Shown: positions 1 to 64,000 of the stretch, one piece after another | How positions within the stretch are numbered: position 1 is the stretch's first letter | Layout of the letters: the number at the start of each line of letters is the position of its first letter | The notes under the pieces: model-generated | Seen by the model: the letters and a program-made list of their open reading frames with translations, nothing else | The model's database searches: none | What the model was told of the DNA's origin: nothing | Made by a program: the position numbers and the translations under genes | Source of the DNA: Thermoanaerobaculia bacterium | GTDB taxonomy: Bacteria > Acidobacteriota > Thermoanaerobaculia > Multivoradales > UBA5704 | Length of the DNA stretch: 64,000 nucleotides | Reading direction: 5' to 3' | Assembly (NCBI GenBank): GCA_035544875.1 | Contig: DASZZP010000083.1 | Span: 384,219-448,218, forward strand

Positions 1-284
1 GCCTATGCGCTTCAACGCTGGCCTGTTCATCAGCCCATCATACGCCCGAGCCCGAGCCAGCAAATCCAAGGCCTTGAACAGGCCAGAGAGCCCAAGACCC
101 CGAACTGTACGCCGCCCTCCAGGCGGCGATGGCACGACTCCGCGAGACTCAGGACCAAGCACACCACAGGCGGATTCGACCGCCTGCATAGCTGTCCGTC
201 CTCGCTGAGGTCAAACCGACCAACTGCCACTACCTCGCCCGCCTGGCGAGCGCCGCAGCCAAGTGCTAAAATAGATGGACGACC

Positions 285-764
285 ATGAGAATCCAGCAAC
301 GCACGCTCTTGATTGGCATGGCTCTCGGCCTCGCCTTCGCCGCCGCGTCCCCGGGCGGCGCTGCGGAACTGTCCGCCCCATCGCCGGCGGCTGGCCCGGC
401 CGAGGTTCTCTTCCCTTGCGTGGCCGATGACACGACCATGTGCCTTAATCATGGCCGCTTCCGGACCACGGCCAACTTCCGCACCAACGAAGGGGTGACG
501 GGGGGAGCTCACGCGGTACCCTTGACCGACGACACGGGTTACTTCTGGTTTTTCAGCTCCAGCAACGTGGAGATCATCGTCAAGGTGCTCAACGGCTGCG
601 GCGTCAACCAGCATTACTGGGTGTTTGCCGGCGGCCTGACCAACGTCAACGTGATCATGAGAGTTGCCGATACGACGAACGAAGGGTTCACGCAGTACGA
701 CAACCGGCCGAATACGCCTTACCAGCCGGTGCAGGACACAACGGCTTTCCCCAACTGTCCCTAG
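285..764 (+). CDS. hypothetical secreted protein (159 aa) with N-terminal signal peptide
   Basis: ATG at 285. N-terminus MRIQQRTLLIGMALGLAFAAASPGGAA resembles a Sec signal peptide. Mature part is Thr/Asn-rich with 4 Cys. Composition is protein-like, unlike the overlapping antisense ORF 30..614. Confidence 0.45.
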   Translation: MRIQQRTLLIGMALGLAFAAASPGGAAELSAPSPAAGPAEVLFPCVADDTTMCLNHGRFRTTANFRTNEGVTGGAHAVPLTDDTGYFWFFSSSNVEIIVKVLNGCGVNQHYWVFAGGLTNVNVIMRVADTTNEGFTQYDNRPNTPYQPVQDTTAFPNCP

Positions 765-815
765 TGCCGTGTACCAGTTGAATCGCTAGCGATTCGGTGG
801 GATGTCGGGAAGGTC

Positions 816-1061
816 TCAGCGATTCGGCGGCGGGGCAGGCTTCGGGGCGGGGGTCGTGGCGGACGTTTCCTTGGCGAGGGCGTCCAGGCGCTGACGCATC
901 GCCTTCTCGCGCGCGCGAATAGCCGCCGTAATCGCGAGCTGCAGCTCGTTCGGCTGAGCCACCTCGGCGGGGGGTGGCGAGGCCGGCGGCAAGCCGAGCC
1001 GCTGGCGAACCCGCTGTCCGGCGGAAGGCTTCAGCGTGAGCGGCGCGAAGTAAGGAGCCAT
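816..1061 (-). CDS. small hypothetical protein (81 aa; Pro/Ala-rich ends, central helical segment)
   Basis: ATG (revcomp of cat at 1059-1061) in frame to the stop at 816. Sequence MAPYFAPLTLKPSAGQRV...LQLAITAAIRAREKAMRQRLDALAKE has ordinary composition. No recognisable family and the SD is weak. Confidence 0.2.
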   Translation of the reverse strand: MAPYFAPLTLKPSAGQRVRQRLGLPPASPPPAEVAQPNELQLAITAAIRAREKAMRQRLDALAKETSATTPAPKPAPPPNR

Positions 1062-1185
1062 CGCCCTGACACTTGGCCGGCGGCGGGTCTGGGTGGTGGA
1101 CTCGCCGCGGTTGCACTCGTTGTGCGGGCTGCCGTAACATCGCCTCAAAATTCGATCAGGCTGGCGCCGAGGAGGAGCCGCGCCG

Positions 1186-2013
1186 ATGAGCCAGGATATT
1201 TCCCGACGGGGTTTCGTGCGGCAGTCGCTCGGATGGACCGCGTCTCTGGTCTGGGGTCTCGACGCTTTCCAGGCGCTGGCCCAGAACGCGGTCGCACTCC
1301 TCAACTACCAAGGTCGCCTGACCGACGCCGCCGGTCTGCCGCGCACCGGCAGCGCCGCCATGACGTTTCGCATCGTCGACGCGGCTGGCAACCCGCTCGG
1401 CTGGGCGGAGACGCATCCGGCAGTACCGCTCGACAACGGCTTCTTCTCGGTGCAGCTCGGCAGCATCACGCCGCTGACGCCCGCGCTCTTCGCCGGCCCA
1501 CCCACCGACTCGTTCGGTCCCGTTCGCCACCTCGAGGTGACCATCGACGGGGAGACGCTGTTGCCCAACCTGCGCATCACGAGCGCCGCGTGGGCCATCG
1601 GCACCGTGGTTGGAGCCACCGGGCCAGCGGGGCCAAGTGGCACCGCCGGGGTGACGGGACCGACGGGGCCGATAGGCGCCACCGGTGCCGGACCCACCGG
1701 TGCCACGGGCCTGGGCGGAGCGACCGGACCGACAGGATCCTCGGGACCCGCCGGCGCCAGCGGACCGACCGGACCGAGCGGTTCGAGCGGCGCTCAAGGA
1801 CCCACCGGGCCCGCCGGGTCGACGGGACCCACCGGGCCGCAGGGCGCGTCGGGAGCCGCCGGAGCCTCCGGAGGTACCGGCCCCACCGGGCCGCAGGGCA
1901 CCTCCGGAACGACCGGTTCGACCGGTCCACAAGGGTCTACCGGGCCAACGGGCCCGATCGGATCGACCGGGCCGGGGTTTGGCGCCACGGGAGCCACCGG
2001 ACCGGGTCCCTAG
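1186..2013 (+). CDS. collagen-like triple-helix repeat protein with twin-arginine-type signal (275 aa)
   Basis: GGAGGAG SD at 1170-1176 and ATG at 1186. N-terminus [24 protein letters not shown] is a Tat-like RRxFV motif. The C-terminal ~150 aa are uninterrupted Gly-X-Y triplets (GPTGP, GATGP, GSTGP and similar). Confidence 0.75.
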
Positions 2014-2047
2014 CCGGGGCGACGCGGTGCTCCCCCGGATCGCCAGG

Positions 2048-2734
2048 ATGGGTGGCCTGCCAGCAGCCCTGGGTGTTTTCACCCTGATGGCAGGCTTCGG
2101 CTCTCGCGGGCTCCTCGCGCAGAACGTCGTCGTCGAGACCCCCGCACTCACCTCGGGCGGCGGCCTCGCCACCTCGGCCAGCCATCGGCTCTGGAGCTGC
2201 CTCTCCCACGACCCCTCGGGCACGGCGGCGAGCTCCTCGTTCCGCGTACGCGTGGGTTGCGGCGCGGCGCTGGCTGGCGGCGTCATCGTCACCAAGGCGC
2301 CCACCAGCCTCTCCGCCCAAGCGACCCCGTCGTCGGCCCCGGTCGGCGGGAGCATCGCCGATCAAGCCACGCTCTCGGGCGGCGATCGACCCACCGGCAC
2401 GATCACCTTCAACCTCTTCGCCCCTGGCGACACGGGCTGCGCGAGCTCGATCTTCACCTCGACGAAGTCCGTGAGCGGCGATGGCACCTACACCTCCGAC
2501 TCCTTCGCGGCTTTGACTCCAGGCACCTACCGGTGGATCGCGAGCTATAGCGGCGACGCCAACAACCTCGCGGCTGGGCCGACCGTGTGCAGCGATCCGG
2601 TGCAGGCGGCCGTCGTCACTGGGTTCACCGCGGCGATTCCGACGCTCGATCCCCGCGGCCTGGCTCTGCTCGTCCTGCTGCTGGCCGCGGCCGGGCTTCT
2701 CATCGCACGTCGCGCGCCGCTGCCGCCGCGGTGA
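2048..2734 (+). CDS. cell-surface protein with C-terminal IPTL-CTERM sorting domain (228 aa)
   Basis: ATG at 2048, in frame with ORF 1685..2734. N-terminal hydrophobic signal (MGGLPAALGVFTLMAGFGSRGLLAQ). Ser/Thr/Gly-rich body. C-terminus ...AAIPTLDPRGLALLVLLLAAAGLLIARRAPLPPR has an IPTL motif, a TM helix and a basic tail, which is the IPTL-CTERM architecture (TIGR04174-like). Confidence 0.65.
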   Translation: MGGLPAALGVFTLMAGFGSRGLLAQNVVVETPALTSGGGLATSASHRLWSCLSHDPSGTAASSSFRVRVGCGAALAGGVIVTKAPTSLSAQATPSSAPVGGSIADQATLSGGDRPTGTITFNLFAPGDTGCASSIFTSTKSVSGDGTYTSDSFAALTPGTYRWIASYSGDANNLAAGPTVCSDPVQAAVVTGFTAAIPTLDPRGLALLVLLLAAAGLLIARRAPLPPR

Positions 2735-2748
2735 GCCCCGCCGCCAGC

Positions 2749-5700
2749 ATGCCGCGAACAGCCCAGCCTGGCGACCGGCGGCCGACGATCTGCCTGTCGA
2801 TGATCGTGCGCGACGAGGCGCACATCGTCACCGAGGCGCTCGCCTGCCTGGCGCCTCATCTCGACTATTGGGTCGTGGTCGACACCGGCTCGACCGACGC
2901 CACCCGTGACGTGGTGCGCGACTTCTTCGGCGACCGCGGCATCCCCGGCGAGCTCCACGAGCGCCCCTGGCGCGACTTCGGTGCCAACCGCACCGAGGCG
3001 CTCGAGCTGGCGCGCGGCAAGGCCGACTATCTATGGGTCTTCGACGCCGACGACCTGCTGCGCGGCACGCCCGACCTCACCGAGCTCACCCACGACGCCT
3101 ACTCTCTGCGCTTCGACGGCGACCTGCGCTACTGGCGTCCCTTGCTGTTCCGCTCCGACCGCGCCTGGCGCTTCGTCGGCGAGCTGCACGAGTACGCCCA
3201 GTGCGCCGATGGGCCGGCGACCATCGCCAGGCTCGCCGGGGATCACGCGGCCGAGTCGCGCCGGCTCGGCGCGCGCAACCGGCCGGCGGACAAGTACGAT
3301 CGCGACGCCGCGGTGTTCGCCGCCGCGGTGGCGCGCGACCCCAACGACACCCGCAGCCTCTTCTACCTCGCGCAGAGCCACCAGGACGCCGGGCGGCTGC
3401 GCGAGGCGCGGGCCCTCTACGAACGACGCGCCGCCCTCGGCGGCTGGGGCGAGGAGGTCTACGTCGCCCTGCTGCGCGCCGCGCGCTGCCGGCGCGACCT
3501 CGGCCGGCCGTGGCCGCAGCTTCTGCCGGCGTTCCTCGCTGCCTGGTCGGCGCGCCCGACGCGCGCCGAGGCGCTGGTCGACCTGGCCGCCGTCGCCCGA
3601 CTCGCCGGGCGCTGGCCGGAGGCGCACCTGTTCGCCAGCCGGGCGGCGGCGATTCCGGATCCGGTCGACGACGAGCTGTTCGTCGAGCCGGCCGCCTATG
3701 CCTGGCGGGCCCTCGACGAGCTGGCGATCGCCGCGTACTACCTCGGCGACCTCGAGGAGTCGTTCCGCATCAACAGCGAGCTGCTGGCCCGCTCGCGGCT
3801 GCCCGAGCGCGAGCGCGGGCGCATCGAGAGCAACCGCGACTTCTCGGTGCCGCGGGTCAAGGACTCCAGGCTGCAGCACGACGCGGCGATCGTTAGGCGC
3901 ATCCTGGCGCGGTCGCGCGCGACCGCTCCTCGGGTCACCCTCACCATCACCAGCTGCCGGCGGCGGGACCTCTTCGAGAAGACGGTGTGCTCTTTCCTCA
4001 ACGCCTGTACCGACCTCGACCTGATCGACCGCTGGCTCTGCGTCGACGACGGCTCGAGCCCCGAAGACCGCCGCGAGATGCAGCGGCTCTTCCCCTTCTT
4101 CGAGTACGTCTGGAAGGGACCCGAGGAGCGCGGCCACGCGCGCAGCATGAACATCATCCGCGGCGCCGTGCGTACCCCCTTCCTCGTCCACCTCGAGGAC
4201 GATTGGCATTTCTTCGAGCGCCGCGACTACGTCGGGCCGGCGATCCGCATCCTCGAACGCGAGCCCGAGCTCGGCCAGGTCCTCTTCAACCGCAACTACG
4301 CCGAGGTGCTCGCGGACCGCGACATTCCCGGCGGGCAGCTGCGGGTGTCGCCGGCGGGCGATCGCTACGTCGTGCACGAGCACCACGACCCGGGCTCGGA
4401 GTTGTATCGCCGCCTGGCGGAGGTCCATCGGCGGCCCTCCAACGTCTACTGGCCCCACTACTCGCTCCGCCCCTCGCTGCTGCGCGCCACCGTCTTCGAG
4501 CGGGTGGGCCCCTTCGACGAGCAAGCCTCCCACTTCGAGCTCGACTACGCGCGCCGCTACGTCCACGCGCGCCTCTCCTCGGCCTTCTTCGACGGCGTCA
4601 ACTGCCTGCACATCGGCAGGCTCACCAGCGAGCGCGACGATACGGCAAAGCCGAATGCCTACGGGCTCAACGGCATGCCACGGTTCGACGACCGGCCGAT
4701 ACGCGTGCAGCTGCTCGCCAACTGGTGCACCAGCGAAGAGCTCTGCCGCATGTGGGAGAAGATGTCGCGCGGCGGCGGCCGCTGGGGACGGCTGGAGGTC
4801 ACGGCCGGCGGCGATGTCGACTTCCATGCGGTGATCAACGCCGCGCCGCCCGGGGCCGCGGTCGACCCGGCGCGGACGATCGTCTTCCACATGGAGCCGC
4901 GCAGCACCATCGCATCGATGCCCGCCGAGTGGCGCGATCCGGATCCGGCGCGTTTCCTCCAGGTGCGCAGCCACGCCGCCTTCCCCAACGTCTGCGAGTG
5001 GCACCTCGGTCCGACCTACGACGAGCTCTGCGCGCTGCCGATCGAGAAGACCCGGACCCTCTCCACCGTCACCTCCTCGCTCCACTTCTGTCCCGGCCAT
5101 CGGGCACGGATCGCCTTCATCAAGCACCTCGAGGCGAACGGCGTGCCGATCGACGTCTACGGCTGGAGCAACCATCACGGCTTCGCCGGTTACCGCGGAG
5201 CGTTGCCGCGGATGTGCAAGGACGCGGGCCTGTTCCCCTATCGCTACACCTTCGCAGCGGAGAACCACTGGGAAAGGAACTACTTCACCGAGAAGATCGT
5301 CGACGCGATCCTCGCCGAGTGCCTCTGCTTCTACTCGGGTTGCCCGAACCTCGCCGGCCACCTCGACCCGGCGGCCTACGTGGCCCTCGACCTCGACGAC
5401 TTCGCAGCGGCGGCCCGCACCATCGAGACGACGATCGCCAACGGCGAGTGGGAGAAGCGGCTCGACGCCATCCGGCGCGAAAAGCGGCGGATCCTCGACC
5501 AGCTCCAGTTCTTCCCCACTTTGGAGCGGATCGTCGTCGCGGCGCAGGCGGGGATGCCGTTGCCGACGTGCGACGCCGAGGATCTGGACGTCGTCCTGAT
5601 CAACCTCGATCGCCGGCCCGATCGCCTCGCCGCGTTTCGCGCGCAGGCGGAGCGCAGCGGGCTCTCCTACCGGCGGGTCGCAGCGGTCGACGGTCAGGCC

Positions 5701-6246
5701 ATCGCGCTCACCGCCGAGATCCGCCAGCTCTTCCGCGACAACGACTTCGGCTACCGCCGCAGCGTCGTCGGCTGCGCCCTCAGTCACCTCGGCGTCTGGC
5801 GAGCGGTCCGCCGGCCGACGCTGGTGCTCGAAGACGACGTCGAGCTCGCGGAGGCCTTCGTCCCGGGCCTGCGCTCGATCCTGGAGCAGGCCCGCAGCAC
5901 CGACCCTGACTGGGACCTCGTCTTCCTCGGGTACACCCCCTGGGAGGCACGCTTCGCCGAGCCGCCGCGCGAAGGGGGCGATCCGCGCCTGCAGCCCATG
6001 GGCTGGCTCGACTACATGGGCGGCTTGTTCGGCTACCTGGTGTCGCCCGCGGGAGCGCGCAAGCTGGTCGACCAGGCCACCACCGGCGGCATCCGCCACG
6101 GCATCGACCGCTTCGTCCATCACTCCGACCGCGGGCTGCGGGTCTACAGCGCCCTGCCGAGCATCGCGTTCTCGCCGTGCGCCCGGCTCGACGGCCAGGG
6201 CGACACCGACATCCAGCGCGACTTCACCCCGCTCGCGCCGGACTGA
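2749..6246 (+). CDS. multidomain glycosyltransferase (1166 aa): GT2 - TPR-like - GT2 - GT10-like (alpha-1,3-fucosyltransferase motif) - GT25-like
   Basis: ATG at 2749, in frame with ORF 2587..6246. GT2 signatures: ICLSMIVRDEAHIV...VVDTGSTD...DADD, and a second one VTLTITSCRRRDLFEKT...CVDDGSSPED. FucT-type motif YTFAAENHWERNYFTEKIVDA (FENS...Y.TEK). GT25-like C-terminus VVLINLDRRPDRLAAFRAQ...VVGCALSHLGVW...LEDD. TPR-like Ala/Leu-rich region lies between the first two modules. Confidence 0.8.
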   Translation: MPRTAQPGDRRPTICLSMIVRDEAHIVTEALACLAPHLDYWVVVDTGSTDATRDVVRDFFGDRGIPGELHERPWRDFGANRTEALELARGKADYLWVFDADDLLRGTPDLTELTHDAYSLRFDGDLRYWRPLLFRSDRAWRFVGELHEYAQCADGPATIARLAGDHAAESRRLGARNRPADKYDRDAAVFAAAVARDPNDTRSLFYLAQSHQDAGRLREARALYERRAALGGWGEEVYVALLRAARCRRDLGRPWPQLLPAFLAAWSARPTRAEALVDLAAVARLAGRWPEAHLFASRAAAIPDPVDDELFVEPAAYAWRALDELAIAAYYLGDLEESFRINSELLARSRLPERERGRIESNRDFSVPRVKDSRLQHDAAIVRRILARSRATAPRVTLTITSCRRRDLFEKTVCSFLNACTDLDLIDRWLCVDDGSSPEDRREMQRLFPFFEYVWKGPEERGHARSMNIIRGAVRTPFLVHLEDDWHFFERRDYVGPAIRILEREPELGQVLFNRNYAEVLADRDIPGGQLRVSPAGDRYVVHEHHDPGSELYRRLAEVHRRPSNVYWPHYSLRPSLLRATVFERVGPFDEQASHFELDYARRYVHARLSSAFFDGVNCLHIGRLTSERDDTAKPNAYGLNGMPRFDDRPIRVQLLANWCTSEELCRMWEKMSRGGGRWGRLEVTAGGDVDFHAVINAAPPGAAVDPARTIVFHMEPRSTIASMPAEWRDPDPARFLQVRSHAAFPNVCEWHLGPTYDELCALPIEKTRTLSTVTSSLHFCPGHRARIAFIKHLEANGVPIDVYGWSNHHGFAGYRGALPRMCKDAGLFPYRYTFAAENHWERNYFTEKIVDAILAECLCFYSGCPNLAGHLDPAAYVALDLDDFAAAARTIETTIANGEWEKRLDAIRREKRRILDQLQFFPTLERIVVAAQAGMPLPTCDAEDLDVVLINLDRRPDRLAAFRAQAERSGLSYRRVAAVDGQAIALTAEIRQLFRDNDFGYRRSVVGCALSHLGVWRAVRRPTLVLEDDVELAEAFVPGLRSILEQARSTDPDWDLVFLGYTPWEARFAEPPREGGDPRLQPMGWLDYMGGLFGYLVSPAGARKLVDQATTGGIRHGIDRFVHHSDRGLRVYSALPSIAFSPCARLDGQGDTDIQRDFTPLAPD

Positions 6247-6270
6247 TCACGGTGGGCGGCCTCCGGGCAG

Positions 6271-8802
6271 TCAGGTCGCGAAGGCCATCGCCAGCAGCGT
6301 CGCCTGCTCCAGGGCGTGGGCCTTGGCCGAGCCGGTGGCGGGGCTGCCGGCGGCGTGCCGGCGGACCGAGCGCACCGGGTGGCCGGCCAGGCGCTCGAGC
6401 CGCGGATGGACATAGAACAGGGCACCCATGTTGGCCGGCTCCTCCTGCACCCAGACGAGATCGTGGCAGGCGGGATGGCGGGCCAGCTCGGCGGCGATTT
6501 CACTCTTCGGGAACGGGTAGAGCTGGTCGATGGCGATGATTGCCGTCGTCGTCGCGGTCGCTGTCGTGGCAGCGGTCGCCGTGGTCGCCGCGCCAGCCGG
6601 GCCGCGCCGCCGCGCCCGCTCCCGGCGCAGCTCGTGGGCGATCTTGCCGCTGCAGAACAGCAGCCGCTGCGCGTTTTCCACCGCGGGGTCCGGGATGACG
6701 TTCAGGAAACGCTCGCGGCTGAGCTCTGCGAGCGGCGACGACGAATCGCGGTGGCGCAGCATGCTCTTGGGCGTCATCACCACCAGTGGCTTGCGCCAGG
6801 GGCGCAGCGCCTGCCGCCGCAGGAGGTGGAAGTACTGCGCCGCGGTCGACGGCTGGCAGACCTGGATGTTGTCCTCGGCGGCGAGCTGCAGGAAGCGCTC
6901 GAGGCGCGCGCTGGAATGCTCCGGGCCCTGGCCTTCGTAGCCGTGCGGGAGGAGCAGGACCAGCCCCGAGAGCAGGTTCCACTTGCCCTCGCTGGCGGCG
7001 ATGAACTGGTCGATGATGATCTGCGCGCCGTTGGCGAAATCGCCGAACTGCGCCTCCCAGAGGACCAGGGCGTCAGGGTAATCGCGGCTGTAGCCGTACT
7101 CGAAACCGAGCACCGCCGCCTCCGAGAGCATCGAATCGTAGATCTCGAAGCGCGCCTGGCCGGCGGCCACGTGCGCGAGCGGCGTGTGCTCGCCGCCGGT
7201 CTCGACGTCGATCAGCACGGCGTGGCGCTGGGCGAAGGTGCCGCGCCGGGTGTCCTGCCCGCTCATCCGCACCGGCACCCCCTGGCGGACCAGCGAGGCG
7301 AAGGCCAGCGCCTCGGCCATGCCATAGTCGAGCGGCCGCTTGCCGTGCCCCATCTCGGCGCGCTCCGCGAGCAGGGCCTTGATCTTCTTGTGCACCGCGA
7401 AGCTCTGCGGCCAGCTGGTCAGCGGCGCGGTCAGCTCGCCGAGCGTCTCGGCAGGCAGGCCGGTCGCGACCTCGTACTCGGGTTTGAACGGACCCCCCTT
7501 ATAGGGGTCCCAGTACGCCGGCAGGGTGCGCAGCGACGCGCGCTTCTCGAGCCCCTTGGCCTCGCCCTGGGCGGCGTCGAGCTCGGCGCGCACCACCGCC
7601 TCGCGCCGCTCGGCCTCGTCGTCGGCCAGGCCGATCCGCTGGGCGTAGATCTTCCACAGCGGCGGATGCGCCTCGATCTTCTTGTAGAGCAGCGGCTGGG
7701 TGATGGTCGGATCGTCGACTTCGCTGTGGCCGTAGCGGCGGAAGCCGATCAGATCGACGACCACGTCGGAATGAAAGGCGTAGCGGTAATCGACCGCCAT
7801 CGCCGCCACCCGCGCCACCGCCTCCGGGTCCTCGGCGTTGACGTGAAAGATGGGGATCGGCAGGCGCTTGGCGATGTCGGAGGCGAAGCGCGAGGATTGC
7901 AGGCTCGCCGGCTCGGTGGTGAAGCCGATCATGTTGTTGACGATGACGTGCACGGTGCCGCCGACCCGGTAGCCGGGGAGCTCGGCCAGGTTGAGCGTCT
8001 CGGCCAGCACCCCCTGGCCGGCGAAGGCGGCGTCGCCGTGCAGCACGATCGGCATCACCAGGGTGCGGTCGCGGTCGCCGAGCCGCACCTGCTTGGCGCG
8101 CACGCGGCCGACCGCCACCGGGTCGACGGCTTCGAGATGGCTCGGGTTCGACACCAGGTGGAGGTCGATCTCGCGGCCGTTTCGCGCCCTGAAGGTGCCG
8201 GTCGCGCCCATGTGATACTTGACGTCGCCGCCCCCCAGCACGCTGCGCGGATCGACGTCCTCGAAGCCGGCGAAGATCTGCGCCGCCGGGCGCCCGACGA
8301 CGTTGACCATCACCGCGAGCCGGCCGCGGTGGCTCATCGCCAGCACCACCTGTCTGGCCTCGTGCGCCGCGGCGCTCTCGAGCATCTCGGTGAGCAGCGG
8401 GATGAGCGCAACGACGCCCTCGATCGAGAACCGCTTGCTCCCCAGGTAACGCGTCTGGACCAGGGTCTCGAAGGTCTCGGCGCGCAGGATCTCATCGAAG
8501 ATACGCTGCCGGTCCGGCTCTCCTGGCGCCGGCGCCTCCATGCGCTCGCCGAGCCAGCGCCGCCGCTCGGCGGCCGGGATGTGCATGAACTCGACGCCGA
8601 TCGTTCCGCAGTAGACCCGGCGGGCGAAGGCCGCGGTCTCCGCGTCGGCCAGCTCGGCGAGCGCCGGCTGCGGCTCGGCGGCGAGCCGGCGCAGCGGATC
8701 GAGGTCGGCCTGCAGGAAGCCCAACCGGCGAAAGGCGTTCAGCGTCTTCTGATCGAGCTTGCCGCGGGGCTCCGCGACGGCGGTGGCGATCTCGGTGGTC
8801 AT
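6271..8802 (-). CDS. sucA: 2-oxoglutarate dehydrogenase E1 component
   Basis: Start MTTEIATAV is the revcomp of cat at 8800-8802. ORF 6271..9327 shows strong OGDH E1 similarity throughout (ThDP-binding GDAAFAGQG, transketolase-like C-terminus). The upstream in-frame extension is non-coding because it runs into the intergenic repeat. Confidence 0.9.
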   Translation of the reverse strand: MTTEIATAVAEPRGKLDQKTLNAFRRLGFLQADLDPLRRLAAEPQPALAELADAETAAFARRVYCGTIGVEFMHIPAAERRRWLGERMEAPAPGEPDRQRIFDEILRAETFETLVQTRYLGSKRFSIEGVVALIPLLTEMLESAAAHEARQVVLAMSHRGRLAVMVNVVGRPAAQIFAGFEDVDPRSVLGGGDVKYHMGATGTFRARNGREIDLHLVSNPSHLEAVDPVAVGRVRAKQVRLGDRDRTLVMPIVLHGDAAFAGQGVLAETLNLAELPGYRVGGTVHVIVNNMIGFTTEPASLQSSRFASDIAKRLPIPIFHVNAEDPEAVARVAAMAVDYRYAFHSDVVVDLIGFRRYGHSEVDDPTITQPLLYKKIEAHPPLWKIYAQRIGLADDEAERREAVVRAELDAAQGEAKGLEKRASLRTLPAYWDPYKGGPFKPEYEVATGLPAETLGELTAPLTSWPQSFAVHKKIKALLAERAEMGHGKRPLDYGMAEALAFASLVRQGVPVRMSGQDTRRGTFAQRHAVLIDVETGGEHTPLAHVAAGQARFEIYDSMLSEAAVLGFEYGYSRDYPDALVLWEAQFGDFANGAQIIIDQFIAASEGKWNLLSGLVLLLPHGYEGQGPEHSSARLERFLQLAAEDNIQVCQPSTAAQYFHLLRRQALRPWRKPLVVMTPKSMLRHRDSSSPLAELSRERFLNVIPDPAVENAQRLLFCSGKIAHELRRERARRRGPAGAATTATAATTATATTTAIIAIDQLYPFPKSEIAAELARHPACHDLVWVQEEPANMGALFYVHPRLERLAGHPVRSVRRHAAGSPATGSAKAHALEQATLLAMAFAT

Positions 8803-9039
8803 GGCGCGATCAGGATACCGCTTTCCGCTCCCCGGCCGCGACAGCGAGCGGCGCCAGACGCGGCAGATCTCTTGGACCGTCGCTGCGTATAGCAGGGTGG
8901 CCGCCGGCCGCCGCTCAAAGGGATGGGAGCCGATCCTCGCGGGCGCCGGGGAACTGGCCGATAATGCGCTGACCTCGCTGACCTCGACGACTTCGATGAC
9001 CTCCATCGGGGCCGATACCGGGGTCGAGGCGATCGCACT

Positions 9040-9175
9040 AAGGCGAAACTCCCCGAAGCAAGAGGGAGGGGGCGTCCCCTTCCCCCCCGGAGGGGTGGGA
9101 AGGGGATTGAGGGGTTGCGGGGGGCGATCCGATCGATGCTTCGAGCAGGCCTCCACCGCCGCATCGCAGCGGCGT
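9040..9175 (+). repeat. GC-rich intergenic repeat element, copy 1 (MITE/REP-like, contains CCCCTTCCCCC...GGGGAAGGGG hairpin)
   Basis: Near-identical sequence recurs at 29670-29815 (inverted), 35391-35457 (truncated) and 47940-48100. Shared core: GGGAGGGGGCGTCCCCTTCCCCCCCGG...GGGTTGCGGGGGGCGATCCGATCGATGCTTCGAG..GCCTC.ACCGCC.CATCGCAGC. Confidence 0.85.
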
Positions 9176-9272
9176 CTTATCCTTCGGGATCGTAACCGCC
9201 GGTGGGGACTAGATCGATTCAGACAGGGGAGCTGGCCGCCCCGCTCGGCCGCGCCCCGGAGGAAGCTTCGCC

Positions 9273-11984
9273 ATGACCGTGACCTCCGCCAAGTCCGCGC
9301 CCGCGCTGGCGCTCCTCGCCGCCACACTCTTGCTGGCGGCGGTGCCCGCGATCCTCGGGGGGCGCTCCGTGCTGGCTCTGCCGACGCCGGTCAACCTGGG
9401 ACCGTCGCCGTTCGAGCCGGCCTCGACGGGAGGCGCCGCGACGCTCGACCGGGCGCTCGCCAAGCTCTCGACCCACAAGCGGCTGCTGGTGATCGGCGCC
9501 CATCCCGACGACGAGGACACGTCGCTGCTGGCCCTGGTGGCGCGCGGCATGGGGGGTGAGGCCGCCTACCTTTCGCTCTCCCGCGGCGAGGGCGGGCAGG
9601 ACCTGATCGGGCCCGAGCTCGGGGTCGGGCTGGGGTTGATCCGCAGCCGCGAGTTGCTGGCCGCCCGCGCCATCGACGGCGGGCGCCAGTTCTTCAGCCG
9701 CGCCTACGACTTCGGCTTCACCATGTCGCTCGAGGAGACGCTCGGGCAGTGGCCGAAGGAGGTGCTGGTCGAGGATACGATCCGCGTCATGCGGCGCTTC
9801 AAGCCGCAGGTCGTGGTCTCGATCTTTCCGGGCGTGCCGGTCAAGACCCACGGCCAGCACCAGGCCTCCGGCATCGCGGCGTTCGCGGCCTTCCCGCTGG
9901 CCGGCGACGCCAGCGCCCTGCCGCAGCTGCGCGCCGAGGGGCTGGCGCCCTGGGCGCCGCAGGCGCTCTTCCGCAAGACCTGGTTCGACCCCCAGGCGAC
10001 GACGCTCAAGCTGCCGCTCGGCGGCATCGATCCGTGGAGCGGCAAGTCGGCCTTCCAGCTCGCCATGGCCAGCCGCGGCATGCACCGCTCGCAGGGCATG
10101 GGCTTGACGCAGGAGCTGGGGGCCAAGGACTCCGCGCTCGGCTGGGTCTCGGGCGGCGCCGGGGCGGCGGCGAAGGACCTCTTCGACGGCATCGACACCC
10201 ATCTGCGGGCGATCGCCCGGCCGCTCGCCGACCCGGTGCTGCGGTCGCGAGTAGCGGCGGAGCTCGAGGCCGTCGAGGGGCTCGCCGTGCGCGCCCGGGC
10301 GACGCTCAACCCGGAGCGGCCGGAGGCGCTGGTGCCCGACCTGGTGGAGGCCGTACGGCACCTGCGCGCCGCGGCGGCGCTGCTCGCGCCAGCGGGCGGG
10401 CGCCCCGACCAGAAGCCGGTGGCCGAGCTGATCGCCGAGAAGCTGGAGGTGGCCGAGATCGCCCTGGCCAGCGCCGCCGGCGTCGCGCTCGACGCCACGA
10501 CGCCGCGCGAGGCGCTGGTCGCCGGCGAGTCGTTCCCGGTCGCCGCGACCCTCTGGAACAGCGGCAGCCGGACGCTCGCCGCGGTCGCGGTCACCCTGGC
10601 CCCCGCGCCGGAGTGGCACGGCGAGCCGGTCGCCGGGGAGGCCAAGGAGCTGGCGCAGGGAGGGCTGCAGAAATGGGAGCTCAAGGCGGTGGTGCCGGCG
10701 GCGGCGCCGCCGACCATGCCCTATTTCCTGCGCCTGCCGCTCTCCGGCGGCCTCTACGACTGGAGTGCGGCGGCCGCCGGAGAGCGCGGCGAGCCGTTCG
10801 GGCCGCCGCCGCTGATCGCGCGCTTCAACTTCAGCCTCGACGGCGTCCCGGTCACCCTCGAGCGCGAGGTGGTGCATCTTCACCGCAACGAGGTGCTGGG
10901 GGAGGTCCGCCGGCCGCTGCGGGTGGTGCCGCTGGTCGAGGTGGCGGTCGCCGAGAGCGTGCAGATCTGGCCGCTCAGCCGGCATGAGCCGCGCGGCGTG
11001 CGAGTGGTGGTGACCTCGCACGCCAAGGCCGCTCTGCGCGGCCGCCTGGAAGTCGCCTCGGCGCCGGCCGCCGGCGGCGCGGCATGGCCCGCGGTGCCGC
11101 CCCGGTCGTTCGAGATCCCGGCTCCCGACCCCGCCGCCGACGAGGCGGAGGGCGAGCAGCTGGCGCTGCCCCTGACCCTGCAGCCGCCGGCTGCGCTGGC
11201 CCCGGGCCGCTACCCGCTGCGCCTGGCCGCGGTGCTCGAGGACGGCGCCCGTTTCGACCTCGCGGTGCCGGTCATCGACTATGCCCACATCCACCCGACC
11301 CCCAACCCGCGCCACGCGGCCGTCGAGGTCACCGCCACCGACCTCAAGCTGCCGCCGCTCGAGCGGGTCGGCTATGTGCGCGGCGTTTCCGACGAGGTGC
11401 CGGAGTTCTTGCGCCAGGCGGGAGTGCCGCTCGAGCTGCTCGGCCCGGGCGAGCTGGCGGGCGCCGATCTCACCCGCTACGACGCCATCGTGATCGGCAG
11501 CCGCGCCTACGAGAGCGAGCCGGCGCTGGCGCGCTTCAACCATCGCCTGCTCGACTACGTGCGGGGCGGCGGGCTGATGATCGTCCAGTACCAGCAGTAT
11601 GCCTTCATCGAGAGCGGCTTCGCGCCGTTCAAGCTCGAGATCGCCCGCCCGCACGACCGGGTGACCGATGAGACCGCCGCGGTCACCCTGCTCGACCTCG
11701 CCGACCCGGTGTTCAGCACGCCGAACAGGATCGCCGAAGCCGACTGGCAGGGTTGGGTGCAGGAGCGCGGCCTCTACTTCGCCCACAGCTGGGACCCGGC
11801 CTACAAGCCGCTCCTCGCCATGGCCGATCCCGGCGGGCCGCAGCAGCGCGGCGCGCTCCTGGCGGCGGCCTACGGCAAGGGCAAGTACGTCTACACCGGC
11901 CTCGCCCTCTTCCGCCAGCTCCCCGCCGGCGTGCCCGGCGCCTACCGCCTGTTCGCCAACCTGCTCGCGCTCGGGAGGAAGTAG
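9273..11984 (+). CDS. secreted PIG-L/LmbE-family N-acetylglucosaminyl deacetylase with large C-terminal extension (903 aa)
   Basis: GGAGGA SD precedes ATG 9273. Signal peptide present. PIG-L motif LLVIGAHPDDEDTSL plus downstream HGQHQASG. C-terminal ~200 aa (DAIVIGSRAYESEPAL...GGGLMIVQYQ) resemble a ThuA/class-I-glutamine-amidotransferase-like fold. Confidence 0.8.
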   Translation: MTVTSAKSAPALALLAATLLLAAVPAILGGRSVLALPTPVNLGPSPFEPASTGGAATLDRALAKLSTHKRLLVIGAHPDDEDTSLLALVARGMGGEAAYLSLSRGEGGQDLIGPELGVGLGLIRSRELLAARAIDGGRQFFSRAYDFGFTMSLEETLGQWPKEVLVEDTIRVMRRFKPQVVVSIFPGVPVKTHGQHQASGIAAFAAFPLAGDASALPQLRAEGLAPWAPQALFRKTWFDPQATTLKLPLGGIDPWSGKSAFQLAMASRGMHRSQGMGLTQELGAKDSALGWVSGGAGAAAKDLFDGIDTHLRAIARPLADPVLRSRVAAELEAVEGLAVRARATLNPERPEALVPDLVEAVRHLRAAAALLAPAGGRPDQKPVAELIAEKLEVAEIALASAAGVALDATTPREALVAGESFPVAATLWNSGSRTLAAVAVTLAPAPEWHGEPVAGEAKELAQGGLQKWELKAVVPAAAPPTMPYFLRLPLSGGLYDWSAAAAGERGEPFGPPPLIARFNFSLDGVPVTLEREVVHLHRNEVLGEVRRPLRVVPLVEVAVAESVQIWPLSRHEPRGVRVVVTSHAKAALRGRLEVASAPAAGGAAWPAVPPRSFEIPAPDPAADEAEGEQLALPLTLQPPAALAPGRYPLRLAAVLEDGARFDLAVPVIDYAHIHPTPNPRHAAVEVTATDLKLPPLERVGYVRGVSDEVPEFLRQAGVPLELLGPGELAGADLTRYDAIVIGSRAYESEPALARFNHRLLDYVRGGGLMIVQYQQYAFIESGFAPFKLEIARPHDRVTDETAAVTLLDLADPVFSTPNRIAEADWQGWVQERGLYFAHSWDPAYKPLLAMADPGGPQQRGALLAAAYGKGKYVYTGLALFRQLPAGVPGAYRLFANLLALGRK

Positions 11985-12001
11985 ATCGAGCGGAAGGACG
12001 G

Positions 12002-12031
12002 TTGACGAGCCGCCAGCCGGAGTACTACAAT
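12002..12031 (+). promoter_or_regulatory. sigma70-like promoter for vapBC (TTGACG-18 bp-TACAAT)
   Basis: TTGACG at 12002-12007, 18-bp spacer, TACAAT at 12026-12031, about 36 nt upstream of the vapB ATG at 12067. Confidence 0.5.
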
Positions 12032-12066
12032 CGGCACGAGGTATGACTTATAAAGATTGGTAGACT

Positions 12067-12342
12067 ATGGCCAATACAGTAGGAGAGAAAGGGCAAGTCG
12101 TCATCGAGAAGCCGATCCGTGACGCCCTTGGAATCCAGCCCGGCTTCATGGCCGTGCAGGACCTGAAGGAAGATCACGTGGAGATCCGCTTCTATCCTCC
12201 CGATCACAACCGTTCGCTGCGCGGCGTGCTGGCAGGCAAGATCAAGCGGTCGGTGCCGACACGGAGCTGGCAAAGGGCGCGGGAGGAAGCCTGGAACCAC
12301 GCGGTCCGCGAGAGCAACGATTCCAAGAAAACCGGACGATGA
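12067..12342 (+). CDS. vapB: AbrB/SpoVT-domain antitoxin (VapB/MazE-like)
   Basis: GQVVIEKPIRDALGIQPG swapped-hairpin AbrB motif. 91 aa. Stop overlaps the start of the PIN gene (ATGA at 12339-12342). Confidence 0.8.
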   Translation: MANTVGEKGQVVIEKPIRDALGIQPGFMAVQDLKEDHVEIRFYPPDHNRSLRGVLAGKIKRSVPTRSWQRAREEAWNHAVRESNDSKKTGR

Positions 12343-12761
12343 AGCAAAGCTCTCCCGCCTTCCTGGATACGAGCTTCGTCGTGCGGTACTTGACGAACGA
12401 TCCGGCGGAGATGGCAGCGCAGGCCGGTGCCGTCATCGACAGCGACGAGCAGCTGGTGCTGAGCGAGCTGGTTCTGCTGGAGACCGCCTACGTGCTGACC
12501 TCTGTCTACCGGGTTCCCCGTTCTGACGTCGTCGATGCCCTGCTGGATCTGATACAGCGCTCGAACCTTCGTCTGCTGAACCTGAGCAAACCCCGCGCTC
12601 TGAGCGCTTTGAGCCTCTGTCGCGACTCGAATCGCTGCTCCTTCGCCGATGCGCTGCTCTGGGCCGAAGCCCTTGAAAGTGGCGCGGAACGCCTCTACTC
12701 CTTCGACCGGAAGTTTCCTGCCCGAGGGCTCGACATCGTCGGTCAGCGCTCGAACCAATAG
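12339..12761 (+). CDS. vapC: PIN-domain ribonuclease toxin VapC
   Basis: Start is LDTSFVVRYL (conserved PIN Asp). 140 aa. Translationally coupled to the upstream antitoxin. Local GC is clearly lower than flanks. Confidence 0.8.
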   Translation: MKQSSPAFLDTSFVVRYLTNDPAEMAAQAGAVIDSDEQLVLSELVLLETAYVLTSVYRVPRSDVVDALLDLIQRSNLRLLNLSKPRALSALSLCRDSNRCSFADALLWAEALESGAERLYSFDRKFPARGLDIVGQRSNQ

Positions 12762-12828
12762 GAGCGCGCGAAGCGCACTCATCAGCTAGACTGCCGCCGG
12801 CTGGCAGCCTGAAGCGACGACCTGGCGC

Positions 12829-13932
12829 ATGATCAGATTCCGTGAACAGACGGCGGCTCCGGCGTTCCCCCGGGGCGCTGTGGCGCTGATCGCAATGGGC
12901 GCCGTCCGCGCGCTCGGCGCGACGATTGCCTTGCTGGCGCTCGCGGCGTGCGGCGGCGGGGGGGGCGGGCGGACACCGCTCACGGTCTACTCGCCGCATG
13001 GCAAGGATTTGCTGACGCTGATGCAGCGCAGCTTCGAGGCCAAGAACCCGCGGGTCGAGGTGCGCTGGCTGGACATGGGGTCGCAGGACGTCTACGACCG
13101 CATCCGCTCGGAAGCCGCCAACCCGCAGGCCGACGTCTGGTACGGCGGGCCGCGCGAGATCTTCGCGCGCGGCGCGGCCGACGGGCTGCTCGCTCCCTAC
13201 CGGCCGGCCTGGGCCGAGGCGGTGCCGCCCGCCAGCCGCGACGCGCGCAATCTCTTCTTCGGCGCCTACCGGACCGCGCCGGTGCTGGTCTTCAACTCGG
13301 CCGCGGTGGCCGCGGCGGCGGCGCCGGGCGATTGGGACGACCTGCTCGATCCGCGCTGGAAGGGCAAGATCCTGATTCGCGATCCGCTCGCTTCAGGCAC
13401 CATGCGCACTCTGTTCGGGATGATCCTGGCGCGCTCGGTGGCGGAGACCGGCAGCACCGAGCGCGGTTTCGCATGGCTGCGCCGGCTCGACGCCCAGACC
13501 AAGGAGTACCTGCAGAACCCGGCGCTGCTGATGGAGAAGCTCGATCGGCGCGAGGGGCTGGTGACGGTGTGGGAGCTGACCGACATGCTCTGGCAGAAGC
13601 AGCGCGGCGCGCCTCTCGACTACCGCTTCCCGCGCAGCGGCACGCCGGTGATTGACGACTCGATCGGTCTGGTCAAGGGGTGCAAGCACCCGGAGGAGGC
13701 GCGGCGGTTCATCGACTTCGCCGGCAGCGTCGAGGGACAGGAGCTGGCGGCGCGCGAGGCGTATCGCCTGCCGGCGCGGACCGACCTGCCGCCCGAGCGC
13801 CTGCCGGAGTGGGCGCGGCAGGTGCTCCGCGCGCTCGTGCCGGCCAAGGTCGACTGGGGCCTGATCGAACGACACGGCCAGGAGTGGATGAGCAGCTGGG
13901 ACAGATCGGTGCGCGGCCGCGGCGCGGCATGA
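12829..13932 (+). CDS. ABC transporter periplasmic substrate-binding lipoprotein, Fe(III)/thiamine (FbpA/AfuA/TbpA) family
   Basis: Signal plus lipobox LALAACGGG. Family similarity (LTVYSPHGKDL..., WYGGP..., DYRFPRSGTPVIDDSIGLVKG). First gene of an SBP-ATPase-permease operon. Confidence 0.8.
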   Translation: MIRFREQTAAPAFPRGAVALIAMGAVRALGATIALLALAACGGGGGGRTPLTVYSPHGKDLLTLMQRSFEAKNPRVEVRWLDMGSQDVYDRIRSEAANPQADVWYGGPREIFARGAADGLLAPYRPAWAEAVPPASRDARNLFFGAYRTAPVLVFNSAAVAAAAAPGDWDDLLDPRWKGKILIRDPLASGTMRTLFGMILARSVAETGSTERGFAWLRRLDAQTKEYLQNPALLMEKLDRREGLVTVWELTDMLWQKQRGAPLDYRFPRSGTPVIDDSIGLVKGCKHPEEARRFIDFAGSVEGQELAAREAYRLPARTDLPPERLPEWARQVLRALVPAKVDWGLIERHGQEWMSSWDRSVRGRGAA

Positions 13933-13990
13933 GCGGAGTCTGGCCGCCGCTCGCGCGCACTCCCCGCCGGCCGTCCCGAACCGCGCCGCA

Positions 13991-15268
13991 ATGACCCCCT
14001 TTCTGGTCCTCGAGCGACTCGAGAAGAGCTTCGGCGCGACCCGCGTGCTGCACGGTCTGTCGCTCGACCTTGGCGAGGGCGAGGTGCTGGCCCTCCTCGG
14101 TCCCAGCGGCAGCGGCAAGACGACGGCCCTGCGCCTGATCGCCGGCTTCGAGACACCCGATCCGGGAGGCGGCCGCATTCTGGTCGGCGGCGAGGACGTC
14201 ACCGGGCTGCCGCCGGCGAAGCGCCGCTTCGGCATGGTGTTCCAGCACTACGCGCTGTTTCCACATCTCTCGGTGGGCGGCAATATTTCATTCGGCCTGG
14301 AAGGCCGTAGGTCGTTCGGCCTGGAAGGCCGGGGAGCCGGCGGCGCCGGCGCCGGGCGACGGCTCGACGGTCCCGAGATCGCGGCCCGGGTTGCCGCGGC
14401 GCTCGCGCTGGTCGACCTGGCCGGGTTCGAGCGCCGGCGGGTCGGCGAGATCTCCGGCGGCCAGCAGCAGCGTGTTGCCCTGGCGCGGGCGCTGGCTCCG
14501 GAGCCGCGCGTCCTGCTGCTCGACGAGCCGCTGTCGAACCTCGATCCGGCACTGCGCGAGCGCACCCGCCGCGAGCTGCGACGGGCCATCGAGCGGGTCG
14601 GCATCACGACCCTGCTGGTCACCCACGAGCAGGAAGAGGCGTTCCAGCTCGGCGACCGGGTGGCGGTGCTGGAGGGCGGGGTCCTGCACCAGGTAGGCAA
14701 CCCGCAGGAGCTCTACGAGCGCCCGGCGACGCGCTTCGTCGCGACCTTCGTCGGGCGCGCCAGCGGTCTCCCCGGCACCTTCGAGACTGACACGCCCAAC
14801 CCCGGGTCGGGACCCGGCGAGGGGCGTGTGCGCCTGGCCTCGGCCGGCGGCTCCGCGGTCTGGGCCGGGATCCCGGCCGAGCCGATGGCGGCAGGCGAGT
14901 CAGCCGAGCTCGTCATCCGGCCCGAAGCGCTGGCCTTCGTGCCGCCGGGCACGGCCGGCGCGCTGGCCGGCCGCGTGCTCGAGCGGCGCTATGCCGGGCC
15001 GGTCACCTACTACCAGGTCGAGGTCGACCTCGCGGGAGCGCGGGCAGAGGCGACTGGCACGGCGGGAGTCGTCGAGGTGCTGGCCGGACCGCGGGCCGCC
15101 TCCCCGGGCGAACAGGTGGCCGTCGCCCCGGCGAACGGTCCCGCCGCGCGCATCTTCCGCCGCGGTGCGGCGGCCGCGCCCCCATCGGCCCCGTCGAGCC
15201 TGTCGCCCCCGTCGCGCCCGTCGCGCCCCTCTCAGTCATCGCCGCCTGCCGAGGAGCCCGGTAGTTGA
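13991..15268 (+). CDS. ABC transporter ATP-binding protein (FbpC/PotA-like) with C-terminal TOBE-like region
   Basis: Walker A GPSGSGKTT, signature LSGGQQQRVALARAL, Walker B LLLDEPLSNLD, H-loop. Carries an internal in-frame tandem duplication at 14290-14335. Confidence 0.85.
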   Translation: MTPFLVLERLEKSFGATRVLHGLSLDLGEGEVLALLGPSGSGKTTALRLIAGFETPDPGGGRILVGGEDVTGLPPAKRRFGMVFQHYALFPHLSVGGNISFGLEGRRSFGLEGRGAGGAGAGRRLDGPEIAARVAAALALVDLAGFERRRVGEISGGQQQRVALARALAPEPRVLLLDEPLSNLDPALRERTRRELRRAIERVGITTLLVTHEQEEAFQLGDRVAVLEGGVLHQVGNPQELYERPATRFVATFVGRASGLPGTFETDTPNPGSGPGEGRVRLASAGGSAVWAGIPAEPMAAGESAELVIRPEALAFVPPGTAGALAGRVLERRYAGPVTYYQVEVDLAGARAEATGTAGVVEVLAGPRAASPGEQVAVAPANGPAARIFRRGAAAAPPSAPSSLSPPSRPSRPSQSSPPAEEPGS

Positions 15269-16950
15269 GCCGCCGTCCGCCGGTCGCCGCCCTGGCGCTG
15301 GCCCTGGTGCTCGCCTGGCTGATCGGCTACCCGCTGCTGATCACCGCCGTCGATGCGTTCCGCGGCCCGGGCGGCGGCTGGACGGTGGCCTATCTGCTGC
15401 AGTTCTGCGGCCGCTCGGACGAGTGGCTGGCGCTGTGGCGCAGCCTGTGGATCTCGATCGCTTCGGTCGCTCTGGCCGGGGTGGTGGGCATTCCCCTGGC
15501 CTTCGTCTTCGAGCGCGCAGAGTTCCCGGGACGGCGCCTGCTGGGAGCGGTGGCGGCGCTGCCGGTGGCTCTGCCGCCGCTGGTTGGCGTCATCGCCTTT
15601 CTCTTTCTCTACGGCGAGAGCGGCTTCGTATCGCGCGCCGTCCAGGCGCTGCTGCGGCTCGACCACGCGCCCTGGCGCCTGGCCGGCCCGGGGGCGATCC
15701 TGCTCGTCCACACCTACTCCTTCTACGTCTACTTCTATCTCTTCACCCGCGTCGCGCTCGCCCGCATGGACGCCGCCCTGCTGGAGGCAGCCGCCTCCCT
15801 GGGCGCCGGGAGGGTGCGGGCCTTGCTGCGGGTGACGCTGCCGCTGCTGCGCCCCGCGCTGGCCGGCGCCGCGCTCCTCACCTTCATGACCGCCCTGGCC
15901 TCGTTCTCCGCGCCCTACTTGTTCGGCGGCGGCTTCCGGGTGATGCCGACCCAGATCCTGGCCTCGAAGCTCAACGGCAACCGCGAGCTCTCGGAGGTGG
16001 AAACCGTGATGCTGGCAGCCCTGGCGCTCGGCGGGCTCTGGCTGTCGCGCCGCGTCGGCGGAGCCGATCTCCCGACCGGGGTGCGCGGCGTCGCGCCGGT
16101 GCGCCACCGCGTCTCGTCGCGCCTCTGGCGCGCCGCGGCCGCCACTCTCGGCTACGGCCTGGCGCTCGTCCTGCTGCTGCCGCACCTCGTGATGATCCTC
16201 ATCTCGCTGGTGCCGGCGCGGACCTGGATCGCCGAGGCGTTCCCGCCGGTGCTCAATTTGGGCAACTACGCGCAGCTCGGCGACCGCGAGCACCTGCGGC
16301 CGATCGTCAACTCCTTGTGGATGGCTGCGGCGGCCACCGCCGGTGCCCTGGCGCTCGGCTTCGGCGCGGCGCGCTGCGTGGCGGGGGCGGCAAAGTCCCG
16401 CGGGGACGGGAGTGCGGGCAGCCGCGGCCGCCGGCGTCTGGGTGCGCTGCTCGAGACGCTGCTCGGCCTCCCCTGGGCCATCCCCGGCACCGTATTCGCC
16501 GTGGCGCTCGCCACGACCTTCAGCGTCGATGCCCCCTGGCTGGGACGCTGGGTGCTCATCGGCACACCCTGGATCCTGCCGCTCGCCTACCTGGTCCGCA
16601 GCCTGCCGCTGACCGGCCGCGCCGCCCTGGCCGGTTTGCGCGCTCTCGACCCGGCGCTGGAGGAGGCCGCCGCGGTGCTGGGCGCCGGTTGGTGGCGCAG
16701 CCTGGGGCGCGTGACTCTGCCGCTGCTGCGGCCGGCGCTGGCGGCCGGCGCCGGCCTCGCCTTCATCACCGCGCTCGGCGACTTCGTGACCTCGGTCGTG
16801 CTCTATACCTACGATACCCGGCCGATTGCCATCGAGATCCTCGCCAACGTCCAGCTCCAGGACCTCGGCATGGGCGCGGTCTACGGCGTCTTGCTGATGG
16901 CAGGAAGCGCCGCCGCCTTCGCGCTGTGGGGCCGCGAGGCGGCCGGCTAA
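15265..16950 (+). CDS. ABC transporter permease, duplicated-domain FbpB/ThiP type (561 aa)
   Basis: Overlaps the ATPase stop (GTGA). Two tandem binding-protein-dependent permease domains with EAA-like loops (EAAASLGAGRVRALLRVTLP; EEAAAVLGAGWWRSLGRVTLP). Confidence 0.85.
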   Translation: MSRRPPVAALALALVLAWLIGYPLLITAVDAFRGPGGGWTVAYLLQFCGRSDEWLALWRSLWISIASVALAGVVGIPLAFVFERAEFPGRRLLGAVAALPVALPPLVGVIAFLFLYGESGFVSRAVQALLRLDHAPWRLAGPGAILLVHTYSFYVYFYLFTRVALARMDAALLEAAASLGAGRVRALLRVTLPLLRPALAGAALLTFMTALASFSAPYLFGGGFRVMPTQILASKLNGNRELSEVETVMLAALALGGLWLSRRVGGADLPTGVRGVAPVRHRVSSRLWRAAAATLGYGLALVLLLPHLVMILISLVPARTWIAEAFPPVLNLGNYAQLGDREHLRPIVNSLWMAAAATAGALALGFGAARCVAGAAKSRGDGSAGSRGRRRLGALLETLLGLPWAIPGTVFAVALATTFSVDAPWLGRWVLIGTPWILPLAYLVRSLPLTGRAALAGLRALDPALEEAAAVLGAGWWRSLGRVTLPLLRPALAAGAGLAFITALGDFVTSVVLYTYDTRPIAIEILANVQLQDLGMGAVYGVLLMAGSAAAFALWGREAAG

Positions 16951-17043
16951 GATGATGCTCGCGGCGCGAGCCGCCGCGGCCTGTCGCGCAACTCCGGGAG
17001 CGCGCTGCCGTATGCCATTGCTGGTGAGCGAGAACGAGCCCTG

Positions 17044-18534
17044 ATGCGCGAAGTCGAACCGTCATCCGCCGCCGCCGTTGCGGCTGCCGCCCCCTCCAGT
17101 CCAGGCGATCTGCGCGATCTGAATACTGCGGCGGAACACGCCGCCGGGATGCGCCAGCTCTGGGTGCTGATGGCCACGGTGTTCGTCGACATGATCGGCG
17201 CCATGATGGTCCTGCCCCTGCTGCCGTTCTACGTCATCCGCTTCGGCGCCCGTCCCTCGCTGGTCGGGCCGCTGATCGGCACCTTCTTCATGGCGCAGCT
17301 GGCCACGTCGCCGCTCTGGGGGCGGCTGTCCGACCGCTATGGCCGGCGGCCGCTGATCCTGGTCGGGCTCTTGCTGTCGGCGGTCTCCTACGTGCTGTTC
17401 GGCCTGGCCGGCACCATCTGGATGCTCTTTCTCTCCCGCCTCGTACAGGGAATCGGCAGCGGCACCGTCGGCGTCGTGCAGGCTTACGTCAGCGACTCGA
17501 TCGCGCCCGAGGAGCGCGCCAAGGCGCTGGGCTGGGTGACCGCGGCGATCAGCGCCGGCGTGGTGATCGGCCCCCTGATCGGCTCGTCGGCGACCTACCT
17601 CGGCTCCTCGGCGCCGGGTTATCTCGCGGCCGGTCTGTGCGTCGTCAACTTCCTCTTCGCCTCCCGCTGGCTGCCCGAGTCGCGGCACCGCGATGCCGCC
17701 CCCCTCGAGAAGAACGAGCGCGGCGAGCAGCCCCCGCCGCGGCGCTCGCTCAGGAAATCGATCGCCGAGGTGGTGCGCGAGCCGACCTCGCCGGTGGCCT
17801 CGCTGATCTGGCTCTATGCGGTCGGCATGATGGCCTTCATGGCGATGAACGGCGTCCTTGCCCTCTATCTCGGCCGGGTCTATGGCGTGACCGAGAAGAC
17901 CATCGGCTTCTTCTACACCTACGTCGGCGCCATCTCGCTGGTCATGCGCGCCGTCCTGCTGGGACCGGCGGTGCGCCGCTTCGGCGAGGTCGGCGCCATG
18001 CGGCTAGGCACCGTCGCGCTGGCGCTCGGGATGGCGGCGATCCCGCTGCCCGCCTGGCTGCCCATGCCGGCGGCAGCGCGGATCGCGGGTCTGGCGCTGG
18101 TCGTCCTGATGGTGCCGGTGGGAACCGCGCTCCTCTTTCCATCGACCACCGCCCTGGTGTCGCGGCGCGCGCCGCGCGAAGAGACCGGCCAGGTCATGGG
18201 CGTGCAGCAGGCGTTCGGCGGCGTCGCCCGCCTGCTCGGACCGCTCTGGTCGACGGCGGCCTTCGGCTTCAACGTCAACCTGCCCTTCTGGCTGGCGGCC
18301 GGCTTCATGCTGGGGGGAGGCGTCCTCGCCTCGACCATCCAACCCGAAGCCCGCGACTCGCGGGCCCAGCCCCGCGCCGCGGCGCCGGCCGCCGCCGGCG
18401 GGCCGGCCGCCGCAGCCGTGCCGTGCGAGCCGGCGATGGCCCCCGTCGAGGCGGCCCTCGCCTCGATGGAGCCCGCGGTCGCGCCGGTCGAAGCCGCAGC
18501 CGCCCCCGCCTCGGCGGCCGTCGAGCCGACCTGA
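17044..18534 (+). CDS. MFS transporter (TCR/Tet-like drug:H+ antiporter family)
   Basis: MFS motifs GRLSDRYGRRPLIL and multiple TM helices. The start may instead be the internal ATG at 17149 (MRQLWVLM...). Ala/Pro-rich C-terminal tail. Confidence 0.75.
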   Translation: MREVEPSSAAAVAAAAPSSPGDLRDLNTAAEHAAGMRQLWVLMATVFVDMIGAMMVLPLLPFYVIRFGARPSLVGPLIGTFFMAQLATSPLWGRLSDRYGRRPLILVGLLLSAVSYVLFGLAGTIWMLFLSRLVQGIGSGTVGVVQAYVSDSIAPEERAKALGWVTAAISAGVVIGPLIGSSATYLGSSAPGYLAAGLCVVNFLFASRWLPESRHRDAAPLEKNERGEQPPPRRSLRKSIAEVVREPTSPVASLIWLYAVGMMAFMAMNGVLALYLGRVYGVTEKTIGFFYTYVGAISLVMRAVLLGPAVRRFGEVGAMRLGTVALALGMAAIPLPAWLPMPAAARIAGLALVVLMVPVGTALLFPSTTALVSRRAPREETGQVMGVQQAFGGVARLLGPLWSTAAFGFNVNLPFWLAAGFMLGGGVLASTIQPEARDSRAQPRAAAPAAAGGPAAAAVPCEPAMAPVEAALASMEPAVAPVEAAAAPASAAVEPT

Positions 18535-18647
18535 CCCGATCTCCCCAGGGCAACCGGCCATCCGAGCGGCCCGAGCGGCTAGTCCCATAGACATTCGACA
18601 GATCTTCCGTATAATGAGACCTGTAGATTGACAAGGGGGATACCAAG

Positions 18648-19724
18648 ATGAGCCTGAAACGGGGCAAGCGGAGATGGATGCTTGGGCTCGAGGCGGCCGC
18701 CGCCGGTCTGCTGGCCCTCATGGCCGAGCGCGTCGCCGGCCTGGGCGCGCCCGCTGGGGCAGACCGGGAGGCGAACACGAAGCCGATGGCGCCCCAGCGG
18801 CAGGTGGCGATCCTGATCTTCGAAGGGGTGCAGATCATCGATTTCACCGGGCCCTATGAAGTCTTCGGGCACGCCGGATACAGTGCCTTCACGGTGGCGG
18901 AGAAACCGGGGCCCATCACCACCTCGATGGGGATAACGGTGGTGCCGCGCTACACGTTCGATTCCAGCCCGCCGGCGGACATCCTGGTCGTCCCCGGCGG
19001 CAACGTCCCCAGCGTGACCGAGAGCGCCAAGGCGGTGGCATGGGTCAAGAGCACCGCGAGCAAGACCCCGATCGTGCTGTCGGTGTGCAATGGCGCCTTC
19101 ATCCTGGCCCGCGCCGGGCTGCTCGACGGGCTCGAGGCCACCACCTTCGCGGCGTTGATCGACGACCTCGCGAAGGAAGCCCCCAGGACCCGGGTGGTGC
19201 GCGACAAGCGGTTCGTCGACAATGGCCACATCATCACCAGCGCCGGCCTCTCCTCGGGTATCGACGGCGCGCTGCACGTGATCGAAAGACTGGACGGCAA
19301 GGGCACCGCGCAGGTGGCCGCCACCGGCATGGAGTACAACTGGGACCCGGAGTCGAGGTACGTGCGCGCCGCGCTCGCCGACCGCTACCTGAGATCCACG
19401 TACCCCTTCCTGCACACACTGCCGCGCCGCATCCTCAGCTACGAGGGAACGAGCGAGCATTGGGAAGGACGATGGCTGGTGGAGAGCGATGTTCGCGCGC
19501 GGCAGCTCCTGACCCCTCTCGAGGCCGCTCTCACCACGGAAGGCCATTGGCGGCGACAGGAGGGGAAGGCGGCTGGTCCGCAGGTGGGCGCAGGCGCGGC
19601 GAGTCACTGGCGATTCGACGACGAGCGCGGGCGGAGCTGGCGGGGGCTCGCGCGCGTGGAAGCCGCCCCCGGCGAGAAGGGCAAGCTGCTGGTCACCCTG
19701 CGAGTCGAGCTCGGCGCCGGCTGA
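18648..19724 (+). CDS. DJ-1/PfpI (ThiJ) family protein with C-terminal extension
   Basis: VAILIFEGVQIIDFTGPYEVF...LSVCNGAFILARAGLLDGLEATT (nucleophile-elbow Cys) ...ITSAGLSSGIDGALHVI. GGGGGA SD precedes ATG 18648. A/T-richer upstream region contains TATAAT at 18610. Confidence 0.75.
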   Translation: MSLKRGKRRWMLGLEAAAAGLLALMAERVAGLGAPAGADREANTKPMAPQRQVAILIFEGVQIIDFTGPYEVFGHAGYSAFTVAEKPGPITTSMGITVVPRYTFDSSPPADILVVPGGNVPSVTESAKAVAWVKSTASKTPIVLSVCNGAFILARAGLLDGLEATTFAALIDDLAKEAPRTRVVRDKRFVDNGHIITSAGLSSGIDGALHVIERLDGKGTAQVAATGMEYNWDPESRYVRAALADRYLRSTYPFLHTLPRRILSYEGTSEHWEGRWLVESDVRARQLLTPLEAALTTEGHWRRQEGKAAGPQVGAGAASHWRFDDERGRSWRGLARVEAAPGEKGKLLVTLRVELGAG

Positions 19725-19743
19725 GACCAGCCCCAGCCGGCAG

Positions 19744-20793
19744 TCAAACGCGCTGGGACGCCTCGACGATCGAAACCAATTCACCTGGAACGGCGATGAT
19801 GCGTTGGCACTCGAACGCGGCGCTGCTGAGGAGGCTCTTCCATTCGACTGCGCTGCGCTCTTTGCCTCCAGTAACGGCTAACATATTCAGGTCACTCATC
19901 AACTGGCGTTCCAGTTCCGAGTCGGCATGATCGACGACATCGGGCAGAACAATTTCAATCACCAGAACACGACCCTCGGCCGGCAGAACAGACCGGCAAT
20001 GACCGAGAATCTCGATCGCCGCCTCATCGTCGTAGCCGTGAAGCACATTTTTCAACAGGTAGACATCTGCTCCGGCGGGCACGCCTTGGCGCAGATCCGT
20101 GCCCAACATCTGGCAGCGCGCGGCGAGCCCTTCACTCTCTAAACGCGATGTCGCCTTATCGATGAATTCCGGCCGATCGACCAACATTCCGCGCAGGTTG
20201 GGAAAAGCGTTCAGGACCGCGGCAATCAGCGCGCCGCCGCCTCCGCCAAGATCGGCAACGGTATGGCAATTCGAGAAATCGCAGGCACCCGCGATGGGAC
20301 CATAATCCTCGGTGGGCGCCGTGCCCATCACTGCGCCGAAGATGGCTCTGGCGTTCGGTTCTCTTGACCAGCGCGAGGCCACGCCCTCGCGCTCCATGAT
20401 CCGCGCGGCGTTTTCGCCGGTGCGGACGCACTCGGTCAGATGCGACCAGTTGTCGGCGAGCAGGTCCGCCCAGAATACAATCGGCGCCCATTCTGAATTG
20501 GGCGCGTCCCTTCGGAGGGGCTTGCCAAACGATGTCAGGACGAAGTGCCGCGGAGTGGTTTCGGCGACGACGCCGAAGCTGGCTAGGGCACGCAACAGCC
20601 GATACAAGGAGCCCGGTTGGGCGCCACACGATACAGCAAGCTGGTCAACGGAGCGCTGGTCGTCGCCGAGAGCATCCGCCAAGCCCAAGCGGGCGGCGGC
20701 GCAGAGAATCCGGCTCCGCGAATAGCCCATCGCCATCTCGGTCAGCGCTTTGTTCTGGGCAACCCTACCAGCGTCCGCGCGAGGTCCGGCCAT
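19744..20793 (-). CDS. class I SAM-dependent O-methyltransferase (COMT/dimerisation-domain type)
   Basis: N-terminal winged-helix dimerisation region. SAM motif VADLGGGGGALIAAVLNAFPNLRGMLVDRPE. Tail VLHGYDDEAAIEILGHCRSVLPAEGRVLVIE. GC of this gene (~58%) is well below flanks. Confidence 0.8.
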   Translation of the reverse strand: MAGPRADAGRVAQNKALTEMAMGYSRSRILCAAARLGLADALGDDQRSVDQLAVSCGAQPGSLYRLLRALASFGVVAETTPRHFVLTSFGKPLRRDAPNSEWAPIVFWADLLADNWSHLTECVRTGENAARIMEREGVASRWSREPNARAIFGAVMGTAPTEDYGPIAGACDFSNCHTVADLGGGGGALIAAVLNAFPNLRGMLVDRPEFIDKATSRLESEGLAARCQMLGTDLRQGVPAGADVYLLKNVLHGYDDEAAIEILGHCRSVLPAEGRVLVIEIVLPDVVDHADSELERQLMSDLNMLAVTGGKERSAVEWKSLLSSAAFECQRIIAVPGELVSIVEASQRV

Positions 20794-21160
20794 CTCTCTT
20801 TCCTCCAGAGGTCAGCATAGACCATCATCAAACCGACGTCGAAGCCGGACTGACCTCGACCAAGCCAGGGAGTGCGACCCTCGGCGCTAGGTGAAGGTGA
20901 AGGACAATCGCGCGGGGTGCTTGGAACGCTCAGGGATCGCGAGCTGCGCGAGCGGCTAAGTCGCAGCCGACCGCGGGCAGCCGTCCGCGGCAGGTCGCTC
21001 TGCGACGTCCATCACCGGACGTGCGGCAGCCGCCTGTCCGTCACCGGACGGGCCAGTCGCCGCAGTTGCGGCAGCCTGCTGCCGCGCAGCGGCGGCTGGG
21101 CCGGCAATGATAGAAGAGGCGGCGGGCGCCTCGCGACGAACCGGCGTTGAGAAATGGGGG

Positions 21161-23212
21161 CTACACCTCCGCGCGAACGGGCAGCACCACCATCGGGACG
21201 CCCATCCACTGCAGGCGGCGCTGGATGATCATCGAAGTCTCGTTGTGCAGCAGGCGGAAGAAGAGCCGCTCGCGGCGGAACACCAGCTTGCCGGTGAAGA
21301 AGGTGGCTTTGGGGTAGATCCGCGACAGCCGCTCGCAGACCCGCGAGGCCTCGGCCACCACTTCGATCCCCAGGTGACAGACGCTGTCCGCGGGAAAGCC
21401 CAGACGGCGCGTCAGGTCGACGTACTTCGCCACGTCCTCTTCGGTGTGTTTCTGCAGCGCCTCGAGCTCTTCCTTGCCCTTGAAGCTCCCCGAATCGACG
21501 ACCGCGATCGACACGAACACGAACTGCTTGAAGAGGCCGGGGAAGAAACGCAGGATCGAAAGCAGCGTGTGCACGCCGAAGCCGTTGAAGGCGCTCACCA
21601 GCAGCACCGCGGTCGGCACCTTGCTGTCGAGCGGCTCGCGGTTGGGCTCCCCGGTGGTAGGCAGCGAGCCCAGGACCTCGTCGAGCTGGCGCAGGCCGGC
21701 CCTGGCGTTGCGGTAGTGCTGGTTGATGGCGTAGCACAGAGCGACGAAGACCGAGGTGATGAGGACGGTCAACCAGCCGCCGTGAGTGAACCGCTCGAAC
21801 ACCGTGATGACCAGGATGCTGGCGCACATCGCGAGCGCGACGCCGTGCACCACCAGGTGGCGGCGGCGCCGGCGGTCGCCGCGGTGCCCCCACCAGTGGC
21901 GACTCATGCCGAGCTGGGAGAGGGTGAAAGTCAAGAAGACGTTGATCGAGTACATGTAGACCAGGGTCTGGATGCTGCCTTGGGTGTAGAAGAGCATCGC
22001 CAGCGCCGCCGCGCCCATGAGCAGCACGCCGTTCTGCATGGTCAGCTGCTCGGAGAGCGCGGCGAAGCGGTGCGGCCAGAACGAGTCGGTTGCCATGTTG
22101 GCCATCACCCGCGGCCCATCGATGAAGCCGGTCTGGGCCGCCACCACCAGCAGCAGCCCCTCCGAGATCAGGGTGATGAGCACCAGCCAGTAGCCGAACG
22201 GCATCCCGGCGGCGTGCCAGCCGCCGAAGACCTTCTCGGCGAGGACCGCGTTCATCGTCTTGCCGGAGACGAAGCGGGCGTCGAGCAGCAGGTAGCCGAT
22301 CAGGATGCCGCCGGCGGTCAGGGCCAGTGACAGCGCCATGTAGAGCATCGTCCGTTTGCCGGTCTCGACGCGCGGCTCGCGCATGATCTGCAGGCCGTTG
22401 GAGACCGCCTCGATGCCGGTGTAGGTGCCGCCGCCGAGCGCGTAGGCGCGCAGCAGCAGCAGGGCCATGCCGCCGAGCCCCAGGGTGGTGAGCCCCGAGG
22501 AGAAGCCGCTTCTAACCTGGTGCGCCATGGCGGGGACCTGGCCGGCGTGGCCGATGATGGTGGTGGCGAGCAGCAGCGCGTGAGCGAGCAGGAAGACGAG
22601 GAAGATCGGCGTCAGCGCCTTGATCGACTCCTTGACCCCCCGGAGGTTGAGGGCGATGAGCACCCCGATGGTCAGATACTCGCAAGGCAGCTTGAGGTGG
22701 TGAACGTTCATCGGGAGGAAGCTGAAGACGGTATCTCCTCCCGAAGCGATCGAGGTGGTGATGGTGAGCACGTAGTCGACCACCAGGGCGCAGCCGGAGA
22801 CGACGCCGATCCTGGGGCCCAGCAGATGGGATGCGACGACGTAGCCGCCGCCGCCGGTCGGGAACTGCTCGATGATGCTGCTGTAGGAGGCGGAGATGAT
22901 GAAGACGGTGAGCGCGGTCGCGACGGCCAGCCCGAGCGCCAGGTAGGTGTGATGTCCGAGCGCCTTGAAGGCCTCCTCGGGGCCGTAGGCGGAGGAGGAG
23001 AGCCCATCGGCCCCCAGCCCGACCCAGGCCAGGAAGGCGATGAGCGACATCTTGTGCAGCTGCGAGGTGTCGCTGACGTCGCGGGGGGCGCCCAGCAGGG
23101 TCCGGCGCACCCGTTCCGAGAGCGTCTCGCCGGCGCGCTCGTCCTTGCTTCTTGCCGCACCTGTCGCGCCGTCGCTCGGCTCCCCGGATTGGCGCGCGCC
23201 AGGTTGTTCCAT
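21161..23212 (-). CDS. APC-family amino acid permease fused to C-terminal UspA-like domain (683 aa)
   Basis: 12-TM APC core (LGLGADGLSSSAYGPEE...). C-terminal ~150 aa (AVLLVSAFNGFGVHTL...ADSVCHLGIEVVAEASRV...) resemble a universal-stress-protein / KdpD-type domain. Confidence 0.75.
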   Translation of the reverse strand: MEQPGARQSGEPSDGATGAARSKDERAGETLSERVRRTLLGAPRDVSDTSQLHKMSLIAFLAWVGLGADGLSSSAYGPEEAFKALGHHTYLALGLAVATALTVFIISASYSSIIEQFPTGGGGYVVASHLLGPRIGVVSGCALVVDYVLTITTSIASGGDTVFSFLPMNVHHLKLPCEYLTIGVLIALNLRGVKESIKALTPIFLVFLLAHALLLATTIIGHAGQVPAMAHQVRSGFSSGLTTLGLGGMALLLLRAYALGGGTYTGIEAVSNGLQIMREPRVETGKRTMLYMALSLALTAGGILIGYLLLDARFVSGKTMNAVLAEKVFGGWHAAGMPFGYWLVLITLISEGLLLVVAAQTGFIDGPRVMANMATDSFWPHRFAALSEQLTMQNGVLLMGAAALAMLFYTQGSIQTLVYMYSINVFLTFTLSQLGMSRHWWGHRGDRRRRRHLVVHGVALAMCASILVITVFERFTHGGWLTVLITSVFVALCYAINQHYRNARAGLRQLDEVLGSLPTTGEPNREPLDSKVPTAVLLVSAFNGFGVHTLLSILRFFPGLFKQFVFVSIAVVDSGSFKGKEELEALQKHTEEDVAKYVDLTRRLGFPADSVCHLGIEVVAEASRVCERLSRIYPKATFFTGKLVFRRERLFFRLLHNETSMIIQRRLQWMGVPMVVLPVRAEV

Positions 23213-23254
23213 GCCTATTCGTCGGAGTGTCGGCGAACGGACTCGACAAGCACG

Positions 23255-23295
23255 AAAAAGGGGCAGGGCGCTGTCGCCACCCTGCCCTTTTTCTG
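23255..23295. terminator. bidirectional rho-independent terminator downstream of tRNA-fMet
   Basis: AAAAAG-GGGCAGGG-cgctgtcgcca-CCCTGCCC-TTTTTCTG. 8-bp GC stem flanked by an A-tract and a T-tract. Confidence 0.7.
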
Positions 23296-23331
23296 ACTAT
23301 CCAAAGCCGCCGTCGGAAGCGGGCAGATCTC

Positions 23332-23413
<82 letters not shown>

Positions 23414-23546
23414 CCATGTCCTGCGCACCCCTTGGGGGGTGAGGCCGAATCGTCGCACATCGCCACTACCCTGTCAATCGCCCATCAAAGCAGGCAATGC
23501 CGGCGCCTCGTCATCCGGCCAACGACCGCGACGGTCTGAACCCTCG

Positions 23547-24905
23547 TCACTCCAGGTAGCCCAGCGAGCGCAGGCGGCTCTCGGCCTCGGCGGCCTGGCG
23601 CACGCTGTCGCCGGCCGCCGAGCCCTCGCTGCTGGCAATCCAGTTGGCCATCGCCCGGCGCAGGCGCTGGGCGTCGCCGCGATGGTCGCGCAGCACGTCG
23701 CGCCGCTCGCCGGGATCGGCGGCCAGGTCGTAAAGGGCGAAGTGCCGGGTGGCGAGATCGAAGACCAGCTTGAACCGGCCATCGGCGACGCCGCGCTCGG
23801 TTCCCTGGGCGCTCCACTGGTACGAGCTCGCGAGCGCCGTGCCCTCGATGGCGGGACGCAGGCTGCGGCCGGCGAAGGCGAAGCCGGCGGCCGGGACGCC
23901 GAGGTAGTCGAGCAGTGTGGGGAGGATGTCGACGTTCTGAGCCGGGGTGGCGAGCTCGCGCCCGCGCCCGCCGCCTGGGATGCGCAGCAGCAGCGGCACC
24001 CGGACCGAGCTGTCGAAGACGGTCCGGCAGTGCTTGATCTGGCCGTGCTCCATGAATTCCTCGCCGTGGTCGGCCGCGAAGACCAGGATCGTCTCGTCGA
24101 GCAGCCCGGCGCGCCGGATCGCGCGCAGCAGCAGGTCGAGCTGGGTGTCGAAGAAGGCGATCTTATCGTCGTAGAGATCGACCAGGTAGCGCAGGTCCTC
24201 GGCGGTCAGGCCGGGGTCGGGTCCCCCCCGGTAGAGCCAGTTGGCGATCGGGTTGGGATCGCCCTGCTGCACGAATCTCTTGGCCGGGTGGCCGAACGCG
24301 AAGCGGCGGCGGTGGTAGGGCGGCGGCAGGTAGGGACCGTGCGGGTCCATGAAATGGAGGTAGAGCAGCAGCGGCCGGCCGCCACGGCGGAGCTCGCCGC
24401 GCGCCCGCTCGACCACGCAGTCGGCGGGTTTCCACAGGCACTCTTCGTCGAAGCGTTCGAAGCCCCGGTCGTAGCCGCCGCCGGGATTGAAGCGGCTCGG
24501 GCTCCTGCGCACCACCGGGCTCGCCGAGATGGCGACGGTGCGGAACCCCCGGTGCCGCAGGATCTCGGCCAGCCCGGGGATGCCCGCCGGCAGCCCCATC
24601 GCGCCGCCGGGCTGGCCGAGGAAGACCGCCGGATAGCGCGAGGTGAGGATCGAGTTGACCGATGGAAAGGTGCAGGAGGACTGCGCGCGCGCGCTGCTGA
24701 ACAGCACCGACTCGCCAGCCAGGGCGGTGAGCGCCGGGCTGGTGTTGCGCCCGTAACCGTAGAGCGGCAGATGATCGGCCCGCAGCGTGTCGACCAGGAG
24801 GAAGACCACGTTGCGCGGCGGCGGCGGCTTCTGCTGCGCGCAGGCTGCCGCGAGCAGCAGCCCGCCGGCGAGCCGGCTAATCCGCGAGGTGAATGAGAAA
24901 CTCAC
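23547..24905 (-). CDS. sulfatase-family lipoprotein (arylsulfatase/alkaline-phosphatase superfamily)
   Basis: Lipobox LLLAAACAQ. Sulfatase motifs VVFLLVDTLRADHL (LVDxxRxD) and C-T-F-P-S (CTFPSVNS, formylglycine site), plus HFMDPHGPY. Confidence 0.8.
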   Translation of the reverse strand: MSFSFTSRISRLAGGLLLAAACAQQKPPPPRNVVFLLVDTLRADHLPLYGYGRNTSPALTALAGESVLFSSARAQSSCTFPSVNSILTSRYPAVFLGQPGGAMGLPAGIPGLAEILRHRGFRTVAISASPVVRRSPSRFNPGGGYDRGFERFDEECLWKPADCVVERARGELRRGGRPLLLYLHFMDPHGPYLPPPYHRRRFAFGHPAKRFVQQGDPNPIANWLYRGGPDPGLTAEDLRYLVDLYDDKIAFFDTQLDLLLRAIRRAGLLDETILVFAADHGEEFMEHGQIKHCRTVFDSSVRVPLLLRIPGGGRGRELATPAQNVDILPTLLDYLGVPAAGFAFAGRSLRPAIEGTALASSYQWSAQGTERGVADGRFKLVFDLATRHFALYDLAADPGERRDVLRDHRGDAQRLRRAMANWIASSEGSAAGDSVRQAAEAESRLRSLGYLE

Positions 24906-25503
24906 GTTCGATCAGCGCGCGCAGCCGGGTCAGCCGCTCGGACTGCGGCTCCCCCTTGCGCGCCTCGGCGATGATCACGTGCGGCAGGTCGGCCGAGTCG
25001 CCGTAGGTCTCGTGACGCTCGATCCCCTGGAACACCGGCAGCTCGCTCTCGCCGTGGCGGCACCAGCGCAGGTCGGTGAAGCCGCTGGCGCCCAGCGCCT
25101 CGCCCAGCAGCTCCTTGTTCCAGAGGAACTGGTGGCGCCAGCCGTGGAAGGCGCGGTTGAGGATGAGGGCGCTGGCCCGCATGAGGTCGGGCGCACCGCC
25201 GAGCTGATAGTGGCTGGCCCACACCCAGTCGAGGTTGGGAGTGGAGAGGCGAATCCAGCCGCGGCGCGCCAGCACTCGCTGCGCCTCGAGCAGGAAGCCC
25301 AGGGCGTCGGCGATCTGGAGATGCTCGATGAAATGCTCGGCGAAGACCGCTTCGACACCGGAGAAGTCGAGCCCCTTGGTCACGTCGGCCACCACGTCGA
25401 CCTCGGGCAGCGGCTGCACGTCGATGTTGATCCAACCGTCGAGGCGGGCGTGGCCGCTGCCGATGTGCAGCCGCGGCGCGGTTTTCTGGAAGGGAAGGCG
25501 CAT
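24877..25503 (-). CDS. class I SAM-dependent methyltransferase (Methyltransf_11/23-like)
   Basis: LHIGSGHARLDGWINIDV...VVADV...GVEAVFAEHFIEHL. 29-bp overlap with the sulfatase gene start. Confidence 0.65.
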   Translation of the reverse strand: MRLPFQKTAPRLHIGSGHARLDGWINIDVQPLPEVDVVADVTKGLDFSGVEAVFAEHFIEHLQIADALGFLLEAQRVLARRGWIRLSTPNLDWVWASHYQLGGAPDLMRASALILNRAFHGWRHQFLWNKELLGEALGASGFTDLRWCRHGESELPVFQGIERHETYGDSADLPHVIIAEARKGEPQSERLTRLRALIEREFLIHLAD

Positions 25504-25621
25504 GCGGGACCCCGGGCTCCCTGAGCGTCCGGGCAGCGGGGGAGTCTAGCACGGAGGCGATGGCGGCTGATTATGCCCGGCGGCGGGCAAAACCCTTGAG
25601 GCAACGTGATTTTGCGGCTAA

Positions 25622-27354
<1,733 letters not shown>

Positions 27355-27362
27355 CCCGTACC

Positions 27363-28976
27363 TTGCGCCATCCGGCCAGCGCGGGACGCGGCGCCTTCCT
27401 CGCGGCCCTACTTCTCTTTACCGCCCTGGCTCTGTTCGGCCAGCGCTATCACTGGGTGGAAGAGGCCGGGACCGCCGAGCGGGACGGCTATGTCGAGCAA
27501 GCCGAGCAGCTGCTCCACGGCTCGCTGCCGCGCGATCCGTTTCGGCCCCTGCTCTATCCGATCCTCGCCGCCGGGCTCGCCAAGGTGACTGGCGATCCCT
27601 TTGCCGCGGCGCGGCTGCTGTCGAATCTGGCTGCCGCCGCCCTGGCCTGGCTGGCCTACGCGCACGGGCGGCGGCTGGCCGGACCGGCCGCGGGCGACTG
27701 GGCGATGGCGCTTGCCGCCGCCAATCCCAATCTGTGGATCATCGGCCAGCACACGACCACCGACATGTTGTTCGCGGCGTTCGCCGCCGGCGCTCTGCTC
27801 GCCGGTCTCGCCTATCTGGAAGCGGCCGATTGGCAAGCGGCGCTGGCCGCCGGTCTCGCGCTCGGCCTTGCCGCTTTCACGCGCGCCAACTCCCTTTTCC
27901 TGGTGCCCGCGCTGCTGCTCGCCTGGTGGCTGGCCCCCGGCGCCCGGCGCCGCCGCCTGGGGCATCTGGCGGCGGCGGTGATCGCGTGGGCGGCCGTGCT
28001 GCTCCCGCACTGGATGCTGCGGGCGCGGCTCTTCGGCGACCCCTTCTACGACGAGAACTGGAAGAACCTGGCGTTCAAGCTGCACGGCTTCCCCGACTGG
28101 TCCTATCTCGCGCGAGTGCCCTACCGGGGAGCGCTCGAGATCCTGGCCGAGAGTCCCGGCGCGGTCCTGCGCGGCGGCATCGCGGAGCTCTGGCGGTTCG
28201 CGATCGGGGGCGGCGCCGCGCAGCTGCTCGGCACCTGGGCGCACGTCGCGCTGTTTGCGGCCGGGGCGTTGTGGGCTTTGCACTACCGCCGCCACCCGGC
28301 CGCCTGGCTGCTGCTGGCGGGAGGCATCTTTCTCGCCGCAACCGCCTTCGCCTTCTTCGCCTGGGGCCGGTTCCTGCTGCTCCTGCTGCCGCCCGCCTAT
28401 GCCCTCGCCTTCGCGCCCATGGCCGCCGTGCCCCCTGGCTCCGCGCCCGCCGCGCCCGCCGGCAGCCCGCCGAAGGAGACGGCGCCCGAGGAGACCGCGC
28501 CCGCCAGACCGCCCGCGCTCGGCCAGCGACGCCTGCGAATGCTGATGACCGCGGTGGCGCTGGCGGCAGTCGCGGGGCTCGCGGTCAAGACCTTCGCCTT
28601 CCGCCTGCCAGCTTTCATCGCCCGCCACCCCTACGTCGAAGTCGCGACGCTGCGCCAGCTCGACCGCGCCCTGCCGCCCGGCGCCGCGCTCGGCGGCACC
28701 TCCCCCTTTCTCGGCCGCTACCTGCACGACCGCCGCTATCTAGCGCTGCCCGATGCCTTCGGACCCGAGATCGCCCAGCCCGAGCTCTACTTCGAGCACC
28801 TGCACCGCCTGCTGCAGTCCTCGCGAGTCGCCTACCTGGTGATCGGCGCCGTCGATCTGCGAGACCGCCCGCCGTCCCTCGCCGCCGCACCTCCCGCTCC
28901 TTCGCCCGCCCCCTGGCTAATCCGAGCCGCCGCCGGCCGCGGCGCCACCGTCTGGCGAGTCGCCTTGCAGCCATGA
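27363..28976 (+). CDS. integral-membrane glycosyltransferase, PMT/ArnT (GT39/GT83-like) family
   Basis: Multi-TM N-terminal half with a loop RDPFRPLLYP typical of the DxD/E loop of Dol-P/undecaprenyl-P sugar transferases. Ala-rich TM helices and a C-terminal soluble domain. TTG start at 27363. Confidence 0.65.
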   Translation: MRHPASAGRGAFLAALLLFTALALFGQRYHWVEEAGTAERDGYVEQAEQLLHGSLPRDPFRPLLYPILAAGLAKVTGDPFAAARLLSNLAAAALAWLAYAHGRRLAGPAAGDWAMALAAANPNLWIIGQHTTTDMLFAAFAAGALLAGLAYLEAADWQAALAAGLALGLAAFTRANSLFLVPALLLAWWLAPGARRRRLGHLAAAVIAWAAVLLPHWMLRARLFGDPFYDENWKNLAFKLHGFPDWSYLARVPYRGALEILAESPGAVLRGGIAELWRFAIGGGAAQLLGTWAHVALFAAGALWALHYRRHPAAWLLLAGGIFLAATAFAFFAWGRFLLLLLPPAYALAFAPMAAVPPGSAPAAPAGSPPKETAPEETAPARPPALGQRRLRMLMTAVALAAVAGLAVKTFAFRLPAFIARHPYVEVATLRQLDRALPPGAALGGTSPFLGRYLHDRRYLALPDAFGPEIAQPELYFEHLHRLLQSSRVAYLVIGAVDLRDRPPSLAAAPPAPSPAPWLIRAAAGRGATVWRVALQP

Positions 28977-29282
28977 CCGCGACGCCGTTGGTCACATCGC
29001 TCGATCCGCTCCTCACAACTCAGAAGAGTGGGAGGAGTCCCAGCCGTTCTCGGGGAGGGCGCAGAGCCCTTGCTGCCGAGAGCGCCCTCTGCAGGGCTCA
29101 CTCACTGCCCGTTCAGCCCCATGCAGACCTCAGCCCGCGACTTCTCATCAGGCTGGGGCAGTGAGTGAGACCCTGAAGAGGGCGCGGCCCGAACAGAAAT
29201 AAGGGGAAAAGGGAAAGCGCCCTCCCCCTCCCCGAGACCGGAGGGACGGAGGGCGCCCACTCATAAAGCGCGGAAGCGGCTG

Positions 29283-29486
29283 CTAGACCTTGACGACGTT
29301 CTTCGCCTGCAGGCCTTTGGGACCCTCGACCACTTCGAAGGAGACGCGGTCCCCTTCGTTCAGGGTACGGAACCCTTCGGCAATGATCGAGGCGTGGTGA
29401 ACGAACACGTCCGCGCCTCTCTCACGCACGATGAAGCCGTAACCCTTGGCGTCGTTGAACCACTTCACGGTGCCTTGCTCGGTCAT
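29283..29486 (-). CDS. cspA: cold-shock protein (CspA family, 67 aa)
   Basis: [19 protein letters not shown]...DVFVHHSAI RNP1/RNP2 motifs. Start is the revcomp of cat at 29484-29486. Confidence 0.9.
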
Positions 29487-29660
29487 ACTCTTGCTCCTTG
29501 CAACAGGTTGTTTTTGTTCGCCGCGATCAGCGCGGCAACATGCCCTCCCCTCCTTTGAAAGCGAGGGCAAATCGCGCAATTCGGTGATTCCGGAGTCAGC
29601 ACTCGCAGCACAATCCGGCCTCCGGTTGAATCAGTCTTAAGTCCCACCGGCGGTTCCGAG
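29487..29660 (-). promoter_or_regulatory. long 5' leader of the csp gene (likely cold-responsive 5'UTR)
   Basis: About 170 nt of lower-GC, structured sequence between the csp start and the intergenic repeat. CspA-family mRNAs characteristically carry long regulatory leaders. Confidence 0.4.
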
Positions 29661-29669
29661 CCCGAGGGA

Positions 29670-29815
29670 TGAAACTGCGCTGCAATGTGGCGGCCGAGGC
29701 CTACTCGAAGCATCGATCGGATCGCCCCCCGCAACCCCTCGATCCCCTTCCCACCCCTCCGGGGGGGAAGGGGACGCCCCCACCCTCTTGCTCCGGAGAG
29801 TTTCGTCTTCGATCC
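29670..29815 (-). repeat. GC-rich intergenic repeat element, copy 2 (inverted orientation)
   Basis: Revcomp is about 90% identical to 9040-9175 (same cgaaactc..gcaagagggNgggggcgtccccttcccccccggaggggtgggaaggggat.gaggggttgcggggggcgatccgatcgatgcttcgag... structure). Confidence 0.85.
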
Positions 29816-30100
29816 CACTGCGCCCGCGCTTTCCCGGTATTCCTGAAGCAATAGCTTAGTTGAAGGACCTGATTACGGACACTCTGTTGGCGGGACTTCC
29901 GTTTCCTGGCGCGGCTTTCTAGTCGGTCAAATCGGCAAGCTGCTGGGAGGCAATGAAGCGGGGAATGATTCGTGGCAGCCGCTGCTAACCCAAGTTCCAG
30001 CCATAACGCGCAGAAGGTGCCACATACTATGGCACGTCGAGGGGAGGAATGCAAGACCCCCCGACGGCCAGCGATCGCCCCGCAGGAGGTGCCTGTGTCG

Positions 30101-30859
30101 ATGCGTCTCCCTCGCCCGCTCGATCCGGTGGAAATCCGGGTCCTCGGCTCGCTGCTCGAAAAGGAGCAGACGACGCCGGAGTCCTATCCGCTGACGCTCA
30201 ATGCGCTGCTCTCGGCCTGCAACCAGAGGACCAACCGCGAGCCGGTGCTGCAGCTCGGCGAGGCAGAGGTGAGCGCCGCCCTCGAGCGCCTGCGCCAAGA
30301 CGTTCTAGTCTGGCGCACCGAGAGCGCGCGCAGCCTGCGCTGGAAGCAAAGCGTCGAGCGCCGCTGGGAGCTCGATCCCGCCGCCAAGGCAATTCTCGCC
30401 CTGCTCCTGCTGCGCGGGCCGCAGACTACCGGGGAGTTGCGCGCCCGCAGCGAGCGCCTGCATCCTTTCGCCAGCCTGCAGGAGGTCGAACAGACGCTGC
30501 GCCGTCTGGCCGCGACCGAGGAGCCGCTGGTGCGTGAGATGCCCCGCCGGCCGGGCCAGAAAGAGAGCCGCTGGACCCACCTGGTCGGCCCGCCGCGCGC
30601 TGGCGGCGAGCCGGTCCTGCCGGGACACGATGACGCCGCTGAGGGCGCGACGGACCCTCGCGCCGCTGCCCTCGCCGCGGTCGGTGCCCCCATCGGCCCC
30701 GGTGCGGTCGCTTCCGCTCCGGCGGCCGCGATGGCGACCCCCGGCGCCTCCGGCGCCTCTGGTTTTTCCGGCGCGCTCGCCACCCTCGCCACCCGCGTGG
30801 GGCGCCTCGAAACCCTGGTCGAGCGGCTCGCCGCCGAGATCGCGGAGCTGAAGGGCTAG
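30101..30859 (+). CDS. YceH/DUF480 (UPF0502) family protein
   Basis: AGGAGG at 30084-30089, then GTG 30095 / ATG 30101. LDPVEIRVLGSLLEKEQTTPESYPLTLNALLSACNQRTNREPV matches the DUF480 winged-helix repeats. Ala/Gly-rich C-terminus. Confidence 0.75.
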   Translation: MRLPRPLDPVEIRVLGSLLEKEQTTPESYPLTLNALLSACNQRTNREPVLQLGEAEVSAALERLRQDVLVWRTESARSLRWKQSVERRWELDPAAKAILALLLLRGPQTTGELRARSERLHPFASLQEVEQTLRRLAATEEPLVREMPRRPGQKESRWTHLVGPPRAGGEPVLPGHDDAAEGATDPRAAALAAVGAPIGPGAVASAPAAAMATPGASGASGFSGALATLATRVGRLETLVERLAAEIAELKG

Positions 30860-30866
30860 ACCAGGG

Positions 30867-31915
30867 CTAGACCACCTCGAGCCGCGGCGGCCCGTCGACG
30901 ACCTCTCCCACCTCGCCGGCGCGATGGCCGCTCGCCGTCAGCGCCTCGAGCAATGCGGCGGCCGCTGCCGCGGGGACCGCGAGCAGCAGCCCGCCCGAGG
31001 TTTGCGGATCGAAAAGCAGCTCGCGCTGGCGCTTGTCGAGCGCCGCATGAACGGCAAGGGCGGCCAGAACGTTGCCCTCGTTGGCGCCCGTGCAGCCGGT
31101 CGAGATGCCGGCCTCTACCAGCCGGTAGAATTGATCGTGAACGGGTAGCCGCTCGAAAACGACGCGCAAGCCGGCGCCCGAGGCACGAGCCATCCCCAGC
31201 GCATGCCCGGCCAGGCCAAAGCCGGTGATGTCAGTCGCCGCGTGCGCGCCGTGCTCGAGCGCCAGCTTGGCGGCAACGGCATTGAGCTTTTCCATCTGCT
31301 GCAGCACCGGCTCGAGGCCGGCCTCGTCGAGCTTGTCGGCCTTGAAGGCGTTGATCAGCACGCCGGTGCCGAGCGGTTTGGTGAGCAAGAGCCGATCGCC
31401 CGCACGGGCGCCGGCGTTGGTCAGCAGGCGCTGAGGATCGGCCTCGCCGACGACTGCCAGCCCGAACTTGAGCTCGGGATCGCGCACCGAATGGCCGCCG
31501 AGCAGCGCGGCGCCGGCCTCCGCCAGGGCCTCGGCCGCTCCTTGCAGGATGCTGCCGAGGACCCCCTCCGGCACGTCGGCATCGGGAAAACAGCAGAGAT
31601 TGAGCGCGAACAGCGGCCAACCGCCCATCGCATATACGTCGGACAGCGCGTTGGCGGCGGCCACCCGCCCGAAACGGCGCGGGTCGTCGCACACCGGGGT
31701 GATGAAATCGGCGGTGGCCACCAGGGCGCGGTCGCCGAGCAGATAGACTCCGGCGTCGTCGGCCGTTTCCGGTCCGACCAGCACGCTCTCGTTGCCGCCG
31801 CTCAGGCGGGCGAGAGGACGAATCAGATCCGCCAGGTCCCCCGGACCTATCTTGGCCGCTCAGCCGCCGGTGGTGGCGCAGGCGGTCAGGCGGAACTTGC
31901 GCCGCATCCAGGCCA
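30867..31915 (-). CDS. selD: selenide, water dikinase (selenophosphate synthetase), selenocysteine-containing form; in-frame TGA at 31859-31861
   Basis: ORF 30867..31784 matches SelD from LLVGNETRDDAAVYDL onward. Extending upstream in frame gives MAWMRRKFRLTACATTGG-U-AAKIGPGDLADLIRP. This aligns with the E. coli SelD GAGCGCKISP active site with Sec replacing Cys17. Start is ATG 31913-31915 (alternative ATG 31904-31906). Confidence 0.8.
31820..31861 (-). promoter_or_regulatory. putative bacterial SECIS hairpin immediately 3' of the selD UGA
   Basis: mRNA reads UGA-GCGGCCAAGAU-AGGUCC-GGG-GGACCU. A perfect 6-bp stem begins 11 nt after the UGA, the usual SECIS position. Confidence 0.5.
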
Positions 31916-32067
31916 TGGGGCGGATTCTATCCCGCGGCCCCCGGTACCGCGACGGGGACTGCGGATTAAGATACGGCGTGCCGCGCCGCTCGGCGGCGGG
32001 CGCGTTCCCGAAGTGCGGGCAGAGACCCGCGCGCCTAATCTGGCCTAATCTGAAGGAGTGAACCACC

Positions 32068-32880
32068 ATGGCAGAGCAGGGGCAGCCGCGGGGCCGCAAG
32101 ACCGCGCTCTTGACCGGAGCTTCGAGCGGGATCGGATCCGAGCTGACGAGCGTCTTCGCGGCGGGAGGCTTCGACCTCGTGCTGGTGGCGCGCAGCGCCG
32201 GCCGCCTGGAGCAGCTGGCCGGCGAGCTGCGCAGCCGCCACGGCGTCGGCGTGCGGGTGCTCGCCAAGGATCTGGCGGTCGCCGCGGCGGCGCGCGAAGT
32301 CTGGCAGGAGCTCGGGGAAGCAGGCACCCAGATCGACGTTCTGGTGAACAACGCCGGATTCGGGACCTACGGTCCATTCGCCGAGACCGACCTCAACGCC
32401 GAGCTGCAGGAGATGCAGCTCAACATGGTGACGCCGACCGAGCTGACCAAGCACTTCCTTCCAGGCATGCTCGCTCGCCGCTGGGGTCGCATCCTCAACG
32501 TCGCCTCCACCGCGGCCTTCCAGCCTGGCCCGCTGATGGCGGTGTATTACGCGACCAAGGCCTACCTGCTGTGGTTTTCCGAGGCGCTTGCCGAGGAGCT
32601 CGCCGGGACCGGAGTCACCGTCACCGCCCTCTGCCCGGGTCCGACATCTTCGGGCTTCCAGGCCCGGGCCGCGATGGAAGAGTCGAAACTGTTTGCAGGC
32701 AAGAACCTGATGACTGCCGCGGCGGTGGCGCGAGCCGGCTACGACGGCCTGCTCGCGGGCCGGCGGATCGTCATCCCGGGGTTGATGAACAGGCTGCTCG
32801 CCCAGAGCGCGCGCGTCAGCCCGCGCCGTCTGGTGACTCGCATCGTCCGCCGCATGCAGGAGCGGAAAGGCGGCCATTGA
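32068..32880 (+). CDS. SDR-family short-chain dehydrogenase/reductase
   Basis: TGASSGIGSEL cofactor motif, NNAGFG, catalytic YxxxK (YYATKAY). Confidence 0.85.
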   Translation: MAEQGQPRGRKTALLTGASSGIGSELTSVFAAGGFDLVLVARSAGRLEQLAGELRSRHGVGVRVLAKDLAVAAAAREVWQELGEAGTQIDVLVNNAGFGTYGPFAETDLNAELQEMQLNMVTPTELTKHFLPGMLARRWGRILNVASTAAFQPGPLMAVYYATKAYLLWFSEALAEELAGTGVTVTALCPGPTSSGFQARAAMEESKLFAGKNLMTAAAVARAGYDGLLAGRRIVIPGLMNRLLAQSARVSPRRLVTRIVRRMQERKGGH

Positions 32881-32908
32881 GCGCGCGAGCGTGGAAGGAG
32901 GGATCTCG

Positions 32909-33586
32909 ATGTACAGCAGACTGTCAGTCTCCCTGGTCGCCGAGCTCATCGGCACCTTCGCCCTGATTTTCATCGGCGCCGGCAGCGTGGCGCTGGCCGG
33001 AAACCTGGTGGGCATCGCCTTCGCGCATGGGCTGGTCGTGGTCGGCTTCGCCTATGCCTACGGCCACATCTCGGGAGCGCACATCAATCCGGCGGTGACG
33101 CTCGGTGTCTGGGTGGCCGGCAAGATCGAGGCGCGGCGCGCCGCCTCCTATGTCGTCGCGCAGTGCGCGGGCGGCATCCTGGGAGCGCTCGCCCTGTGCC
33201 AGGTGCTCGGCGGGTCGGAGACCGGCCTCGGGGCCACCCACCTCGCCCAGCGGCTCGAGGTGCACGGCACCGTGATCACGATCACGCCGACCGTCGGGGT
33301 GTTCCTGGAGGCGGTGCTGACCTTCTTCCTGGTCAACGCGGTTATGAACGCCGGCATCAGCGGCAAGGCGACGATCCCCGGCGGGCTGGCGATCGGCCTG
33401 ACGCTGGTCTTCTGCATCTTGATGGGGGGGCCGCTCACCGGTGCCAGCCTCAATCCGGCGCGCTCGCTGGGACCCGCCGTGGCGGCAGGCGACTACGGTG
33501 GCCTCTGGGTCTACTTCGTCGGTCCGGCGCTGGGCGGCGTGATGGCCGGGCTGCTCTACAAGGGGTTTCTGGAGGAGCGCGTCTGA
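32909..33586 (+). CDS. aqpZ: aquaporin Z / MIP-family channel
   Basis: GAAGGAGGG SD then ATG 32909. Two NPA boxes (HINPAVT, SLNPARS). AELIGTFALIF start is typical of AqpZ. Confidence 0.85.
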   Translation: MYSRLSVSLVAELIGTFALIFIGAGSVALAGNLVGIAFAHGLVVVGFAYAYGHISGAHINPAVTLGVWVAGKIEARRAASYVVAQCAGGILGALALCQVLGGSETGLGATHLAQRLEVHGTVITITPTVGVFLEAVLTFFLVNAVMNAGISGKATIPGGLAIGLTLVFCILMGGPLTGASLNPARSLGPAVAAGDYGGLWVYFVGPALGGVMAGLLYKGFLEERV

Positions 33587-33669
33587 GCGGGTCTGAAGGC
33601 TGAGCGGGGGAGTACCAGAAGAGCCCATCGTAACCGCGGGCTCGCTCGGCGACTCGCCAGCGGAGTAGA

Positions 33670-35388
33670 ATGGCGCCGATTCAGTTGCCTGAACGATCTG
33701 GGGAGCGCCCGAGCGATCGCATGATCGGCAAGATCCGCCCGAGCTGCCGCCGCGGCAGCCGCCGCAGCAGCTCCATCAGCCGCGGCAGCCGTCCCTGCTG
33801 GCCGGCGGCCGGCGCCGCGGCGCTCGCCCTGCTGCTGCTCGGCTCAATGCTCTCCGGCATGGCCGAGGCCCGCCGGCCGGGCGGCGGCCAAACCTACTCC
33901 GGGAGTCATTCCAGCCACTCCACTCATTCCGCCAGCCTGTCGCGCCCCGGCGGCGGCCACACCTTCTCCGGCAGCTCCTCGCGCCCCGGCGGCGGCCATA
34001 CCTATTCCGGCGGCTCCTCGCGCGGCGGCTCGAGCCGTGGCGGCGCGCCGGTGGTGGGCTTGCCGGGCGCCGGCCTCGCGGGCTGCGGCGGTGCCGGCTG
34101 CTTCATGCTCCTTGTGCTGCTCGTCGTCGTCATCCTCATCTTCATCTATTTCAAGCGCGGTGGGTTCGGCGGAGCGGGCGGCGCGTCGCCGCCGGCTACC
34201 CCCGACCTGCCGCCGTCGCGCGACCTCGACTCGATCCGCGATCTCGACCCGGAGTTCTCGGTGGTCCTGTTCGAAGACTTCGCCTATGCCCTTTACGCCA
34301 AGGCGCACGAGGCGCGCACCAACCGAGGCGAGCTCGAGGCGCTCGCTCCCTACCTGAGCGAGGAGGCGCGGGCCGAGCTGGCGCAGCGGCAACCGGCCGG
34401 TGCACCGGTGTCGGGCGTGGTGATCGGCGCGATGCGGGTGGCGAGCCTCCTCCTGCCGGGCGGCGCCGAGGCGCGGCCGCAGGTCGTGACGGTCCTGGAG
34501 CTCGAATCCAACATGACCCTGGGCGCCGGCACCGGCGACTTGACGCAGTACGTCCGCGAGCGCTGGCGGTTGGTGCGCGATGCCGCGGTGCGCAGCAAGC
34601 CGCCGGAGGCGGTGCGCAGCTTCCACTGCCCCAACTGCGGCGCGCCGCTTGGCCCCGCCGGCGGCGAGCGCTGCGAATATTGCGGCGAGGTGGTCTCGGG
34701 GGGCCGCTTCGACTGGAGCGTGGTCGCGATCGAGCTGCTCGAGGTCGAGTCGCGGCCGCCGGCCCTGACCGGCACCACCGCCGAGCAGAGCGGCTCCGCG
34801 CCGACGATCAGCCACCCGGCGGTCGCCGAGCGGCGCGCCGAGCTGCTGGCCGCCGATCCCGAGAGCAGCGACGAGGCGGTGGCCAAGCGCCTGCAGCTGA
34901 TCTATTCCGAGCTCAATCCCGCCTGGACCGCCCTCGACCTGACGCCGGTCCGCGGCTACGTCTCCGACGGCCTGTTCGACTACCTCCAGTACTGGATTGC
35001 CGCCTACCGCAGCCAGGGGCTGCGCAACGAGCTGCGCAACATGCGCCTGACGCGCATCCAGCTGACCAAGGTCATCCGCGACAAGCATTTCGATTCGCTG
35101 ACCTTCCGCATCTGGGCAACCGGGCGCGACACCACGGTGCGGCAGGCGAGCGGCGAGGTGGTGGGGGGCAATCCGAATGCCGACCGCGACTACTCCGAGT
35201 ACTGGACGCTGATCCGCGGCGCCGCGGTCCGCGGCGCTCCGCGAGCGGACAAGAGCTGCCCCAACTGCGGCGCCCAGCTCGACGTCAACATGGTCGGACG
35301 CTGCACCCACTGCGACGCCAGGATCACGAGCGGCGATTTCGATTGGGTGCTGAGCAAGATCGAGCAGGACGAGTCCTACACCGGCTAG
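33670..35388 (+). CDS. membrane-anchored hypothetical protein with Gly/Ser/His repeats and two tandem zinc-ribbon + GxFDW modules (572 aa)
   Basis: N-terminal RPGGGxTxSG x3 repeats and a TM helix (CFMLLVLLVVVILIFIYF). Two ~190-aa repeats each end CPNCGA...C.YCG/CTHCDA then G.FDW..IE (FDWSVVAIELLEVE; FDWVLSKIEQDE). Possible Tim44-like/NTF2-like fold. Start may be 33721. Confidence 0.55.
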   Translation: MAPIQLPERSGERPSDRMIGKIRPSCRRGSRRSSSISRGSRPCWPAAGAAALALLLLGSMLSGMAEARRPGGGQTYSGSHSSHSTHSASLSRPGGGHTFSGSSSRPGGGHTYSGGSSRGGSSRGGAPVVGLPGAGLAGCGGAGCFMLLVLLVVVILIFIYFKRGGFGGAGGASPPATPDLPPSRDLDSIRDLDPEFSVVLFEDFAYALYAKAHEARTNRGELEALAPYLSEEARAELAQRQPAGAPVSGVVIGAMRVASLLLPGGAEARPQVVTVLELESNMTLGAGTGDLTQYVRERWRLVRDAAVRSKPPEAVRSFHCPNCGAPLGPAGGERCEYCGEVVSGGRFDWSVVAIELLEVESRPPALTGTTAEQSGSAPTISHPAVAERRAELLAADPESSDEAVAKRLQLIYSELNPAWTALDLTPVRGYVSDGLFDYLQYWIAAYRSQGLRNELRNMRLTRIQLTKVIRDKHFDSLTFRIWATGRDTTVRQASGEVVGGNPNADRDYSEYWTLIRGAAVRGAPRADKSCPNCGAQLDVNMVGRCTHCDARITSGDFDWVLSKIEQDESYTG

Positions 35389-35390
35389 AA

Positions 35391-35457
35391 AGAAATTGGT
35401 CCGTGCGTCAGGGGAGGGGGCGTCCCCTTCCCCCCCGGAGGGGTGGGAAGGGGATCA
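35391..35457 (+). repeat. GC-rich intergenic repeat element, copy 3 (5' half only)
   Basis: gaaattggtccgtgcgtcaggggagggggcgtccccttcccccccggaggggtgggaaggggat matches the 5' half of copy 4 (47940-48005) almost exactly. Confidence 0.8.
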
Positions 35458-35479
35458 GGGAGGGAGGGAGGTTTATGAT

Positions 35480-36277
35480 GTGGCGGTGCGTAACACCCGC
35501 CCGCGAAGCGGGCTCTCGCGAAGGCCGCCCCTGATCCACGCCGCCGATCCCGGCCGTCCACCCCGCCGCCTGTTCGATCGCTCGGCCGGCGCGGCGACGC
35601 TGCTCCTGCTCGCCCTGGCCGGGGCGGCGGCCGCGGGCGGCGAGCCCGCTCCCGCTTCTTCCGTGCCGCCGCGCCGCCCGGCGGCGGTCTTGAGCTTCCA
35701 TGGCGCGGACTGGCTCGAGCGCGAAGGGCGTGAGGCCGAGGAAAAACCGTCTCTCGTCGTGCAGGCGATGGAGCTCAAGGACGGCGACGTCGTGGCCGAG
35801 GTCGGCTGCGGCACCGGCTACTTCAGCCGGCTGCTGGCGCGCGCGGTGGCGCCATCGGGGAAGGTCTACGCCGAAGACATCCAGCCCGAGATGCTGCGGT
35901 TGCTCGAGAAGTACGCCGCCCGCGACGGGCTGACCAACATCGTGCCGATCCTCGGCACCGACGTCGACCCCAAGCTGCCCAAGGCGAGTCTGCGCTGGGT
36001 CCTTCTGGCCGACGTCTACCACGAGTTCCAACATCCGGAGCCGATGCTGGCGCGCATCCGCGAAAGTCTGGCGCCCGGCGGGCGGGTGGCGCTCGTCGAG
36101 TACCGGCTCGAAGGGACGACGGCGGCCCACGTCAAGCCCGAGCACCGCATGTCGATCGAGCAGGTGGTCGCCGAGTGGACCCGCGCCGGCTTCACGCTGG
36201 TCAAGCGCCTGGAGATCTTGCCCGCGCAGCATCTCTTCATCTGGAGCGCCTGGCGCGGCGCACGGCCGGCCCCCTGA
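35480..36277 (+). CDS. class I SAM-dependent methyltransferase, probably exported (RRLF Tat-like signal)
   Basis: AGGGAGGGAGG SD then GTG 35480. RRLFDRSAGAATLLLLALAGAAAAGG signal. SAM motif VVAEVGCGTGYFSRLLA with ...VYAEDIQ. Start assignment is tentative. Confidence 0.6.
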   Translation: MAVRNTRPRSGLSRRPPLIHAADPGRPPRRLFDRSAGAATLLLLALAGAAAAGGEPAPASSVPPRRPAAVLSFHGADWLEREGREAEEKPSLVVQAMELKDGDVVAEVGCGTGYFSRLLARAVAPSGKVYAEDIQPEMLRLLEKYAARDGLTNIVPILGTDVDPKLPKASLRWVLLADVYHEFQHPEPMLARIRESLAPGGRVALVEYRLEGTTAAHVKPEHRMSIEQVVAEWTRAGFTLVKRLEILPAQHLFIWSAWRGARPAP

Positions 36278-36415
36278 GCGCGGGCGCTTTCGCTCGCCGG
36301 ATCGCGCCTCCATCCATGGTAAAGTCGCCGCCGCCACCATGTTCCAATCTGCCGGCCGGCGGCGCCGCCCCGATCGTCCATATTGCCTGGTAAGAAGGAG
36401 CTGTTGCGAAACGAG

Positions 36416-38335
<1,920 letters not shown>

Positions 38336-38440
38336 GCTCCGGAGCCGGACCAGGCGGCCAGTCCCGGCAGACCGCAGCGCGCGCGGGCCGCTGGCGTCCC
38401 AGACCGGCGTCCCAGACCGGCATTCCTGAAAGGACGGCTG

Positions 38441-39013
38441 ATGAAAGCTCTCGACATCGAGATCCATCCGCTGATCGAAAGGCTGCGCTGCGCGGTAAGG
38501 CTGGGCGACCCGGCGGTCATCACCAAGCGCATCAAGGACGAGCTCGAATCTTTCATCCCCGCCGACGGGCTGCTGCTGCCGGAGGCCTTCCGGCGGACCC
38601 GCCCGGATTCGTACTGCCGGCGGCTCTTCTACCGCGATCCCGAGCTCGGCTTCACGGCGCTGGTCATGACCTGGGGTCCCGGACAGGCGACGGCGCTGCA
38701 CGACCATGCCGGCATCTGGTGCGTCGAAGGGGTCGTCGAAGGCGAGATGGAGGTCACCCGCTTCGATCTCGTCGACGAGTCGGAGCGGGGGCTCTGCCGT
38801 TTCGTCGAGAAGGGCAAGGCCCACGCCCGCGCCGGCTCGGCCGGGGCCTTGATCCCGCCTTTCGACTACCACGTGCTGGCCAACGTCAATCCCGACCGGA
38901 TCGCCCTGTCTCTCCACGTCTACGGCGGCGAGATGAATCACTGCTCGGTCTTCCTTCCCGAACCGGGCGGCCTCCACCGCCGGCAGCTCAAACAGCTTTC
39001 TTACGACGCGTAG
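38441..39013 (+). CDS. cupin-fold cysteine dioxygenase type I family protein
   Basis: CDO-like cupin with metal-binding His motifs (ALHDHAGIWCV...FDYHVLANV...HVYGGEM). AAAGGACGG SD. Confidence 0.65.
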   Translation: MKALDIEIHPLIERLRCAVRLGDPAVITKRIKDELESFIPADGLLLPEAFRRTRPDSYCRRLFYRDPELGFTALVMTWGPGQATALHDHAGIWCVEGVVEGEMEVTRFDLVDESERGLCRFVEKGKAHARAGSAGALIPPFDYHVLANVNPDRIALSLHVYGGEMNHCSVFLPEPGGLHRRQLKQLSYDA

Positions 39014-39384
39014 GGCCCCCTCCGCCCCGGCCTGCTCTCTCCAAGTAAGACAGACCTAACGCCCCTTGGCGGGGGGAGCGTTGGAGGTCACGACCTGGGT
39101 CCGCGCGCTGGCCGGGGTTGGTGAGAAAGACGCTCTGGGGGGAGGGAGTGATGGCGCGCGGACCCAGGTCGCGAGGTGACCTCCGACGCCCCGGACCGGC
39201 AGCGGGGGGAATTGCCCTGCAGCCCTCGCACACCCCCTCGCCACCTCGACGAAGCTGGTGCAGTGAGCGAGGACCCTGCGGAGGGCGCGGCCGTTGGCAC
39301 CTTGGGTTCGTTCCACTCTCCTCAGGACAGTGCCAGGACGGAGGGGGCTCACCTCCGGGGCTCACCTCCGGTAATATCGCTAGC

Positions 39385-41073
39385 GTGCTGCCCGAGCTGA
39401 CCAGCGCCGAGCCGGAGGCCCAGGTGAAGTGGGCCAAGGTCATCGACAACACGCGCTGCATTGGCTGCCACGCCTGCACCACCGCCTGCAAATCGGAGAA
39501 CCAGGTGCCGCTCTCGGTGACGCGCACCTACGTCAAGTACGTGGAGGTGGGCGTCTTCCCTCAGGCCCGGCGGGTATTCCAGGTTACCCGCTGCAATCAA
39601 TGCGACTCCGCTCCCTGCACGGTCGCCTGTCCCACCAGCGCGATGTACCGGCGGCCCGACGGCATCGTCGACTTCGACAAGTCGATCTGCATCGGCTGCA
39701 AGGCCTGCATCGCAGCCTGCCCCTACGACGCCATCTTCATCAATCCCGAAGACCATTCGGCCGAGAAGTGCAACTTCTGCGCGCACCGCCTGGACGTCGG
39801 GCTCGAGCCGGCTTGCGTCGTGGTCTGCCCCACCGAGGCGATCCTGGTCGGCGACCTCAACGATCCGGCCTCGCGGGTGGCGCAGATCGTCCACCGTGAG
39901 CCGGTCGCCGTGCGCCGCCCCGAGAAGGCGACGCTGCCGAAGCTCTTCTACCGCGGCGCCCATCAGGCAACGCTCGATCCGCTGGCGGCCAGGCGGCCGG
40001 CCGGCGGTCTTTTCTCGTGGAGTCAGCAGCAGCCGTTGGGTGGAGGTGAGGTGGTCTCCGGTTACCCGGATCTCGCCGGGCGGAGCAACTCCTCCGCCGC
40101 GGCCCTCCTCGCCTATGACATTCCCCACCGGGCTCCCTGGGACTGGCGCGTGAGCCTCTACACCCTGACCAAGGGAATCGCCGCCGGCGTCTATCTGGTG
40201 GCCCTGCTGCTCATGGCGCTCGGCCGGCTGAGCGCCACGAGCCCGCTCTGGCTGTTCCAGGTGCCGGTCCTGGCCGGCCTCTTCCTGGCCGCAACCGGCG
40301 CCCTCCTGATCTGGGACCTGGAGCACCCCGCCCGCTTCTACCTCATCTTCACCCGGCCGCAGTGGCGCAGCTGGCTGGTGCGCGGAGCATTTCTCATCGG
40401 CGGCTATGCGGTCACGCTCGCCCTCCACCTGCTCTGTGCCGTTGCCGGCCGGCCGCAGCTCACCCGGCTGCTTATCTGGCTCGGCCTGCCTCTGGCGCTG
40501 CTCACGGCGGTCTACACTGCTTATCTCTTCGCCCAGGCGAAGGCCCGCGACCTCTGGCAGAACCCGTTGCTGCCGCCGCATCTCGCGGTCCAGGCCGTGC
40601 TGGCCGGGGCTGCGGCCCTCGTGCCGGCGGTCATCCTGAGCATGCCGGCCGCGCCGCGCCTGCTGCCGTCTCTGCTCGCCATCCTGGCCGCCGTCTGCCT
40701 GCTCCACCTCGGGCTGGTTCTCGGCGAGCTGACGATGACCCACGCCACGGCGCACGCGCACCTGGCCAGCCAGGAGATGCTCCGCGGCCGCTTCCGCGCC
40801 TGGTTCTGGGCAAGCATCGCGCTGGTTGGCGCGGCCGCGGCAATGTCCTGGCTCGGCGCCGCGGGTGCCACCGCGCATCTAACGGGCAGCGTTGCAGGCA
40901 CTGCCGCGGATCTGATGGGCGGTGCTGCCGCAGCCGCGGATCTAGTGGGCGGCGCGGCCTCGGCCGCGCCTTACTTCTTGATCGGCGCCGGAGCCGCCCT
41001 CTTCGCCCTCCTGGGTTTGCTAGCCTTCGAGCACGCCTACGTGCAGGCGGGCCAGGCAGTGCCGCTGGCCTAG
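39385..41073 (+). CDS. fused 4Fe-4S ferredoxin subunit + NrfD/PsrC-type membrane anchor of a molybdoenzyme complex (TtrB-TtrC-like fusion)
   Basis: Four CxxCxxCxxxCP clusters (CIGCHACTTAC, CNQCDSAPCTVACP, CIGCKACIAACP, CNFCAHR...CVVVCP), then 8+ TM helices of NrfD type. GTG 39385 chosen because upstream in-frame sequence is non-protein-like. Start is uncertain. Confidence 0.7.
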   Translation: MLPELTSAEPEAQVKWAKVIDNTRCIGCHACTTACKSENQVPLSVTRTYVKYVEVGVFPQARRVFQVTRCNQCDSAPCTVACPTSAMYRRPDGIVDFDKSICIGCKACIAACPYDAIFINPEDHSAEKCNFCAHRLDVGLEPACVVVCPTEAILVGDLNDPASRVAQIVHREPVAVRRPEKATLPKLFYRGAHQATLDPLAARRPAGGLFSWSQQQPLGGGEVVSGYPDLAGRSNSSAAALLAYDIPHRAPWDWRVSLYTLTKGIAAGVYLVALLLMALGRLSATSPLWLFQVPVLAGLFLAATGALLIWDLEHPARFYLIFTRPQWRSWLVRGAFLIGGYAVTLALHLLCAVAGRPQLTRLLIWLGLPLALLTAVYTAYLFAQAKARDLWQNPLLPPHLAVQAVLAGAAALVPAVILSMPAAPRLLPSLLAILAAVCLLHLGLVLGELTMTHATAHAHLASQEMLRGRFRAWFWASIALVGAAAAMSWLGAAGATAHLTGSVAGTAADLMGGAAAAADLVGGAASAAPYFLIGAGAALFALLGLLAFEHAYVQAGQAVPLA

Positions 41074-41167
41074 TCTGAGTCTGGTTGCCCGGAGGGGATC
41101 GTGCCATGCGAACGGGATGCGAGCTGAACGGACCGCAGACAGCGCTCTAAGGGAGAGGGAAGCGGGC

Positions 41168-44164
41168 ATGGGCATCAGAGACCTCGCACGGCGGGTGAGC
41201 GCGGCGCGGACGGCAGCCGAAGCGCGGGGCGAGACGTTCTACCCCGGCGCGAGCCGGGTCCACCTCGCCGCCTTTCCGCCCAAGGAGCGCTGGGACGACT
41301 GGGTGGAGCTCGACTCGCGCTCGTGGCCCGAGCGGGTTGAGCGCCGCTACCTGCTGGTGCCCACCACCTGCTTCAACTGCGAGTCGGCATGCGGCCTGCT
41401 CGCCTACGTCGAGCGCGAGACGCTGCAGGTGGCGAAGTTCGAGGGCAACCCAGAGCATCCGGGCTCGCGCGGGCGCAACTGCGCCAAGGGGCCTGCCACC
41501 CTGAACCAGGTCACCGACCCGGACCGCATCCTCTTTCCGCTCAAGCGTGCCGGGCGGCGCGGCGAGGGCAAATGGGAGCGGGTGGGTTGGGACGAGGTCC
41601 TCGACGAGCTTGCCCGGCGCATCCGCAGGGCGATCGTCGAGCGGCGCCAGGGCGAGATCATGTATCACGTCGGACGTCCGGGAGAGGACGGATTCACCGA
41701 GCGCGTGCTGGCCAACTGGGGCGTGGATGGGCACAACTCCCACACCAACATCTGCTCCGCCGGCGCCCGCGCCGGCTACGCGTTCTGGAGCGGCATCGAC
41801 CGGCCGAGCCCCGACCACGCGCGCGCCAAGCTGATCCTCCTGGTGAGCTCCCACCTCGAGGCTGGCCACTACTTCAACCCGCACGCGCAGCGCATCATCG
41901 AAGGCAAGCAGCAGGGCGCCAAGCTGATCGTCTTCGACACGCGGCTCTCCAACACCGCCACCCACGCCGACCTCTGGGCGGCGCCGATCCCGGGCTCCGA
42001 GGCGGCGATCTTCCTCGCGGTCGCCAACCATCTGATCCAGAACCGGCTCTACGACCGCGAGTTCGTGCGCCGGTGGTGGAACTGGCAGGAATACCTCGAA
42101 ACCGAGCACCCGGAGCTCGCGCCGTCGTTCGAGAGCTTCGAGACGGTGCTCGGGACGCTCTATGCCGGCTATTCCTTCGACTACGCCGCCGCCGAGTCGG
42201 GGCTGGAAGCCGGCGTCGTCGCGCAGATCGCCGAGCTGGTGGCGGGCGCCGGCACGCGTCTGGCGACCCACACCTGGCGCAGCGCCGCCTCCGGCAACCT
42301 CGGGGGCTGGCAGGTGGCGCGCACCCTGTTCCTGCTCAACGCCCTGCTCGGGGCGGTGGCGACCGAGGGCGGCACCTATCCCAATGCCTGGAACAAGTTC
42401 GTTCCCCGGCCCATCCATCTGCCGCGCCACCCGGAGCACTGGAACGAGCTCACCTGGCCGGTCGAGTATCCGCTGTCCATGTACGAGCTGTCGTTTCTGC
42501 TGCCGCACCTGCTCAAGGAGCGGCGCGGGCGGCTCGACGTCTATTTCACCCGGGTCTACAACCCGGTGTGGACTAACCCCGACGGCTTCAGCTGGATCGA
42601 GGTGTTGACCGACGAGCAGCTGGTGGGCCTGCACGTCGCCCTCACCCCGACCTGGAGCGAGACCGCCTACTTCGCCGACTTCGTCCTGCCCATGGGGCAC
42701 GGCTCCGAGCGCCACGACCTCCACTCGTACGAGACCCACGACGCGCAGTGGCTGGGCTTCCGCCAGCCGGTGCTGCGGGCCGCCCGCGCCCGGCTCGGCG
42801 AAGCCATTCACGACAGCCGCGAGGCAAACCCCGGCGAGGTCTGGGAGGAGAACGAGTTCTGGCTGGAGCTCACCTGGCGCATCGATCCCGACGGCAGCCT
42901 GGGCATCCGCAAGTTCGCCGAGTCGCTTGCCCGCCCCGGCACGCGCCTGAGCGTCGAGGAGTACTACGGCTATATCTTCGAGAACTCCGTTCCCGGGCTG
43001 CCGGAAAGGGCCAGGAAAGAAGGGCTCGAGCCGCTGGCCTTCATGCGCCGCTACGGCGCCTTCGAGATCGCCCGCGGGATCGGCCCGGTCCACGAGCGCG
43101 AAGTCCCGGCGGTGGAGCTGGTGGACGTGGCCGAGGACCGCTACGGGCGGGTCTACAGCCGCGCGCCGAAGCCGCCGGCGCTCAATCTGGTGCCCACCGG
43201 CCTCCCCGATCCTGACGCCTCCGGCCGGCGGCTTGCCGGCGTGCGCGTGGACGGCATGGTGCGGGCGGGGTTCCCCACCCCCAGCGGCCGGCTCGAGTTC
43301 TATTCGGGGACGCTGGCGCGCTGGGGCTGGCGCGAGCAGGCGCTGCCGGGCTACATCCGGAGCCACGTTCATCCGCAGAGCCTGGGCGAGGGGCAGATGT
43401 GCCTCATCTCGACCTTCCGGCTGCCGGTCCACATCCACACCCGCAGCGCCAACGCCAAGTGGCTGGACGAGATCGCCCACAGCAACCCGCTCTGGATCCA
43501 TCCCCGCGACGCGGCGCGCCTGGGCGTCGGGACCGGCGACCTGGTGCGGATCGAGACCGAGATCGGCCATTTCGTCGACCAGGCCTGGGTGACGGAGGGG
43601 ATTCGGCCCGGGGTGGTGGCCTGCAGCCATCACATGGGGCGCTGGAAGCTCTCCGGGCAGGGCCAGGGCCAGCGGCAGCTCATGGCCACCGTAGCGCTCG
43701 GCCACGAGGGGAGCGCCTGGACGATGCGCCGCGAGCGCGGCGTCGAGCCCTACGCCTCGGCCGATCCCGACTCGGCGCGGATCTGGTGGACCGACACGGG
43801 CGTGCACCAGAACCTGACCTTTCCGGTCCACCCCGATCCGGTCTCCGGCATGCACTGCTGGCACCAGGCGGTGCGGGTGCGGAAGGCCGAGACCGGCGAC
43901 CGCTACGGCGAGGTCGCCGTCGACACCGCGAAATCGCACCAGGTCTACAAGGAGTGGCTTGCCAGGACCCGCCCGGCCACCCGGATCTCGCCCGACGGCA
44001 CGCGCCGGCCCCACTGGTTGATCCGGCCGCTCCGGCCTTCGCGCGAGGCCTACCGCCTGCCCCAAGGTCCGCCAGGCTCATCCACCACATCAGCCCCGCC
44101 GCGGTCCGACCCGCCTGCTGCCGCCGCCGGCGGTGCCCCGGGCCAGGGCCCGGGCCAGGGCTAG
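41168..44164 (+). CDS. molybdopterin (bis-MGD) oxidoreductase catalytic subunit, TtrA/PsrA/PhsA/SrdA-like, no Tat signal detected
   Basis: GGGAGAGGGA SD then ATG 41168. N-terminal 4Fe-4S motif CFNCESACGLL...C. MopB domain (GRNCAKG, HTNICSAGARAGY Cys ligand candidate). C-terminal molydopterin-dinucleotide-binding domain. No RRxFLK or hydrophobic h-region at the N-terminus. Confidence 0.8.
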   Translation: MGIRDLARRVSAARTAAEARGETFYPGASRVHLAAFPPKERWDDWVELDSRSWPERVERRYLLVPTTCFNCESACGLLAYVERETLQVAKFEGNPEHPGSRGRNCAKGPATLNQVTDPDRILFPLKRAGRRGEGKWERVGWDEVLDELARRIRRAIVERRQGEIMYHVGRPGEDGFTERVLANWGVDGHNSHTNICSAGARAGYAFWSGIDRPSPDHARAKLILLVSSHLEAGHYFNPHAQRIIEGKQQGAKLIVFDTRLSNTATHADLWAAPIPGSEAAIFLAVANHLIQNRLYDREFVRRWWNWQEYLETEHPELAPSFESFETVLGTLYAGYSFDYAAAESGLEAGVVAQIAELVAGAGTRLATHTWRSAASGNLGGWQVARTLFLLNALLGAVATEGGTYPNAWNKFVPRPIHLPRHPEHWNELTWPVEYPLSMYELSFLLPHLLKERRGRLDVYFTRVYNPVWTNPDGFSWIEVLTDEQLVGLHVALTPTWSETAYFADFVLPMGHGSERHDLHSYETHDAQWLGFRQPVLRAARARLGEAIHDSREANPGEVWEENEFWLELTWRIDPDGSLGIRKFAESLARPGTRLSVEEYYGYIFENSVPGLPERARKEGLEPLAFMRRYGAFEIARGIGPVHEREVPAVELVDVAEDRYGRVYSRAPKPPALNLVPTGLPDPDASGRRLAGVRVDGMVRAGFPTPSGRLEFYSGTLARWGWREQALPGYIRSHVHPQSLGEGQMCLISTFRLPVHIHTRSANAKWLDEIAHSNPLWIHPRDAARLGVGTGDLVRIETEIGHFVDQAWVTEGIRPGVVACSHHMGRWKLSGQGQGQRQLMATVALGHEGSAWTMRRERGVEPYASADPDSARIWWTDTGVHQNLTFPVHPDPVSGMHCWHQAVRVRKAETGDRYGEVAVDTAKSHQVYKEWLARTRPATRISPDGTRRPHWLIRPLRPSREAYRLPQGPPGSSTTSAPPRSDPPAAAAGGAPGQGPGQG

Positions 44165-44191
44165 GCCCGAGCCCGGCGTGGCCGCCTGACC

Positions 44192-45124
44192 GTGGAGCTC
44201 TTCCGGGCCCTGGGCGCCCTCTGCGAGTCGCCGCGCCCCGAGCTGCAGGGGATCGCCGACCTCCTCGAGCTCGGAGCGCTCCCCACGCGCGCCGCCCACG
44301 GCGACCTCTTCCTCTTCCAGCTCTACCCCTACGCCTCGGTCTATCTGGGCGCCGAGGGAATGATGGGAGGAGAGGCGGGCGACCGGATCGCGGGCTTCTG
44401 GCGCGCTCTCGGGCAGACGCCGCCGCCGGAGCCCGACCATCTGGCGCTGATGCTCGGCCTGCAGGCGCGACTCAGCGAGCTCGAGGCGGCGGCGGAGGCC
44501 GCTGACGGACCGGAGCGGGAACGACCTGCCGGCAGCGCCGGCTATGGCGACGGCAACCTGGCGGCAGCGCCGGCCGCCGGCCGCTGGCGCCACGCCCGCG
44601 CGGCCTTTCTGTGGGAGCACCTGCTCTGCTGGCTGCCGCTCTTCCTCGGCAAGCTCGCCGGCCTCGCGGCGGTCGCCGCGCCGTTCTACCTGCGCTGGGG
44701 CGCCCTCCTGCGCGACGCCTTGCGCGAGGAGGCGGCCGCCCTGCGCCTGCCGGCCCGGCTGCCGCTGCACCTGCGCGCCGCGCCCGGCATCGCGAGCCCC
44801 CGGGATGAAGAGGGGGGGCCGCAAGCCTTCCTACGATCGCTGCTCAGCCCGGTGCGCAGCGGCATGATCCTCACCCGCGCCGACCTCGCCCGCGCCGCTC
44901 GCGACCTCGATCTGGCGCCGCGGGCCGGCGAGCGCCGCCTGGCCCTCGAGACCATGCTCGATCAGGACGCCGCGGCAGCCCTGGCCTGGCTCGGCGCCGA
45001 GGCCGCCGCCTGGGCGGGCCGCCACCAGCCGGAGCTCCACTTCGCCCCGCAGCTCGCCGACTTCTGGCGCGCCCGCGCCGAGGCCACCGCCCGGCTGCTC
45101 GGTGACCTGTGGGCGGACCTCTAG
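44192..45124 (+). CDS. TorD/DmsD/NarJ-family redox-enzyme maturation chaperone
   Basis: Immediately follows the catalytic subunit. Contains the TorD signature region FLFQLYPYASVYLGAEGMMGGE (cf. PYESVY). Ala/Leu-rich helical protein. Confidence 0.6.
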   Translation: MELFRALGALCESPRPELQGIADLLELGALPTRAAHGDLFLFQLYPYASVYLGAEGMMGGEAGDRIAGFWRALGQTPPPEPDHLALMLGLQARLSELEAAAEAADGPERERPAGSAGYGDGNLAAAPAAGRWRHARAAFLWEHLLCWLPLFLGKLAGLAAVAAPFYLRWGALLRDALREEAAALRLPARLPLHLRAAPGIASPRDEEGGPQAFLRSLLSPVRSGMILTRADLARAARDLDLAPRAGERRLALETMLDQDAAAALAWLGAEAAAWAGRHQPELHFAPQLADFWRARAEATARLLGDLWADL

Positions 45125-45185
45125 CGCGAGAACGTGTAGATGATCCTCATTCCCACCCGAATAGGCCGACGAGGGCAATGACACC

Positions 45186-45533
45186 TCATGGATGGGCGGC
45201 GCCCATGACCTGGATGCGCCCTCGCTCGCGGTTGCGGGGCTTCGCCTTGACCACGATCTCCACGTCCTGGCCGAGTGCGGTCAAGAGGCGCATCAGGCGC
45301 TCGCTGGAGAAGTTCGCGAGACGACCGTTGAGCAGCGCCGAGACCTTCGGCTGATCGACGCCCATGAGCGCTGCCGCGGCGGCCTGGGTCAGCCGCCGGC
45401 GCTTGATGATCTGCCGGATGTGGCTGGCAAGCTGGGCCTTGGTCAGCTCCTCTTCGGGCTCGGCGAAACCTAGATCGGCGAACACGTTGCCGCTGCTTGG
45501 CGTCACCGGGATCTCGGGTTCTTGCTTGACCAT
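45186..45533 (-). CDS. XRE-family helix-turn-helix regulator (HigA-type antitoxin-like), no adjacent toxin gene
   Basis: HTH region LTQAAAAALMGVDQPKVSALLNGRL with C-terminal SERLMRLLTALGQDVEIVVK. Low-GC gene. No RelE/HigB-like ORF on either side. Confidence 0.7.
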   Translation of the reverse strand: MVKQEPEIPVTPSSGNVFADLGFAEPEEELTKAQLASHIRQIIKRRRLTQAAAAALMGVDQPKVSALLNGRLANFSSERLMRLLTALGQDVEIVVKAKPRNRERGRIQVMGAAHP

Positions 45534-45644
45534 TGGTCATAATCCTCTCTTGCCCGCTTGAGTTGCTGCCGACCCAGCGTACCGGCTTGGGCTGGATCTG
45601 GTCTCGGGTCGCCATCTTCAGTCGATCGCTTGTTCCCCTAAAGA

Positions 45645-45664
45645 CTATGCCTGTTCAGGCATAG
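45645..45664. promoter_or_regulatory. perfect 9-bp inverted repeat CTATGCCTG-tt-CAGGCATAG (operator candidate and/or terminator stem)
   Basis: Lies 110 bp upstream of the XRE gene, overlapping a TTGACC(-35)...TAGTCT(-10) candidate on the minus strand. It also sits immediately after the ptrB stop (45672), followed by TCTTT on that strand. Confidence 0.45.
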
Positions 45665-45671
45665 GGTCAAG

Positions 45672-47858
45672 CTAACGCGCCGGCGACGCCGCGGCCTCCT
45701 TCGCCGCGTCGCGGCCGAGGCAGTCGAAGAGGAAGGCGTAGTAGAGGGCGGTCTCGTGTAGGCGCTGGAAGCGGCCCGATCTGCCGCCGTGCCCGGCCTC
45801 CATGTTGACGTGGAGGAGCAGCGGGCGGGAATCGGTTTTCCGCGCCCGGAGTTTTGCCACCCACTTCGCGGGCTCGAAATACTGGACCTGGCTGTCCCAC
45901 AGGCCGGTCGACACCATGAGCGCCGGGTAGGCCTTGCGCTCGACGTTGTCGTAGGGCGAGTAGGAAAGCATGTAGTCGTAGTAGGTCTTCTCTTTTGGAT
46001 TCCCCCACTCGTCGAATTCGTTGCTCGTGAGCGGTATGGTCGCGTCGAGCATGGTGGTCACGACGTCGACGAAGGGCACCAGCGCGACGACGCCGCGGTA
46101 GCACTCCGGGCACTGGTTGACGACCGCGCCCATGAGCAGCCCGCCAGCGCTGCCTCCGAGAGCAAAGATCCTGTCCCGCGCCGCGTAACCGGAAGCGGCG
46201 AGGAAGCGCGTCACGTCCACGAAGTCGTTGAAGGTGTTTTTCTTGTTGAGCAGCTTGCCGTTCTCGTACCAGCTCCTTCCGAGCTCCTGGCCGCCGCGGA
46301 TGTGGGCGATCGCGTAGACGAAGCCGCGGTCGAGAAGTGAAAGGAGGTTGGGCTCGAAGGAGGGGTCCGAGGCAGCGCCGTAGGAGCCGTAGCCGTACTG
46401 CAGGAGGGGCGCGCTGCCGTCGCGGGCGAAGCCCTTGCGGTAGACGATCGAGACCGGGATGCGCTGGCCGTCGCGGGCGGGCGCCCAGACGTACTCGGAC
46501 TCGTAGCGCGCCGGGTCGAAGCCGCCGAGGACCGGAGTGCGCTTGAGCAGCTTCCGGGCGCCGGTCGCGAGCTCGAGGTCGTAGGTGGTCGCCGGAATCG
46601 TGAGCGACGAATAGACGTAGCGCAGCGTGCCGGAATCCTGCTCCGGGTTCTGCCCCATCCGCATGACGTAGGCCGGATCTTCGGCGTCGATCAGCCACTC
46701 CTTGCCGTCGCTCCAGCGCTTGACGCGGATCTTGCGCAGCCCGCCCGAGCGCTCGCCGACGGCGAAGTAGTCCTTGAGCGCCGCGAAGTCGTCGTAGACG
46801 AAGGCGTCCTCGCGCGCCGGCACGACGTCTTGCCATGCCGCGCGGTCGGCGACCCGCGCCATCGGCGCGCGGACGATGCGGAAATTCTTCGCCCTCCAGT
46901 TGGTGCGCAGGACGAAATCGCCGCCCAGGTCCGTGGCGTCGTACTCGTGATCGCGCTCGCGCGGCATGAGGATGTGGAAGGCGAGCCGCGGGTCGTCGGC
47001 GCTCGCCAGCCATTCCTCGGAAGCCACCGTGCAGTAGACCTTGATCCAGAGGAAGCGGTCGCTCGGACTCTTGCTCACATGGATGTAGTACGACTGGTCC
47101 TTCTCCTCGTACACCAGGGGATCTCGTTTGGGGTCGGTGCCGAGGACGTGCTTCTTCACCCGCTGGCCAAGCAGAGTGACCGGGTCCTTCTCGATGTAGA
47201 GCACGGTGCGGTTGTCGTTGGCCCAGGCGAAATCGGGCTCGACGCCCGGGATCGCGTCCGGCAACGCCGCGCCGGATTCGAGATTGCGGAAGCGCAGGGT
47301 GTAGCGGCGGCGCCCGACGGTGTCCTCGCCGTAGGCCAGGATCCGTCCGTCCCGGGTCACGGTGGTGCCGGCAATCTGGAAGAAGGAGTGACCGGCGGCG
47401 AGCGCGTTGCCGTCCAGCATGATCAGCTCCGGCGCCTCGGGCGAGCCCTTCCGGCGGGCGTAGATCGGGTACTCCTTGCCTTCCTCGAAGCGCTGGTAGT
47501 ACCAGTAGCCGTTCTTGCGCTGCGGCACCGTCGAATCGTCCTGCTTGATCCGCCCCTGCAGCTCGCGGAAGAGGAGGTCTTGCTCTGCCTGCGTGTGCGC
47601 CGTCATCGCGTCGGTATACGCGTTCTCTGCCTTGAGATATGCGAGGACCTCGGGTTTCGACCGCGTGTCATCGCGCAGCCAGTAGTAGTCGTCGCTGCGC
47701 GCCCCGTTCGGGGAGGGGACGTCGTGGGGGTGCACCGCGGCGACCGGCGGAGCGGGAGCGGGCCGCGAATCCGGCGCCGCCACCACGCTGGCGGTCGCAT
47801 GTGCGAGCAAAGACGCGAACGCGACGGCGGGCACGAATCGGAGCAAGCGCATGCGCAT
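45672..47858 (-). CDS. ptrB: secreted oligopeptidase B / prolyl oligopeptidase (S9A family)
   Basis: Signal MRMRLLRFVPAVAFASLLAHATA. N-terminal beta-propeller then catalytic domain with GGSAGGLLMG (Ser nucleophile) ...D...H. Full-length family similarity. Confidence 0.85.
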   Translation of the reverse strand: MRMRLLRFVPAVAFASLLAHATASVVAAPDSRPAPAPPVAAVHPHDVPSPNGARSDDYYWLRDDTRSKPEVLAYLKAENAYTDAMTAHTQAEQDLLFRELQGRIKQDDSTVPQRKNGYWYYQRFEEGKEYPIYARRKGSPEAPELIMLDGNALAAGHSFFQIAGTTVTRDGRILAYGEDTVGRRRYTLRFRNLESGAALPDAIPGVEPDFAWANDNRTVLYIEKDPVTLLGQRVKKHVLGTDPKRDPLVYEEKDQSYYIHVSKSPSDRFLWIKVYCTVASEEWLASADDPRLAFHILMPRERDHEYDATDLGGDFVLRTNWRAKNFRIVRAPMARVADRAAWQDVVPAREDAFVYDDFAALKDYFAVGERSGGLRKIRVKRWSDGKEWLIDAEDPAYVMRMGQNPEQDSGTLRYVYSSLTIPATTYDLELATGARKLLKRTPVLGGFDPARYESEYVWAPARDGQRIPVSIVYRKGFARDGSAPLLQYGYGSYGAASDPSFEPNLLSLLDRGFVYAIAHIRGGQELGRSWYENGKLLNKKNTFNDFVDVTRFLAASGYAARDRIFALGGSAGGLLMGAVVNQCPECYRGVVALVPFVDVVTTMLDATIPLTSNEFDEWGNPKEKTYYDYMLSYSPYDNVERKAYPALMVSTGLWDSQVQYFEPAKWVAKLRARKTDSRPLLLHVNMEAGHGGRSGRFQRLHETALYYAFLFDCLGRDAAKEAAASPAR

Positions 47859-47939
47859 GAGGCCTCCACCGAGCAGAAGGCCGCCGGGCAGGTGCACGCC
47901 GGCGCGACCGCTCGAGCCCGGCAATCCTACTCGAAGGAA

Positions 47940-48100
47940 ATTGGTCCGCGCGCCAGGGGAGGGGGCGTCCCCTTCCCCCCCGGCGCCGCCGGGCAGGGAC
48001 CCGGCGGCTTCCGACAACCGGGAAGGGGACTCGCGGGGGTTGCGGGGGGCGATCCGATCGATGCTTCGAGTAGGCCTCGACCGCCACATCGCAGCAGCGT
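47940..48100 (+). repeat. GC-rich intergenic repeat element, copy 4
   Basis: gaaattggtccgcgcgccaggggagggggcgtccccttccccccc...gggttgcggggggcgatccgatcgatgcttcgagtaggcctcgaccgccacatcgcagcagcg. Same ends as copies 1 and 2 with a divergent middle. Confidence 0.85.
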
Positions 48101-48161
48101 TACATGCCGCGGGATCGGCACCGCCGGTGGGCGCTCGAACCTGTTCAGGGCAAAGCGGCTG

Positions 48162-49049
48162 CTAGCGGGTTGACGAGCTCGGCGGAGCCGGGGCCGCCGC
48201 CGCCACCGCGGCCGGCTGCGTCAGCTCGGCCGCGAGGACGAATCCGAGCCGGGCATAGATGCGCTGCACATAGCCGCGGGTCTCCGCGAACGGGGGCAGG
48301 CCGCCGAAGCGCTCGACCGCCCCTTCACCGGCGTTGTAAGCCGCCAGAACGCGCAGCGGATCCTCGCCGTAGCGGTCGACCAGCCAGCGCAGGTAGCGGC
48401 TGCCGGTCTCCAGGTTCTTGCGCGGGTTGAAGAGGTCCTTGCGCCGCCGCACGCCAAAGCGGCGCGCCGTGGCCGGGCGGACCTGCATCAGGCCGCAGGC
48501 GCCGCGGCGCGACACGGCGCGCGGGTTGAAACCCGACTCCACTCCGACCAGCGCCGCCACCAGCCGCGGATTCAAGGCGTGGCGGCTGGCGGTGCTGTAG
48601 ATCAGCTTGCCAAAAGGCGTGCGCGGCACGCCGAGCGCGCGATCGAACCCGAGCGGCGGCACCGGCTCGGGGCGCAACGCCAAGGGCGGCGGCGCCGTAA
48701 CCGGCGAGGGCAGCGCGCCGGCAGCCCTTGCTGCAGGCACTGAGGGCACTGTGGGCACGTCCGGCTCCGCTCGCTCCACGCCGGCGTCAGCCGCCGCCCA
48801 GGGAGAAAGCTCGGCCGCGGGCCCATCCTCCGCCGGCAGCGGACAGGTCCCAAGGGCTTGCGCGGAAGGGCTCGATCCGATCGCGCCGATCGCACCGATC
48901 GCAGTCGTGGCGGCGGGGAACTGCGAAGAGGCTGCGGCAGGTGGAACGGCCTCGGTGGCGCGCGCCGCAGCGCCGGCCGCCAGCCAGCCGAGCCCGAGCA
49001 AGCCGGCGGCCCTCATCAGACGGGAAGGGAACGACCGTTTCGAGCGCAA
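48162..49049 (-). CDS. lytic transglycosylase (SLT domain, family 1) with Ala/Pro-rich N-terminal region
   Basis: C-terminal SLT motifs ESGFNPRAVSRRGACGLMQV...AYNAG. N-terminal signal MRAAGLLGLGWLAAGAAARA (start may be 49016). Confidence 0.7.
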   Translation of the reverse strand: MRSKRSFPSRLMRAAGLLGLGWLAAGAAARATEAVPPAAASSQFPAATTAIGAIGAIGSSPSAQALGTCPLPAEDGPAAELSPWAAADAGVERAEPDVPTVPSVPAARAAGALPSPVTAPPPLALRPEPVPPLGFDRALGVPRTPFGKLIYSTASRHALNPRLVAALVGVESGFNPRAVSRRGACGLMQVRPATARRFGVRRRKDLFNPRKNLETGSRYLRWLVDRYGEDPLRVLAAYNAGEGAVERFGGLPPFAETRGYVQRIYARLGFVLAAELTQPAAVAAAAPAPPSSSTR

Positions 49050-49281
49050 GCGTCCCTCCGGTCAGGAGTTCACGACGAGCACCCGCTGCGTGCTGCCCGA
49101 CGGGTCAGTCTTCAGAGCCGAGACAAGACGGCGATACATACAAGACCGCGCTCCATCCTGTCAATCTGCCGCTCGACTTGCGCCGCGTTCTCCTTCCCGT
49201 TCCGCCTGCGGTCATGTAACGTTGTGGCGAGGGGGGGCCGCTGGCGGCGCGCGGCGCCCGGTCGTGTCGCGGGAGGTGTGC

Positions 49282-50331
49282 ATGAGGGCTCAACGGATCC
49301 ACCGCCGGCGCCAGCGTCGCGGCAGCCGCCGGCTCTGGCCGCTGCTGGGGGTCGCGGCGGTCGGAGTGCTGGCGATCGCGGTGGCGACCCGCTGGGAGCG
49401 CCGCGAACGGCGAAAGCTGCAGCCCGGACGACGCCGGACCCACCTTCCCGAAGAGCGGCAACCCTCACCGTCGGAGCCTGGTCGCGGGTTCGGCGGGATC
49501 CCGGAAGCGCCGGAGGTCCCGGGCACCGCGGAGTCGACCCAGGTCTGGATCGCCGGGCCGGCCGGCAACCTCTTCGTTCGCGATGGCGGCAGCGTGCCCG
49601 GGGCGCACGCCGGGCTGCGTCCGGTGCTCTTCGTCCACGGCCTGGCCGGCAACGGCGGGCAGTGGGCCTTGCAGCTCGACCACCTGCGCCGGCGGCGGCG
49701 GGCACTGGCGCTCGACCTGCGTGGTCACGGCGACTCGGACCCGGCCGACGACGGGTCGTACGACGTACCGGCCCTGGCCCGCGACGTCGCTGCCGTGGCC
49801 GATCATTTTGCCCTGCGCCGGCTGTTCCTGGTCGGGCACAGCCTGGGAGCCTCGGTGGCGATCGAGTATGCCGGCCTTCACCCCGAGCGGGTTGCCGGCC
49901 TGCTGCTGGTCGACCCCAATGGCGACCAGACGCGGCTGCCGCGCTCCGCGGTGGAGCCGTTCCTCGCGGCGCTCTCGGCCGACCCGCTCCACGAGCTCGC
50001 GAGCTACTACCGCCAGCTCCTGGTCGGGGGCGACCGCGACGCCGCGCAATGGGTGCTGGAGGATCTGCGGCTGACCGACGAAGAGGCCATCCTCCGGGCG
50101 GTCGAAGCCTCGGTTCGCTACTCCCCGCTGCCCGCGCTGGCGCGCTATCAGGGACCGCGGCTGGCGGTGATCAGCGACCTGAACGACCTCCCCTACAGCC
50201 TGCACAACCTGCTTCCCGCGCTGCCCGTCCAGCTCCTGCGCGGCACCGGTCACTGGCTGATGATGGACCGCCCCGAACCGTTCAACCACCTCCTCGAAGA
50301 GTTCCTTGCGGCAGCGGAAGGCGCCGGCTGA
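49282..50331 (+). CDS. alpha/beta-hydrolase fold protein with N-terminal membrane anchor
   Basis: GGGAGG SD then ATG 49282. TM segment LWPLLGVAAVGVLAIAVA. Nucleophile elbow GHSLGA, HGxxG-like LFVHGLAGNG, C-terminal His (GHWLMMDRPE). Confidence 0.75.
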   Translation: MRAQRIHRRRQRRGSRRLWPLLGVAAVGVLAIAVATRWERRERRKLQPGRRRTHLPEERQPSPSEPGRGFGGIPEAPEVPGTAESTQVWIAGPAGNLFVRDGGSVPGAHAGLRPVLFVHGLAGNGGQWALQLDHLRRRRRALALDLRGHGDSDPADDGSYDVPALARDVAAVADHFALRRLFLVGHSLGASVAIEYAGLHPERVAGLLLVDPNGDQTRLPRSAVEPFLAALSADPLHELASYYRQLLVGGDRDAAQWVLEDLRLTDEEAILRAVEASVRYSPLPALARYQGPRLAVISDLNDLPYSLHNLLPALPVQLLRGTGHWLMMDRPEPFNHLLEEFLAAAEGAG

Positions 50332-50438
50332 CCGCCGCGACCGGCGCAGGTCTGCGGAGCGCGCGCCCGCCGTGATCGCCGCCCGCCGGGTCAGGTCGTG
50401 CGGCAACGGCCGTAACATTTGCCGGGGAGCGCCGTTCC

Positions 50439-51032
50439 ATGAGTGAGGACGAAAGGAGGGTCGAGGCCGTGCAAGCAGCAGCCTACGACAGCACACCTTC
50501 GGCTAGGCCGCTCGCGGCGCTGGAGGCGGTATTCCAGAAGCACCATGCGGCGGTCTTCCGCGCCGCCTACCGGGTCACCGGCAATGCAATGGACGCCGAG
50601 GACGTGTTGCAGACCGTCTTCACCCGGCTGCTGCGCCGCGAGAGCGAGGGTGGCGAGCCGGACCTCTCCACGACCGCGGCCAGCTATCTGCACCGGGCGG
50701 CGGTCAATGCCGCCCTCGACCTGCTGCGCGCCCGCAAACGGGCGCGCGCCGTGGCGCTCGGCGAAGTCGAGGAGGCGCTGGTCGACGAGACCCATGTCGA
50801 CCCCGACCGCCGCAGCCGCAACCGCGAGCTCGCCCGGCGGCTGCGTGCCGCCCTCGCGCGGCTCTCACCCCGCCAGTCCGAAGTTTTCTCGCTGCGCTAT
50901 CTCGAAGGGCTGGGCAACCTGGAGATCGCCCGCTTGCTGGGCACTTCCCAGACCTCGATCGCCGTCATCCTGCATCGCGCGCGCCACCGGCTCCAGCGTG
51001 AGCTGGGCTCGCTTCAAGGAGAACCGTCATGA
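50439..51032 (+). CDS. ECF-type RNA polymerase sigma-70 family sigma factor
   Basis: Sigma-2 region (FRAAYRVTGNAMDAEDVLQTVFTRL) and sigma-4 HTH (LSPRQSEVFSLRYLEGLGNLEIARLLGTSQTSIAVILHRARHRL). Confidence 0.85.
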   Translation: MSEDERRVEAVQAAAYDSTPSARPLAALEAVFQKHHAAVFRAAYRVTGNAMDAEDVLQTVFTRLLRRESEGGEPDLSTTAASYLHRAAVNAALDLLRARKRARAVALGEVEEALVDETHVDPDRRSRNRELARRLRAALARLSPRQSEVFSLRYLEGLGNLEIARLLGTSQTSIAVILHRARHRLQRELGSLQGEPS

Positions 51033-53986
51033 GCCGCATCGACAACCACCACCAGAACGATCTCGCTCTCGCTGATCTTGGCCAGGCGGTCGAGGCAGTC
51101 ACCTCCGAGCCGATCGACGAGCGGAGGATCGAGGAAGCTGCGGCCCGTGTCTGGCAGCGGCTGGAGCAGGCGAGCACGAGCGGCGCGCTGGCCGGCACCC
51201 ACGGCCCCGACCCGGCCGATCTGGACACCGGCGCCGATCACGGTGCCGGCGCCCTGCAGAGCTGCGCCGATTTCCAGCGGCTCATCCCCGCCTATGTCGC
51301 GGGCGCCGCGGCGCTCGCGCCGGCGCGCGCCATGCTCCTCGAGGACCATACCCGGGGCTGCATCGCCTGCCGCCGCGCTCTGCTCGCAGCGCGGCAGAAA
51401 GTCGCCAAGGCAGCTGCCGCGGCGACCCCTGCTGCGGATGCCCCGGCTGCGATGGCTGCCGTGAACACTCCTGACGCCTTCCGCCGTTCGCCGTTCGCGC
51501 CGAGCCGCTGGCGCGGCGCTGGCCGCGCTTTCGCGGCGGCGGGACGGCCGGGCCGGGAGAGGGCGGCGCTGGCCGCCGCCGCCGTGCTGGCGATTGGACT
51601 CGGATTCGGCCTCTTCTGGCTTGCCGGCGGGACCCTGAATCAGGGGGCGACGATGGCCAGGGTCGAGCTGATCGAGGGGAATCTCTACCAGGTCTCCGCC
51701 CAGTCGAGCGTGCCGGTCGGCGCCGGCGACCTGGTGCGGGGTGACGAGGAGATCCGCACCGCCAAGAGCTCGCGCGCCGTCGTGCGCATGAATGACGGCT
51801 CGCGCATCGAGATGAGCGAGCGGGCCGGCCTGTCGCTCAGCGCCGGGCGCCGCGGCGCGACCATCCGCCTGGAGCGCGGCCGGATCATCGTGCAGGCCGC
51901 CAAGCAGCGCCTGCATCACCTCTACGTGGCGACCGCCGACTGTCTGGTTTCGGTCACCGGCACGATCTTCGCGGTCAACAACGGGACCAAGGGCTCGCGG
52001 GTGTCGGTGATCGAAGGCGAGGTGAGGGTGCGGCAGGCGCGGCTGGACAGCGTGCTGCATCCTGGCGAGCAGGTCTCGACCAGCGCCCGCGTCGCCGCCG
52101 TACCGGTCCACGACGAGGTCGCCTGGAGCCGTGACGCCGCCCGCTATGACCGGCTGCTCGGCGAGCTGACAGCCGTCTCGCGCGACATCGACCGGCAGGT
52201 CAAGGTCGCCGGGCTGCGCAACTCGACCCGTCTGCTCGATCTGGCGCCGGCCGGCTCGACCATCTACCTCGCGCTGCCCAACCTCGCCGCCAACCTCGGC
52301 GAGACCCAGCGCCTGCTCGAGCAGCGGCTGGCGGAGAGTCCGGTGCTGCGCCAGTGGTGGAGCGACTCGCTCGGCTCGTCGGCCAACGAGGCCCGCGTCC
52401 ACGAGGTCATTCAGCAGATCGGCGACCTGGGCCGCAACCTCGGCGACGAGATCGCGATCGCCGCCGGCTTCTCGACGCCTGCCGGCGAGCTCGGCTCCGC
52501 CCCATCCGAGGCCCCTGTCCTGATGGCCGAGGTCACCCAGGAGAGCTCCTTCCGCGCCACCCTCGAGCAGGAGCTGTCGCGGCTCCGCCAGCAGCCTGGA
52601 GCGATGCCGCTGCGCCTGATCGCCGACCCGGCGACCGCCGCGCCGGCCAATGGCAAGGAGATCTTGCTGTGGGTGGGTGGCGGCGTCTTCGTCGCCTCGC
52701 CGAGCCGCGAGCAGATCGCGCGCGTGGCGGCCAACCTCCAGCCCGGGGCGGTCAATCCGTTCACCGCGACTCCGTTCCACGGCCGTATCGCTCAGGAGTA
52801 CGCGGACGGCGCCGGCTGGCTGTTCTCCGCCGACCTCGCGCGCCTGGTGGCCCGTGAGCGCCTGGCGAGCGCCGGAGCCGCCGCCTCGCGCCAGGCGGGA
52901 GCTTCGCCCGAGTCGCCCGCGACGCCAACGGCAGATCGCGCGCGACGCCTGGCCGAAGCGCTCGGTGTCTTCGACGTCGAGAACTTCACCGTCGACCGCC
53001 GCGACGGTGAGAACGGCAAGACCGACACGCGCGCCGCCCTCAACTTCGACCAGCCGCGCCGCGGGCTGGCCGCCTGGCTCGCCGCGCCTGGACCGATGGG
53101 AAGCCTCGGGTTCTTCTCGCCCGACGCCAGCCTGGCCGTCTCCTTCGTCATCAAGAACCCGGTGACGTTGCTCGACGAGCTGCTCAGCCTGTCGCCGGAG
53201 TTTGCCGCCGAGCTGGCCAAGGTCGAGGCCGCGCACGGCTTCAATCTGCGCAACGACCTGGCGGTGCCGCTCGGTGGCGAGATCACGCTTGGCCTGGATG
53301 GCCCGGTGCTGCCAAACCCGTCGTGGAAGCTGGTGGCCGAGGTTTATGACCCGGTCAAGCTGCAGCAGACCTTCACCCGGGTGGTGCTGGAGGCCAACGA
53401 CTCGCTGCGCGCCGAGGGCAAGCCGCCGGTCACGCTGCAGCAGGAGCAGGAGGGCAGCCGTACCTACTACTCCCTGGTCTCCAACCAGCCGGCCTTCGAG
53501 GTCCACTATGTGTTCGCCAACGGCTATCTGGTGGCGGCACCCAGCCGGGCGCTGCTCGATACGGCGCTCGCCCAGCATGACTCCGGCGTCACCCTCGCCT
53601 CGTCGTCGAAGTTCCGCGAGCTGCTGGGTCAGGACGGCCAGATCAACGTCTCGGCCCTCTTCTATCAGAACCTGACCGGCATGGCGGCGGTGACCGGCGC
53701 CCTCGCGCCGCTGGCGGGAGCGGGGTCGATCAACGGCGGCGGCGGCGCGGCTGCCGATCGCACCAGGGCGGCACTGGCGCGGCCGTCACTGGGCAACCTG
53801 GTGCTGGGCCAGAGCCCGTCGCTGCTCTACGCCTACGCCGAGGACAATCGCATCCTCTTCGGCGGCCGCGGCAACACGGGCCCGCTGGGAGTCAACCTGG
53901 CGACCATGGCCGGGTTCGGCGGTATCCTGGGCAGCATGCACCAGGTGCACGGCGAAGCGCTGGCGCAGAAGGAGTCGGGCCGCTGA
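51029..53986 (+). CDS. membrane anti-sigma factor (zinc-finger ZAS motif + FecR-like domain) with ~700-aa periplasmic extension
   Basis: Start overlaps the sigma gene stop (ATGA). Motif [12 protein letters not shown] (H-x3-C-x2-C). Single [22 protein letters not shown]. FecR-like region ([30 protein letters not shown]...[24 protein letters not shown]). Long C-terminal domain of unknown function. Confidence 0.75.
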
Positions 53987-54005
53987 GCGGCCCGCCGCCC
54001 ATCCC

Positions 54006-55082
54006 GTGCCATCCGCTTCCCCAACGAGCGCCGCGACCCCGGCGCCCCAGGCGCTGTCGGAGCCCGGGGCGCCGGAGGCGCGGGACGCGCCGGCGTCACC
54101 CGGCGCCCGGAGCGCGCCAGCATGTCCCGCCTCTGTCGTCGAGCTCGATCAGCTTTCGGTCCGCTTCGGGCGCCGCCCGATCCTGCATCAGCTGACCGCC
54201 AAGCTGGGCGGCCGCTGCATCGGCCTGCTTGGTCCCAACGGCGCCGGCAAGACGACGCTGCTTCACACCCTGCTCGGGTTCCATCCGCCGGCCTCGGGCA
54301 CCGCCCGCATCTTCGGCCTCGATATTTGCGGTGGGCGTAGCGAAGCGCGGGCGATCCGCGCGCTGATGGGCTACATGCCGGAAACCGACTCCTTCGTCAC
54401 CGGCATGAGCGGCGTGCGCTTCGTGCGGCTGATGGCCGAGCTCTCGGGGCTGCCGGCCGAGCAGGCCATGGAGCGCGCCCACGAGGCGTTGTTCTACGTC
54501 GGGCTGGGAGAGGCGCGCTACCGGCCGATCGAGAGCTACTCGCTGGGCATGAAGCAGCTCGCCAAGCTCGCCCAGTCGCTGGTCCACGGCCCCCGGCTGC
54601 TCTTGCTCGACGAGCCGACCAACGGGCTCGATCCCCCGGCGCGCCAGCGCATGCTGGAGCTGATCCGCGATATCCGCGACGACGGCGAGGTGCACGTGAT
54701 CCTCTCCTCGCACCTGTTGCGCGACGTCGAGGAGTGCTGCGAGGAGGTGCTGGTCCTGAAGGGCGGGCAGGTGGCGGTCTACGCCAACCTGGAAGAGGAG
54801 CGGCGCGCCAACCGGCGCTTCCTCGATCTCGAGGTGCGCGGCGCCCGCGGGGCCGACGGCAGCGCCGCGTTCGCCGCCGCCGCCGCGGCGCTGGGCTGCG
54901 AATGCGCCGCCGGCACCCGGCAGCGCCTGAAGCTGGTGCTGCCTGAGGGGGTGGAGGTGCGCGACCTCTACCGCCTTGCCGCCGAGCGGCAGCTGCAGAT
55001 CCGCCGGCTCGACTTCAAGCGCGATTCACTCGAGGACATCTTCCTCAAGGCGATGGAGGGCGGCAACCATGGCGGTGTATGA
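54006..55082 (+). CDS. ABC transporter ATP-binding protein (ABC-2 exporter type), start uncertain
   Basis: Walker [12 protein letters not shown], signature [15 protein letters not shown], Walker [13 protein letters not shown]-terminal 40 aa are Ala/Pro-rich and may be non-coding. Confidence 0.75.
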
Positions 55083-55938
55083 GCACAGCTACCGGCGCTA
55101 CGAAGGTCCCCTGACGCCGCCGCGCTGGCGCTTCCTCATCCTGCCGCGCTACGCCGTCGCGGAGGTGCTGCGCGGCCGGCTGTTCATCGCCCTCTTCACA
55201 CTCTGCTTCGCCCCGCCCTTCGCGGGGCTCATCATGATCTATCTGCACCACAACCTTTCCGCCTTGAAGCTGCTCAACCTGCCGCTCGACCGGCTGCAAG
55301 AGGCGCTGCCCATCGACAGCCTCTTCTTCGAGCGCGGCCTGGCGCTCCAGGGCTTCATGGCCTTCCTGATCGCGCTCGCCGTGGGGCCGGCGCTGATCTC
55401 TCCCGATCTGCGCAACAACGGCCTGCCGCTCTACTTCTCACGCCCCTTCTCGCGCGCCGAGTACGTGCTGGGCAAGATGTCGGTGCTGGTCGTCCTGATG
55501 TCGCTGGTCACCTGGGTGCCGGGTCTGCTGCTCTTCTTCCTGGAGGCCAACCTCGAGGGCGCGGAATGGCTCGCCGCCCACTGGCGGATCGCCGGCGCGC
55601 TGATCGCCGCCAGCGCCGCCTGGATCGCCCTCCTGTCGCTGGTGGTGCTAGCGGTGTCGGCGTGGGTGAAGTGGAAGCCGGTGGCGAGGATCGTCATCCT
55701 GATCCTCTACTTCGTCCTGGCCGGTTTCGGCCTGGCCGCCGACAAAGTGCTCGGCACCTGGTGGGGTGTCATGTTCAGCATGCAGCAGGTCTGGAGCAGG
55801 CTGCGCGCGGCGCTGTTCGACGTGCCGGCCGAGAATGACCTGCCGGTTGCGGCGGCGATGGCGGCGCTGGCCGCCGGCTGCCTGATCTGCCTCTGGCTGC
55901 TGTCGCGCCGGGTGCGGGCCTATGAAGTGGTGCGGTGA
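55069..55938 (+). CDS. ABC-2 family transporter permease
   Basis: ATG overlaps the ATPase stop by 14 bp. Six predicted TM helices and no conserved catalytic motifs (call by context and topology). Confidence 0.65.
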
Positions 55939-55982
55939 TCAGTTGAACGCGGTAATCAGCGCATGAGCGCGGTGACCAGAGC

Positions 55983-56936
55983 ATGAGCGCGAACGAAGAC
56001 CGGATCGTCTTCCAGGACGTCTCCAAGTTCTACGGCGAGGTGCTCGGCGTCAACCGGGTGAACCTGTCGGTGCCGCCGGGCATCACCAGCCTGGTGGGCC
56101 CCAACGGCTCGGGCAAGACGACGCTGATGAACCTGATGGTCGGGCTGCTGCGGCCGACCCGCGGCACCGTCCGCGTGCTGGGTATCCCCCCCGAGCGCGC
56201 CGAGGAGCTCTTCCGGGTGGTCGGCTACGCCACCCAGTATGATTCCTTTCCGCGCGGCTTGACCGGCTATCAGCTCATCTACTTGCTGTTGCTGGTGCAC
56301 GGCCGCGAGCGCCGCGAAGCCGAGGCGCTCGCCTGGCGGGCGCTCGAGCGGGTCGGGTTGGTCGACGCCGCCGGACGCAAGGTCGCCGCCTACAGCAAGG
56401 GGATGCGCCAGCGGGTCAAGCTCGCCCAGGCGATCGCCCACCAGCCTTCCGTGCTGGTCCTCGACGAGCCGCTCAACGGCCTCGACCCGATGGCGCGCGC
56501 CGAGCTGATCGCGCTGCTGCGCGAGCTGGCCGGCGCCGGGCTGCACATCGTGGTGTCGAGCCACATCCTGCACGAGGTGGACCTCATCTCGGACCAGGTG
56601 GTGCTGATCAATGGCGGCTACGTGGTGGCCGAAGGCGAGATCGGCGGAGTGCGCGACGAGATGGAGGAGGAGCATCCGATCCAGGTCCTGATCCGCTGCG
56701 ACCGCCCGGGGCTGCTGGCCGCGCGGGTCTTCGAGCAGGACCACGCGGTCGAAGCGCGCCTCGCCGAGGACGGGCGCGGCCTGCTGGTGCGCACGCGCGA
56801 CGCCGACCGCTTCTATCTGCTCCTCAACCGGGTGGTGCTCGAAGACGGCCTGACCGTCGAGGCGGTGGCGCCGGCCGACGCCGATGTCCAGGCGGTCTAC
56901 GGCTACCTGATCGGCGCCCCGGGAGGCAAGTCATGA
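55983..56936 (+). CDS. ABC transporter ATP-binding protein (second ABC-2 pair)
   Basis: Walker [12 protein letters not shown], signature [15 protein letters not shown], Walker [14 protein letters not shown]-loop SSHIL. Confidence 0.85.
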
Positions 56937-57814
56937 GCGCCGCCGCGCCGCTTGCCGCCGCACGCCAGGACCCGCTGCGCCCGGAGCCCGGCAAGCTGCC
57001 ATGGCGGACCTGGCGGCGCCAGCTGCTCGCCGTCGTGCGGCTCGAGCTGCGCAAGAGCTTCCTCGGCCGGCGCGCCGTGGGCCTCTACCTGTTGGCCCTG
57101 GCGCCGCCGCTGATCCTCGCGCTGCGCGCCCTCAAGCCAGGGGGGGTCTCCGACCCCAACGACCTCGGGGAGGCGACGCAGATCTTTGCCGGTATCTTCC
57201 AGGGCTTCATCGTGCGGCTCGTCATCTTCCTCGCCTGTGTCTTCATCTTCGGCGGCCTGGTGCGCCGCGAGGTGCTCGACCGCAGCCTCCATTTCTATTT
57301 CCTCACCCCGCTGCGGCGGGAGCTGCTCGCGCTGGGCAAGTACATGACCGGTCTGCTGGTCGCGGCGGTGCTCTTCGCCGGCTCGACGCTGGCCTCCTTC
57401 GCATTCGCCTACCTGCCCTACTCCGGCGGCAGCGTCGAGCGCTACCTGCTGCACGGCCCCGGCCTGGCCCAGCTCGGCTCCTACCTCCTGGTCACTCTCC
57501 TCGCCTGCGGCGGCTACGGCGCCGTCTTCTTCGCCGCCGCCTTCTTCGTGCGCAGCCCGGCCCTGCCCGCCCTCGCCATGTTCGGCTGGGAGTCCATCCA
57601 CTTCCTCCTGCCGCCGCTGCTTAAGCAGCTGTCGGTGATCCATTACCTCCAGTCTCTCTGCCCCGTCCCCATCTCCGAGGGTCCCTTCGCCCTGCTCTCC
57701 GATGCGCCCTCGCGCTGGGTCGCCATCGGCGGCCTCCTGGCCCTCATCGTCGCCCTCCTCGTGGTGTCCGCCTTCCGCATCCGCCGGATGGAAATCGCCT
57801 ACGAAGGCGAGTAG
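56933..57814 (+). CDS. ABC-2 family transporter permease (second pair)
   Basis: ATGA overlap with the preceding ATPase. Multi-TM hydrophobic protein. Confidence 0.65.
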
Positions 57815-57854
57815 CCCGCCGGTGAGCCGATGCACAGAAGCCGGCCTGGTCGAC

Positions 57855-58010
57855 TCCTTGACCCCGGACCAGCTCGACCGCATCGGCGTCCATCCGGCCA
57901 TGGGACCGCTGCCCATCCGGCTCTGGCTCGAGTTCTTCCTGCTCCACGAAGCCCACCACCTCTACACCATCCTGCAGCGCCTCCGCATCGCCTCCGCACC
58001 GGCGTCGTAG
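57855..58010 (+). pseudogene. C-terminal remnant of a DinB/YfiT-like (DinB_2) metal-dependent hydrolase gene
   Basis: SLTPDQLDRIGVHPAMGPLPIRLWLEFFLLHEAHHLYTILQRL resembles the conserved C-terminal helix (H-E-x-H-H-x-x-Q-I) of DinB-family proteins. No intact N-terminal part, since the upstream frame runs into the permease gene. Confidence 0.3.
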
Positions 58011-58026
58011 GCGCTTCCCGGCCCCC

Positions 58027-58764
58027 CTATTCCCCGGGGCAGAGCTGGAAATGGTTGGCGAAGTCGGCGATGGCCTTGGGGTCGGCCGGGGTGCCGGTCA
58101 GGTCCACCTGGTCGAGCGGCTGCGCGGGCGCCGGGTCGGGCACGAACCAGATGCCGAAGCGCAGGTGGCGATCGGGGCATTCGCAGAGCAGGAAGGCCGA
58201 GATGGCCTGGTGGCGCCGGCTGTCGACGTTGAAGTCGCCGCGGCTGGCGGTGTAGCCGATGTGGGCGCCGCCGGCGTCGAGGTTGCCGTCGCGGATGTGC
58301 TCGCCGCGTCCCTGGCGCCAACCGGAGTAGCGCATCCAGGGGACCTCGGAGTCGGTCCCTTCGAGGATGCGGCGCTTGCGCTCCTCGGAGGTGGGGATGC
58401 GCCCCAGGCGCATGCTCATGAAGAGGAAGCCGCGCTCGCGGAACTTGCCGAAGCGGCCGGCGGCCGGCTCCTCGTCGGAGAGCATCGCCATGTCCATGAT
58501 GAAGGGGATCGACAGCGAGCCGAGCGGATGGTACCCGGCGGGGAGCTCGCGATAGGGGAGGATCTCGCGGGTCCTTTGCTCGCGCACCCGCGGCTCGGTG
58601 AATCCCTGCTTGAAGCTCTTCCTCGTCTGCTGGCGCAACATCCAGATGAAGCCGATCCCGGCGAGGATCGCCAGGACCAGCAGGATGGCGCAACCGCAGC
58701 CGACGTACATCCAGGGAGAGGTCTTGCGTTTGCTGGCAGGAGGTGCTCCGGCGTTGGGATCCAT
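58027..58764 (-). CDS. hypothetical membrane-anchored protein (245 aa), translationally coupled to argS
   Basis: ATG 58762-58764 lies 1 nt after the argS stop. N-terminal TM helix (WMYVGCGCAILLVLAILAGIGFIWML) then a soluble domain. No family recognised. Confidence 0.55.
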   Translation of the reverse strand: MDPNAGAPPASKRKTSPWMYVGCGCAILLVLAILAGIGFIWMLRQQTRKSFKQGFTEPRVREQRTREILPYRELPAGYHPLGSLSIPFIMDMAMLSDEEPAAGRFGKFRERGFLFMSMRLGRIPTSEERKRRILEGTDSEVPWMRYSGWRQGRGEHIRDGNLDAGGAHIGYTASRGDFNVDSRRHQAISAFLLCECPDRHLRFGIWFVPDPAPAQPLDQVDLTGTPADPKAIADFANHFQLCPGE

Positions 58765-58765
58765 T

Positions 58766-60799
58766 TCACATCCTTTCCGGCCAGGAGATGCCCAGCAGCT
58801 CGCCCAGGCTCTCCAGGCCGCGGCGGAAGACTTGCATCGTGGCCAGCCGCGCGGCGCGAACGCGCGGGTCCTTCTCTTGCAGGATCGGGTGGCGGTGATA
58901 GAAGGCATTGAACCGCTGCGCGATCTCGAGCGCATGGCGCGCGACCAGCGACAGCTCGAGCGACTCGGTGGCTTTCTCCACCAGCTCGCCAATCTGGGCC
59001 ACCGCCAGGATCAGGTCCCAAGAGTCGTCGCCGAAGCGCTCGTGCTCCAGGGCCTCGATCTCGGCCGGGCCGACACTAGGCGCCAACCCCTCTTCCGCCA
59101 GGCGGCGGCCGATGTTCTTGGCCCGCACCAGCGAGTACTGCAGATAGGGTCCGGACTCGCCCTCGAAGTTGAGCGCCTCGTCGAAATCGAAGGCGATGAT
59201 CCGGTGGGTGGTGGCCTTGACCATGAAGAAGCGGAGAGCCGCCGCCGCGATCTCGTGGGCCAGCGCCTCGAGCTCTCCGTCCGGGAGCGCGCGGTTGCGT
59301 CTGGCGACCTCCTCGCGGCTCTTGGCCTCGAGCTGGTCCAGGAGGTCGTCCGCCTTGACGCCGATCCCCTTGCGGCCTGACATTTCGAGAGTCTTGGCCG
59401 GCCGGCCGCCGGCGCCACCAGGCAGATCGCCCGCGCTCTCGCTGTCCGCGGCGGCGCCGTCGCTGTCGTCGCTGTTGGCGCTGTCTGCGTTGTCTGCGTC
59501 GGGGGCGGGCAGGTAGCCGAGCAGCCGGGCGGTCGCCGGCGAGAGCGCGACCATCTCGTAGGCGAAGTGGATGGAGCGCTCCGCCTCGGCCGTGTGGCCG
59601 AGCGCTTCGAGGCCGGCGCGCACGATCTTCTGCAGGTAGCTCTGGCGGGCGTCGATGACGTTGATCACCCGATGGGCGCCGCCAAACCGCGGGTGCTCGC
59701 CGGCGCCGTTCTGACAGGTCTCCCAGACCTTCTCCTGCGGCCAGAAGCAATAGCCGAAGTCACGCCCCAGCAGGCCGAACTTCCAGAGCTGGTAAGCGAT
59801 GTCCTTGCCGACGTAGGTGACCGTGCCATCCGAGCGGACGATCACCTTGTCAGGGTCCTCGAGACCCGCGAACTCCTCGCTGCGGGAGAGCGGCATGACC
59901 CAGCAGCCGGCGTTCTTGCCCTCCTTCTCGAGGTGAATGGCGCCGCTCTCTTTTAGCCGCGCGAAGGCGCTGGCGAAGAAGTCCAGGTGCAGGATGTCGC
60001 ACTCGTGGGTCAGCAGGTCGTAGGCGATGCCGAGGCGGCGCATCGTCGCCAGGTGCCGCGCCACCACCCGGCGGGCGACCACCCGGCCCATCTCGGCGCG
60101 CTCGCCGCGCCCGGTCTCGAGCTGGTGCAGGGTCTCGCGGCGGAGCCGCTGGCGCTCCGGATCGTCCTGGTACCAGCGCCCGACCTGGCTGTAGAGGTCC
60201 CAGCACAGAAAATCGAACGGCTCCGGGCTCGCCTCCACCTCGGCCAGGGTCGCCCCGCGCAGGTCGATGAAGCCGACCACCACGTCGGCGAGCTGCACGC
60301 CGGTGTCGTCGATGTAGTTCTGCACCTCGACCGCCAGGCCCAGGCTGCGGGCGCAGCGCGCCAGGACGTCGCCGAGCACCGCGTTGCGCAGGTGGCCGAT
60401 GTGCGCCGCCTTGTTGGGGTTGATGTTGGTGTGCTCGATGACCAGCTTGCCGGGGCGCGCGGGGCGGGTCTCCCCCCCAGCCGGTGCCGCGAGCAGGGCC
60501 GCGGCCAGGGCCCGCCGGTCGAGAAACAGGTTGAGGTAGCCGGCCCCCTGCACCTCGACCGCGCGCACCGCCGCCGGCAGCTCCCGCCGCAGGGCGTCGC
60601 GTAGCTCGTCCGCAATGGCCCGCGGGCTGCGTCGCAGCAGGCGGGCGAGCTGCATGGCGGCGGGCGACGCGAGATCTCCCAGCTCGCGGCGCGGCGGCAC
60701 TTCGAGCACCGGCCGGTGCTCGATCCCGAAGCGCACGCCGATCAGCCTCGCGATCTCGCCGGCGAGCCCATTCTTGAGCCGCGTCCAATCGGTCGACAT
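58766..60799 (-). CDS. argS: arginine--tRNA ligase
   Basis: HIGH motif PNKAAHIGHLRN, class-I Rossmann core, anticodon-binding DALR-like C-terminus. Contains an acidic ~45-aa low-complexity insertion (DSANSDDSDGAAADSESAGDLPGGAGGRPA). Confidence 0.9.
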   Translation of the reverse strand: MSTDWTRLKNGLAGEIARLIGVRFGIEHRPVLEVPPRRELGDLASPAAMQLARLLRRSPRAIADELRDALRRELPAAVRAVEVQGAGYLNLFLDRRALAAALLAAPAGGETRPARPGKLVIEHTNINPNKAAHIGHLRNAVLGDVLARCARSLGLAVEVQNYIDDTGVQLADVVVGFIDLRGATLAEVEASPEPFDFLCWDLYSQVGRWYQDDPERQRLRRETLHQLETGRGERAEMGRVVARRVVARHLATMRRLGIAYDLLTHECDILHLDFFASAFARLKESGAIHLEKEGKNAGCWVMPLSRSEEFAGLEDPDKVIVRSDGTVTYVGKDIAYQLWKFGLLGRDFGYCFWPQEKVWETCQNGAGEHPRFGGAHRVINVIDARQSYLQKIVRAGLEALGHTAEAERSIHFAYEMVALSPATARLLGYLPAPDADNADSANSDDSDGAAADSESAGDLPGGAGGRPAKTLEMSGRKGIGVKADDLLDQLEAKSREEVARRNRALPDGELEALAHEIAAAALRFFMVKATTHRIIAFDFDEALNFEGESGPYLQYSLVRAKNIGRRLAEEGLAPSVGPAEIEALEHERFGDDSWDLILAVAQIGELVEKATESLELSLVARHALEIAQRFNAFYHRHPILQEKDPRVRAARLATMQVFRRGLESLGELLGISWPERM

Positions 60800-60915
60800 G
60801 GCGGCGAGGAGTCTACACGAGCCCGGCCGGGCTGGCGGTCTCGGCTGGCTCTGGCCGCGGCGCGAGAAAAGCTGCCCGGGGCTTGCTAAAATCGGGCCGG
60901 GAGCAGTGGGATGAG

Positions 60916-61488
60916 ATGACCGAGAACAAGCTGACCGAGAAGCCGCTGTCCGACAACCGGATAACCTTGACGCTCGACAGCACCCAGCTGGAGCTGGTCG
61001 AAGGTGACATCACCAGCCTGGAGGTGGATGCCATCGTCAACCCGGCCAACGAGCGCCTGGAGCTCGGCGCTGGGGTGGCCGGGGCGATTCGCGAGCGCGG
61101 GGGGCCGTCGATCCAGGAGGAGTGCCGGCGGATCGGACGCACCCCGGTCGGCACCGCGGTGATGACCGGGGCAGGCAACCTTCCCGCCCGCCAGGTCATC
61201 CACGCGGTGGGACCCCGTTTCGGCGAGGGAGACGAGGACAAGAAGCTCGCCTCGGCGGTGCGCGCCGCGCTCGCGCTGGCCGACCGGCGCGGACTCAAGT
61301 CGATCGCCATCCCGGCCATCTCGACCGGCGTCTACGGCTTCCCCATCGACCGCGCCGCCCGCGTCATGCTGACCGAGATCCACCGTTACCTGCAGGGCGG
61401 CACCAAGCTCGACCGGGTGGTCATCTGCCTGCGCGGCGAAGAAGCCTTCTCGACCTTCCGCCGCGAGCTGCGCCGCGGCTTCCGCTAG
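60916..61488 (+). CDS. macro-domain protein (O-acetyl-ADP-ribose deacetylase, YmdB/MacroD-like)
   Basis: LVEGDITSLEVDAIVNPAN...GAGVAGAI...HAVGP...IAIPAISTGVYGFP. In-frame ATGs at 60916; alternative TTG 60883. Confidence 0.8.
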   Translation: MTENKLTEKPLSDNRITLTLDSTQLELVEGDITSLEVDAIVNPANERLELGAGVAGAIRERGGPSIQEECRRIGRTPVGTAVMTGAGNLPARQVIHAVGPRFGEGDEDKKLASAVRAALALADRRGLKSIAIPAISTGVYGFPIDRAARVMLTEIHRYLQGGTKLDRVVICLRGEEAFSTFRRELRRGFR

Positions 61489-61788
61489 CGTCCGGCGCCG
61501 GCCGGCGGCTGGCGCTTGAGCCGCTGGTGACCGGAGCTCCGCGTCATCTATAGGTGTTCAACGAGAATCTCAAGCGCTTGGCGCTCACACCGAGCTGGCA
61601 CGCGCCGAATCATCAGCACGTTTCGTACTATGAAGGCAACCCGTTTCTCAGCCCAGATGCCACCGAGTTGATCTTGTTTTGCCAGGGGCCTTGACCTCCC
61701 CTTTCACGGGAGACCGTAACGCATCTCAGGCCGGCGGGCGCCGGCTATCCTCTAATACCCGACTACCGCTCTGGCAACTCGGTCGCTG

Positions 61789-63033
61789 CTAAGCGCCGTA
61801 TTTGGCGAGGCGGCCGGCATTGGCGAGCAGGAGGCCCATCAGCTGGAACGCGGGGAAGGTGCCGAGCTCGCCGCGCGCCGCCGCCCGCTCGCTGAATTCG
61901 GTGCTGCCGTCGATCGAGCAGTGGGCGGAGTGCAGCAGCAACGGCACCGGATGCCAACCGTGAGCCTTGAGCGGCACCGGCGTCGCGTGGTCGCCGGTGA
62001 TCGCGAGCACCGCCGGACGCAGGGCGAGCAGCTGCGGCAGCTCCGCGTCGACTTCCTCGATCACCCGCACCTTGGCGGCGAAGTTGCCGTCCTCGCCGGC
62101 CGCGTCGGTCGCCTTGACGTGAACGAAGAAATAGTCGAAGCGCTCCCAGGCGCCGCGCACCACCGGCAGCGCCTCGGCGAGCTTCTTGCCGCACCTCACG
62201 ACCTCCATCCCGCATGCGGCAGCGGCGCCGAGGTACAGCGGATAGCCGGCGAAAGCGCCGCAGCGCAGGTGATAGAGCTCCCGCATCGGCGGCAGGTGCG
62301 GCAGCAGCGAGAATCCGCGCAGCAGGGCGCGGTTGGCGCGCGGCTCGCCGGCCAGGGTCTTCTCGATCGTGCGCAGCGCCCGGCGCACCGCGGCGGCGGT
62401 CTTCTCCGCCTCCTGGGTGCGGGCCTTGACCGGCAGCGGCGGCACGCCCAGCAGCTGCGGATCGGTGTCCTCGATCTCGGGCGAGAGACCCGGGCCGCGC
62501 AGCACCATCACGAAGCGGTGTCCTTCGCCCGGCTCGACCTCGACCTCGATGTCTGCCGCGGCGGTCGCCGGACGCTCGGCCGCCAGCGCCGCCTGGATGG
62601 CGGCGCACAGCCGGTGGCACTCGGCGGTCGGAATGCGCCCCGCCCGCCGGTCGGTCAGGTTGCCGGCGGCATCGGCGGTCGCGAAGTTGCCGCGCGCCGC
62701 GACGTCTCCCGGCGCGATGCGGATGCCCTCGCCGAGCGCCTCGAGGACGCCCCTGCCGATATCGGCCTCCGGCCTGGTGGGGTCGTGGCCGAAGAGGGCG
62801 AGATGACCCGGTCCGCTGCCCGGGGTCACGCCGGGCGCGACCGGCACCAGGCGCCCGAGCGCCGAGCGCCGGGCGAGGGCGTCGAGGTTGGGGAGCGCCG
62901 CACGCTCGAGCGGAGTGGCGGGCTGGTCGGCCGTCCGGATGTCGCCCAGCCCGTCGAGGACCAGCAGCACGATCTTGCCCTCGCCCTCGGGCAGCGGCCG
63001 CGCCAGGCGGCCGAGCAGCTCGAGATGGTTCAT
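61789..63033 (-). CDS. apgM: 2,3-bisphosphoglycerate-independent phosphoglycerate mutase, archaeal/ApgM type
   Basis: Full-length similarity to cofactor-independent PGM of the ApgM family (KIVLLVLDGLGD, metal-binding Asp/His residues, C-terminal ...ITGDHATP...). Confidence 0.85.
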   Translation of the reverse strand: MNHLELLGRLARPLPEGEGKIVLLVLDGLGDIRTADQPATPLERAALPNLDALARRSALGRLVPVAPGVTPGSGPGHLALFGHDPTRPEADIGRGVLEALGEGIRIAPGDVAARGNFATADAAGNLTDRRAGRIPTAECHRLCAAIQAALAAERPATAAADIEVEVEPGEGHRFVMVLRGPGLSPEIEDTDPQLLGVPPLPVKARTQEAEKTAAAVRRALRTIEKTLAGEPRANRALLRGFSLLPHLPPMRELYHLRCGAFAGYPLYLGAAAACGMEVVRCGKKLAEALPVVRGAWERFDYFFVHVKATDAAGEDGNFAAKVRVIEEVDAELPQLLALRPAVLAITGDHATPVPLKAHGWHPVPLLLHSAHCSIDGSTEFSERAAARGELGTFPAFQLMGLLLANAGRLAKYGA

Positions 63034-63060
63034 GGCGCGGGGTCTCCGCAGCAGGCCGGA

Positions 63061-63489
63061 TCAGGCCACGAAATAGGCGCTGGCGCGGATCTGCAGGCGG
63101 GCTCGCGGCTCGAAGCCGCTGCCGACCAGGACGAAGGCGGTCGAGCCGCCCAGGATCGGCAGCACGATCCAGCCGTCGAAGCTCTCGCCGCCGGCGTAAG
63201 GGGGCACCACCGGTTCGATCTCGGCGATCTTCGTCCAGTGGTCTTCCTCCGGATCGAACGAGGCGCGCAACTCGACGTAGGCGCGGTCGAGATCGATCGT
63301 GCGCTGCCCCGAAGGGTGCCAGATCGAGAAGACGAAGCGCACCTCGTCGTAGGTCCCGGTGGCCAGGAATGCCTTGCCGGCCACCACCAGCGGATAGCTG
63401 AACGCGCCCGCGGTATCGGTGGCGAAGATCTCGGGAGTCGAATCGAAGGCCACCTGCCGGGCGGGCGTGGGCGGTGTCGGGGAGTTCAC
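63061..63489 (-). CDS. hypothetical protein (142 aa)
   Basis: GTG start overlapping the eda stop (GTGA). Ordinary composition. No family recognised. Confidence 0.45.
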   Translation of the reverse strand: MNSPTPPTPARQVAFDSTPEIFATDTAGAFSYPLVVAGKAFLATGTYDEVRFVFSIWHPSGQRTIDLDRAYVELRASFDPEEDHWTKIAEIEPVVPPYAGGESFDGWIVLPILGGSTAFVLVGSGFEPRARLQIRASAYFVA

Positions 63490-64000
63490 CGCGCCTCCTC
63501 GCTTTTGGAGCCAAGGTCGCCAGGGTCGCCAAGGGAGCCAGGGTTGCCAAGGTCGCCATGGGAGCCAGGGCCATGGGAGCCAGGGAAGCCAAGAGCGCTG
63601 GCGACGGCAGGGGCAGCGGCGGCGGCAACGGTGTGAGCGGCCTCGGGATTGCCGGTCGCCAGCGCGACGGCGTGCGCGATGCGGCGCCGGCTCTCCGCGC
63701 CGCCGCCTTCCCGCGCTCCGCCGAGAAGCAGTGAATACGCCAGCCCGAACGCCACCGCGCCCGCCTGGCGGTAGGCCGGGATCTCCTCGACGCCGAAGCC
63801 GCCGGCGGCCAGCATCGGGACGTCGCCGAGCGGTCCCCGAATGGTCGCCAGGTAGGCCGGGCCCGAGACCGGCGGCAGCGGGTAGACCTTGACCAGGTCT
63901 GCACCCATCTCCCGCGCCGCCACGATCTCGGATGGGGTGAGGGCACCCATGATCAGGAAGATCTCCGCCCGCCGGGCCTCTCGCGCCACCTCGGGCTCGA
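63486..64000 (-). CDS. eda: KDPG/KHG aldolase (Eda), 3' part; gene continues beyond window end; unusual Gly-X-Y-like C-terminal tail
   Basis: EIFLIMGALTPSEIVAAREMGADLVKVYP...AGGF matches the Eda family. N-terminal ~100 aa must lie beyond 64000. Last ~35 aa (GFPGSHGPGSHGDLGNPGSLGDPGDLGS) are encoded by short DNA tandem repeats at 63495-63600. Confidence 0.65.
   Translation of the reverse strand, partial: EPEVAREARRAEIFLIMGALTPSEIVAAREMGADLVKVYPLPPVSGPAYLATIRGPLGDVPMLAAGGFGVEEIPAYRQAGAVAFGLAYSLLLGGAREGGGAESRRRIAHAVALATGNPEAAHTVAAAAAPAVASALGFPGSHGPGSHGDLGNPGSLGDPGDLGSKSEEAR

Follow-up and report, generated by a model that had tools for sequence, protein, structure and literature searches.

A selD gene of a Thermoanaerobaculia bacterium with a probable in-frame selenocysteine codon and an adjacent SECIS-like hairpin

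The locus described here raises the question of whether a TGA triplet, standing in frame near the start of a gene for selenide, water dikinase (selenophosphate synthetase, SelD), ends translation or is read as selenocysteine (Sec), and whether the hairpin which follows it could be the signal for such a reading. The window, by which is meant the whole 64-kb stretch of DNA that was analysed, has a G+C content of 70%, and positions are given throughout in window coordinates, on the minus strand. Between an ATG at 31916-31914 and a TAG at 30869-30867 lies a frame which is open but for one TGA, at 31862-31860; its read-through translation is MAWMRRKFRLTACATTGG-U-AAKIGPGDLADL... (or, excerpted with the triplet left in place, MAWMRRKFRLTACATTGG-(TGA)-AAKIGPGDLADLIRPL...) and, with the TGA counted as a residue, is 349 residues long. 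An earlier note on this DNA had proposed that the selD frame extends upstream through the TGA, and the peptide which it quoted was recovered on translation; the coordinates which it gave for the TGA (31859-31861) and for the end of the gene (31915) were each one base low, the true positions being 31860-31862 and 31916. It had also pointed out that the ORF list splits the gene, and this is indeed so, with one ORF at 30867..31784 and another, upstream, at 31860..32351, whilst codons 2-18 of selD are missing from the automatic gene calls (Table 1).

Table 1. Positions of the features of the selD locus within the window.
Feature	Position	Strand	Basis or remark
Complete selD CDS (selenide, water dikinase = selenophosphate synthetase)	30867..31916	minus	349 codons including Sec19, plus TAG
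selD ATG start	31914..31916	minus	ATG at identical position in L002, L083, L106, L108 and L109
selD codons 2-18 (AWMRRKFRLTACATTGG)	31863..31913	minus	N-terminal glycine-rich loop 5' of the putative Sec codon
In-frame TGA, probable selenocysteine codon, residue 19	31860..31862	minus	Alignment with Cys of SelD homologues
AAG, Lys22, three residues past Sec	31851..31853	minus	Aligned with E. coli Lys20
Putative bacterial SECIS hairpin, U-AGGUCC-GGG-GGACCU-G	31833..31849; six-pair core 31848-31834	minus	Folding and comparison
selD stop TAG	30869-30867	minus	End of open frame
Truncated 305-aa ORF, GTG start	30867..31784	minus	Gene-caller product in place of full selD
Upstream ORF ending at the selD TGA	31860..32351	minus	ORF list; looks unrelated

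By homology the gene encodes a SelD of the COG0709 family, and a selenophosphate-synthesising activity is predicted for its product. For profile scoring of the read-through protein a Cys was put in place of the TGA, and the protein so written scored 353.2 bits against TIGR00476, the SelD equivalog model (cut-off 125), over model positions 1-310/311, a match which takes in the segment upstream of the TGA; against NF002098 it scored 307.8 bits (cut-off 299). The truncated 305-aa ORF is identical to P0001, a database protein predicted from Logan contig L001, and PF00586 and PF02769 (PurM-like AIRS and AIRS_C) are recorded for that protein. Amongst solved structures the best match is to the SelD of Aquifex aeolicus (2yye, E = 5e-63), and E. 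coli SelD (3u0o) is matched with E = 7e-58.

In these alignments the TGA falls opposite the Cys of the Aquifex segment SSG-C-AAKVGPGDL and, as the earlier note had read it, within the active site of E. coli SelD, opposite Cys17 (GAG-C17-GCK20), with Lys22 of the window protein opposite Lys20. The loop motif GG-U-AA-K of the window aligns in this way with G-C-AA-K in Aquifex and with G-C-GC-K in E. coli. We take the Cys of 2yye at this position to be a replacement of the native Sec13, and the lysine equivalent to Lys22 is presumably catalytic in SelD. In neither of the two alignments made do columns 10-11, the two A's of the Lys22 AAG codon, show any variation. Judged from these alignments, the TGA sits at the catalytic Sec/Cys residue of SelD, and the 305-aa truncated product is a SelD without the Sec/Lys catalytic loop.

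Whether the segment upstream of the TGA is translated was approached through the DNA of close relatives (L002, L083, L106/L107, L108 and L109). The best genome match, L002, is a Thermoanaerobaculia metagenome-assembled genome at 76% identity, which together with the 70% G+C would place the gene in a Thermoanaerobaculia-like acidobacterium, and a metagenome scan contributed two further close relatives, L082 and L083, of which L082 had been missed by the motif script. All six distinct close relatives (6/6), at ~74-82% protein identity, have kept the start codon, the TGA and the 18 codons upstream of it, and the same order of ATG, 18 codons, TGA and then AAK[IV]GPGDL was found in every one examined. 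The N-termini of the relatives read MAW[ML]RRKF or MALFR[RK]KF, and of the upstream codons counted from codon 5 six vary, five of them synonymously only and the sixth by an R/K difference; synonymous change of this kind is the mark of a translated sequence and would be out of place in a 5' leader or in a pseudogene undergoing decay. Over the 20 codons which immediately precede the TGA, GC3 is 1.0; conservation of the frame holds to either side of the UGA, and the sequence downstream is that of a canonical SelD.

At a wider scale, the codon at the Sec site is TGA in 71 and TGC or TGT in 32 of the selD genes compared (~100 loci from many phyla). Of the 120 homologues which match best in the database, 118 are predictions of 305-328 aa that are cut short at the N-terminus and begin just past the equivalent position, for example with VGPGDLA... 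or MIAPL..., so that the SelD of this whole clade, which is Acidobacteriota-like and from soil and sediment, is recorded in the databases without its catalytic loop. The only full-length proteins among the 120 are P0051 and P0063, and both read TGG-C-AAKVG, with a Cys where the window has the TGA. The warning in the earlier note that a gene of this type is easily mis-annotated is well borne out by these counts, and its claim that selD is itself a selenoprotein gene is supported by the TGA kept in the relatives and by the Cys of these two homologues. That SelD tends to be annotated in truncated form is a difficulty already known from the BSepDB paper.

The perfect AGGUCC-GGG-GGACCU hairpin which had been reported 11 nt after the UGA was found again, at 31848-31834. 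Its 5' arm (AGGUCC, 31848-31843), which starts 11 nt from the UGA, its GGG loop (31842-31840) and its 3' arm (GGACCU, 31839-31834) all lie within codons 23-28 of selD (I-G-P-G-D-L), an optional U.G pair (31849/31833) would lengthen the stem to 7 bp, and the hairpin is present in both the minimum-energy and the centroid folds. Published criteria for bacterial SECIS elements (bSECIS; PMC13188914) are an upper stem of 4-16 bp capped by a loop of 3-9 nt, a G in one or both of loop positions 1-2 in the pattern N1-G-[G|U]-N-N2, a distance of 16-37 nt from the UGA to the loop, and a minimum free energy no higher than -7.5 kcal/mol. The window hairpin lies inside all four: it has a 3-nt GGG loop on six Watson-Crick pairs, with the possible U.G in addition; its loop can be written C-GGG-G in the pattern given (N1 = C, then G, G, N = G and N2 = G), the closing pair being C-G; the loop stands 17 nt from the UGA, made up of the 11-nt spacer and the 6-nt 5' arm; and the 24-nt segment AGAUAGGUCCGGGGGACCUGGCGG folds with -9.0 kcal/mol.

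Taken by itself, the hairpin is modest to weak evidence. At 1.5-4% of random window positions a hairpin just as good is met with in the same position range, and one follows 16 of the 1133 TGA triplets in the window. The 81-nt region shows no extra stability over shuffled sequence (z = +1.1), and in DNA of 70% G+C thermodynamic stability alone is uninformative. Searches of Rfam, at the gathering threshold over the whole window and with a permissive E-value around the site, returned no relevant match, and no Rfam family covers the selD hairpin element. The hairpin needs codons which are rare in this genome (ATA, 0.9% of Ile; GGT, 6.5%, and GGG, 19%, of Gly), and its core 5-bp stem is expected ~1% of the time from codon usage alone. 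It is the comparative evidence which raises the case above chance.

Across the selD loci, a stem of 5 bp or more stands at the hairpin position in 78% of 65 distinct TGA-type loci as against 16% of 31 Cys-type loci, and the difference in hairpin between the two types is marked (Mann-Whitney p = 1e-8). When ungapped codon alignments of the TGA-type genes were scored in the register of the window hairpin, 71.2% of cells were paired, compared with 24-43% in slid registers; the +1 slide, which is the tetraloop register, gave 62%. In the Cys-type genes the window register gave 44.2% paired cells, not above the slid registers. Distant Sec-type selD genes carry hairpins of other sequence in the same place, such as UCAACCC-GGUC-GGGUUGA in L006 and, in further genes, CUCGGC-CAG-GCCGAG and AGUCCGGC-GGU-GCUGGACU, and pairs 16/28, 17/27 and 18/26 have changed on both sides. 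In the close clade the hairpin does not vary, and hence no covariation is seen there; much of its sequence is dictated by the overlapping conserved GPGDL peptide, and the close relatives share no conserved lower stem. The one close Cys-type gene which keeps the GPGDL peptide, L110, is an ambiguous control, as a change of CCG-GGG to CCC-GGC there breaks the GGUCC/GGACC stem but a different 6-bp hairpin forms; L111 has no hairpin. Hairpins which persist after conversion of Sec to Cys have been described in the literature as SECIS remnants. On the loci compared, the hairpin appears to be specific to UGA-type selD genes, and it was aptly called SECIS-like, given also its fit to the published bacterial SECIS model.

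The machinery which such a signal would serve was sought around the gene. Neither ARAGORN nor Rfam found a tRNA-Sec in the 64-kb window, the sole tRNA of which is a tRNA-Met; tblastn with E. coli SelA and SelB found neither selA nor selB in the window, and Pfam scans of ~40 window genes brought up none that is selenium-related. Likewise, selA, selB and selC were not found within 10 kb of selD in the relatives L106-L109 and L111. In several other lineages of the alignment tRNA-Sec, selA and selB adjoin selD. The conservation of the UGA and its SECIS suggests that the organism has a Sec-decoding system, and by analogy with bacterial Sec decoding in general selA, selB and selC would be expected elsewhere in the genome. 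As for other selenoprotein genes, no coding signal across an in-frame TGA was seen in the window apart from that of selD; a candidate at 63061-63063, also an in-frame TGA, proved to be two neighbouring genes in the same frame.

We consider it very probable that selD encodes a 349-aa Sec-containing SelD by way of standard bacterial Sec recoding. Translation would begin at the ATG at 31916, and the UGA of codon 19 (31862-31860) would be decoded as selenocysteine and not as a stop. The hairpin 11 nt past the UGA, which presents its G-rich apical loop at 17 nt, would serve as the bacterial SECIS; SelB with GTP and Sec-tRNA(Sec) would bind it, leading to the decoding of UGA19. Both the binding of SelB to this hairpin and the incorporation of selenium at residue 19 are proposed here by analogy with bacterial Sec decoding. 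In the finished protein Sec19 and Lys22 would lie in a flexible, glycine-rich N-terminal loop, where selenophosphate would be made from selenide and ATP.

The simplest alternative is that the TGA is a genuine stop, in which case the locus would be a pseudogene or would give only the truncated protein from the GTG at 31784, without the catalytic loop. Gene callers do yield exactly this 305-aa product, TGA is the commonest stop codon of the window, and the window is without Sec machinery. However, an ATG, 18 codons and a TGA kept in six relatives with mostly synonymous change are unlike a decaying pseudogene, the truncated product would miss the residues aligned with Cys17 and Lys20 of E. coli, and conserved SelD sequence (AAKIGPGDL...) fills the 25 codons which separate the TGA from the GTG; a true stop is thus very improbable. 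We would rate just as low the possibility that the UGA is read through without Sec machinery, the hairpin aiding near-cognate or suppressor decoding, for instance as Cys or Trp. Such decoding would accord with the lack of selA, selB and selC in the window, and hairpin-assisted non-Sec reading of a UGA in the SelD family has been described in insects (hymenopteran SPS1). Against it, the loop sequence and the spacing match the SelB-dependent bSECIS model, other lineages of the same alignment class have tRNA-Sec, selA and selB beside selD, and in surveys a Sec/Cys SelD accompanies selA and/or ybbB in 93% of the species with SelD. A lineage lacking a complete set of SelA, SelB and tRNA-Sec, in which the UGA and hairpin drive SelB-independent insertion of Cys or another residue, is no better a prospect, and nothing points to it here; were it true, the SelB-independent read-through of selD would be the bacterial equivalent of what is described for hymenopteran SPS1, where a hairpin enhances the read-through of a UGA.

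A sequencing or assembly error in place of TGC or TGT would require only one base difference, and related lineages do have Cys forms. Yet a separately assembled Logan contig, L001 (SRR12277194), which may share the source sample of the window, has an identical sequence including the TGA, and a TGA is present in every close relative from other samples; these together rule out an assembly error, and so little weight is left to an error of any kind that it can almost be set aside. Reassignment of TGA to a standard amino acid, as in code 4 or code 25, is the least credible reading of all. TGA terminates 16 of the 30 confidently called genes of the window, which indicates that the code has not been reassigned, and within the window selD alone shows a coding signature through an in-frame TGA; the stop-codon usage of the window effectively refutes this reading.

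With Sec recoding as the preferred reading, the practical consequence is a correction of the annotation, the true product then being a protein of 349 aa with Sec19 and not the 305-aa fragment. A Sec-type SelD further marks the organism as a probable user of selenocysteine, in which selenium would be needed to activate selenium, a self-dependence already known for SelD. Nothing in this is new in principle, as the cataloguing of Sec-containing SelD and of its SECIS across bacteria goes back two decades, and the present case is an ordinary one from a poorly studied lineage. Among the selenoprotein families of bacteria, FdhA and SelD have the widest distribution, and Sec-containing SelD ranks second among those of prokaryotes; in a set of prokaryotic reference genomes 19% of the SelD genes encode Sec, always at this position. 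A full-text search of the literature found no paper which names both Thermoanaerobaculia and selenocysteine.

When set beside known systems, the window protein shares with the SelD of Aquifex aeolicus (2yye / 2zod) the loop motif G-[U/C]-A-A-K-[IV]-G-P-G-D-L and the same AIRS / AIRS_C fold. The native Aquifex enzyme is, we assume, itself a selenoprotein, its Sec13 having been changed to Cys for crystallography. It is a distant relative of the window protein and not an orthologue within one lineage, and the segments ahead of the active residue differ: the window SelD carries a Cys at the sixth residue ahead of Sec (TACATTGGU), and the Aquifex segment which precedes the Sec position reads LVRSSG. 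E. coli SelD (3u0o) belongs to the same family but is of the Cys type (GAGCGCK) and needs no recoding signal; the window gene has instead a UGA with its putative SECIS hairpin, and an Ala where E. coli has Cys19.

The hairpin can be compared in the same manner. The SECIS of E. coli fdhF is an experimentally defined SelB-binding hairpin, the minimal upper stem-loop of which is functional also at 11 nt after the UGA. Like the window hairpin, it is a stem-loop directly 3' of the UGA, inside the CDS, with G/U in the apical loop; however, the two have no sequence similarity, and the bulged U of fdhF is not evident in the perfect 6-bp stem of the window. The likeness extends to near-identity of sequence in the case of the selD SECIS of Acetomicrobium mobile, an example printed in the BSepDB paper, UGAGCAGCCAAAUU-GGGUCC-GGC-GGACCU, for which the window has UGAGCGGCCAAGAU-AGGUCC-GGG-GGACCU: common to both are the UGA, the 11-nt spacer, a 6-bp stem of the GGUCC/GGACC type and a G-rich triloop, the loop being GGG in the window and GGC in Acetomicrobium, whereas other selD lineages have a GGUC tetraloop.

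Within the Acidobacteriaceae, three loci with a Cys-type selD (L029, L033, and L074) carry a tRNA-Sec gene immediately upstream of selD, followed by selA and selB, although in L074 the latter two are partial matches only. As the genes for the selenocysteine tRNA and for SelA and SelB lie beside a selD of this type, a cysteine at the SelD active site does not therefore mean that the Sec trait is absent.

In the window, an aquaporin-type MIP channel gene lies directly upstream of the Sec-type selD and is encoded on the other strand. The same arrangement occurs in all five of the long loci fetched from close relatives, which amount to four distinct loci since L106 and L107 are duplicates of each other. 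The top NCBIfam match of this gene is the MIP family model, with a score slightly under the cut-off. The pairing with selD might point to the uptake of a small selenium species; alternatively, it may be simple clade synteny.

Coordinates of features in the window, in related selD loci (L106–L109 with TGA, Cys-type L110, and the further long locus L111), in a Logan contig identical at the TGA (L001), and in Acidobacteriaceae loci (L029, L033, L074)
Feature	Position	Strand	Remark
tRNA-Sec	L029 9819-9913; L033 9823-9917; L074 7234-7328		Cys-type selD loci
MIP channel gene, aquaporin-type	window 32891-33586	+	directly upstream of selD, opposite strand
Same, relatives	L106 9083-9757; L107 5438-6112; L108 9167-9835; L109 9075-9749; L111 8796-9467
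Short-chain dehydrogenase gene	window 32068-32880		between selD and MIP channel gene
DUF480 (YceH-like) gene	window 29972-30859	+	convergent on selD 3' end
Same position, relatives	L108 11022-11630; L110 2411-3259; L001 2217-2981
11-nt tandem duplication, GGTCTAGCCCT x2	window 30850-30880	minus-strand reading	spans selD stop codon
Molybdopterin oxidoreductase cluster, three genes	window 39118-45124	+
Fused 4Fe-4S/NrfD membrane subunit	window 39118-41073	+	same cluster
Catalytic subunit, 1015 aa	window 41117-44164	+	same cluster
TorD/NarJ-like chaperone	window 44192-45124	+	same cluster
G+C-rich dispersed intergenic repeat	window 9040-9206, 29643-29809, 35385-35459, 47930-48138

On the other side of selD, the DUF480 gene holds its position in several relatives, Cys-type L110 among them, and in the window its stop codon lies 7 nt from that of selD. 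Since the Pfam domain starts at residue 50, translation of this gene probably begins further downstream than the listed GTG. The 11-nt duplication creates a second in-frame TAG (30858-30856) three codons past the first selD TAG (30869-30867), and on the plus strand the same region also holds the DUF480 stop codon.

The dispersed repeat, built around the palindrome GGGAGGGGGCGTCCCCTTCCCCCCCGGAGGGGTGGGAAGGGGATC, resembles REP or MITE elements; its copies, some inverted, reach about 167 nt, share 85-98% identity with one another and give rise to spurious ORFs with shared peptides (e.g., PSPPEGWEGD). One copy lies about 1 kb past the selD 3' end, flanked by the cold-shock and DUF480 genes.

The molybdopterin oxidoreductase cluster is found within approximately 5-7 kb of selD, both in the window and in L106 (1-5234). 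Its catalytic subunit is nearest to PhsA and DMSO/selenate-family models, far under every curated cut-off, and the catalytic subunit gene contains no in-frame TGA.

In many Sec-type SelD proteins a cysteine precedes Sec by three residues (CAG-U or TCG-U), whilst in the window clade it does so by six (C-ATTGG-U; window codon 13, given as 31874-31876). The cysteine of the window clade could be a candidate partner for a selenenyl-sulfide bond. In comparison with E. coli SelD, the window clade has an alanine where the E. coli protein has Cys19.

Follow-up and report, generated by a model that had tools for sequence, protein, structure and literature searches.

Organization of the locus

The window analyzed here, a stretch of 64,000 nucleotides from contig DASZZP010000083.1 of a Thermoanaerobaculia bacterium metagenome-assembled genome (MAG; GCA_035544875.1), holds three genes within positions 39385 to 45124 that were delineated by open reading frames (ORFs) and Pfam domains. 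They encode an iron-sulfur (FeS)/membrane anchor fusion (BC), the catalytic subunit of a molybdoenzyme (A), and a chaperone (D). These genes and two others of the window that are discussed below are as follows.

30867-31914, minus strand: selD (TIGR00476, 325 bits; cut-off, 125)
38441..39013, plus strand: thiol dioxygenase of the cysteine/3-mercaptopropionate dioxygenase family (PF05995, CDO_I), context only
39385..41073, plus strand: fused FeS/anchor subunit BC, 562 aa (Fer4_11 and NrfD in one ORF)
41168..44164, plus strand: catalytic Mo/W-bisPGD subunit A, 998 aa (Molybdop_Fe4S4, Molybdopterin, and Molydop_binding)
44192..45124, plus strand: NarJ/TorD-family maturation chaperone D, 310 aa (Nitrate_red_del, PF02613)

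A preliminary description of this DNA had proposed the order FeS protein, anchor, catalytic subunit, and chaperone, with the first two joined in a single polypeptide. Both proposals are borne out by the ORFs and their domains, since Fer4_11 (E value, 9e-23) and NrfD (1.6e-16) are found in the same ORF, and the start sites chosen there for the genes of the locus had been read correctly. Among the matches listed, the genes of the locus are found again in more than 600 species-representative genomes, and their arrangement is far beyond chance. The fusion of the FeS and anchor modules is a family trait: BC lies directly upstream of A in 55 of 67 loci, and in 9 more with inserted genes in between. 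As judged by Pfam domains, Cys motifs, alignment to PsrA, PsrB, and PsrC, and structural matches, the complex is a member of the complex iron-sulfur molybdoenzyme (CISM) superfamily with an NrfD-type anchor, combining a MopB subunit that holds FS0 and a protein Mo ligand, a four-cluster ferredoxin, and a heme-less anchor with eight transmembrane (TM) helices.

Catalytic subunit and chaperone

The FS0 cysteines of A are C68, C71, and C75 in the motif CFNCESAC (nt 41369 to 41392), plus C105. The candidate Mo ligand, Cys196 (TGC at 41753 to 41755, in HTNICSAG), aligns with Cys173 of Thermus PsrA, and A contains no in-frame stop, in agreement with the earlier suggestion of a Cys ligand in this motif without an in-frame TGA. 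The protein further has a conserved N-terminal helix and a low-complexity C-terminal tail. Its AF2 model (pLDDT 84.8, pTM 0.86) has ArrA, PsrA, and acetylene hydratase as structural neighbors at 18 to 20% identity, with ArrA on top (18 to 19%).

The preliminary description had also stated that A is devoid of a twin-arginine (Tat) leader, and had pointed to an upstream in-frame start with a canonical RRxFLK leader as the finding that would speak against this. The sole upstream in-frame start is ATG 41117, which extends the protein by MRAERTADSALREREAG, and ATG 41168 itself is preceded by GGGAGAGGGAAG; no Tat motif follows from either start. Inspection of the N termini of 20 homologues (every sixth of 120 listed) revealed the same start position in all 20 and a hydrophobic h-region in none, while the RR pair near the N terminus of A is not conserved among them, the position reading ER, KR, GR, or RR.

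Chaperone D matches PF02613 over residues 22 to 151 (E value, 2.3e-9; 37.8 bits with a cut-off of 22.2), is matched weakly by TorD among the curated models, and carries a C-terminal extension of approximately 150 aa. With this domain and its location next to a presumed client molybdoenzyme it has the features of a NarJ/TorD maturation protein, as the preliminary description had it, the pairing of A and D being read from gene adjacency. Of 63 related loci, 43 have a homologue of D as the gene directly after A, and in Rhodococcus and Natrinema its place is taken by an Mrp/NBP35 ATPase. A Tat-less subunit beside a TorD-type chaperone is no paradox. NarG and NarJ are a parallel case, in which a Tat-less catalytic subunit has its own chaperone, and the maturation of Tat-less NarG by NarJ in NarGHJI accounts for a TorD-family gene next to a nonexported protein.

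The fused subunit and its predicted orientation

From N to C terminus, BC consists of a ferredoxin domain with four [4Fe-4S] clusters (approximately nt 39430 to 39954), a linker of approximately 60 aa, and an NrfD-type quinone-binding anchor (approximately nt 40138 to 41067), for which topology prediction, a check proposed in the preliminary description, found eight TM helices. All 16 Cys of the four cluster motifs are invariant in the family. Among solved chains, the FeS part comes closest in sequence to PsrB (2vpw_B; E value, 3e-47) and ArrB, and in the structural model the anchor (pLDDT >90) is nearest to ActC and PsrC, while the FeS domain is poorly predicted (pLDDT <50). The start GTG 39385 is that of a 100% identical public gene model (P0409, 562 aa); an alternative, GTG 39424, has GGAGG 5 nt upstream, and BC has no signal peptide from either of these two starts.

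Counted over 53 fused BC proteins, Lys and Arg residues average 9.8 in the anchor loops that lie on the same side as the FeS domain and 1.3 in those on the opposite side. By the positive-inside rule, this charge bias places the FeS domain, and thus the enzyme, on the predicted cytoplasmic (N) side of the membrane, where the loops TM2-3, TM4-5, and TM6-7 would lie as well. The unfused anchors of Tat-exported sister proteins feature counts of 4 versus 5, 2 versus 3, and 4 versus 7, and in contrast to BC they show no inverted charge bias, so that the prediction puts BC and A in an orientation inverted relative to their Tat-exported relatives. This predicted arrangement, in which export signals are missing and an NrfD-like anchor carries A and B on its cytoplasmic face, is that of SoeABC-type enzymes.

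Distribution and sequence relatives of the family

The A family is very widespread and highly conserved, with 70 to 85% identity to A across Acidobacteriota, Gemmatimonadota, Chloroflexota, Actinomycetota, Myxococcota, and others, and 51 to 61% in Thermomicrobium, Rhodococcus, and haloarchaea. Members from cultured strains include TRD_RS12035/12030 of Thermomicrobium roseum and RHA1_RS43840/43835 of Rhodococcus jostii RHA1. A reaches none of the curated family models for TtrA, PhsA, ArrA, and DmsA, and its scores for YnfE/F, NarG (14 bits), and NapA are far below the cut-offs. The best model is PhsA (NF012032) with 189.9 bits against a cut-off of 694, and ArrA (NF041714) scores 93.6 against 1600; for BC, TtrB (NF011569) yields 185.6 bits against 416. 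As judged by the curated models and by sequence comparison, A belongs to no characterized clade; the preliminary description had named a firm place in one, with a known substrate, as a finding that would speak against it. Approximately 55 family members named by JGI include none called SoeA, some NCBI records of members read “formate dehydrogenase” (P0070), a cluster look-up of distant representatives returned generic names only, and our literature searches found no description of the A/BC family.

Outside the family, A is closest in sequence to Tat-exported proteins for which JGI uses the name thiosulfate/polysulfide reductase chain A, and identity to Psr-like proteins with Tat leaders is 27 to 32%. 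A Tat-exported sister clade, comprising P0126/L092, Azoarcus KH32C pAZKH, and Sulfurovum mangrovi, is 33 to 46% identical to A. It shares with the locus the order B-C-A-D (L092, L007, and L008) and a PPxExW motif before FS0, but differs from it in having a Tat leader, B and C as separate proteins, and a polyferredoxin and a cytochrome c as extra neighbors.

Comparison with characterized complexes

The preliminary description had likened the locus to TtrBCA and SrdBCA. This holds for the order of FeS protein, anchor, and catalytic subunit, the feature by which SrdBCA was compared, but not beyond it: the TtrA model (NF011567) gives A 90.4 bits against a cut-off of 1750, and whereas TtrA and SrdA have Tat leaders, are periplasmic or extracellular, and work with separate B and C subunits, A is Tat-less and predicted to face the cytoplasm, and its partner is fused. 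PsrABC and PhsABC share with the complex the cofactor set, including the position of the Cys ligand, and the NrfD-fold anchor; PsrA, PsrB, and PsrC (2vpw) are its closest solved structures and PhsA its closest curated model. However, Psr and Phs enzymes are Tat exported and periplasmic, have separate subunits in the order A-B-C, and possess catalytic subunits of approximately 750 aa, with A being approximately 230 aa longer. NarGHJI resembles the complex as a cytoplasm-facing CISM enzyme with a Tat-less catalytic subunit and a dedicated NarJ-family chaperone, but it belongs to an unrelated clade, its NarI is a diheme cytochrome b instead of an NrfD protein, and its Mo ligand is Asp.

In its architecture the complex also resembles SoeABC, the cytoplasmic sulfite:quinone oxidoreductase of Allochromatium vinosum, Aquifex aeolicus, and Ruegeria pomeroyi (KEGG K21307-K21309), which provides a precedent for an N-side, NrfD-anchored enzyme of this kind (PMC8076601). 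Both complexes have a Tat-less Mo-bisPGD subunit of approximately 1,000 aa that contains FS0 and a Cys ligand, an FeS module with four clusters, a heme-less anchor with eight TM helices, a predicted location on the N side, and a genomic and physiological setting of cytoplasmic sulfite production. In contrast to the order BC-A-D with fused B and C found here, SoeABC has three separate subunits in the order A-B-C, and the NarJ-type chaperone encoded at the present locus is a further difference; the SoeC of our reference, Paraburkholderia phymatum (L095), matches DmsC, whereas the anchor of BC matches Pfam NrfD. The taxonomic ranges differ as well, SoeC having been reported only from Proteobacteria, Clostridia, and Aquificae (PMC8076601).

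We reject A as a canonical SoeA orthologue. Relative to the SoeA of L095, whose relatives at 83 to 86% identity are named SoeA by JGI, A is 30% identical over 283 aa and 25% over 128 aa (approximately 29% over 411 of 998 residues), and in a neighbor-joining (NJ) tree SoeA stands apart on a long branch. With 170 bits, this SoeA is no closer to A than PhsA (194 bits) or DmsA (153 bits), and only five columns, which are unconvincing, are invariant in the family and SoeA yet absent from Psr-like proteins. No SoeA-named NCBIfam model was returned even for a bona fide SoeA query. Three plasmid matches were discarded as SoeA candidates: a 712-aa MopB protein with a ferredoxin and an FAD protein in Thioclava, a 732-aa protein in Caballeronia, and a 1142-aa protein that stands alone in Phaeobacter.

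Gene neighborhood

To describe the genomic setting, we used an unbiased census of neighbors at 80 loci from many phyla, in which non-operon genes were counted too. The most common neighbor, present in 25 to 26 of the 80 loci and frequently located immediately downstream in the same orientation, encodes an MBL-rhodanese protein resembling CstB, PRF, and ETHE1 (3tp9, 1e-86; CstB 3r2u, 9e-60; BpPRF), which identifies it as a putative CstB-type persulfide dioxygenase (PDO)-rhodanese. Other recurring neighbors are rhodanese (12 loci), DsrE2 (10 to 11), TusA (9), ArsR-type regulators (9), SulP (8), and the binding protein of a sulfate/thiosulfate ABC transporter (5). At least one sulfur gene occurs in 38 of the 80 loci; about half, such as L099 and L100, have none within 10 kb. 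The link to sulfur genes extends to distant members, with DsrC-like, DsrE2, PDO-rhodanese, TusA, and a CsoR/CstR-like regulator at L002; MBL, DsrE, and TusA on Rhodococcus pRHL3; a CsoR-like regulator in Thermomicrobium; and a σ54 activator, PDO-rhodanese, and a YeeE-like Sulf_transp protein next to a 46%-identical member from Myxococcota.

In the window itself, the thiol dioxygenase gene lies 371 nt upstream of BC on the same strand (CDO_I E value, 6.5e-11; PDB matches to CDO and 3-mercaptopropionate dioxygenase) and could supply sulfinate, from which sulfite would derive. As a conserved partner it was rejected, since its linkage to the locus is confined to the window, an 85%-identical relative (L001), and 1 of the 80 other loci. 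The preliminary description had further noted selD 8 kb away and, from this, considered a selenium or sulfur oxyanion as substrate. The gene does lie nearby, approximately 7.5 kb upstream, and its product contains selenocysteine (Sec), showing that the organism uses selenium; as a partner it was likewise discarded, since among relatives it is present only in one syntenic, 85%-identical locus and is absent from all 80 loci of the census. The selenium half of the idea therefore finds no support, whereas the sulfur half is upheld in spirit by the sulfur-gene neighbors, not by selD.

Sulfite oxidation as the proposed function

Together, the sulfur neighbors and the thiol dioxygenase of the window point to sulfite. 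We see about an even chance that the complex is an independently evolved sulfite:quinone oxidoreductase resembling SoeABC, with gene neighborhood suggesting the substrate. Substrate, direction of electron flow, quinone as acceptor, and the role of the chaperone are all inferred. Sulfite released in the cytoplasm by persulfide dioxygenase-rhodanese, by thiol dioxygenase and desulfination, or by thiosulfate cleavage would be oxidized to sulfate at the Mo-bisPGD center ligated by Cys196; two electrons would pass from FS0 in A along the four [4Fe-4S] clusters that the N-terminal domain of BC holds, arrive at a quinone site of the NrfD domain, and feed the aerobic respiratory chain. Much as NarJ serves Tat-less NarG, D would keep hold of apo-A until cofactor insertion, probably by way of the conserved N-terminal helix of A. 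The lineage may have arisen among Tat-exported Psr/Phs-like enzymes by loss of the Tat leader, fusion of B and C, and inversion of the anchor. It is tempting to speculate, though we would put this somewhat short of an even chance, that it constitutes a pan-phylum, SoeABC-independent sulfite:quinone oxidoreductase lineage and the “missing” direct sulfite oxidizer of aerobic heterotrophs with persulfide dioxygenase in Acidobacteriota, Gemmatimonadota, Actinomycetota, Chloroflexota, and haloarchaea.

Some observations speak against the sulfite reading. About half of the census loci lack a sulfur gene within 10 kb, canonical SoeA is no nearer to A than PhsA or DmsA, and the columns shared with SoeA are unconvincing. 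The nearest sequence relatives are Psr/Phs-like, i.e., associated with S-S chemistry, and the neighboring thiosulfate transporters would also fit a thiosulfate-handling enzyme. CstB-type enzymes can release thiosulfate instead of free sulfite.

A cytoplasm-facing enzyme with S-S chemistry of the Psr/Phs type is a less likely alternative. Its substrate would be thiosulfate or else sulfane sulfur in the form of persulfide, polysulfide, or TusA- or DsrE-bound sulfur, and the enzyme would work either as an oxidase (e.g., sulfide plus sulfite to thiosulfate, the reverse of Phs) or as a quinol-dependent reductase. The JGI names of the closest outside relatives, PhsA as best curated model, PsrA and ArrA as top structural matches, and the neighboring TusA, DsrE2, rhodanese, YeeE-like transporter, and thiosulfate/sulfate binding protein all agree with it. 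However, A stays far below the PhsA cut-off and is only approximately 30% identical to Psr-like proteins, the use of menaquinol to reduce thiosulfate or polysulfide is endergonic, and such a reduction would remake sulfide beside an O2-dependent persulfide dioxygenase; moreover, the host phyla are mainly aerobic heterotrophs, and a cytoplasmic polysulfide pool is unusual.

We regard as improbable a respiratory or detoxifying reductase of another oxyanion, such as tetrathionate, selenate or selenite, arsenate, or nitrate. While the B-C-A order of ttrBCA and srdBCA, the Sec-containing SelD, mercury-resistance genes beside one related locus, and arsB beside the distant Azoarcus sister would suit it, the scores for TtrA, ArrA, YnfE/F, NarG, and NapA, the absence from the census of selD and of recurrent selenium, arsenic, or nitrogen genes, and a cytoplasmic orientation that is atypical of such reductases except Nar argue otherwise. 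There is very little chance that the complex is exported after all, through an unrecognized signal or a hitch-hiking partner, and is an ordinary periplasmic Psr-like reductase: Tat export of every close relative outside the family and the presence of a TorD/NarJ-type chaperone would suit this, but neither A, including its 20 inspected relatives, nor BC shows an export signal, the FeS domain is joined covalently to the N-terminal end of TM1 on the Lys/Arg-rich side, and the census contains no conserved Tat-bearing partner gene in the operon. Equally hard to credit is a formate dehydrogenase or other nonsulfur dehydrogenase, as suggested by the label of some NCBI records and a partial Fdh-alpha match, given that this match has 132 bits against a cut-off of 666, that Ser follows the ligand (NICSAG) in place of the His that follows Sec or Cys in formate dehydrogenases, and that formate-related neighbors were not found in the census.

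Implications for sulfur cycling

Heterotrophic oxidation of sulfide and persulfide via SQR and PDO is common in soil and sediment environments. What becomes of the resulting sulfite is in many cases unexplained, since SorAB, SUOX, and SoeABC are seldom encountered or go undetected in these communities. In Bohai Sea sediments, for instance, pdo is abundant, SoeABC was not found, and direct sulfite oxidizers are scarce (PMC12345210). The family is carried by Bohai Sea MAGs L029, L060, and L076, which by their isolate names (BHB10, M8, and M3) appear to stem from that study. If the family is a sulfite sink, sulfur cycle gene inventories would need a new marker, surveys based on KOs or HMMs would currently overlook this enzyme, and many soil bacteria would channel electrons from sulfite into their quinone pool. 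Whatever the substrate, BC offers a clean natural case of a predicted inverted NrfD anchor topology that is fixed by fusion to the FeS partner, which bears on how quinone chemistry is coupled to proton movement. Cultured carriers, namely, Thermomicrobium roseum, Rhodococcus jostii RHA1 (pRHL3), and Natrinema spp., make these predictions directly testable.

Operon organization and the fused FeS-anchor subunit

The locus comprises three genes in the same direction (39385-45124), with gaps of 95 nt and 27 nt:

39385-41073, + strand: gene 1 (BC), FeS-NrfD in one polypeptide (Fer4_11, E 9e-23, then NrfD, E 1.6e-16)
41168-44164, + strand: gene 2 (A), Mo/W-bisPGD catalytic subunit, 998 aa (Molybdop_Fe4S4, Molybdopterin, Molydop_binding)
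44192-45124, + strand: gene 3 (D), NarJ/TorD-family protein (PF02613, E 2.3e-9)

As the preliminary description had held, B and C form one polypeptide, Fer4_11 and NrfD sharing a single ORF. We place the start of gene 1 at GTG 39385, because a 562-aa gene model in the public record, from a Thermoanaerobaculia MAG, is identical to it; GTG 39424, preceded by GGAGG, is a second possible start. The protein begins with the FeS domain straight away, with no leader ahead; this ferredoxin domain carries four cluster motifs, whose 16 cysteines are all invariant in 29 homologues, and its nearest sequences are PsrB (E 3e-47) and ArrB. The anchor has eight transmembrane helices, and structure comparison of its confidently modelled fold gave ActC (alternative complex III) and PsrC as nearest.

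Catalytic subunit and its chaperone

The FS0 cysteines of gene 2 are C68, C71, C75, and C105. Its Cys196, in the motif HTNICSAG, aligns opposite the Mo ligand Cys173 of Thermus PsrA, and the gene has no in-frame stop, which supports the earlier choice of this cysteine as the candidate Mo ligand. The reported lack of a Tat leader was likewise confirmed: a strong Shine-Dalgarno sequence precedes ATG 41168, the sole in-frame start upstream would add only 17 polar residues, and all 20 homologue N termini inspected (every sixth of 120 listed) share the start position and a conserved polar helix (L..RVSAAR..TEARGETFYPG...FPPKERWDDW), with neither a conserved Arg pair nor a hydrophobic stretch. At the other end (43960-44164), about 30 residues form a Pro/Gly/Ala-rich low-complexity tail (pLDDT <50) that is not conserved, homologues being mostly 966 to 976 aa long.

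The TorD-family chaperone noted beside this leaderless subunit is indeed present, and a homologue of it follows the catalytic gene in 43 of 63 loci. In NarG/NarJ, a NarJ-type chaperone serves a non-exported catalytic subunit; by analogy, the pairing seen here would be expected. In the structural model, the N-terminal helix of the catalytic subunit (residues 3 to 19) is a likely docking peptide for the chaperone. In Rhodococcus jostii RHA1 (L006, 9799-10968) and Natrinema halophilum (L098, 9897-11057), an Mrp/NBP35-family ATPase gene takes the place of the NarJ-like gene and overlaps the stop of the catalytic gene.

Membrane orientation

Among 53 fused subunits, anchor loops on the FeS-domain side hold a mean of 9.8 Lys+Arg versus 1.3 on the opposite side; the nearest relatives that are Tat-exported, whose anchors are unfused, have 4 versus 5, 2 versus 3, and 4 versus 7. 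Because of this bias, the positive-inside rule predicts a cytoplasmic location for both the FeS domain and the catalytic subunit, with an anchor inverted relative to its periplasm-facing relatives. Among NrfD-type complexes, such an N-side orientation has been proposed for SoeABC only (PMC8076601).

Spread and conservation

Database relatives of the catalytic subunit number more than 8000, the best 120 all at least 73% identical, and it has matches in at least 600 species-representative genomes. The top 80 of these (71 to 80% identical) come from Acidobacteriota, Gemmatimonadota, Chloroflexota, Actinomycetota, Dormibacterota, Binatia, Myxococcota, and one gammaproteobacterium; the family also occurs in cultured organisms such as Thermomicrobium roseum (61%), Rhodococcus jostii RHA1 on plasmid pRHL3 (59%), and several haloarchaea (51 to 54%). 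Of 67 loci whose sequence extends far enough, 55 have the fused subunit directly upstream of the catalytic gene, 9 have one or two small genes between the two, and 3 lack it. In three Pyrinomonadaceae loci (L065, L077, and L082), no fused gene was found anywhere in the locus, and the catalytic gene (~71% identical), which may be a second, anchor-less copy, is followed by a CstB-like persulfide dioxygenase (PDO)-rhodanese; other loci of Pyrinomonadaceae are among those with one or two inserted small genes. Two divergent members (42 to 46% identity) also lack a Tat signal: P0125 (1220 aa), in which the FS0 cysteine motif is missing, and P0131 (808 aa), which is shorter by ~190 aa and whose locus (L099) retains the fused gene upstream.

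Neighboring genes and proposed function

We clustered all flanking ORFs of 80 related loci (~920 kb), with no genes selected in advance. MBL-fold plus rhodanese proteins, which are CstB/PRF/ETHE1-like, i.e., persulfide dioxygenase-sulfurtransferases, were the most frequent neighbors (25 to 26 loci, often directly downstream on the same strand). They were followed by single rhodaneses and DUF445 (12 each), DsrE2 (10 to 11), ABC ATPases (10), TusA and ArsR-type regulators (9 each), SulP permeases (8), and a sulfate/thiosulfate ABC binding protein above the TIGR00971 cutoff (5). The association extends to members at only 46 to 61% identity: the Thermomicrobium locus has a CsoR/CstR-like regulator nearby, and the Rhodococcus locus has MBL, DsrE, and TusA. 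On a 1-Mb contig (L002), the neighbors are a DsrC-like protein, DsrE2, PDO-rhodanese, TusA, and a CstR-like regulator, and on a Myxococcota contig a sigma54 activator, PDO-rhodanese, and YeeE-like transporters. About half of the 80 loci have no sulfur gene nearby. In the window, the gene upstream of the operon encodes a CDO-type thiol dioxygenase (38441-39013, + strand). It forms a pair with speA (arginine decarboxylase) that lies upstream here (36383-39013) and downstream in the 85%-identical syntenic relative L001 (12801-15346), moving as one block beside the operon in this lineage only.

What the neighbors have in common is that they generate sulfite, or thiosulfate whose cleavage yields sulfite, within the cell. 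Most of the host phyla are aerobic and use menaquinone, and the sulfate/sulfite couple is very negative. Given these three points, the most economical reading, to which we give an even chance, is that the enzyme would oxidize sulfite to sulfate inside the cell and pass the electrons to quinone, the same reaction as that of SoeABC.

The main rival, Psr/Phs-type chemistry on thiosulfate or sulfane sulfur, is favored by the nearest sequence relatives, and we consider it rather improbable. In an approximate neighbor-joining tree, the family groups with uncharacterized Tat-bearing proteins (P0126, P0153, and P0183; 30 to 46% identity) within the Psr/Phs-like radiation, the placement of P0126 inside the family being unreliable. 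No curated NCBIfam model reached its cutoff with the catalytic subunit (PhsA, 190 of 694 bits; DmsA family, 155 of 778; ArrA, 94 of 1600; TtrA, 90 of 1750; NarG, 14 of 1084), and the nearest solved structures (ArrA, PsrA, and acetylene hydratase) are 18 to 20% identical.

For sulfite:quinone chemistry, the reference was a Tat-less A-B-C locus of Paraburkholderia phymatum (1008-aa MopB, 254-aa FeS protein, and DmsC-type anchor), whose MopB is named via the JGI label of 83 to 86% homologues, "sulfite dehydrogenase (quinone) subunit SoeA." The match is partial (30% identity across 283 residues and 25% across a further 128; 170 bits), which makes SoeA no nearer than PhsA (194 bits) or DmsA (153 bits). 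In the tree, SoeA falls on a long branch of its own; the catalytic subunit is not a canonical SoeA.

The ttrBCA/srdBCA-like gene order described earlier is real, but it carries no sign of Ttr or Srd function, because the B-C-A-D order is shared by the Tat-bearing sister loci, in which B and C are separate rather than fused; the order is thus inherited. This uncharacterized clade, the nearest Tat-exported sister (L092, 2169-8720; L007, 5245-13136; L008, 5853-12140) encodes FeS, NrfD, MopB, and NarJ-like proteins, a ~360-aa polyferredoxin, and, in some cases, a cytochrome c; the locus of Azoarcus sp. KH32C adjoins a PhnD-like binding protein, a histidine kinase, a sigma54 regulator, and arsB.

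The components and general logic are already known from N-side complex iron-sulfur molybdoenzymes such as SoeABC and Nar. Our literature search found no description of the combination of an independent clade, obligate FeS-NrfD fusion, inverted anchor, and NarJ-type partner with pan-phylum distribution, extreme conservation, and a persulfide dioxygenase link. A 2021 survey placed SoeC in Proteobacteria, Clostridia, and Aquificae only (PMC8076601). A 2025 Bohai Sea sediment study reported no SoeABC (PMC12345210); MAGs with isolate names matching its stations carry the present family.

selD and other features of the window

The selD gene (30867-31914, - strand) does lie near the operon, at 7.5 kb, but the selenium link suggested from it was not supported: none of the 80 related loci carries selD, which recurs only in the 85% syntenic relative and is therefore uninformative on the molybdoenzyme. 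An in-frame TGA (31860-31862) occupies the position of the catalytic Cys17 of E. coli SelD (…TTGG-U-AAKIGP…). This SelD thus contains selenocysteine, and the organism decodes Sec; the only tRNA found in the window is tRNA-Met (23337-23413), with no tRNA-Sec. Right after the chaperone gene lies a convergent gene (45186-45533, - strand), lacking any homologue among the 80 related loci, for a 115-aa HTH_37/Xre-type protein (E 1.6e-28) that resembles antitoxin-type regulators.

What the first reader, a model, noticed from the sequence alone, without database searches (positions are those of the whole stretch)
50439..57814. ECF sigma / giant zinc-anti-sigma factor followed by two ABC-2 exporter pairs
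The sigma gene overlaps (ATGA) an anti-sigma gene encoding HxxxCxxC + TM + FecR-like + ~700-aa periplasmic domain. This is far larger than RsrA/ChrR-type anti-sigmas. Immediately downstream are two consecutive ATPase+ABC-2 permease pairs with overlapping junctions (55069/55082; 56933/56936), likely one operon. A plausible undescribed envelope-stress or export module: a periplasmic signal sensed by the long domain releases the ECF sigma, which drives the exporters.
Basis: partly seen in the sequence, partly recalled or inferred. Interest (0 to 1): 0.55.

Follow-up and report, generated by a model that had tools for sequence, protein, structure and literature searches.

The report
Conserved acidobacterial sigma/anti-sigma–ABC exporter module
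This is a real six-gene block, kept intact in hundreds of Acidobacteriota species, in which a self-activating stress sigma factor, a very large membrane sensor that holds it in check, and a four-protein ABC export pump sit together; nobody has characterised it, but each part belongs to a known kind.

Summary
Six co-directional genes are present: ECF sigma, a 985-aa anti-sigma, and two ATPase/ABC-2 permease pairs. One correction: the sigma gene most likely starts at GTG 50469, not ATG 50439.

The block is found in the same order in every one of about 70 related loci that have enough sequence. These loci are labelled Thermoanaerobaculia, Holophagales, Blastocatellia/Pyrinomonadaceae and Terriglobia. 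No flanking gene is conserved beyond subclades.

A canonical ECF promoter (TGTAAC-N16-CGTT; window 50412-50436) lies directly upstream of sigma in 73 of the 74 related loci scanned, and in the window itself. No copy lies before the ABC genes, which start 19 nt after the anti-sigma stop. In this organism the exporter is therefore most likely co-transcribed.

The anti-sigma is a hybrid with three parts:
- a zinc-finger (C-x27-HxxxCxxC) anti-sigma domain;
- a FecR domain that keeps the Gly-Thr self-cleavage site;
- a roughly 620-aa DUF3352-like periplasmic domain with no solved structural relative.

It lacks FecR's own N- and C-terminal domains, and there is no TonB-dependent transducer nearby.

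Best reading: an autoregulated envelope-sensing switch that induces a dedicated type-V ABC exporter. Signal and substrate are unknown. In Blastocatellia, hairpins and inserted genes separate the two halves, so regulatory coupling there is unproven. I class it as a new variant of a known kind, of moderate interest.

The parts
50412..50436 (+). ECF-type autoregulatory promoter: -35 GTAACA (50412-50417), 16-nt spacer, -10 CGTT (50433-50436). Transcription start inferred near 50442.
   Evidence: This is the only GTAAC-N15-17-CGT match in the 64-kb window. The motif TGT-TAA-Y-AA-N14-CGTT sits at the orthologous position in 73 of the 74 related loci scanned (the remaining locus has a spacer one base longer) and in the window itself. 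TAA and CGT are invariant.
50453..50459 (+). Shine-Dalgarno sequence AAGGAGG, 9 nt before the GTG start of sigma.
   Evidence: AAGGAG(G) followed by GTGCAAGC is conserved across classes, whereas ATG 50439 is not (TAG in L011, ATT in L037/L047).
50469..51032 (+). ECF (group 4) sigma-70 factor, 187 aa from GTG 50469. The ORF and public annotation start at ATG 50439 (197 aa).
   Evidence: Pfam Sigma70_r2 and Sigma70_r4_2; TIGR02937 at 102.7 bits against a cut-off of 42.9. Closest solved relatives are mycobacterial SigE and SigL and B. subtilis SigW. Annotated as HVT60251.1.
51029..53986 (+). Single-pass membrane anti-sigma / sigma regulator, 985 aa. The start overlaps the sigma stop (ATGA).
   Evidence: More than 1697 homologs. 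569 or more genome loci. AF2 model with pLDDT 76. Annotated only as 'FecR domain-containing protein' HVT60252.1.
51029..51181 (+). Conserved N-terminal two-helix extension (residues ~1-51; R40 V41 W42 invariant) that precedes the zinc-finger domain. Function unknown.
   Evidence: Alignments A1/A2. Helices 7-25 and 31-51 in the model.
51263..51373 (+). ZAS-type anti-sigma domain core: C79-x27-H107-x3-C111-x2-C114.
   Evidence: All four residues are invariant in 69 of 69 homologs. zf-HC2 scores 18-21 bits in the window protein (below the 22.2 cut-off) but hits 18 of 20 homologs, with a best E-value of 1e-10.
51563..51637 (+). Transmembrane helix (residues ~179-203). In most homologs it is preceded by an RR or RxR motif; the window has RER.
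   Evidence: Helix 179-199 in the model. RR occurs in 45 of 69 and RxR in 14 of 69 homologs.
51650..52078 (+). Periplasmic FecR beta-domain (residues ~208-350; Pfam match 241-333).
   Evidence: Pfam FecR at 55.2 bits against a cut-off of 24. pLDDT above 90. Foldseek matches to the PupR C-terminal cell-surface signalling domain (6ovk, E = 8e-7) and to the Parabacteroides anti-sigma 4m0h.
51959..51964 (+). Gly311-Thr312, the candidate self-cleavage site. It aligns with FecR Gly181-Thr182.
   Evidence: hhalign of A1 against E. coli FecR (probability 47%, E = 2e-4). GT in 68 of 69 homologs and GS in 1. The FecR cleavage site is taken from PMC12036975.
52121..53983 (+). DUF3352-like alpha/beta periplasmic domain (residues ~365-985), the presumed sensor or docking domain.
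   Evidence: The Pfam DUF3352 match is weak in the window (21-22 bits against 26.8) but hits 18 of 20 homologs, best 7e-10. 1226 clusters at 50% identity were found. The full-length proteins among the top 150 carry the domain behind about 320-350 N-terminal residues. The shorter entries that were read look 5'-truncated. AF2 model has pLDDT 84 and pTM 0.77. No solved-structure match: Foldseek E >= 0.03, TM <= 0.36.
54006..55082 (+). ABC ATPase 1 (358 aa; GTG start 19 nt after the anti-sigma stop; 44-aa Pro/Ala-rich N-terminal extension).
   Evidence: ABC_tran, plus a weak DrrA1-3_C match. Best solved relatives are ABCA7/ABCA3/ABCA1 NBD2 and NosF. 64-78% identical across classes.
55069..55938 (+). 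ABC-2 type permease 1 (289 aa). A 14-nt overlap with ATPase 1 is conserved across classes.
   Evidence: Weak ABC2_membrane_5/_2 hits. More than 2153 homologs, named 'ABC-2 type transport system permease' or 'hypothetical'. The -14 junction occurs in most loci.
55983..56936 (+). ABC ATPase 2 (317 aa), 39% identical to ATPase 1.
56933..57814 (+). ABC-2 type permease 2 (293 aa). ATGA overlap with ATPase 2. Not detectably similar to permease 1.
   Evidence: Weak ABC2_membrane_3 hit. BLASTP against permease 1 gives E = 0.05. Conserved in all loci that reach this far.

Best explanation
This is a self-contained six-gene module inherited across several classes of Acidobacteriota.

Shown:
- An ECF sigma factor is transcribed from a promoter of its own type (TGTAAC-N16-CGTT).
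- It is translationally coupled to a single-pass membrane regulator.
- In this organism and its clade, the regulator gene is followed without a gap or terminator by four tightly overlapping genes. These encode two different ATPases and two different ABC-2 permeases.

Inferred mechanism:
1. In the resting state, the cytoplasmic zinc-finger anti-sigma domain sequesters the sigma factor.
2. The periplasmic part behaves like FecR-type regulators. It self-cleaves at Gly311-Thr312, and the C-terminal fragment (the rest of the FecR domain plus the 620-aa DUF3352-like domain) stays bound and shields the membrane stub.
3. An envelope or periplasmic cue read by the DUF3352-like domain displaces that fragment.
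4. Site-1 and site-2 proteases then degrade the stub and release the sigma factor.
5. The free sigma factor amplifies its own operon and, by read-through, raises the level of the exporter. The exporter is probably one hetero-oligomeric type-V (ABCA/NosFY/DrrAB-like) pump.
6. The pump removes or relocates the compound or envelope component that caused the signal.

Substrate and signal are unknown. The very high conservation (ATPases 64-81% identical between classes) suggests a core envelope function rather than a niche resistance trait.
For: - Gene order: the six genes occur in the same order in all related loci with enough DNA, across four class-level labels.
- Module boundaries: no seventh conserved gene was found. 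The best flanking family occurs in only 14 of about 70 loci.
- Promoter: the ECF promoter is conserved at the orthologous site in 73 of the 74 related loci scanned and in the window. It is followed by a conserved Shine-Dalgarno sequence and GTG start.
- Operon structure: the promoter motif occurs only once in the window. No terminator-like site lies on the + strand inside 50000-58400. The 14-nt ATPase1/permease1 overlap is conserved across classes. The median distance from the anti-sigma stop to the ATPase core is 78 nt (maximum 164) in the Thermoanaerobaculia-type clade.
- Anti-sigma domain: C79, H107, C111 and C114 are invariant in 69 of 69 homologs.
- FecR domain: supported by Pfam and by fold.
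- Self-cleavage site: G311-T312 aligns with the FecR Gly181-Thr182 site and is GT in 68 of 69 homologs.
- Export route: an RR or RxR motif lies before the transmembrane helix in 59 of 69 homologs, as in Tat-inserted FecR.
- Sensor domain: in the full-length proteins among the best 150 representatives, the C-terminal domain sits behind an anti-sigma-sized N-terminal part.
- Precedent: the autoregulated ECF operon sigY-yxlCDEFG also carries its anti-sigma gene (PMC4105308). From my own knowledge, YxlF/YxlG are an ABC ATPase and an ABC-2 permease.
Against: - No ECF-type promoter lies directly in front of the ABC genes in the window or its clade. Control of the exporter rests only on spacing and the absence of a terminator.
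- In Blastocatellia the two halves are separated by a median of 357 nt (up to 2.4 kb). 35 of 45 loci have strong hairpins after the anti-sigma gene, and some have unrelated inserted genes. Simple read-through cannot be the general rule.
- The hhalign alignment to FecR has only 47% probability.
- The window protein has RER rather than RR next to the membrane helix.
- The DUF3352-like fold gave no structural clue to a ligand.
- No expression, cleavage or transport data exist.
Confidence: 0.5

Rival explanations
1. Transporter-coupled sensing. The DUF3352-like domain does not bind a free ligand. Instead it docks on the periplasmic face of the ABC-2 exporter. This would parallel FecR's C-terminal domain docking on FecA, or BceS reading BceAB activity. 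Sigma activity would then report the load on the exporter. The exporter would be both sensor partner and (possibly) target.
For: - Adjacency of the regulator and the four ABC genes is kept in every locus, even where hairpins or inserted genes break co-transcription. This points to a functional or physical link beyond shared transcription.
- FecR-family regulators are known to signal through a cognate transporter encoded next door.
- In the full-length proteins among the best 150 representatives, the C-terminal domain is always attached to this anti-sigma.
Against: - No interaction evidence exists.
- The permeases have only short periplasmic loops, so there is little surface to dock on.
- The FecR_C domain that contacts FecA is absent.
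Confidence: 0.25
2. Cytoplasmic thiol/redox or metal sensing through the zinc-finger anti-sigma domain, as in RsrA. The large periplasmic part would serve another role, such as anchoring or scaffolding, rather than receiving the signal.
For: - The C-x27-HxxxCxxC ligand set is invariant.
- The closest solved sigma relatives (Mtb SigE, SigL) pair with ZAS anti-sigmas (plus my own knowledge of RseA/RslA).
Against: - From established knowledge of RslA, ChrR and RsiW, most membrane-bound ZAS proteins use zinc structurally.
- About 780 highly conserved periplasmic residues, including a self-cleavage motif, are hard to explain without a signalling role.
Confidence: 0.1
3. Neighbours, not a regulon. 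The ABC genes are expressed from their own promoter, which could be housekeeping or belong to another ECF sigma. They would only share a pathway or history with the sigma/anti-sigma pair.
For: - The sigma's own motif does not occur before atp1 in any locus.
- Strong hairpins follow the anti-sigma gene in 35 of 45 Blastocatellia loci, 8 of them with T-rich tails.
- Unrelated genes are inserted in some loci.
- A differently worded ECF-like motif (GGAAC/TGAAC/TTAAAC-N15-18-CGTA) occurs upstream of atp1 in 19 of 44 Blastocatellia loci, against at most 11 in shuffles.
Against: - In the window the gap is 19 nt, with no promoter-like or terminator-like site.
- Strict co-occurrence across classes is not expected for unrelated neighbours.
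- The GGAAC...CGTA motif has variable spacing, partly lies in coding sequence, and relatedness among loci was not controlled.
- That motif also shares the AA(C/T)...CGT core with the sigma's own promoter, so it could be recognised by the same sigma.
Confidence: 0.12

Closest known systems
FecI/FecR/FecA-type cell-surface signalling (E. coli Fec, Pseudomonas FoxR/PupR)
   Same: - ECF sigma plus a single-pass regulator with a periplasmic FecR domain (Pfam 55 bits; fold match to PupR 6ovk).
- The Gly-Thr self-cleavage dipeptide is conserved at the aligned position.
- An RR-type motif precedes the membrane helix in most homologs.
- A transporter is encoded next door.
   Different: - E. coli FecR is DUF4880 + FecR + FecR_C. 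Here the N-terminus is a zf-HC2/ZAS domain and the C-terminus is a 620-aa DUF3352-like domain.
- There is no TonB-dependent transducer.
- The neighbouring transporter is an inner-membrane ABC-2 exporter rather than an outer-membrane importer.
- The sigma's nearest solved or named relatives in these searches are SigE-, SigL- and SigW-like. FecI does not appear among the 25 best NCBIfam families listed.
Zinc-binding anti-sigma factors (ZAS: RsrA, RslA, ChrR, RsiW)
   Same: HxxxCxxC plus an upstream Cys, all invariant. The gene is co-transcribed and overlaps its ECF sigma gene.
   Different: - Five to ten times larger.
- Has an extra conserved 50-aa N-terminal extension.
- The periplasmic part is FecR plus DUF3352-like, which is not a feature of the ZAS proteins named here, to my knowledge.
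- The window protein scores just under the Pfam cut-off.
Bacillus subtilis sigY-yxlCDEFG operon
   Same: An autoregulated ECF operon that carries the sigma gene and its anti-sigma gene (PMC4105308). From my own knowledge it also carries an ABC ATPase plus ABC-2 permease pair (YxlF/YxlG). The operon logic is the same.
   Different: - Small anti-sigma proteins.
- One ATPase/permease pair rather than two.
- Found in Firmicutes.
- No FecR or DUF3352-like domain.
- Sequence relationship was not tested here.
Type V (ABC-2) exporters: ABCA lipid exporters, NosFY, DrrAB, LanFEG-type immunity pumps
   Same: The ATPases match ABCA7/3/1 NBD2 (E = 1e-46 to 1e-43) and NosF (E = 3e-34). They also match the drrA, GldA and lantibiotic-protection NCBIfam models below their cut-offs. 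The permeases are about 290 aa.
   Different: - No NCBIfam model specific to a named ABC system is reached by either ATPase, and neither permease matches any NCBIfam model.
- The permeases have no solved sequence relative.
- Two distinct ATPases plus two unrelated permeases are strictly co-conserved.
- No auxiliary periplasmic gene such as NosD or GldG is present, unless the anti-sigma's C-terminal domain plays that role.
BceRS-BceAB flux-sensing modules
   Same: A possible working analogy: a regulator that reads the activity of the transporter it controls.
   Different: That system uses a two-component system and a FtsX/MacB-type permease. No evidence here supports such an interaction. This is an analogy only.

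Membership tests
ECF (group 4) sigma-70 factors | Only the sigma-2 and sigma-4 domains are present. | tested here: met
   Sigma70_r2 (46 bits) and Sigma70_r4_2 (54 bits), both above their cut-offs. TIGR02937 at 102.7 against 42.9.
ECF (group 4) sigma-70 factors | Autoregulated promoter with an AAC-containing -35 element and a CGT-containing -10 element about 16 nt apart. | tested here: met
   GTAACA-N15-CGTT at 50412-50436. Conserved in 73 of the 74 related loci scanned. Use of this promoter by this sigma was not tested experimentally.
ECF (group 4) sigma-70 factors | A cognate anti-sigma gene is co-transcribed immediately downstream. | tested here: met
   ATGA overlap at 51029/51032. This junction is conserved.
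A named ECF group in the Casas-Pastor 2021 classification | Assignment by the group-specific HMM and matching genomic context. | not testable with these tools
   The group HMMs and supplementary tables are not held. The main text mentions no Acidobacteria group with a FecR/zinc-finger anti-sigma and an ABC exporter.
ZAS / zf-HC2 anti-sigma domain | H-x3-C-x2-C motif plus an upstream Cys or His ligand. | tested here: met
   C79, H107, C111 and C114 are invariant in 69 of 69 homologs.
ZAS / zf-HC2 anti-sigma domain | Pfam PF13490 scores above its gathering threshold. | tested here: inconclusive
   The window protein scores 18.4-21.5 bits against 22.2. 18 of 20 homologs match, with a best E-value of 1.2e-10.
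ZAS / zf-HC2 anti-sigma domain | Zinc binding and sigma binding. | not testable with these tools
   Needs biochemistry or complex modelling.
FecR-type sigma regulators (cell-surface signalling) | Periplasmic FecR domain (PF04773). | tested here: met
   55.2 bits against 24. Foldseek match to PupR 6ovk at E = 8e-7.
FecR-type sigma regulators (cell-surface signalling) | Gly-Thr self-cleavage site inside the FecR domain. | tested here: met
   G311-T312 aligns with FecR G181-T182. GT in 68 of 69 homologs. This shows sequence only; cleavage itself was not tested.
FecR-type sigma regulators (cell-surface signalling) | N-terminal DUF4880 sigma-binding domain. | tested here: not met
   E. coli FecR has it at 40 bits. 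The window N-terminus matches only zf-HC2, even at E <= 1.
FecR-type sigma regulators (cell-surface signalling) | C-terminal FecR_C domain that contacts the transducer. | tested here: not met
   Absent. Residues 365-985 match only DUF3352 (weakly) and MLTR_LBD (weaker still, E = 0.006, below cut-off).
FecR-type sigma regulators (cell-surface signalling) | Adjacent TonB-dependent transducer gene. | tested here: not met
   The conserved block holds no such gene, and no flanking gene is conserved.
DUF3352 (PF11832) | Score above the Pfam gathering threshold over most of the 536-position model. | tested here: inconclusive
   21-22 bits against 26.8, covering only model positions 86-241. 18 of 20 homologs match at E < 1e-3, best 6.7e-10.
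ABC-2 / type V ABC exporters | ABC ATPase of the DrrA/NosF/ABCA lineage with intact Walker A, Walker B and H-loop motifs. | tested here: met
   ABC_tran at 86 and 98 bits. Both proteins show GPNG(A/S)GKT, LDEP and SSH. PDB best hits are ABCA7 and NosF.
ABC-2 / type V ABC exporters | Permease matches an ABC2_membrane family above threshold. | tested here: inconclusive
   20-22 bits against cut-offs of 25-32. Homologs carry precomputed PF12679/PF13346 hits.
Named ABC systems (DrrAB, GldAFG, NosDFY, Lan immunity) | The NCBIfam model specific to the named system is reached. | tested here: not met
   Every one of these named models is far below its cut-off. For example, drrA scores 186 and 177 against 312, and GldA scores 147 against 403.
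SigY-YxlCDEFG-type operon | Orthology of the sigma, anti-sigma and ABC parts to the B. subtilis proteins. | not tested
   Only the operon logic was compared, from the literature.

The most novel reading that the evidence does not exclude
A FecR-type, self-cleaving sigma regulator has been rewired in Acidobacteriota. It would no longer signal from an outer-membrane TonB-dependent transducer but from an inner-membrane ABC-2 exporter. Its DUF3352-like domain, a fold with no solved relative, would read the exporter's substrate or activity. This would give an export-coupled ECF signalling pathway found across several classes of the phylum. It would govern a core envelope process such as lipid, lipoprotein or surface-polymer export.
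Probability: 0.2. Interest if true: 0.7.

Novelty: new variant of a known kind. Interest (0 to 1): 0.5.

Why it matters
Acidobacteriota are among the most abundant soil bacteria, yet almost nothing is known about how they sense and maintain their envelope.

This module was found as one copy in each of the 80 genomes examined. It occurs in at least 569 species-level genomes and is under strong purifying selection.

It combines parts of two well-studied signalling systems, ZAS anti-sigmas and FecR self-cleaving regulators, with an uncharacterised 620-aa domain and a two-pair ABC-2 exporter.

If the regulator does use FecR-style self-cleavage without a TonB-dependent partner, the known scope of that mechanism would widen. 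It would also give a function to the DUF3352 family.

The sharply defined promoter (TGTAAC-N16-CGTT) makes the regulon directly testable in genomes and metatranscriptomes.

Tried and rejected
2. Profile search of the whole family against PDB sequences. Only PupR appeared, at E = 0.07. The permeases have no solved relative.
3. Search for the sigma's promoter in front of atp1 and elsewhere. There were no hits before atp1, one hit in the window, and the PWM scan gave no second positive site. One of the five shuffled windows scored as high as the window's own site. That site's support is therefore its orthologous position, not its score.
4. De novo bipartite motif search upstream of atp1. It found GAAC...CGT in 19 of 44 Blastocatellia loci. 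I kept this only as a lead because spacing varies from 15 to 18, some sites are in coding sequence, and the loci are related.
5. Search for a seventh conserved gene in the 3.5-kb flanks. None was found.
6. Stand-alone DUF3352-like proteins. The short hits read are 5'-truncated fragments.
7. Literature. There were no papers on DUF3352 or on Thermoanaerobaculia sigma factors. The supplementary tables of the ECF classification are not held.
8. Rfam and tRNA scans. Nothing lies in the region.
9. I considered and rejected calling this a member of the FecIRA cell-surface signalling family, because three defining features are absent.

Full report
**What is there**

The window is about 70% G+C. It carries six co-directional ORFs at the stated coordinates.
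- The first is a group-4 (ECF) sigma factor. It has Sigma70_r2 and r4_2, and TIGR02937 scores 102.7 bits against a cut-off of 42.9.
- The second (985 aa) overlaps the first by ATGA. It carries a weak zf-HC2 match (residues 79-115), a solid FecR domain (241-333; 55 bits against 24) and a weak DUF3352 match (734-887).
- Then come an ABC ATPase, a 289-aa permease overlapping it by 14 nt, a second ATPase, and a 293-aa permease overlapping that by ATGA.

The ATPases are 39% identical to each other. The permeases are not detectably alike. The ATPases' best solved relatives are the second nucleotide-binding domains of ABCA7/ABCA3/ABCA1, and NosF. That places them in the ABC-2 (type V) exporter lineage. 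None of the NCBIfam models for named ABC systems (DrrA, GldA, NosF-type, lantibiotic protection) is reached, and the permeases match no NCBIfam model.

The source is a public Thermoanaerobaculia MAG. The six products are HVT60251-HVT60256 and carry only generic names.

**Is it more than chance?**

Yes.
- The anti-sigma has more than 1697 homologs of similar length.
- A scan of one genome per species found at least 569 loci. The best 80 are labelled Thermoanaerobaculia, Holophagales, Pyrinomonadaceae/Blastocatellia and one Terriglobia.
- tblastn of the six window proteins on these loci shows sigma, anti-sigma, ATPase1, permease1, ATPase2 and permease2 in that order, on one strand, in every locus with enough downstream DNA.
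- ATPases are 64-81% identical, permeases 41-73%, and the anti-sigma 37-53%.
- Independent gene calls on a 7-Mb contig show the same block between unrelated neighbours.
- Clustering of all ORFs within 3.5 kb on either side found no family present in more than 14 of about 70 loci.

The unit is therefore exactly these six genes. Each of the 80 loci comes from a different genome.

**The promoter and the true sigma start**

I lined up the DNA upstream of sigma in all loci. This revealed a bipartite motif, TGT-TAA-(C/T/G)-AA, then 14 nt, then CGTT. TAA and CGT are invariant. It occurs in 73 of the 74 related loci scanned. The remaining locus has a spacer one base longer. The window has the motif as well.
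- In the window it is GTAACA at 50412-50417 and CGTT at 50433-50436. This is the classic ECF pattern: an AAC-containing -35, a 16-nt spacer and a CGT-containing -10.
- It is the only such site in the 64 kb.
It is not conserved: TAG in L011, ATT in L037 and L047.
- What is conserved is AAGGAG(G) followed 6-9 nt later by GTGCAAGC. In the window these are the Shine-Dalgarno sequence at 50453-50459 and GTG at 50469.

The sigma factor is therefore most likely 187 aa, with a leader of about 27 nt. The conserved promoter is strong comparative evidence for positive autoregulation. Recognition by this sigma is inferred.

**Are the exporter genes under that promoter?**

In the window, GTG 54006 is the only in-frame start before the conserved ATPase core. 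It lies 19 nt after the anti-sigma stop. No sigma-70-like promoter was found in 50000-58400. The only terminator-like site there lies on the opposite strand.

In the Thermoanaerobaculia-type clade, the distance from the anti-sigma stop to the ATPase core has a median of 78 nt and a maximum of 164 nt. The four ABC genes overlap or nearly touch, and the 14-nt ATPase1/permease1 overlap is kept across classes. For this organism, one operon is the best reading.

It is not universal.
- In Blastocatellia the same distance has a median of 357 nt and reaches 2.4 kb.
- Some loci have unrelated inserted genes there: a DoxX-like protein plus a beta-lactamase-like protein, an ankyrin protein, or a lipoprotein.
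- Some subclades have small same-strand membrane ORFs in that position.
- 35 of 45 loci have a strong hairpin just after the anti-sigma gene, 8 of them with a T-rich tail.
- The sigma's own motif never occurs before atp1.
- A differently worded ECF-like motif (GGAAC/TGAAC-N15-18-CGTA) is over-represented there: 19 of 44 loci against at most 11 in shuffles.
- One Pyrinomonadaceae subclade shows a terminator-like hairpin followed by TT(T/G)AAAC-N16/17-CGTAG about 55 nt before atp1.

The last two observations are leads only. Spacing varies, some sites are in coding sequence, and relatedness among loci was not controlled.

**The regulator is a hybrid**

*Cytoplasmic part.*
- A conserved two-helix extension (residues 7-51; R40 V41 W42 invariant) comes first.
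- It is followed by a canonical ZAS ligand set, C79-x27-H107-x3-C111-x2-C114, invariant in 69 of 69 homologs.
- zf-HC2 matches 18 of 20 family members, with a best E-value of 1e-10. The window protein falls just under the cut-off.

*Membrane and FecR domain.*
- One membrane helix spans about residues 179-203.
- The following beta-rich domain is modelled with pLDDT above 90. It matches the PupR cell-surface-signalling domain (6ovk, E = 8e-7) and a Parabacteroides anti-sigma (4m0h).
- E. coli FecR self-cleaves between Gly181 and Thr182. The fragments stay associated, are exported by Tat with the help of an RR motif, and separate on signalling, which exposes the stub to further proteolysis (PMC12036975).
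- A profile alignment of the family to E. coli FecR puts G311-T312 on Gly181-Thr182 (probability only 47%, E = 2e-4). That dipeptide is GT in 68 of 69 homologs and GS in one.
- An RR (45 of 69) or RxR (14 of 69) motif precedes the membrane helix. The window protein has RER.

*Differences from E. coli FecR.*
- E. coli FecR is DUF4880 + FecR + FecR_C. The window protein has neither DUF4880 nor FecR_C.
- No TonB-dependent transducer is part of the block.
- It therefore works partly like FecR but is not a member of the FecIRA cell-surface-signalling family.

**The C-terminal domain**

- Residues about 365-985 form an alpha/beta domain, modelled confidently on its own (pLDDT 84, pTM 0.77).
- It has many invariant motifs: WW 443-444, DGAG 593-596, RRG 677-679, DGPxLPxPxW 757-766, EVYD 771-774, YAYAE 934-938.
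- It is a divergent DUF3352.
- An exhaustive HMMER search found 1226 clusters at 50% identity. Among the best 150, the full-length proteins (about 800-1000 aa) carry the domain behind about 320-350 N-terminal residues. The shorter entries that I read are 5'-truncated fragments. I saw no evidence of a stand-alone form.
- Foldseek found no solved structure resembling it (best E = 0.03, TM at most 0.36).
- No paper in the library mentions DUF3352.
- Its ligand or partner is unknown.

**Mechanism I commit to (confidence about 0.5)**

1. At rest, the zinc-finger domain holds the sigma factor at the membrane.
2. The periplasmic part has self-cleaved at G311/T312, and the large C-terminal fragment shields the stub.
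3. An envelope cue acting on the DUF3352-like domain releases that fragment.
4. Site-1 and site-2 proteolysis frees the sigma factor.
5. Sigma transcribes its own operon from TGTAAC-N16-CGTT and, in this clade by read-through, the four exporter genes.
6. The two ATPase/permease pairs are always co-conserved and translationally coupled. They probably form one asymmetric type-V pump, which then exports the offending or needed compound.

Shown: gene content, conservation, the promoter motif and its position, junction geometry, domain architecture, and the conserved ligand set and GT site.

Inferred: use of the promoter by this sigma, cleavage, regulated proteolysis, the signal, the substrate, and the stoichiometry of the pump.

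**Rivals**

- Transporter-coupled sensing (0.25). This is favoured by adjacency surviving broken co-transcription, but there is no interaction evidence.
- Redox or metal sensing through the ZAS motif (0.1).
- Mere neighbours with independent promoters (0.12).

**Comparison with what is known**

The nearest precedent in operon logic is B. subtilis sigY-yxlCDEFG. It is an autoregulated ECF operon that carries its anti-sigma gene. From my own knowledge it also carries an ABC-2 ATPase/permease pair.

The nearest in sensing chemistry is FecR/FoxR. The nearest in sigma binding are the ZAS anti-sigmas.

The ECF re-classification paper mentions, in its main text, no Acidobacteria group with this anti-sigma and an ABC exporter. 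Its supplementary tables could not be read. I cannot exclude that the sigma already sits in a numbered but uncharacterised ECF group.

**Verdict**

This is a real, sharply bounded, widely conserved and uncharacterised module built from known kinds of parts in a new combination. It is a new variant of a known kind. Interest is 0.5: a specialist would find the ZAS-FecR-DUF3352 chimera and its strict pairing with a double ABC-2 exporter noteworthy but not paradigm-breaking.

Noticed in passing
window 50439-50471: The annotated sigma start (ATG 50439, HVT60251.1, 197 aa) sits 2 nt after the -10 element and is not conserved. The conserved Shine-Dalgarno sequence and GTG point to a start at 50469 (187 aa). 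Gene callers make the same choice in related contigs, for example L082 8417.
   Followed up: yes
L032-L080, between the anti-sigma gene and atp1 (e.g. L064, L066, L043, L068, L076, L037): Most Blastocatellia loci carry a long, often perfect palindrome (-30 to -74 kcal/mol) right after the anti-sigma stop. A few of these have T-rich tails. They may be terminators, attenuators or repeat elements. They are absent as clear intergenic features in the Thermoanaerobaculia-type loci.
   Followed up: partly
L041, L049, L056, L072, L078, L080, about 55 nt upstream of atp1: One Pyrinomonadaceae subclade has a terminator-like hairpin (GCGGGCAGAGGA...TCCTCTGCCCGC plus a T run). It is followed by TT(T/G)AAAC-N16/17-CGTAG, a candidate internal ECF-type promoter for the ABC genes.
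   Followed up: partly
L053 3866-6035; L076 10901-11899; L034 10807-11217; L059 5286-5717; L074 10747-11013: Lineage-specific genes are inserted between the anti-sigma gene and atp1. They include a DoxX-like membrane protein plus a beta-lactamase-like protein, an ankyrin-repeat protein, and a lipoprotein. In two subclades there are small same-strand membrane ORFs (143 aa and 88 aa) that abut atp1.
   Followed up: partly
window 51029-51181 (anti-sigma residues 1-51): A conserved two-helix N-terminal extension (invariant R40 V41 W42) precedes the zinc-finger domain. ZAS domains usually start at the N-terminus. Its role is unknown.
   Followed up: no
window 54006-54137: ATPase 1 has a 44-aa Pro/Ala-rich N-terminal extension that relatives lack (L082 ATPase is 315 aa). 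The DNA encoding it can form a -37 kcal/mol GC-rich hairpin. No alternative in-frame start exists.
   Followed up: partly
window 45672-50331: The upstream neighbours are an S9 prolyl-oligopeptidase family peptidase (- strand), an SLT lytic transglycosylase (- strand) and an alpha/beta hydrolase (+ strand, ending at 50331). The hydrolase is syntenic with the module in 14 loci, the window included. The transglycosylase is syntenic in about 8. All of these are close relatives of the window.
   Followed up: partly
window 58027-58992 (-) and 58766-60799 (-): An ORF with no Pfam match and a predicted membrane segment overlaps the 3' end of argS by more than 200 nt as listed, so its real start is probably further downstream. 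It lies next to argS in L010 and L011 too.
   Followed up: no
window 60883-61488 (+); window 23337-23413 (-): A macro-domain protein (135 bits). Separately, a tRNA-Met (CAT) gene, which is the only Rfam or ARAGORN hit in the 64 kb.
   Followed up: no
L082 7675-8312: In a 7-Mb relative, a PIN/MazE toxin-antitoxin pair lies directly upstream of the module and lepA lies directly downstream. This illustrates that the flanks are unrelated between lineages.
   Followed up: no
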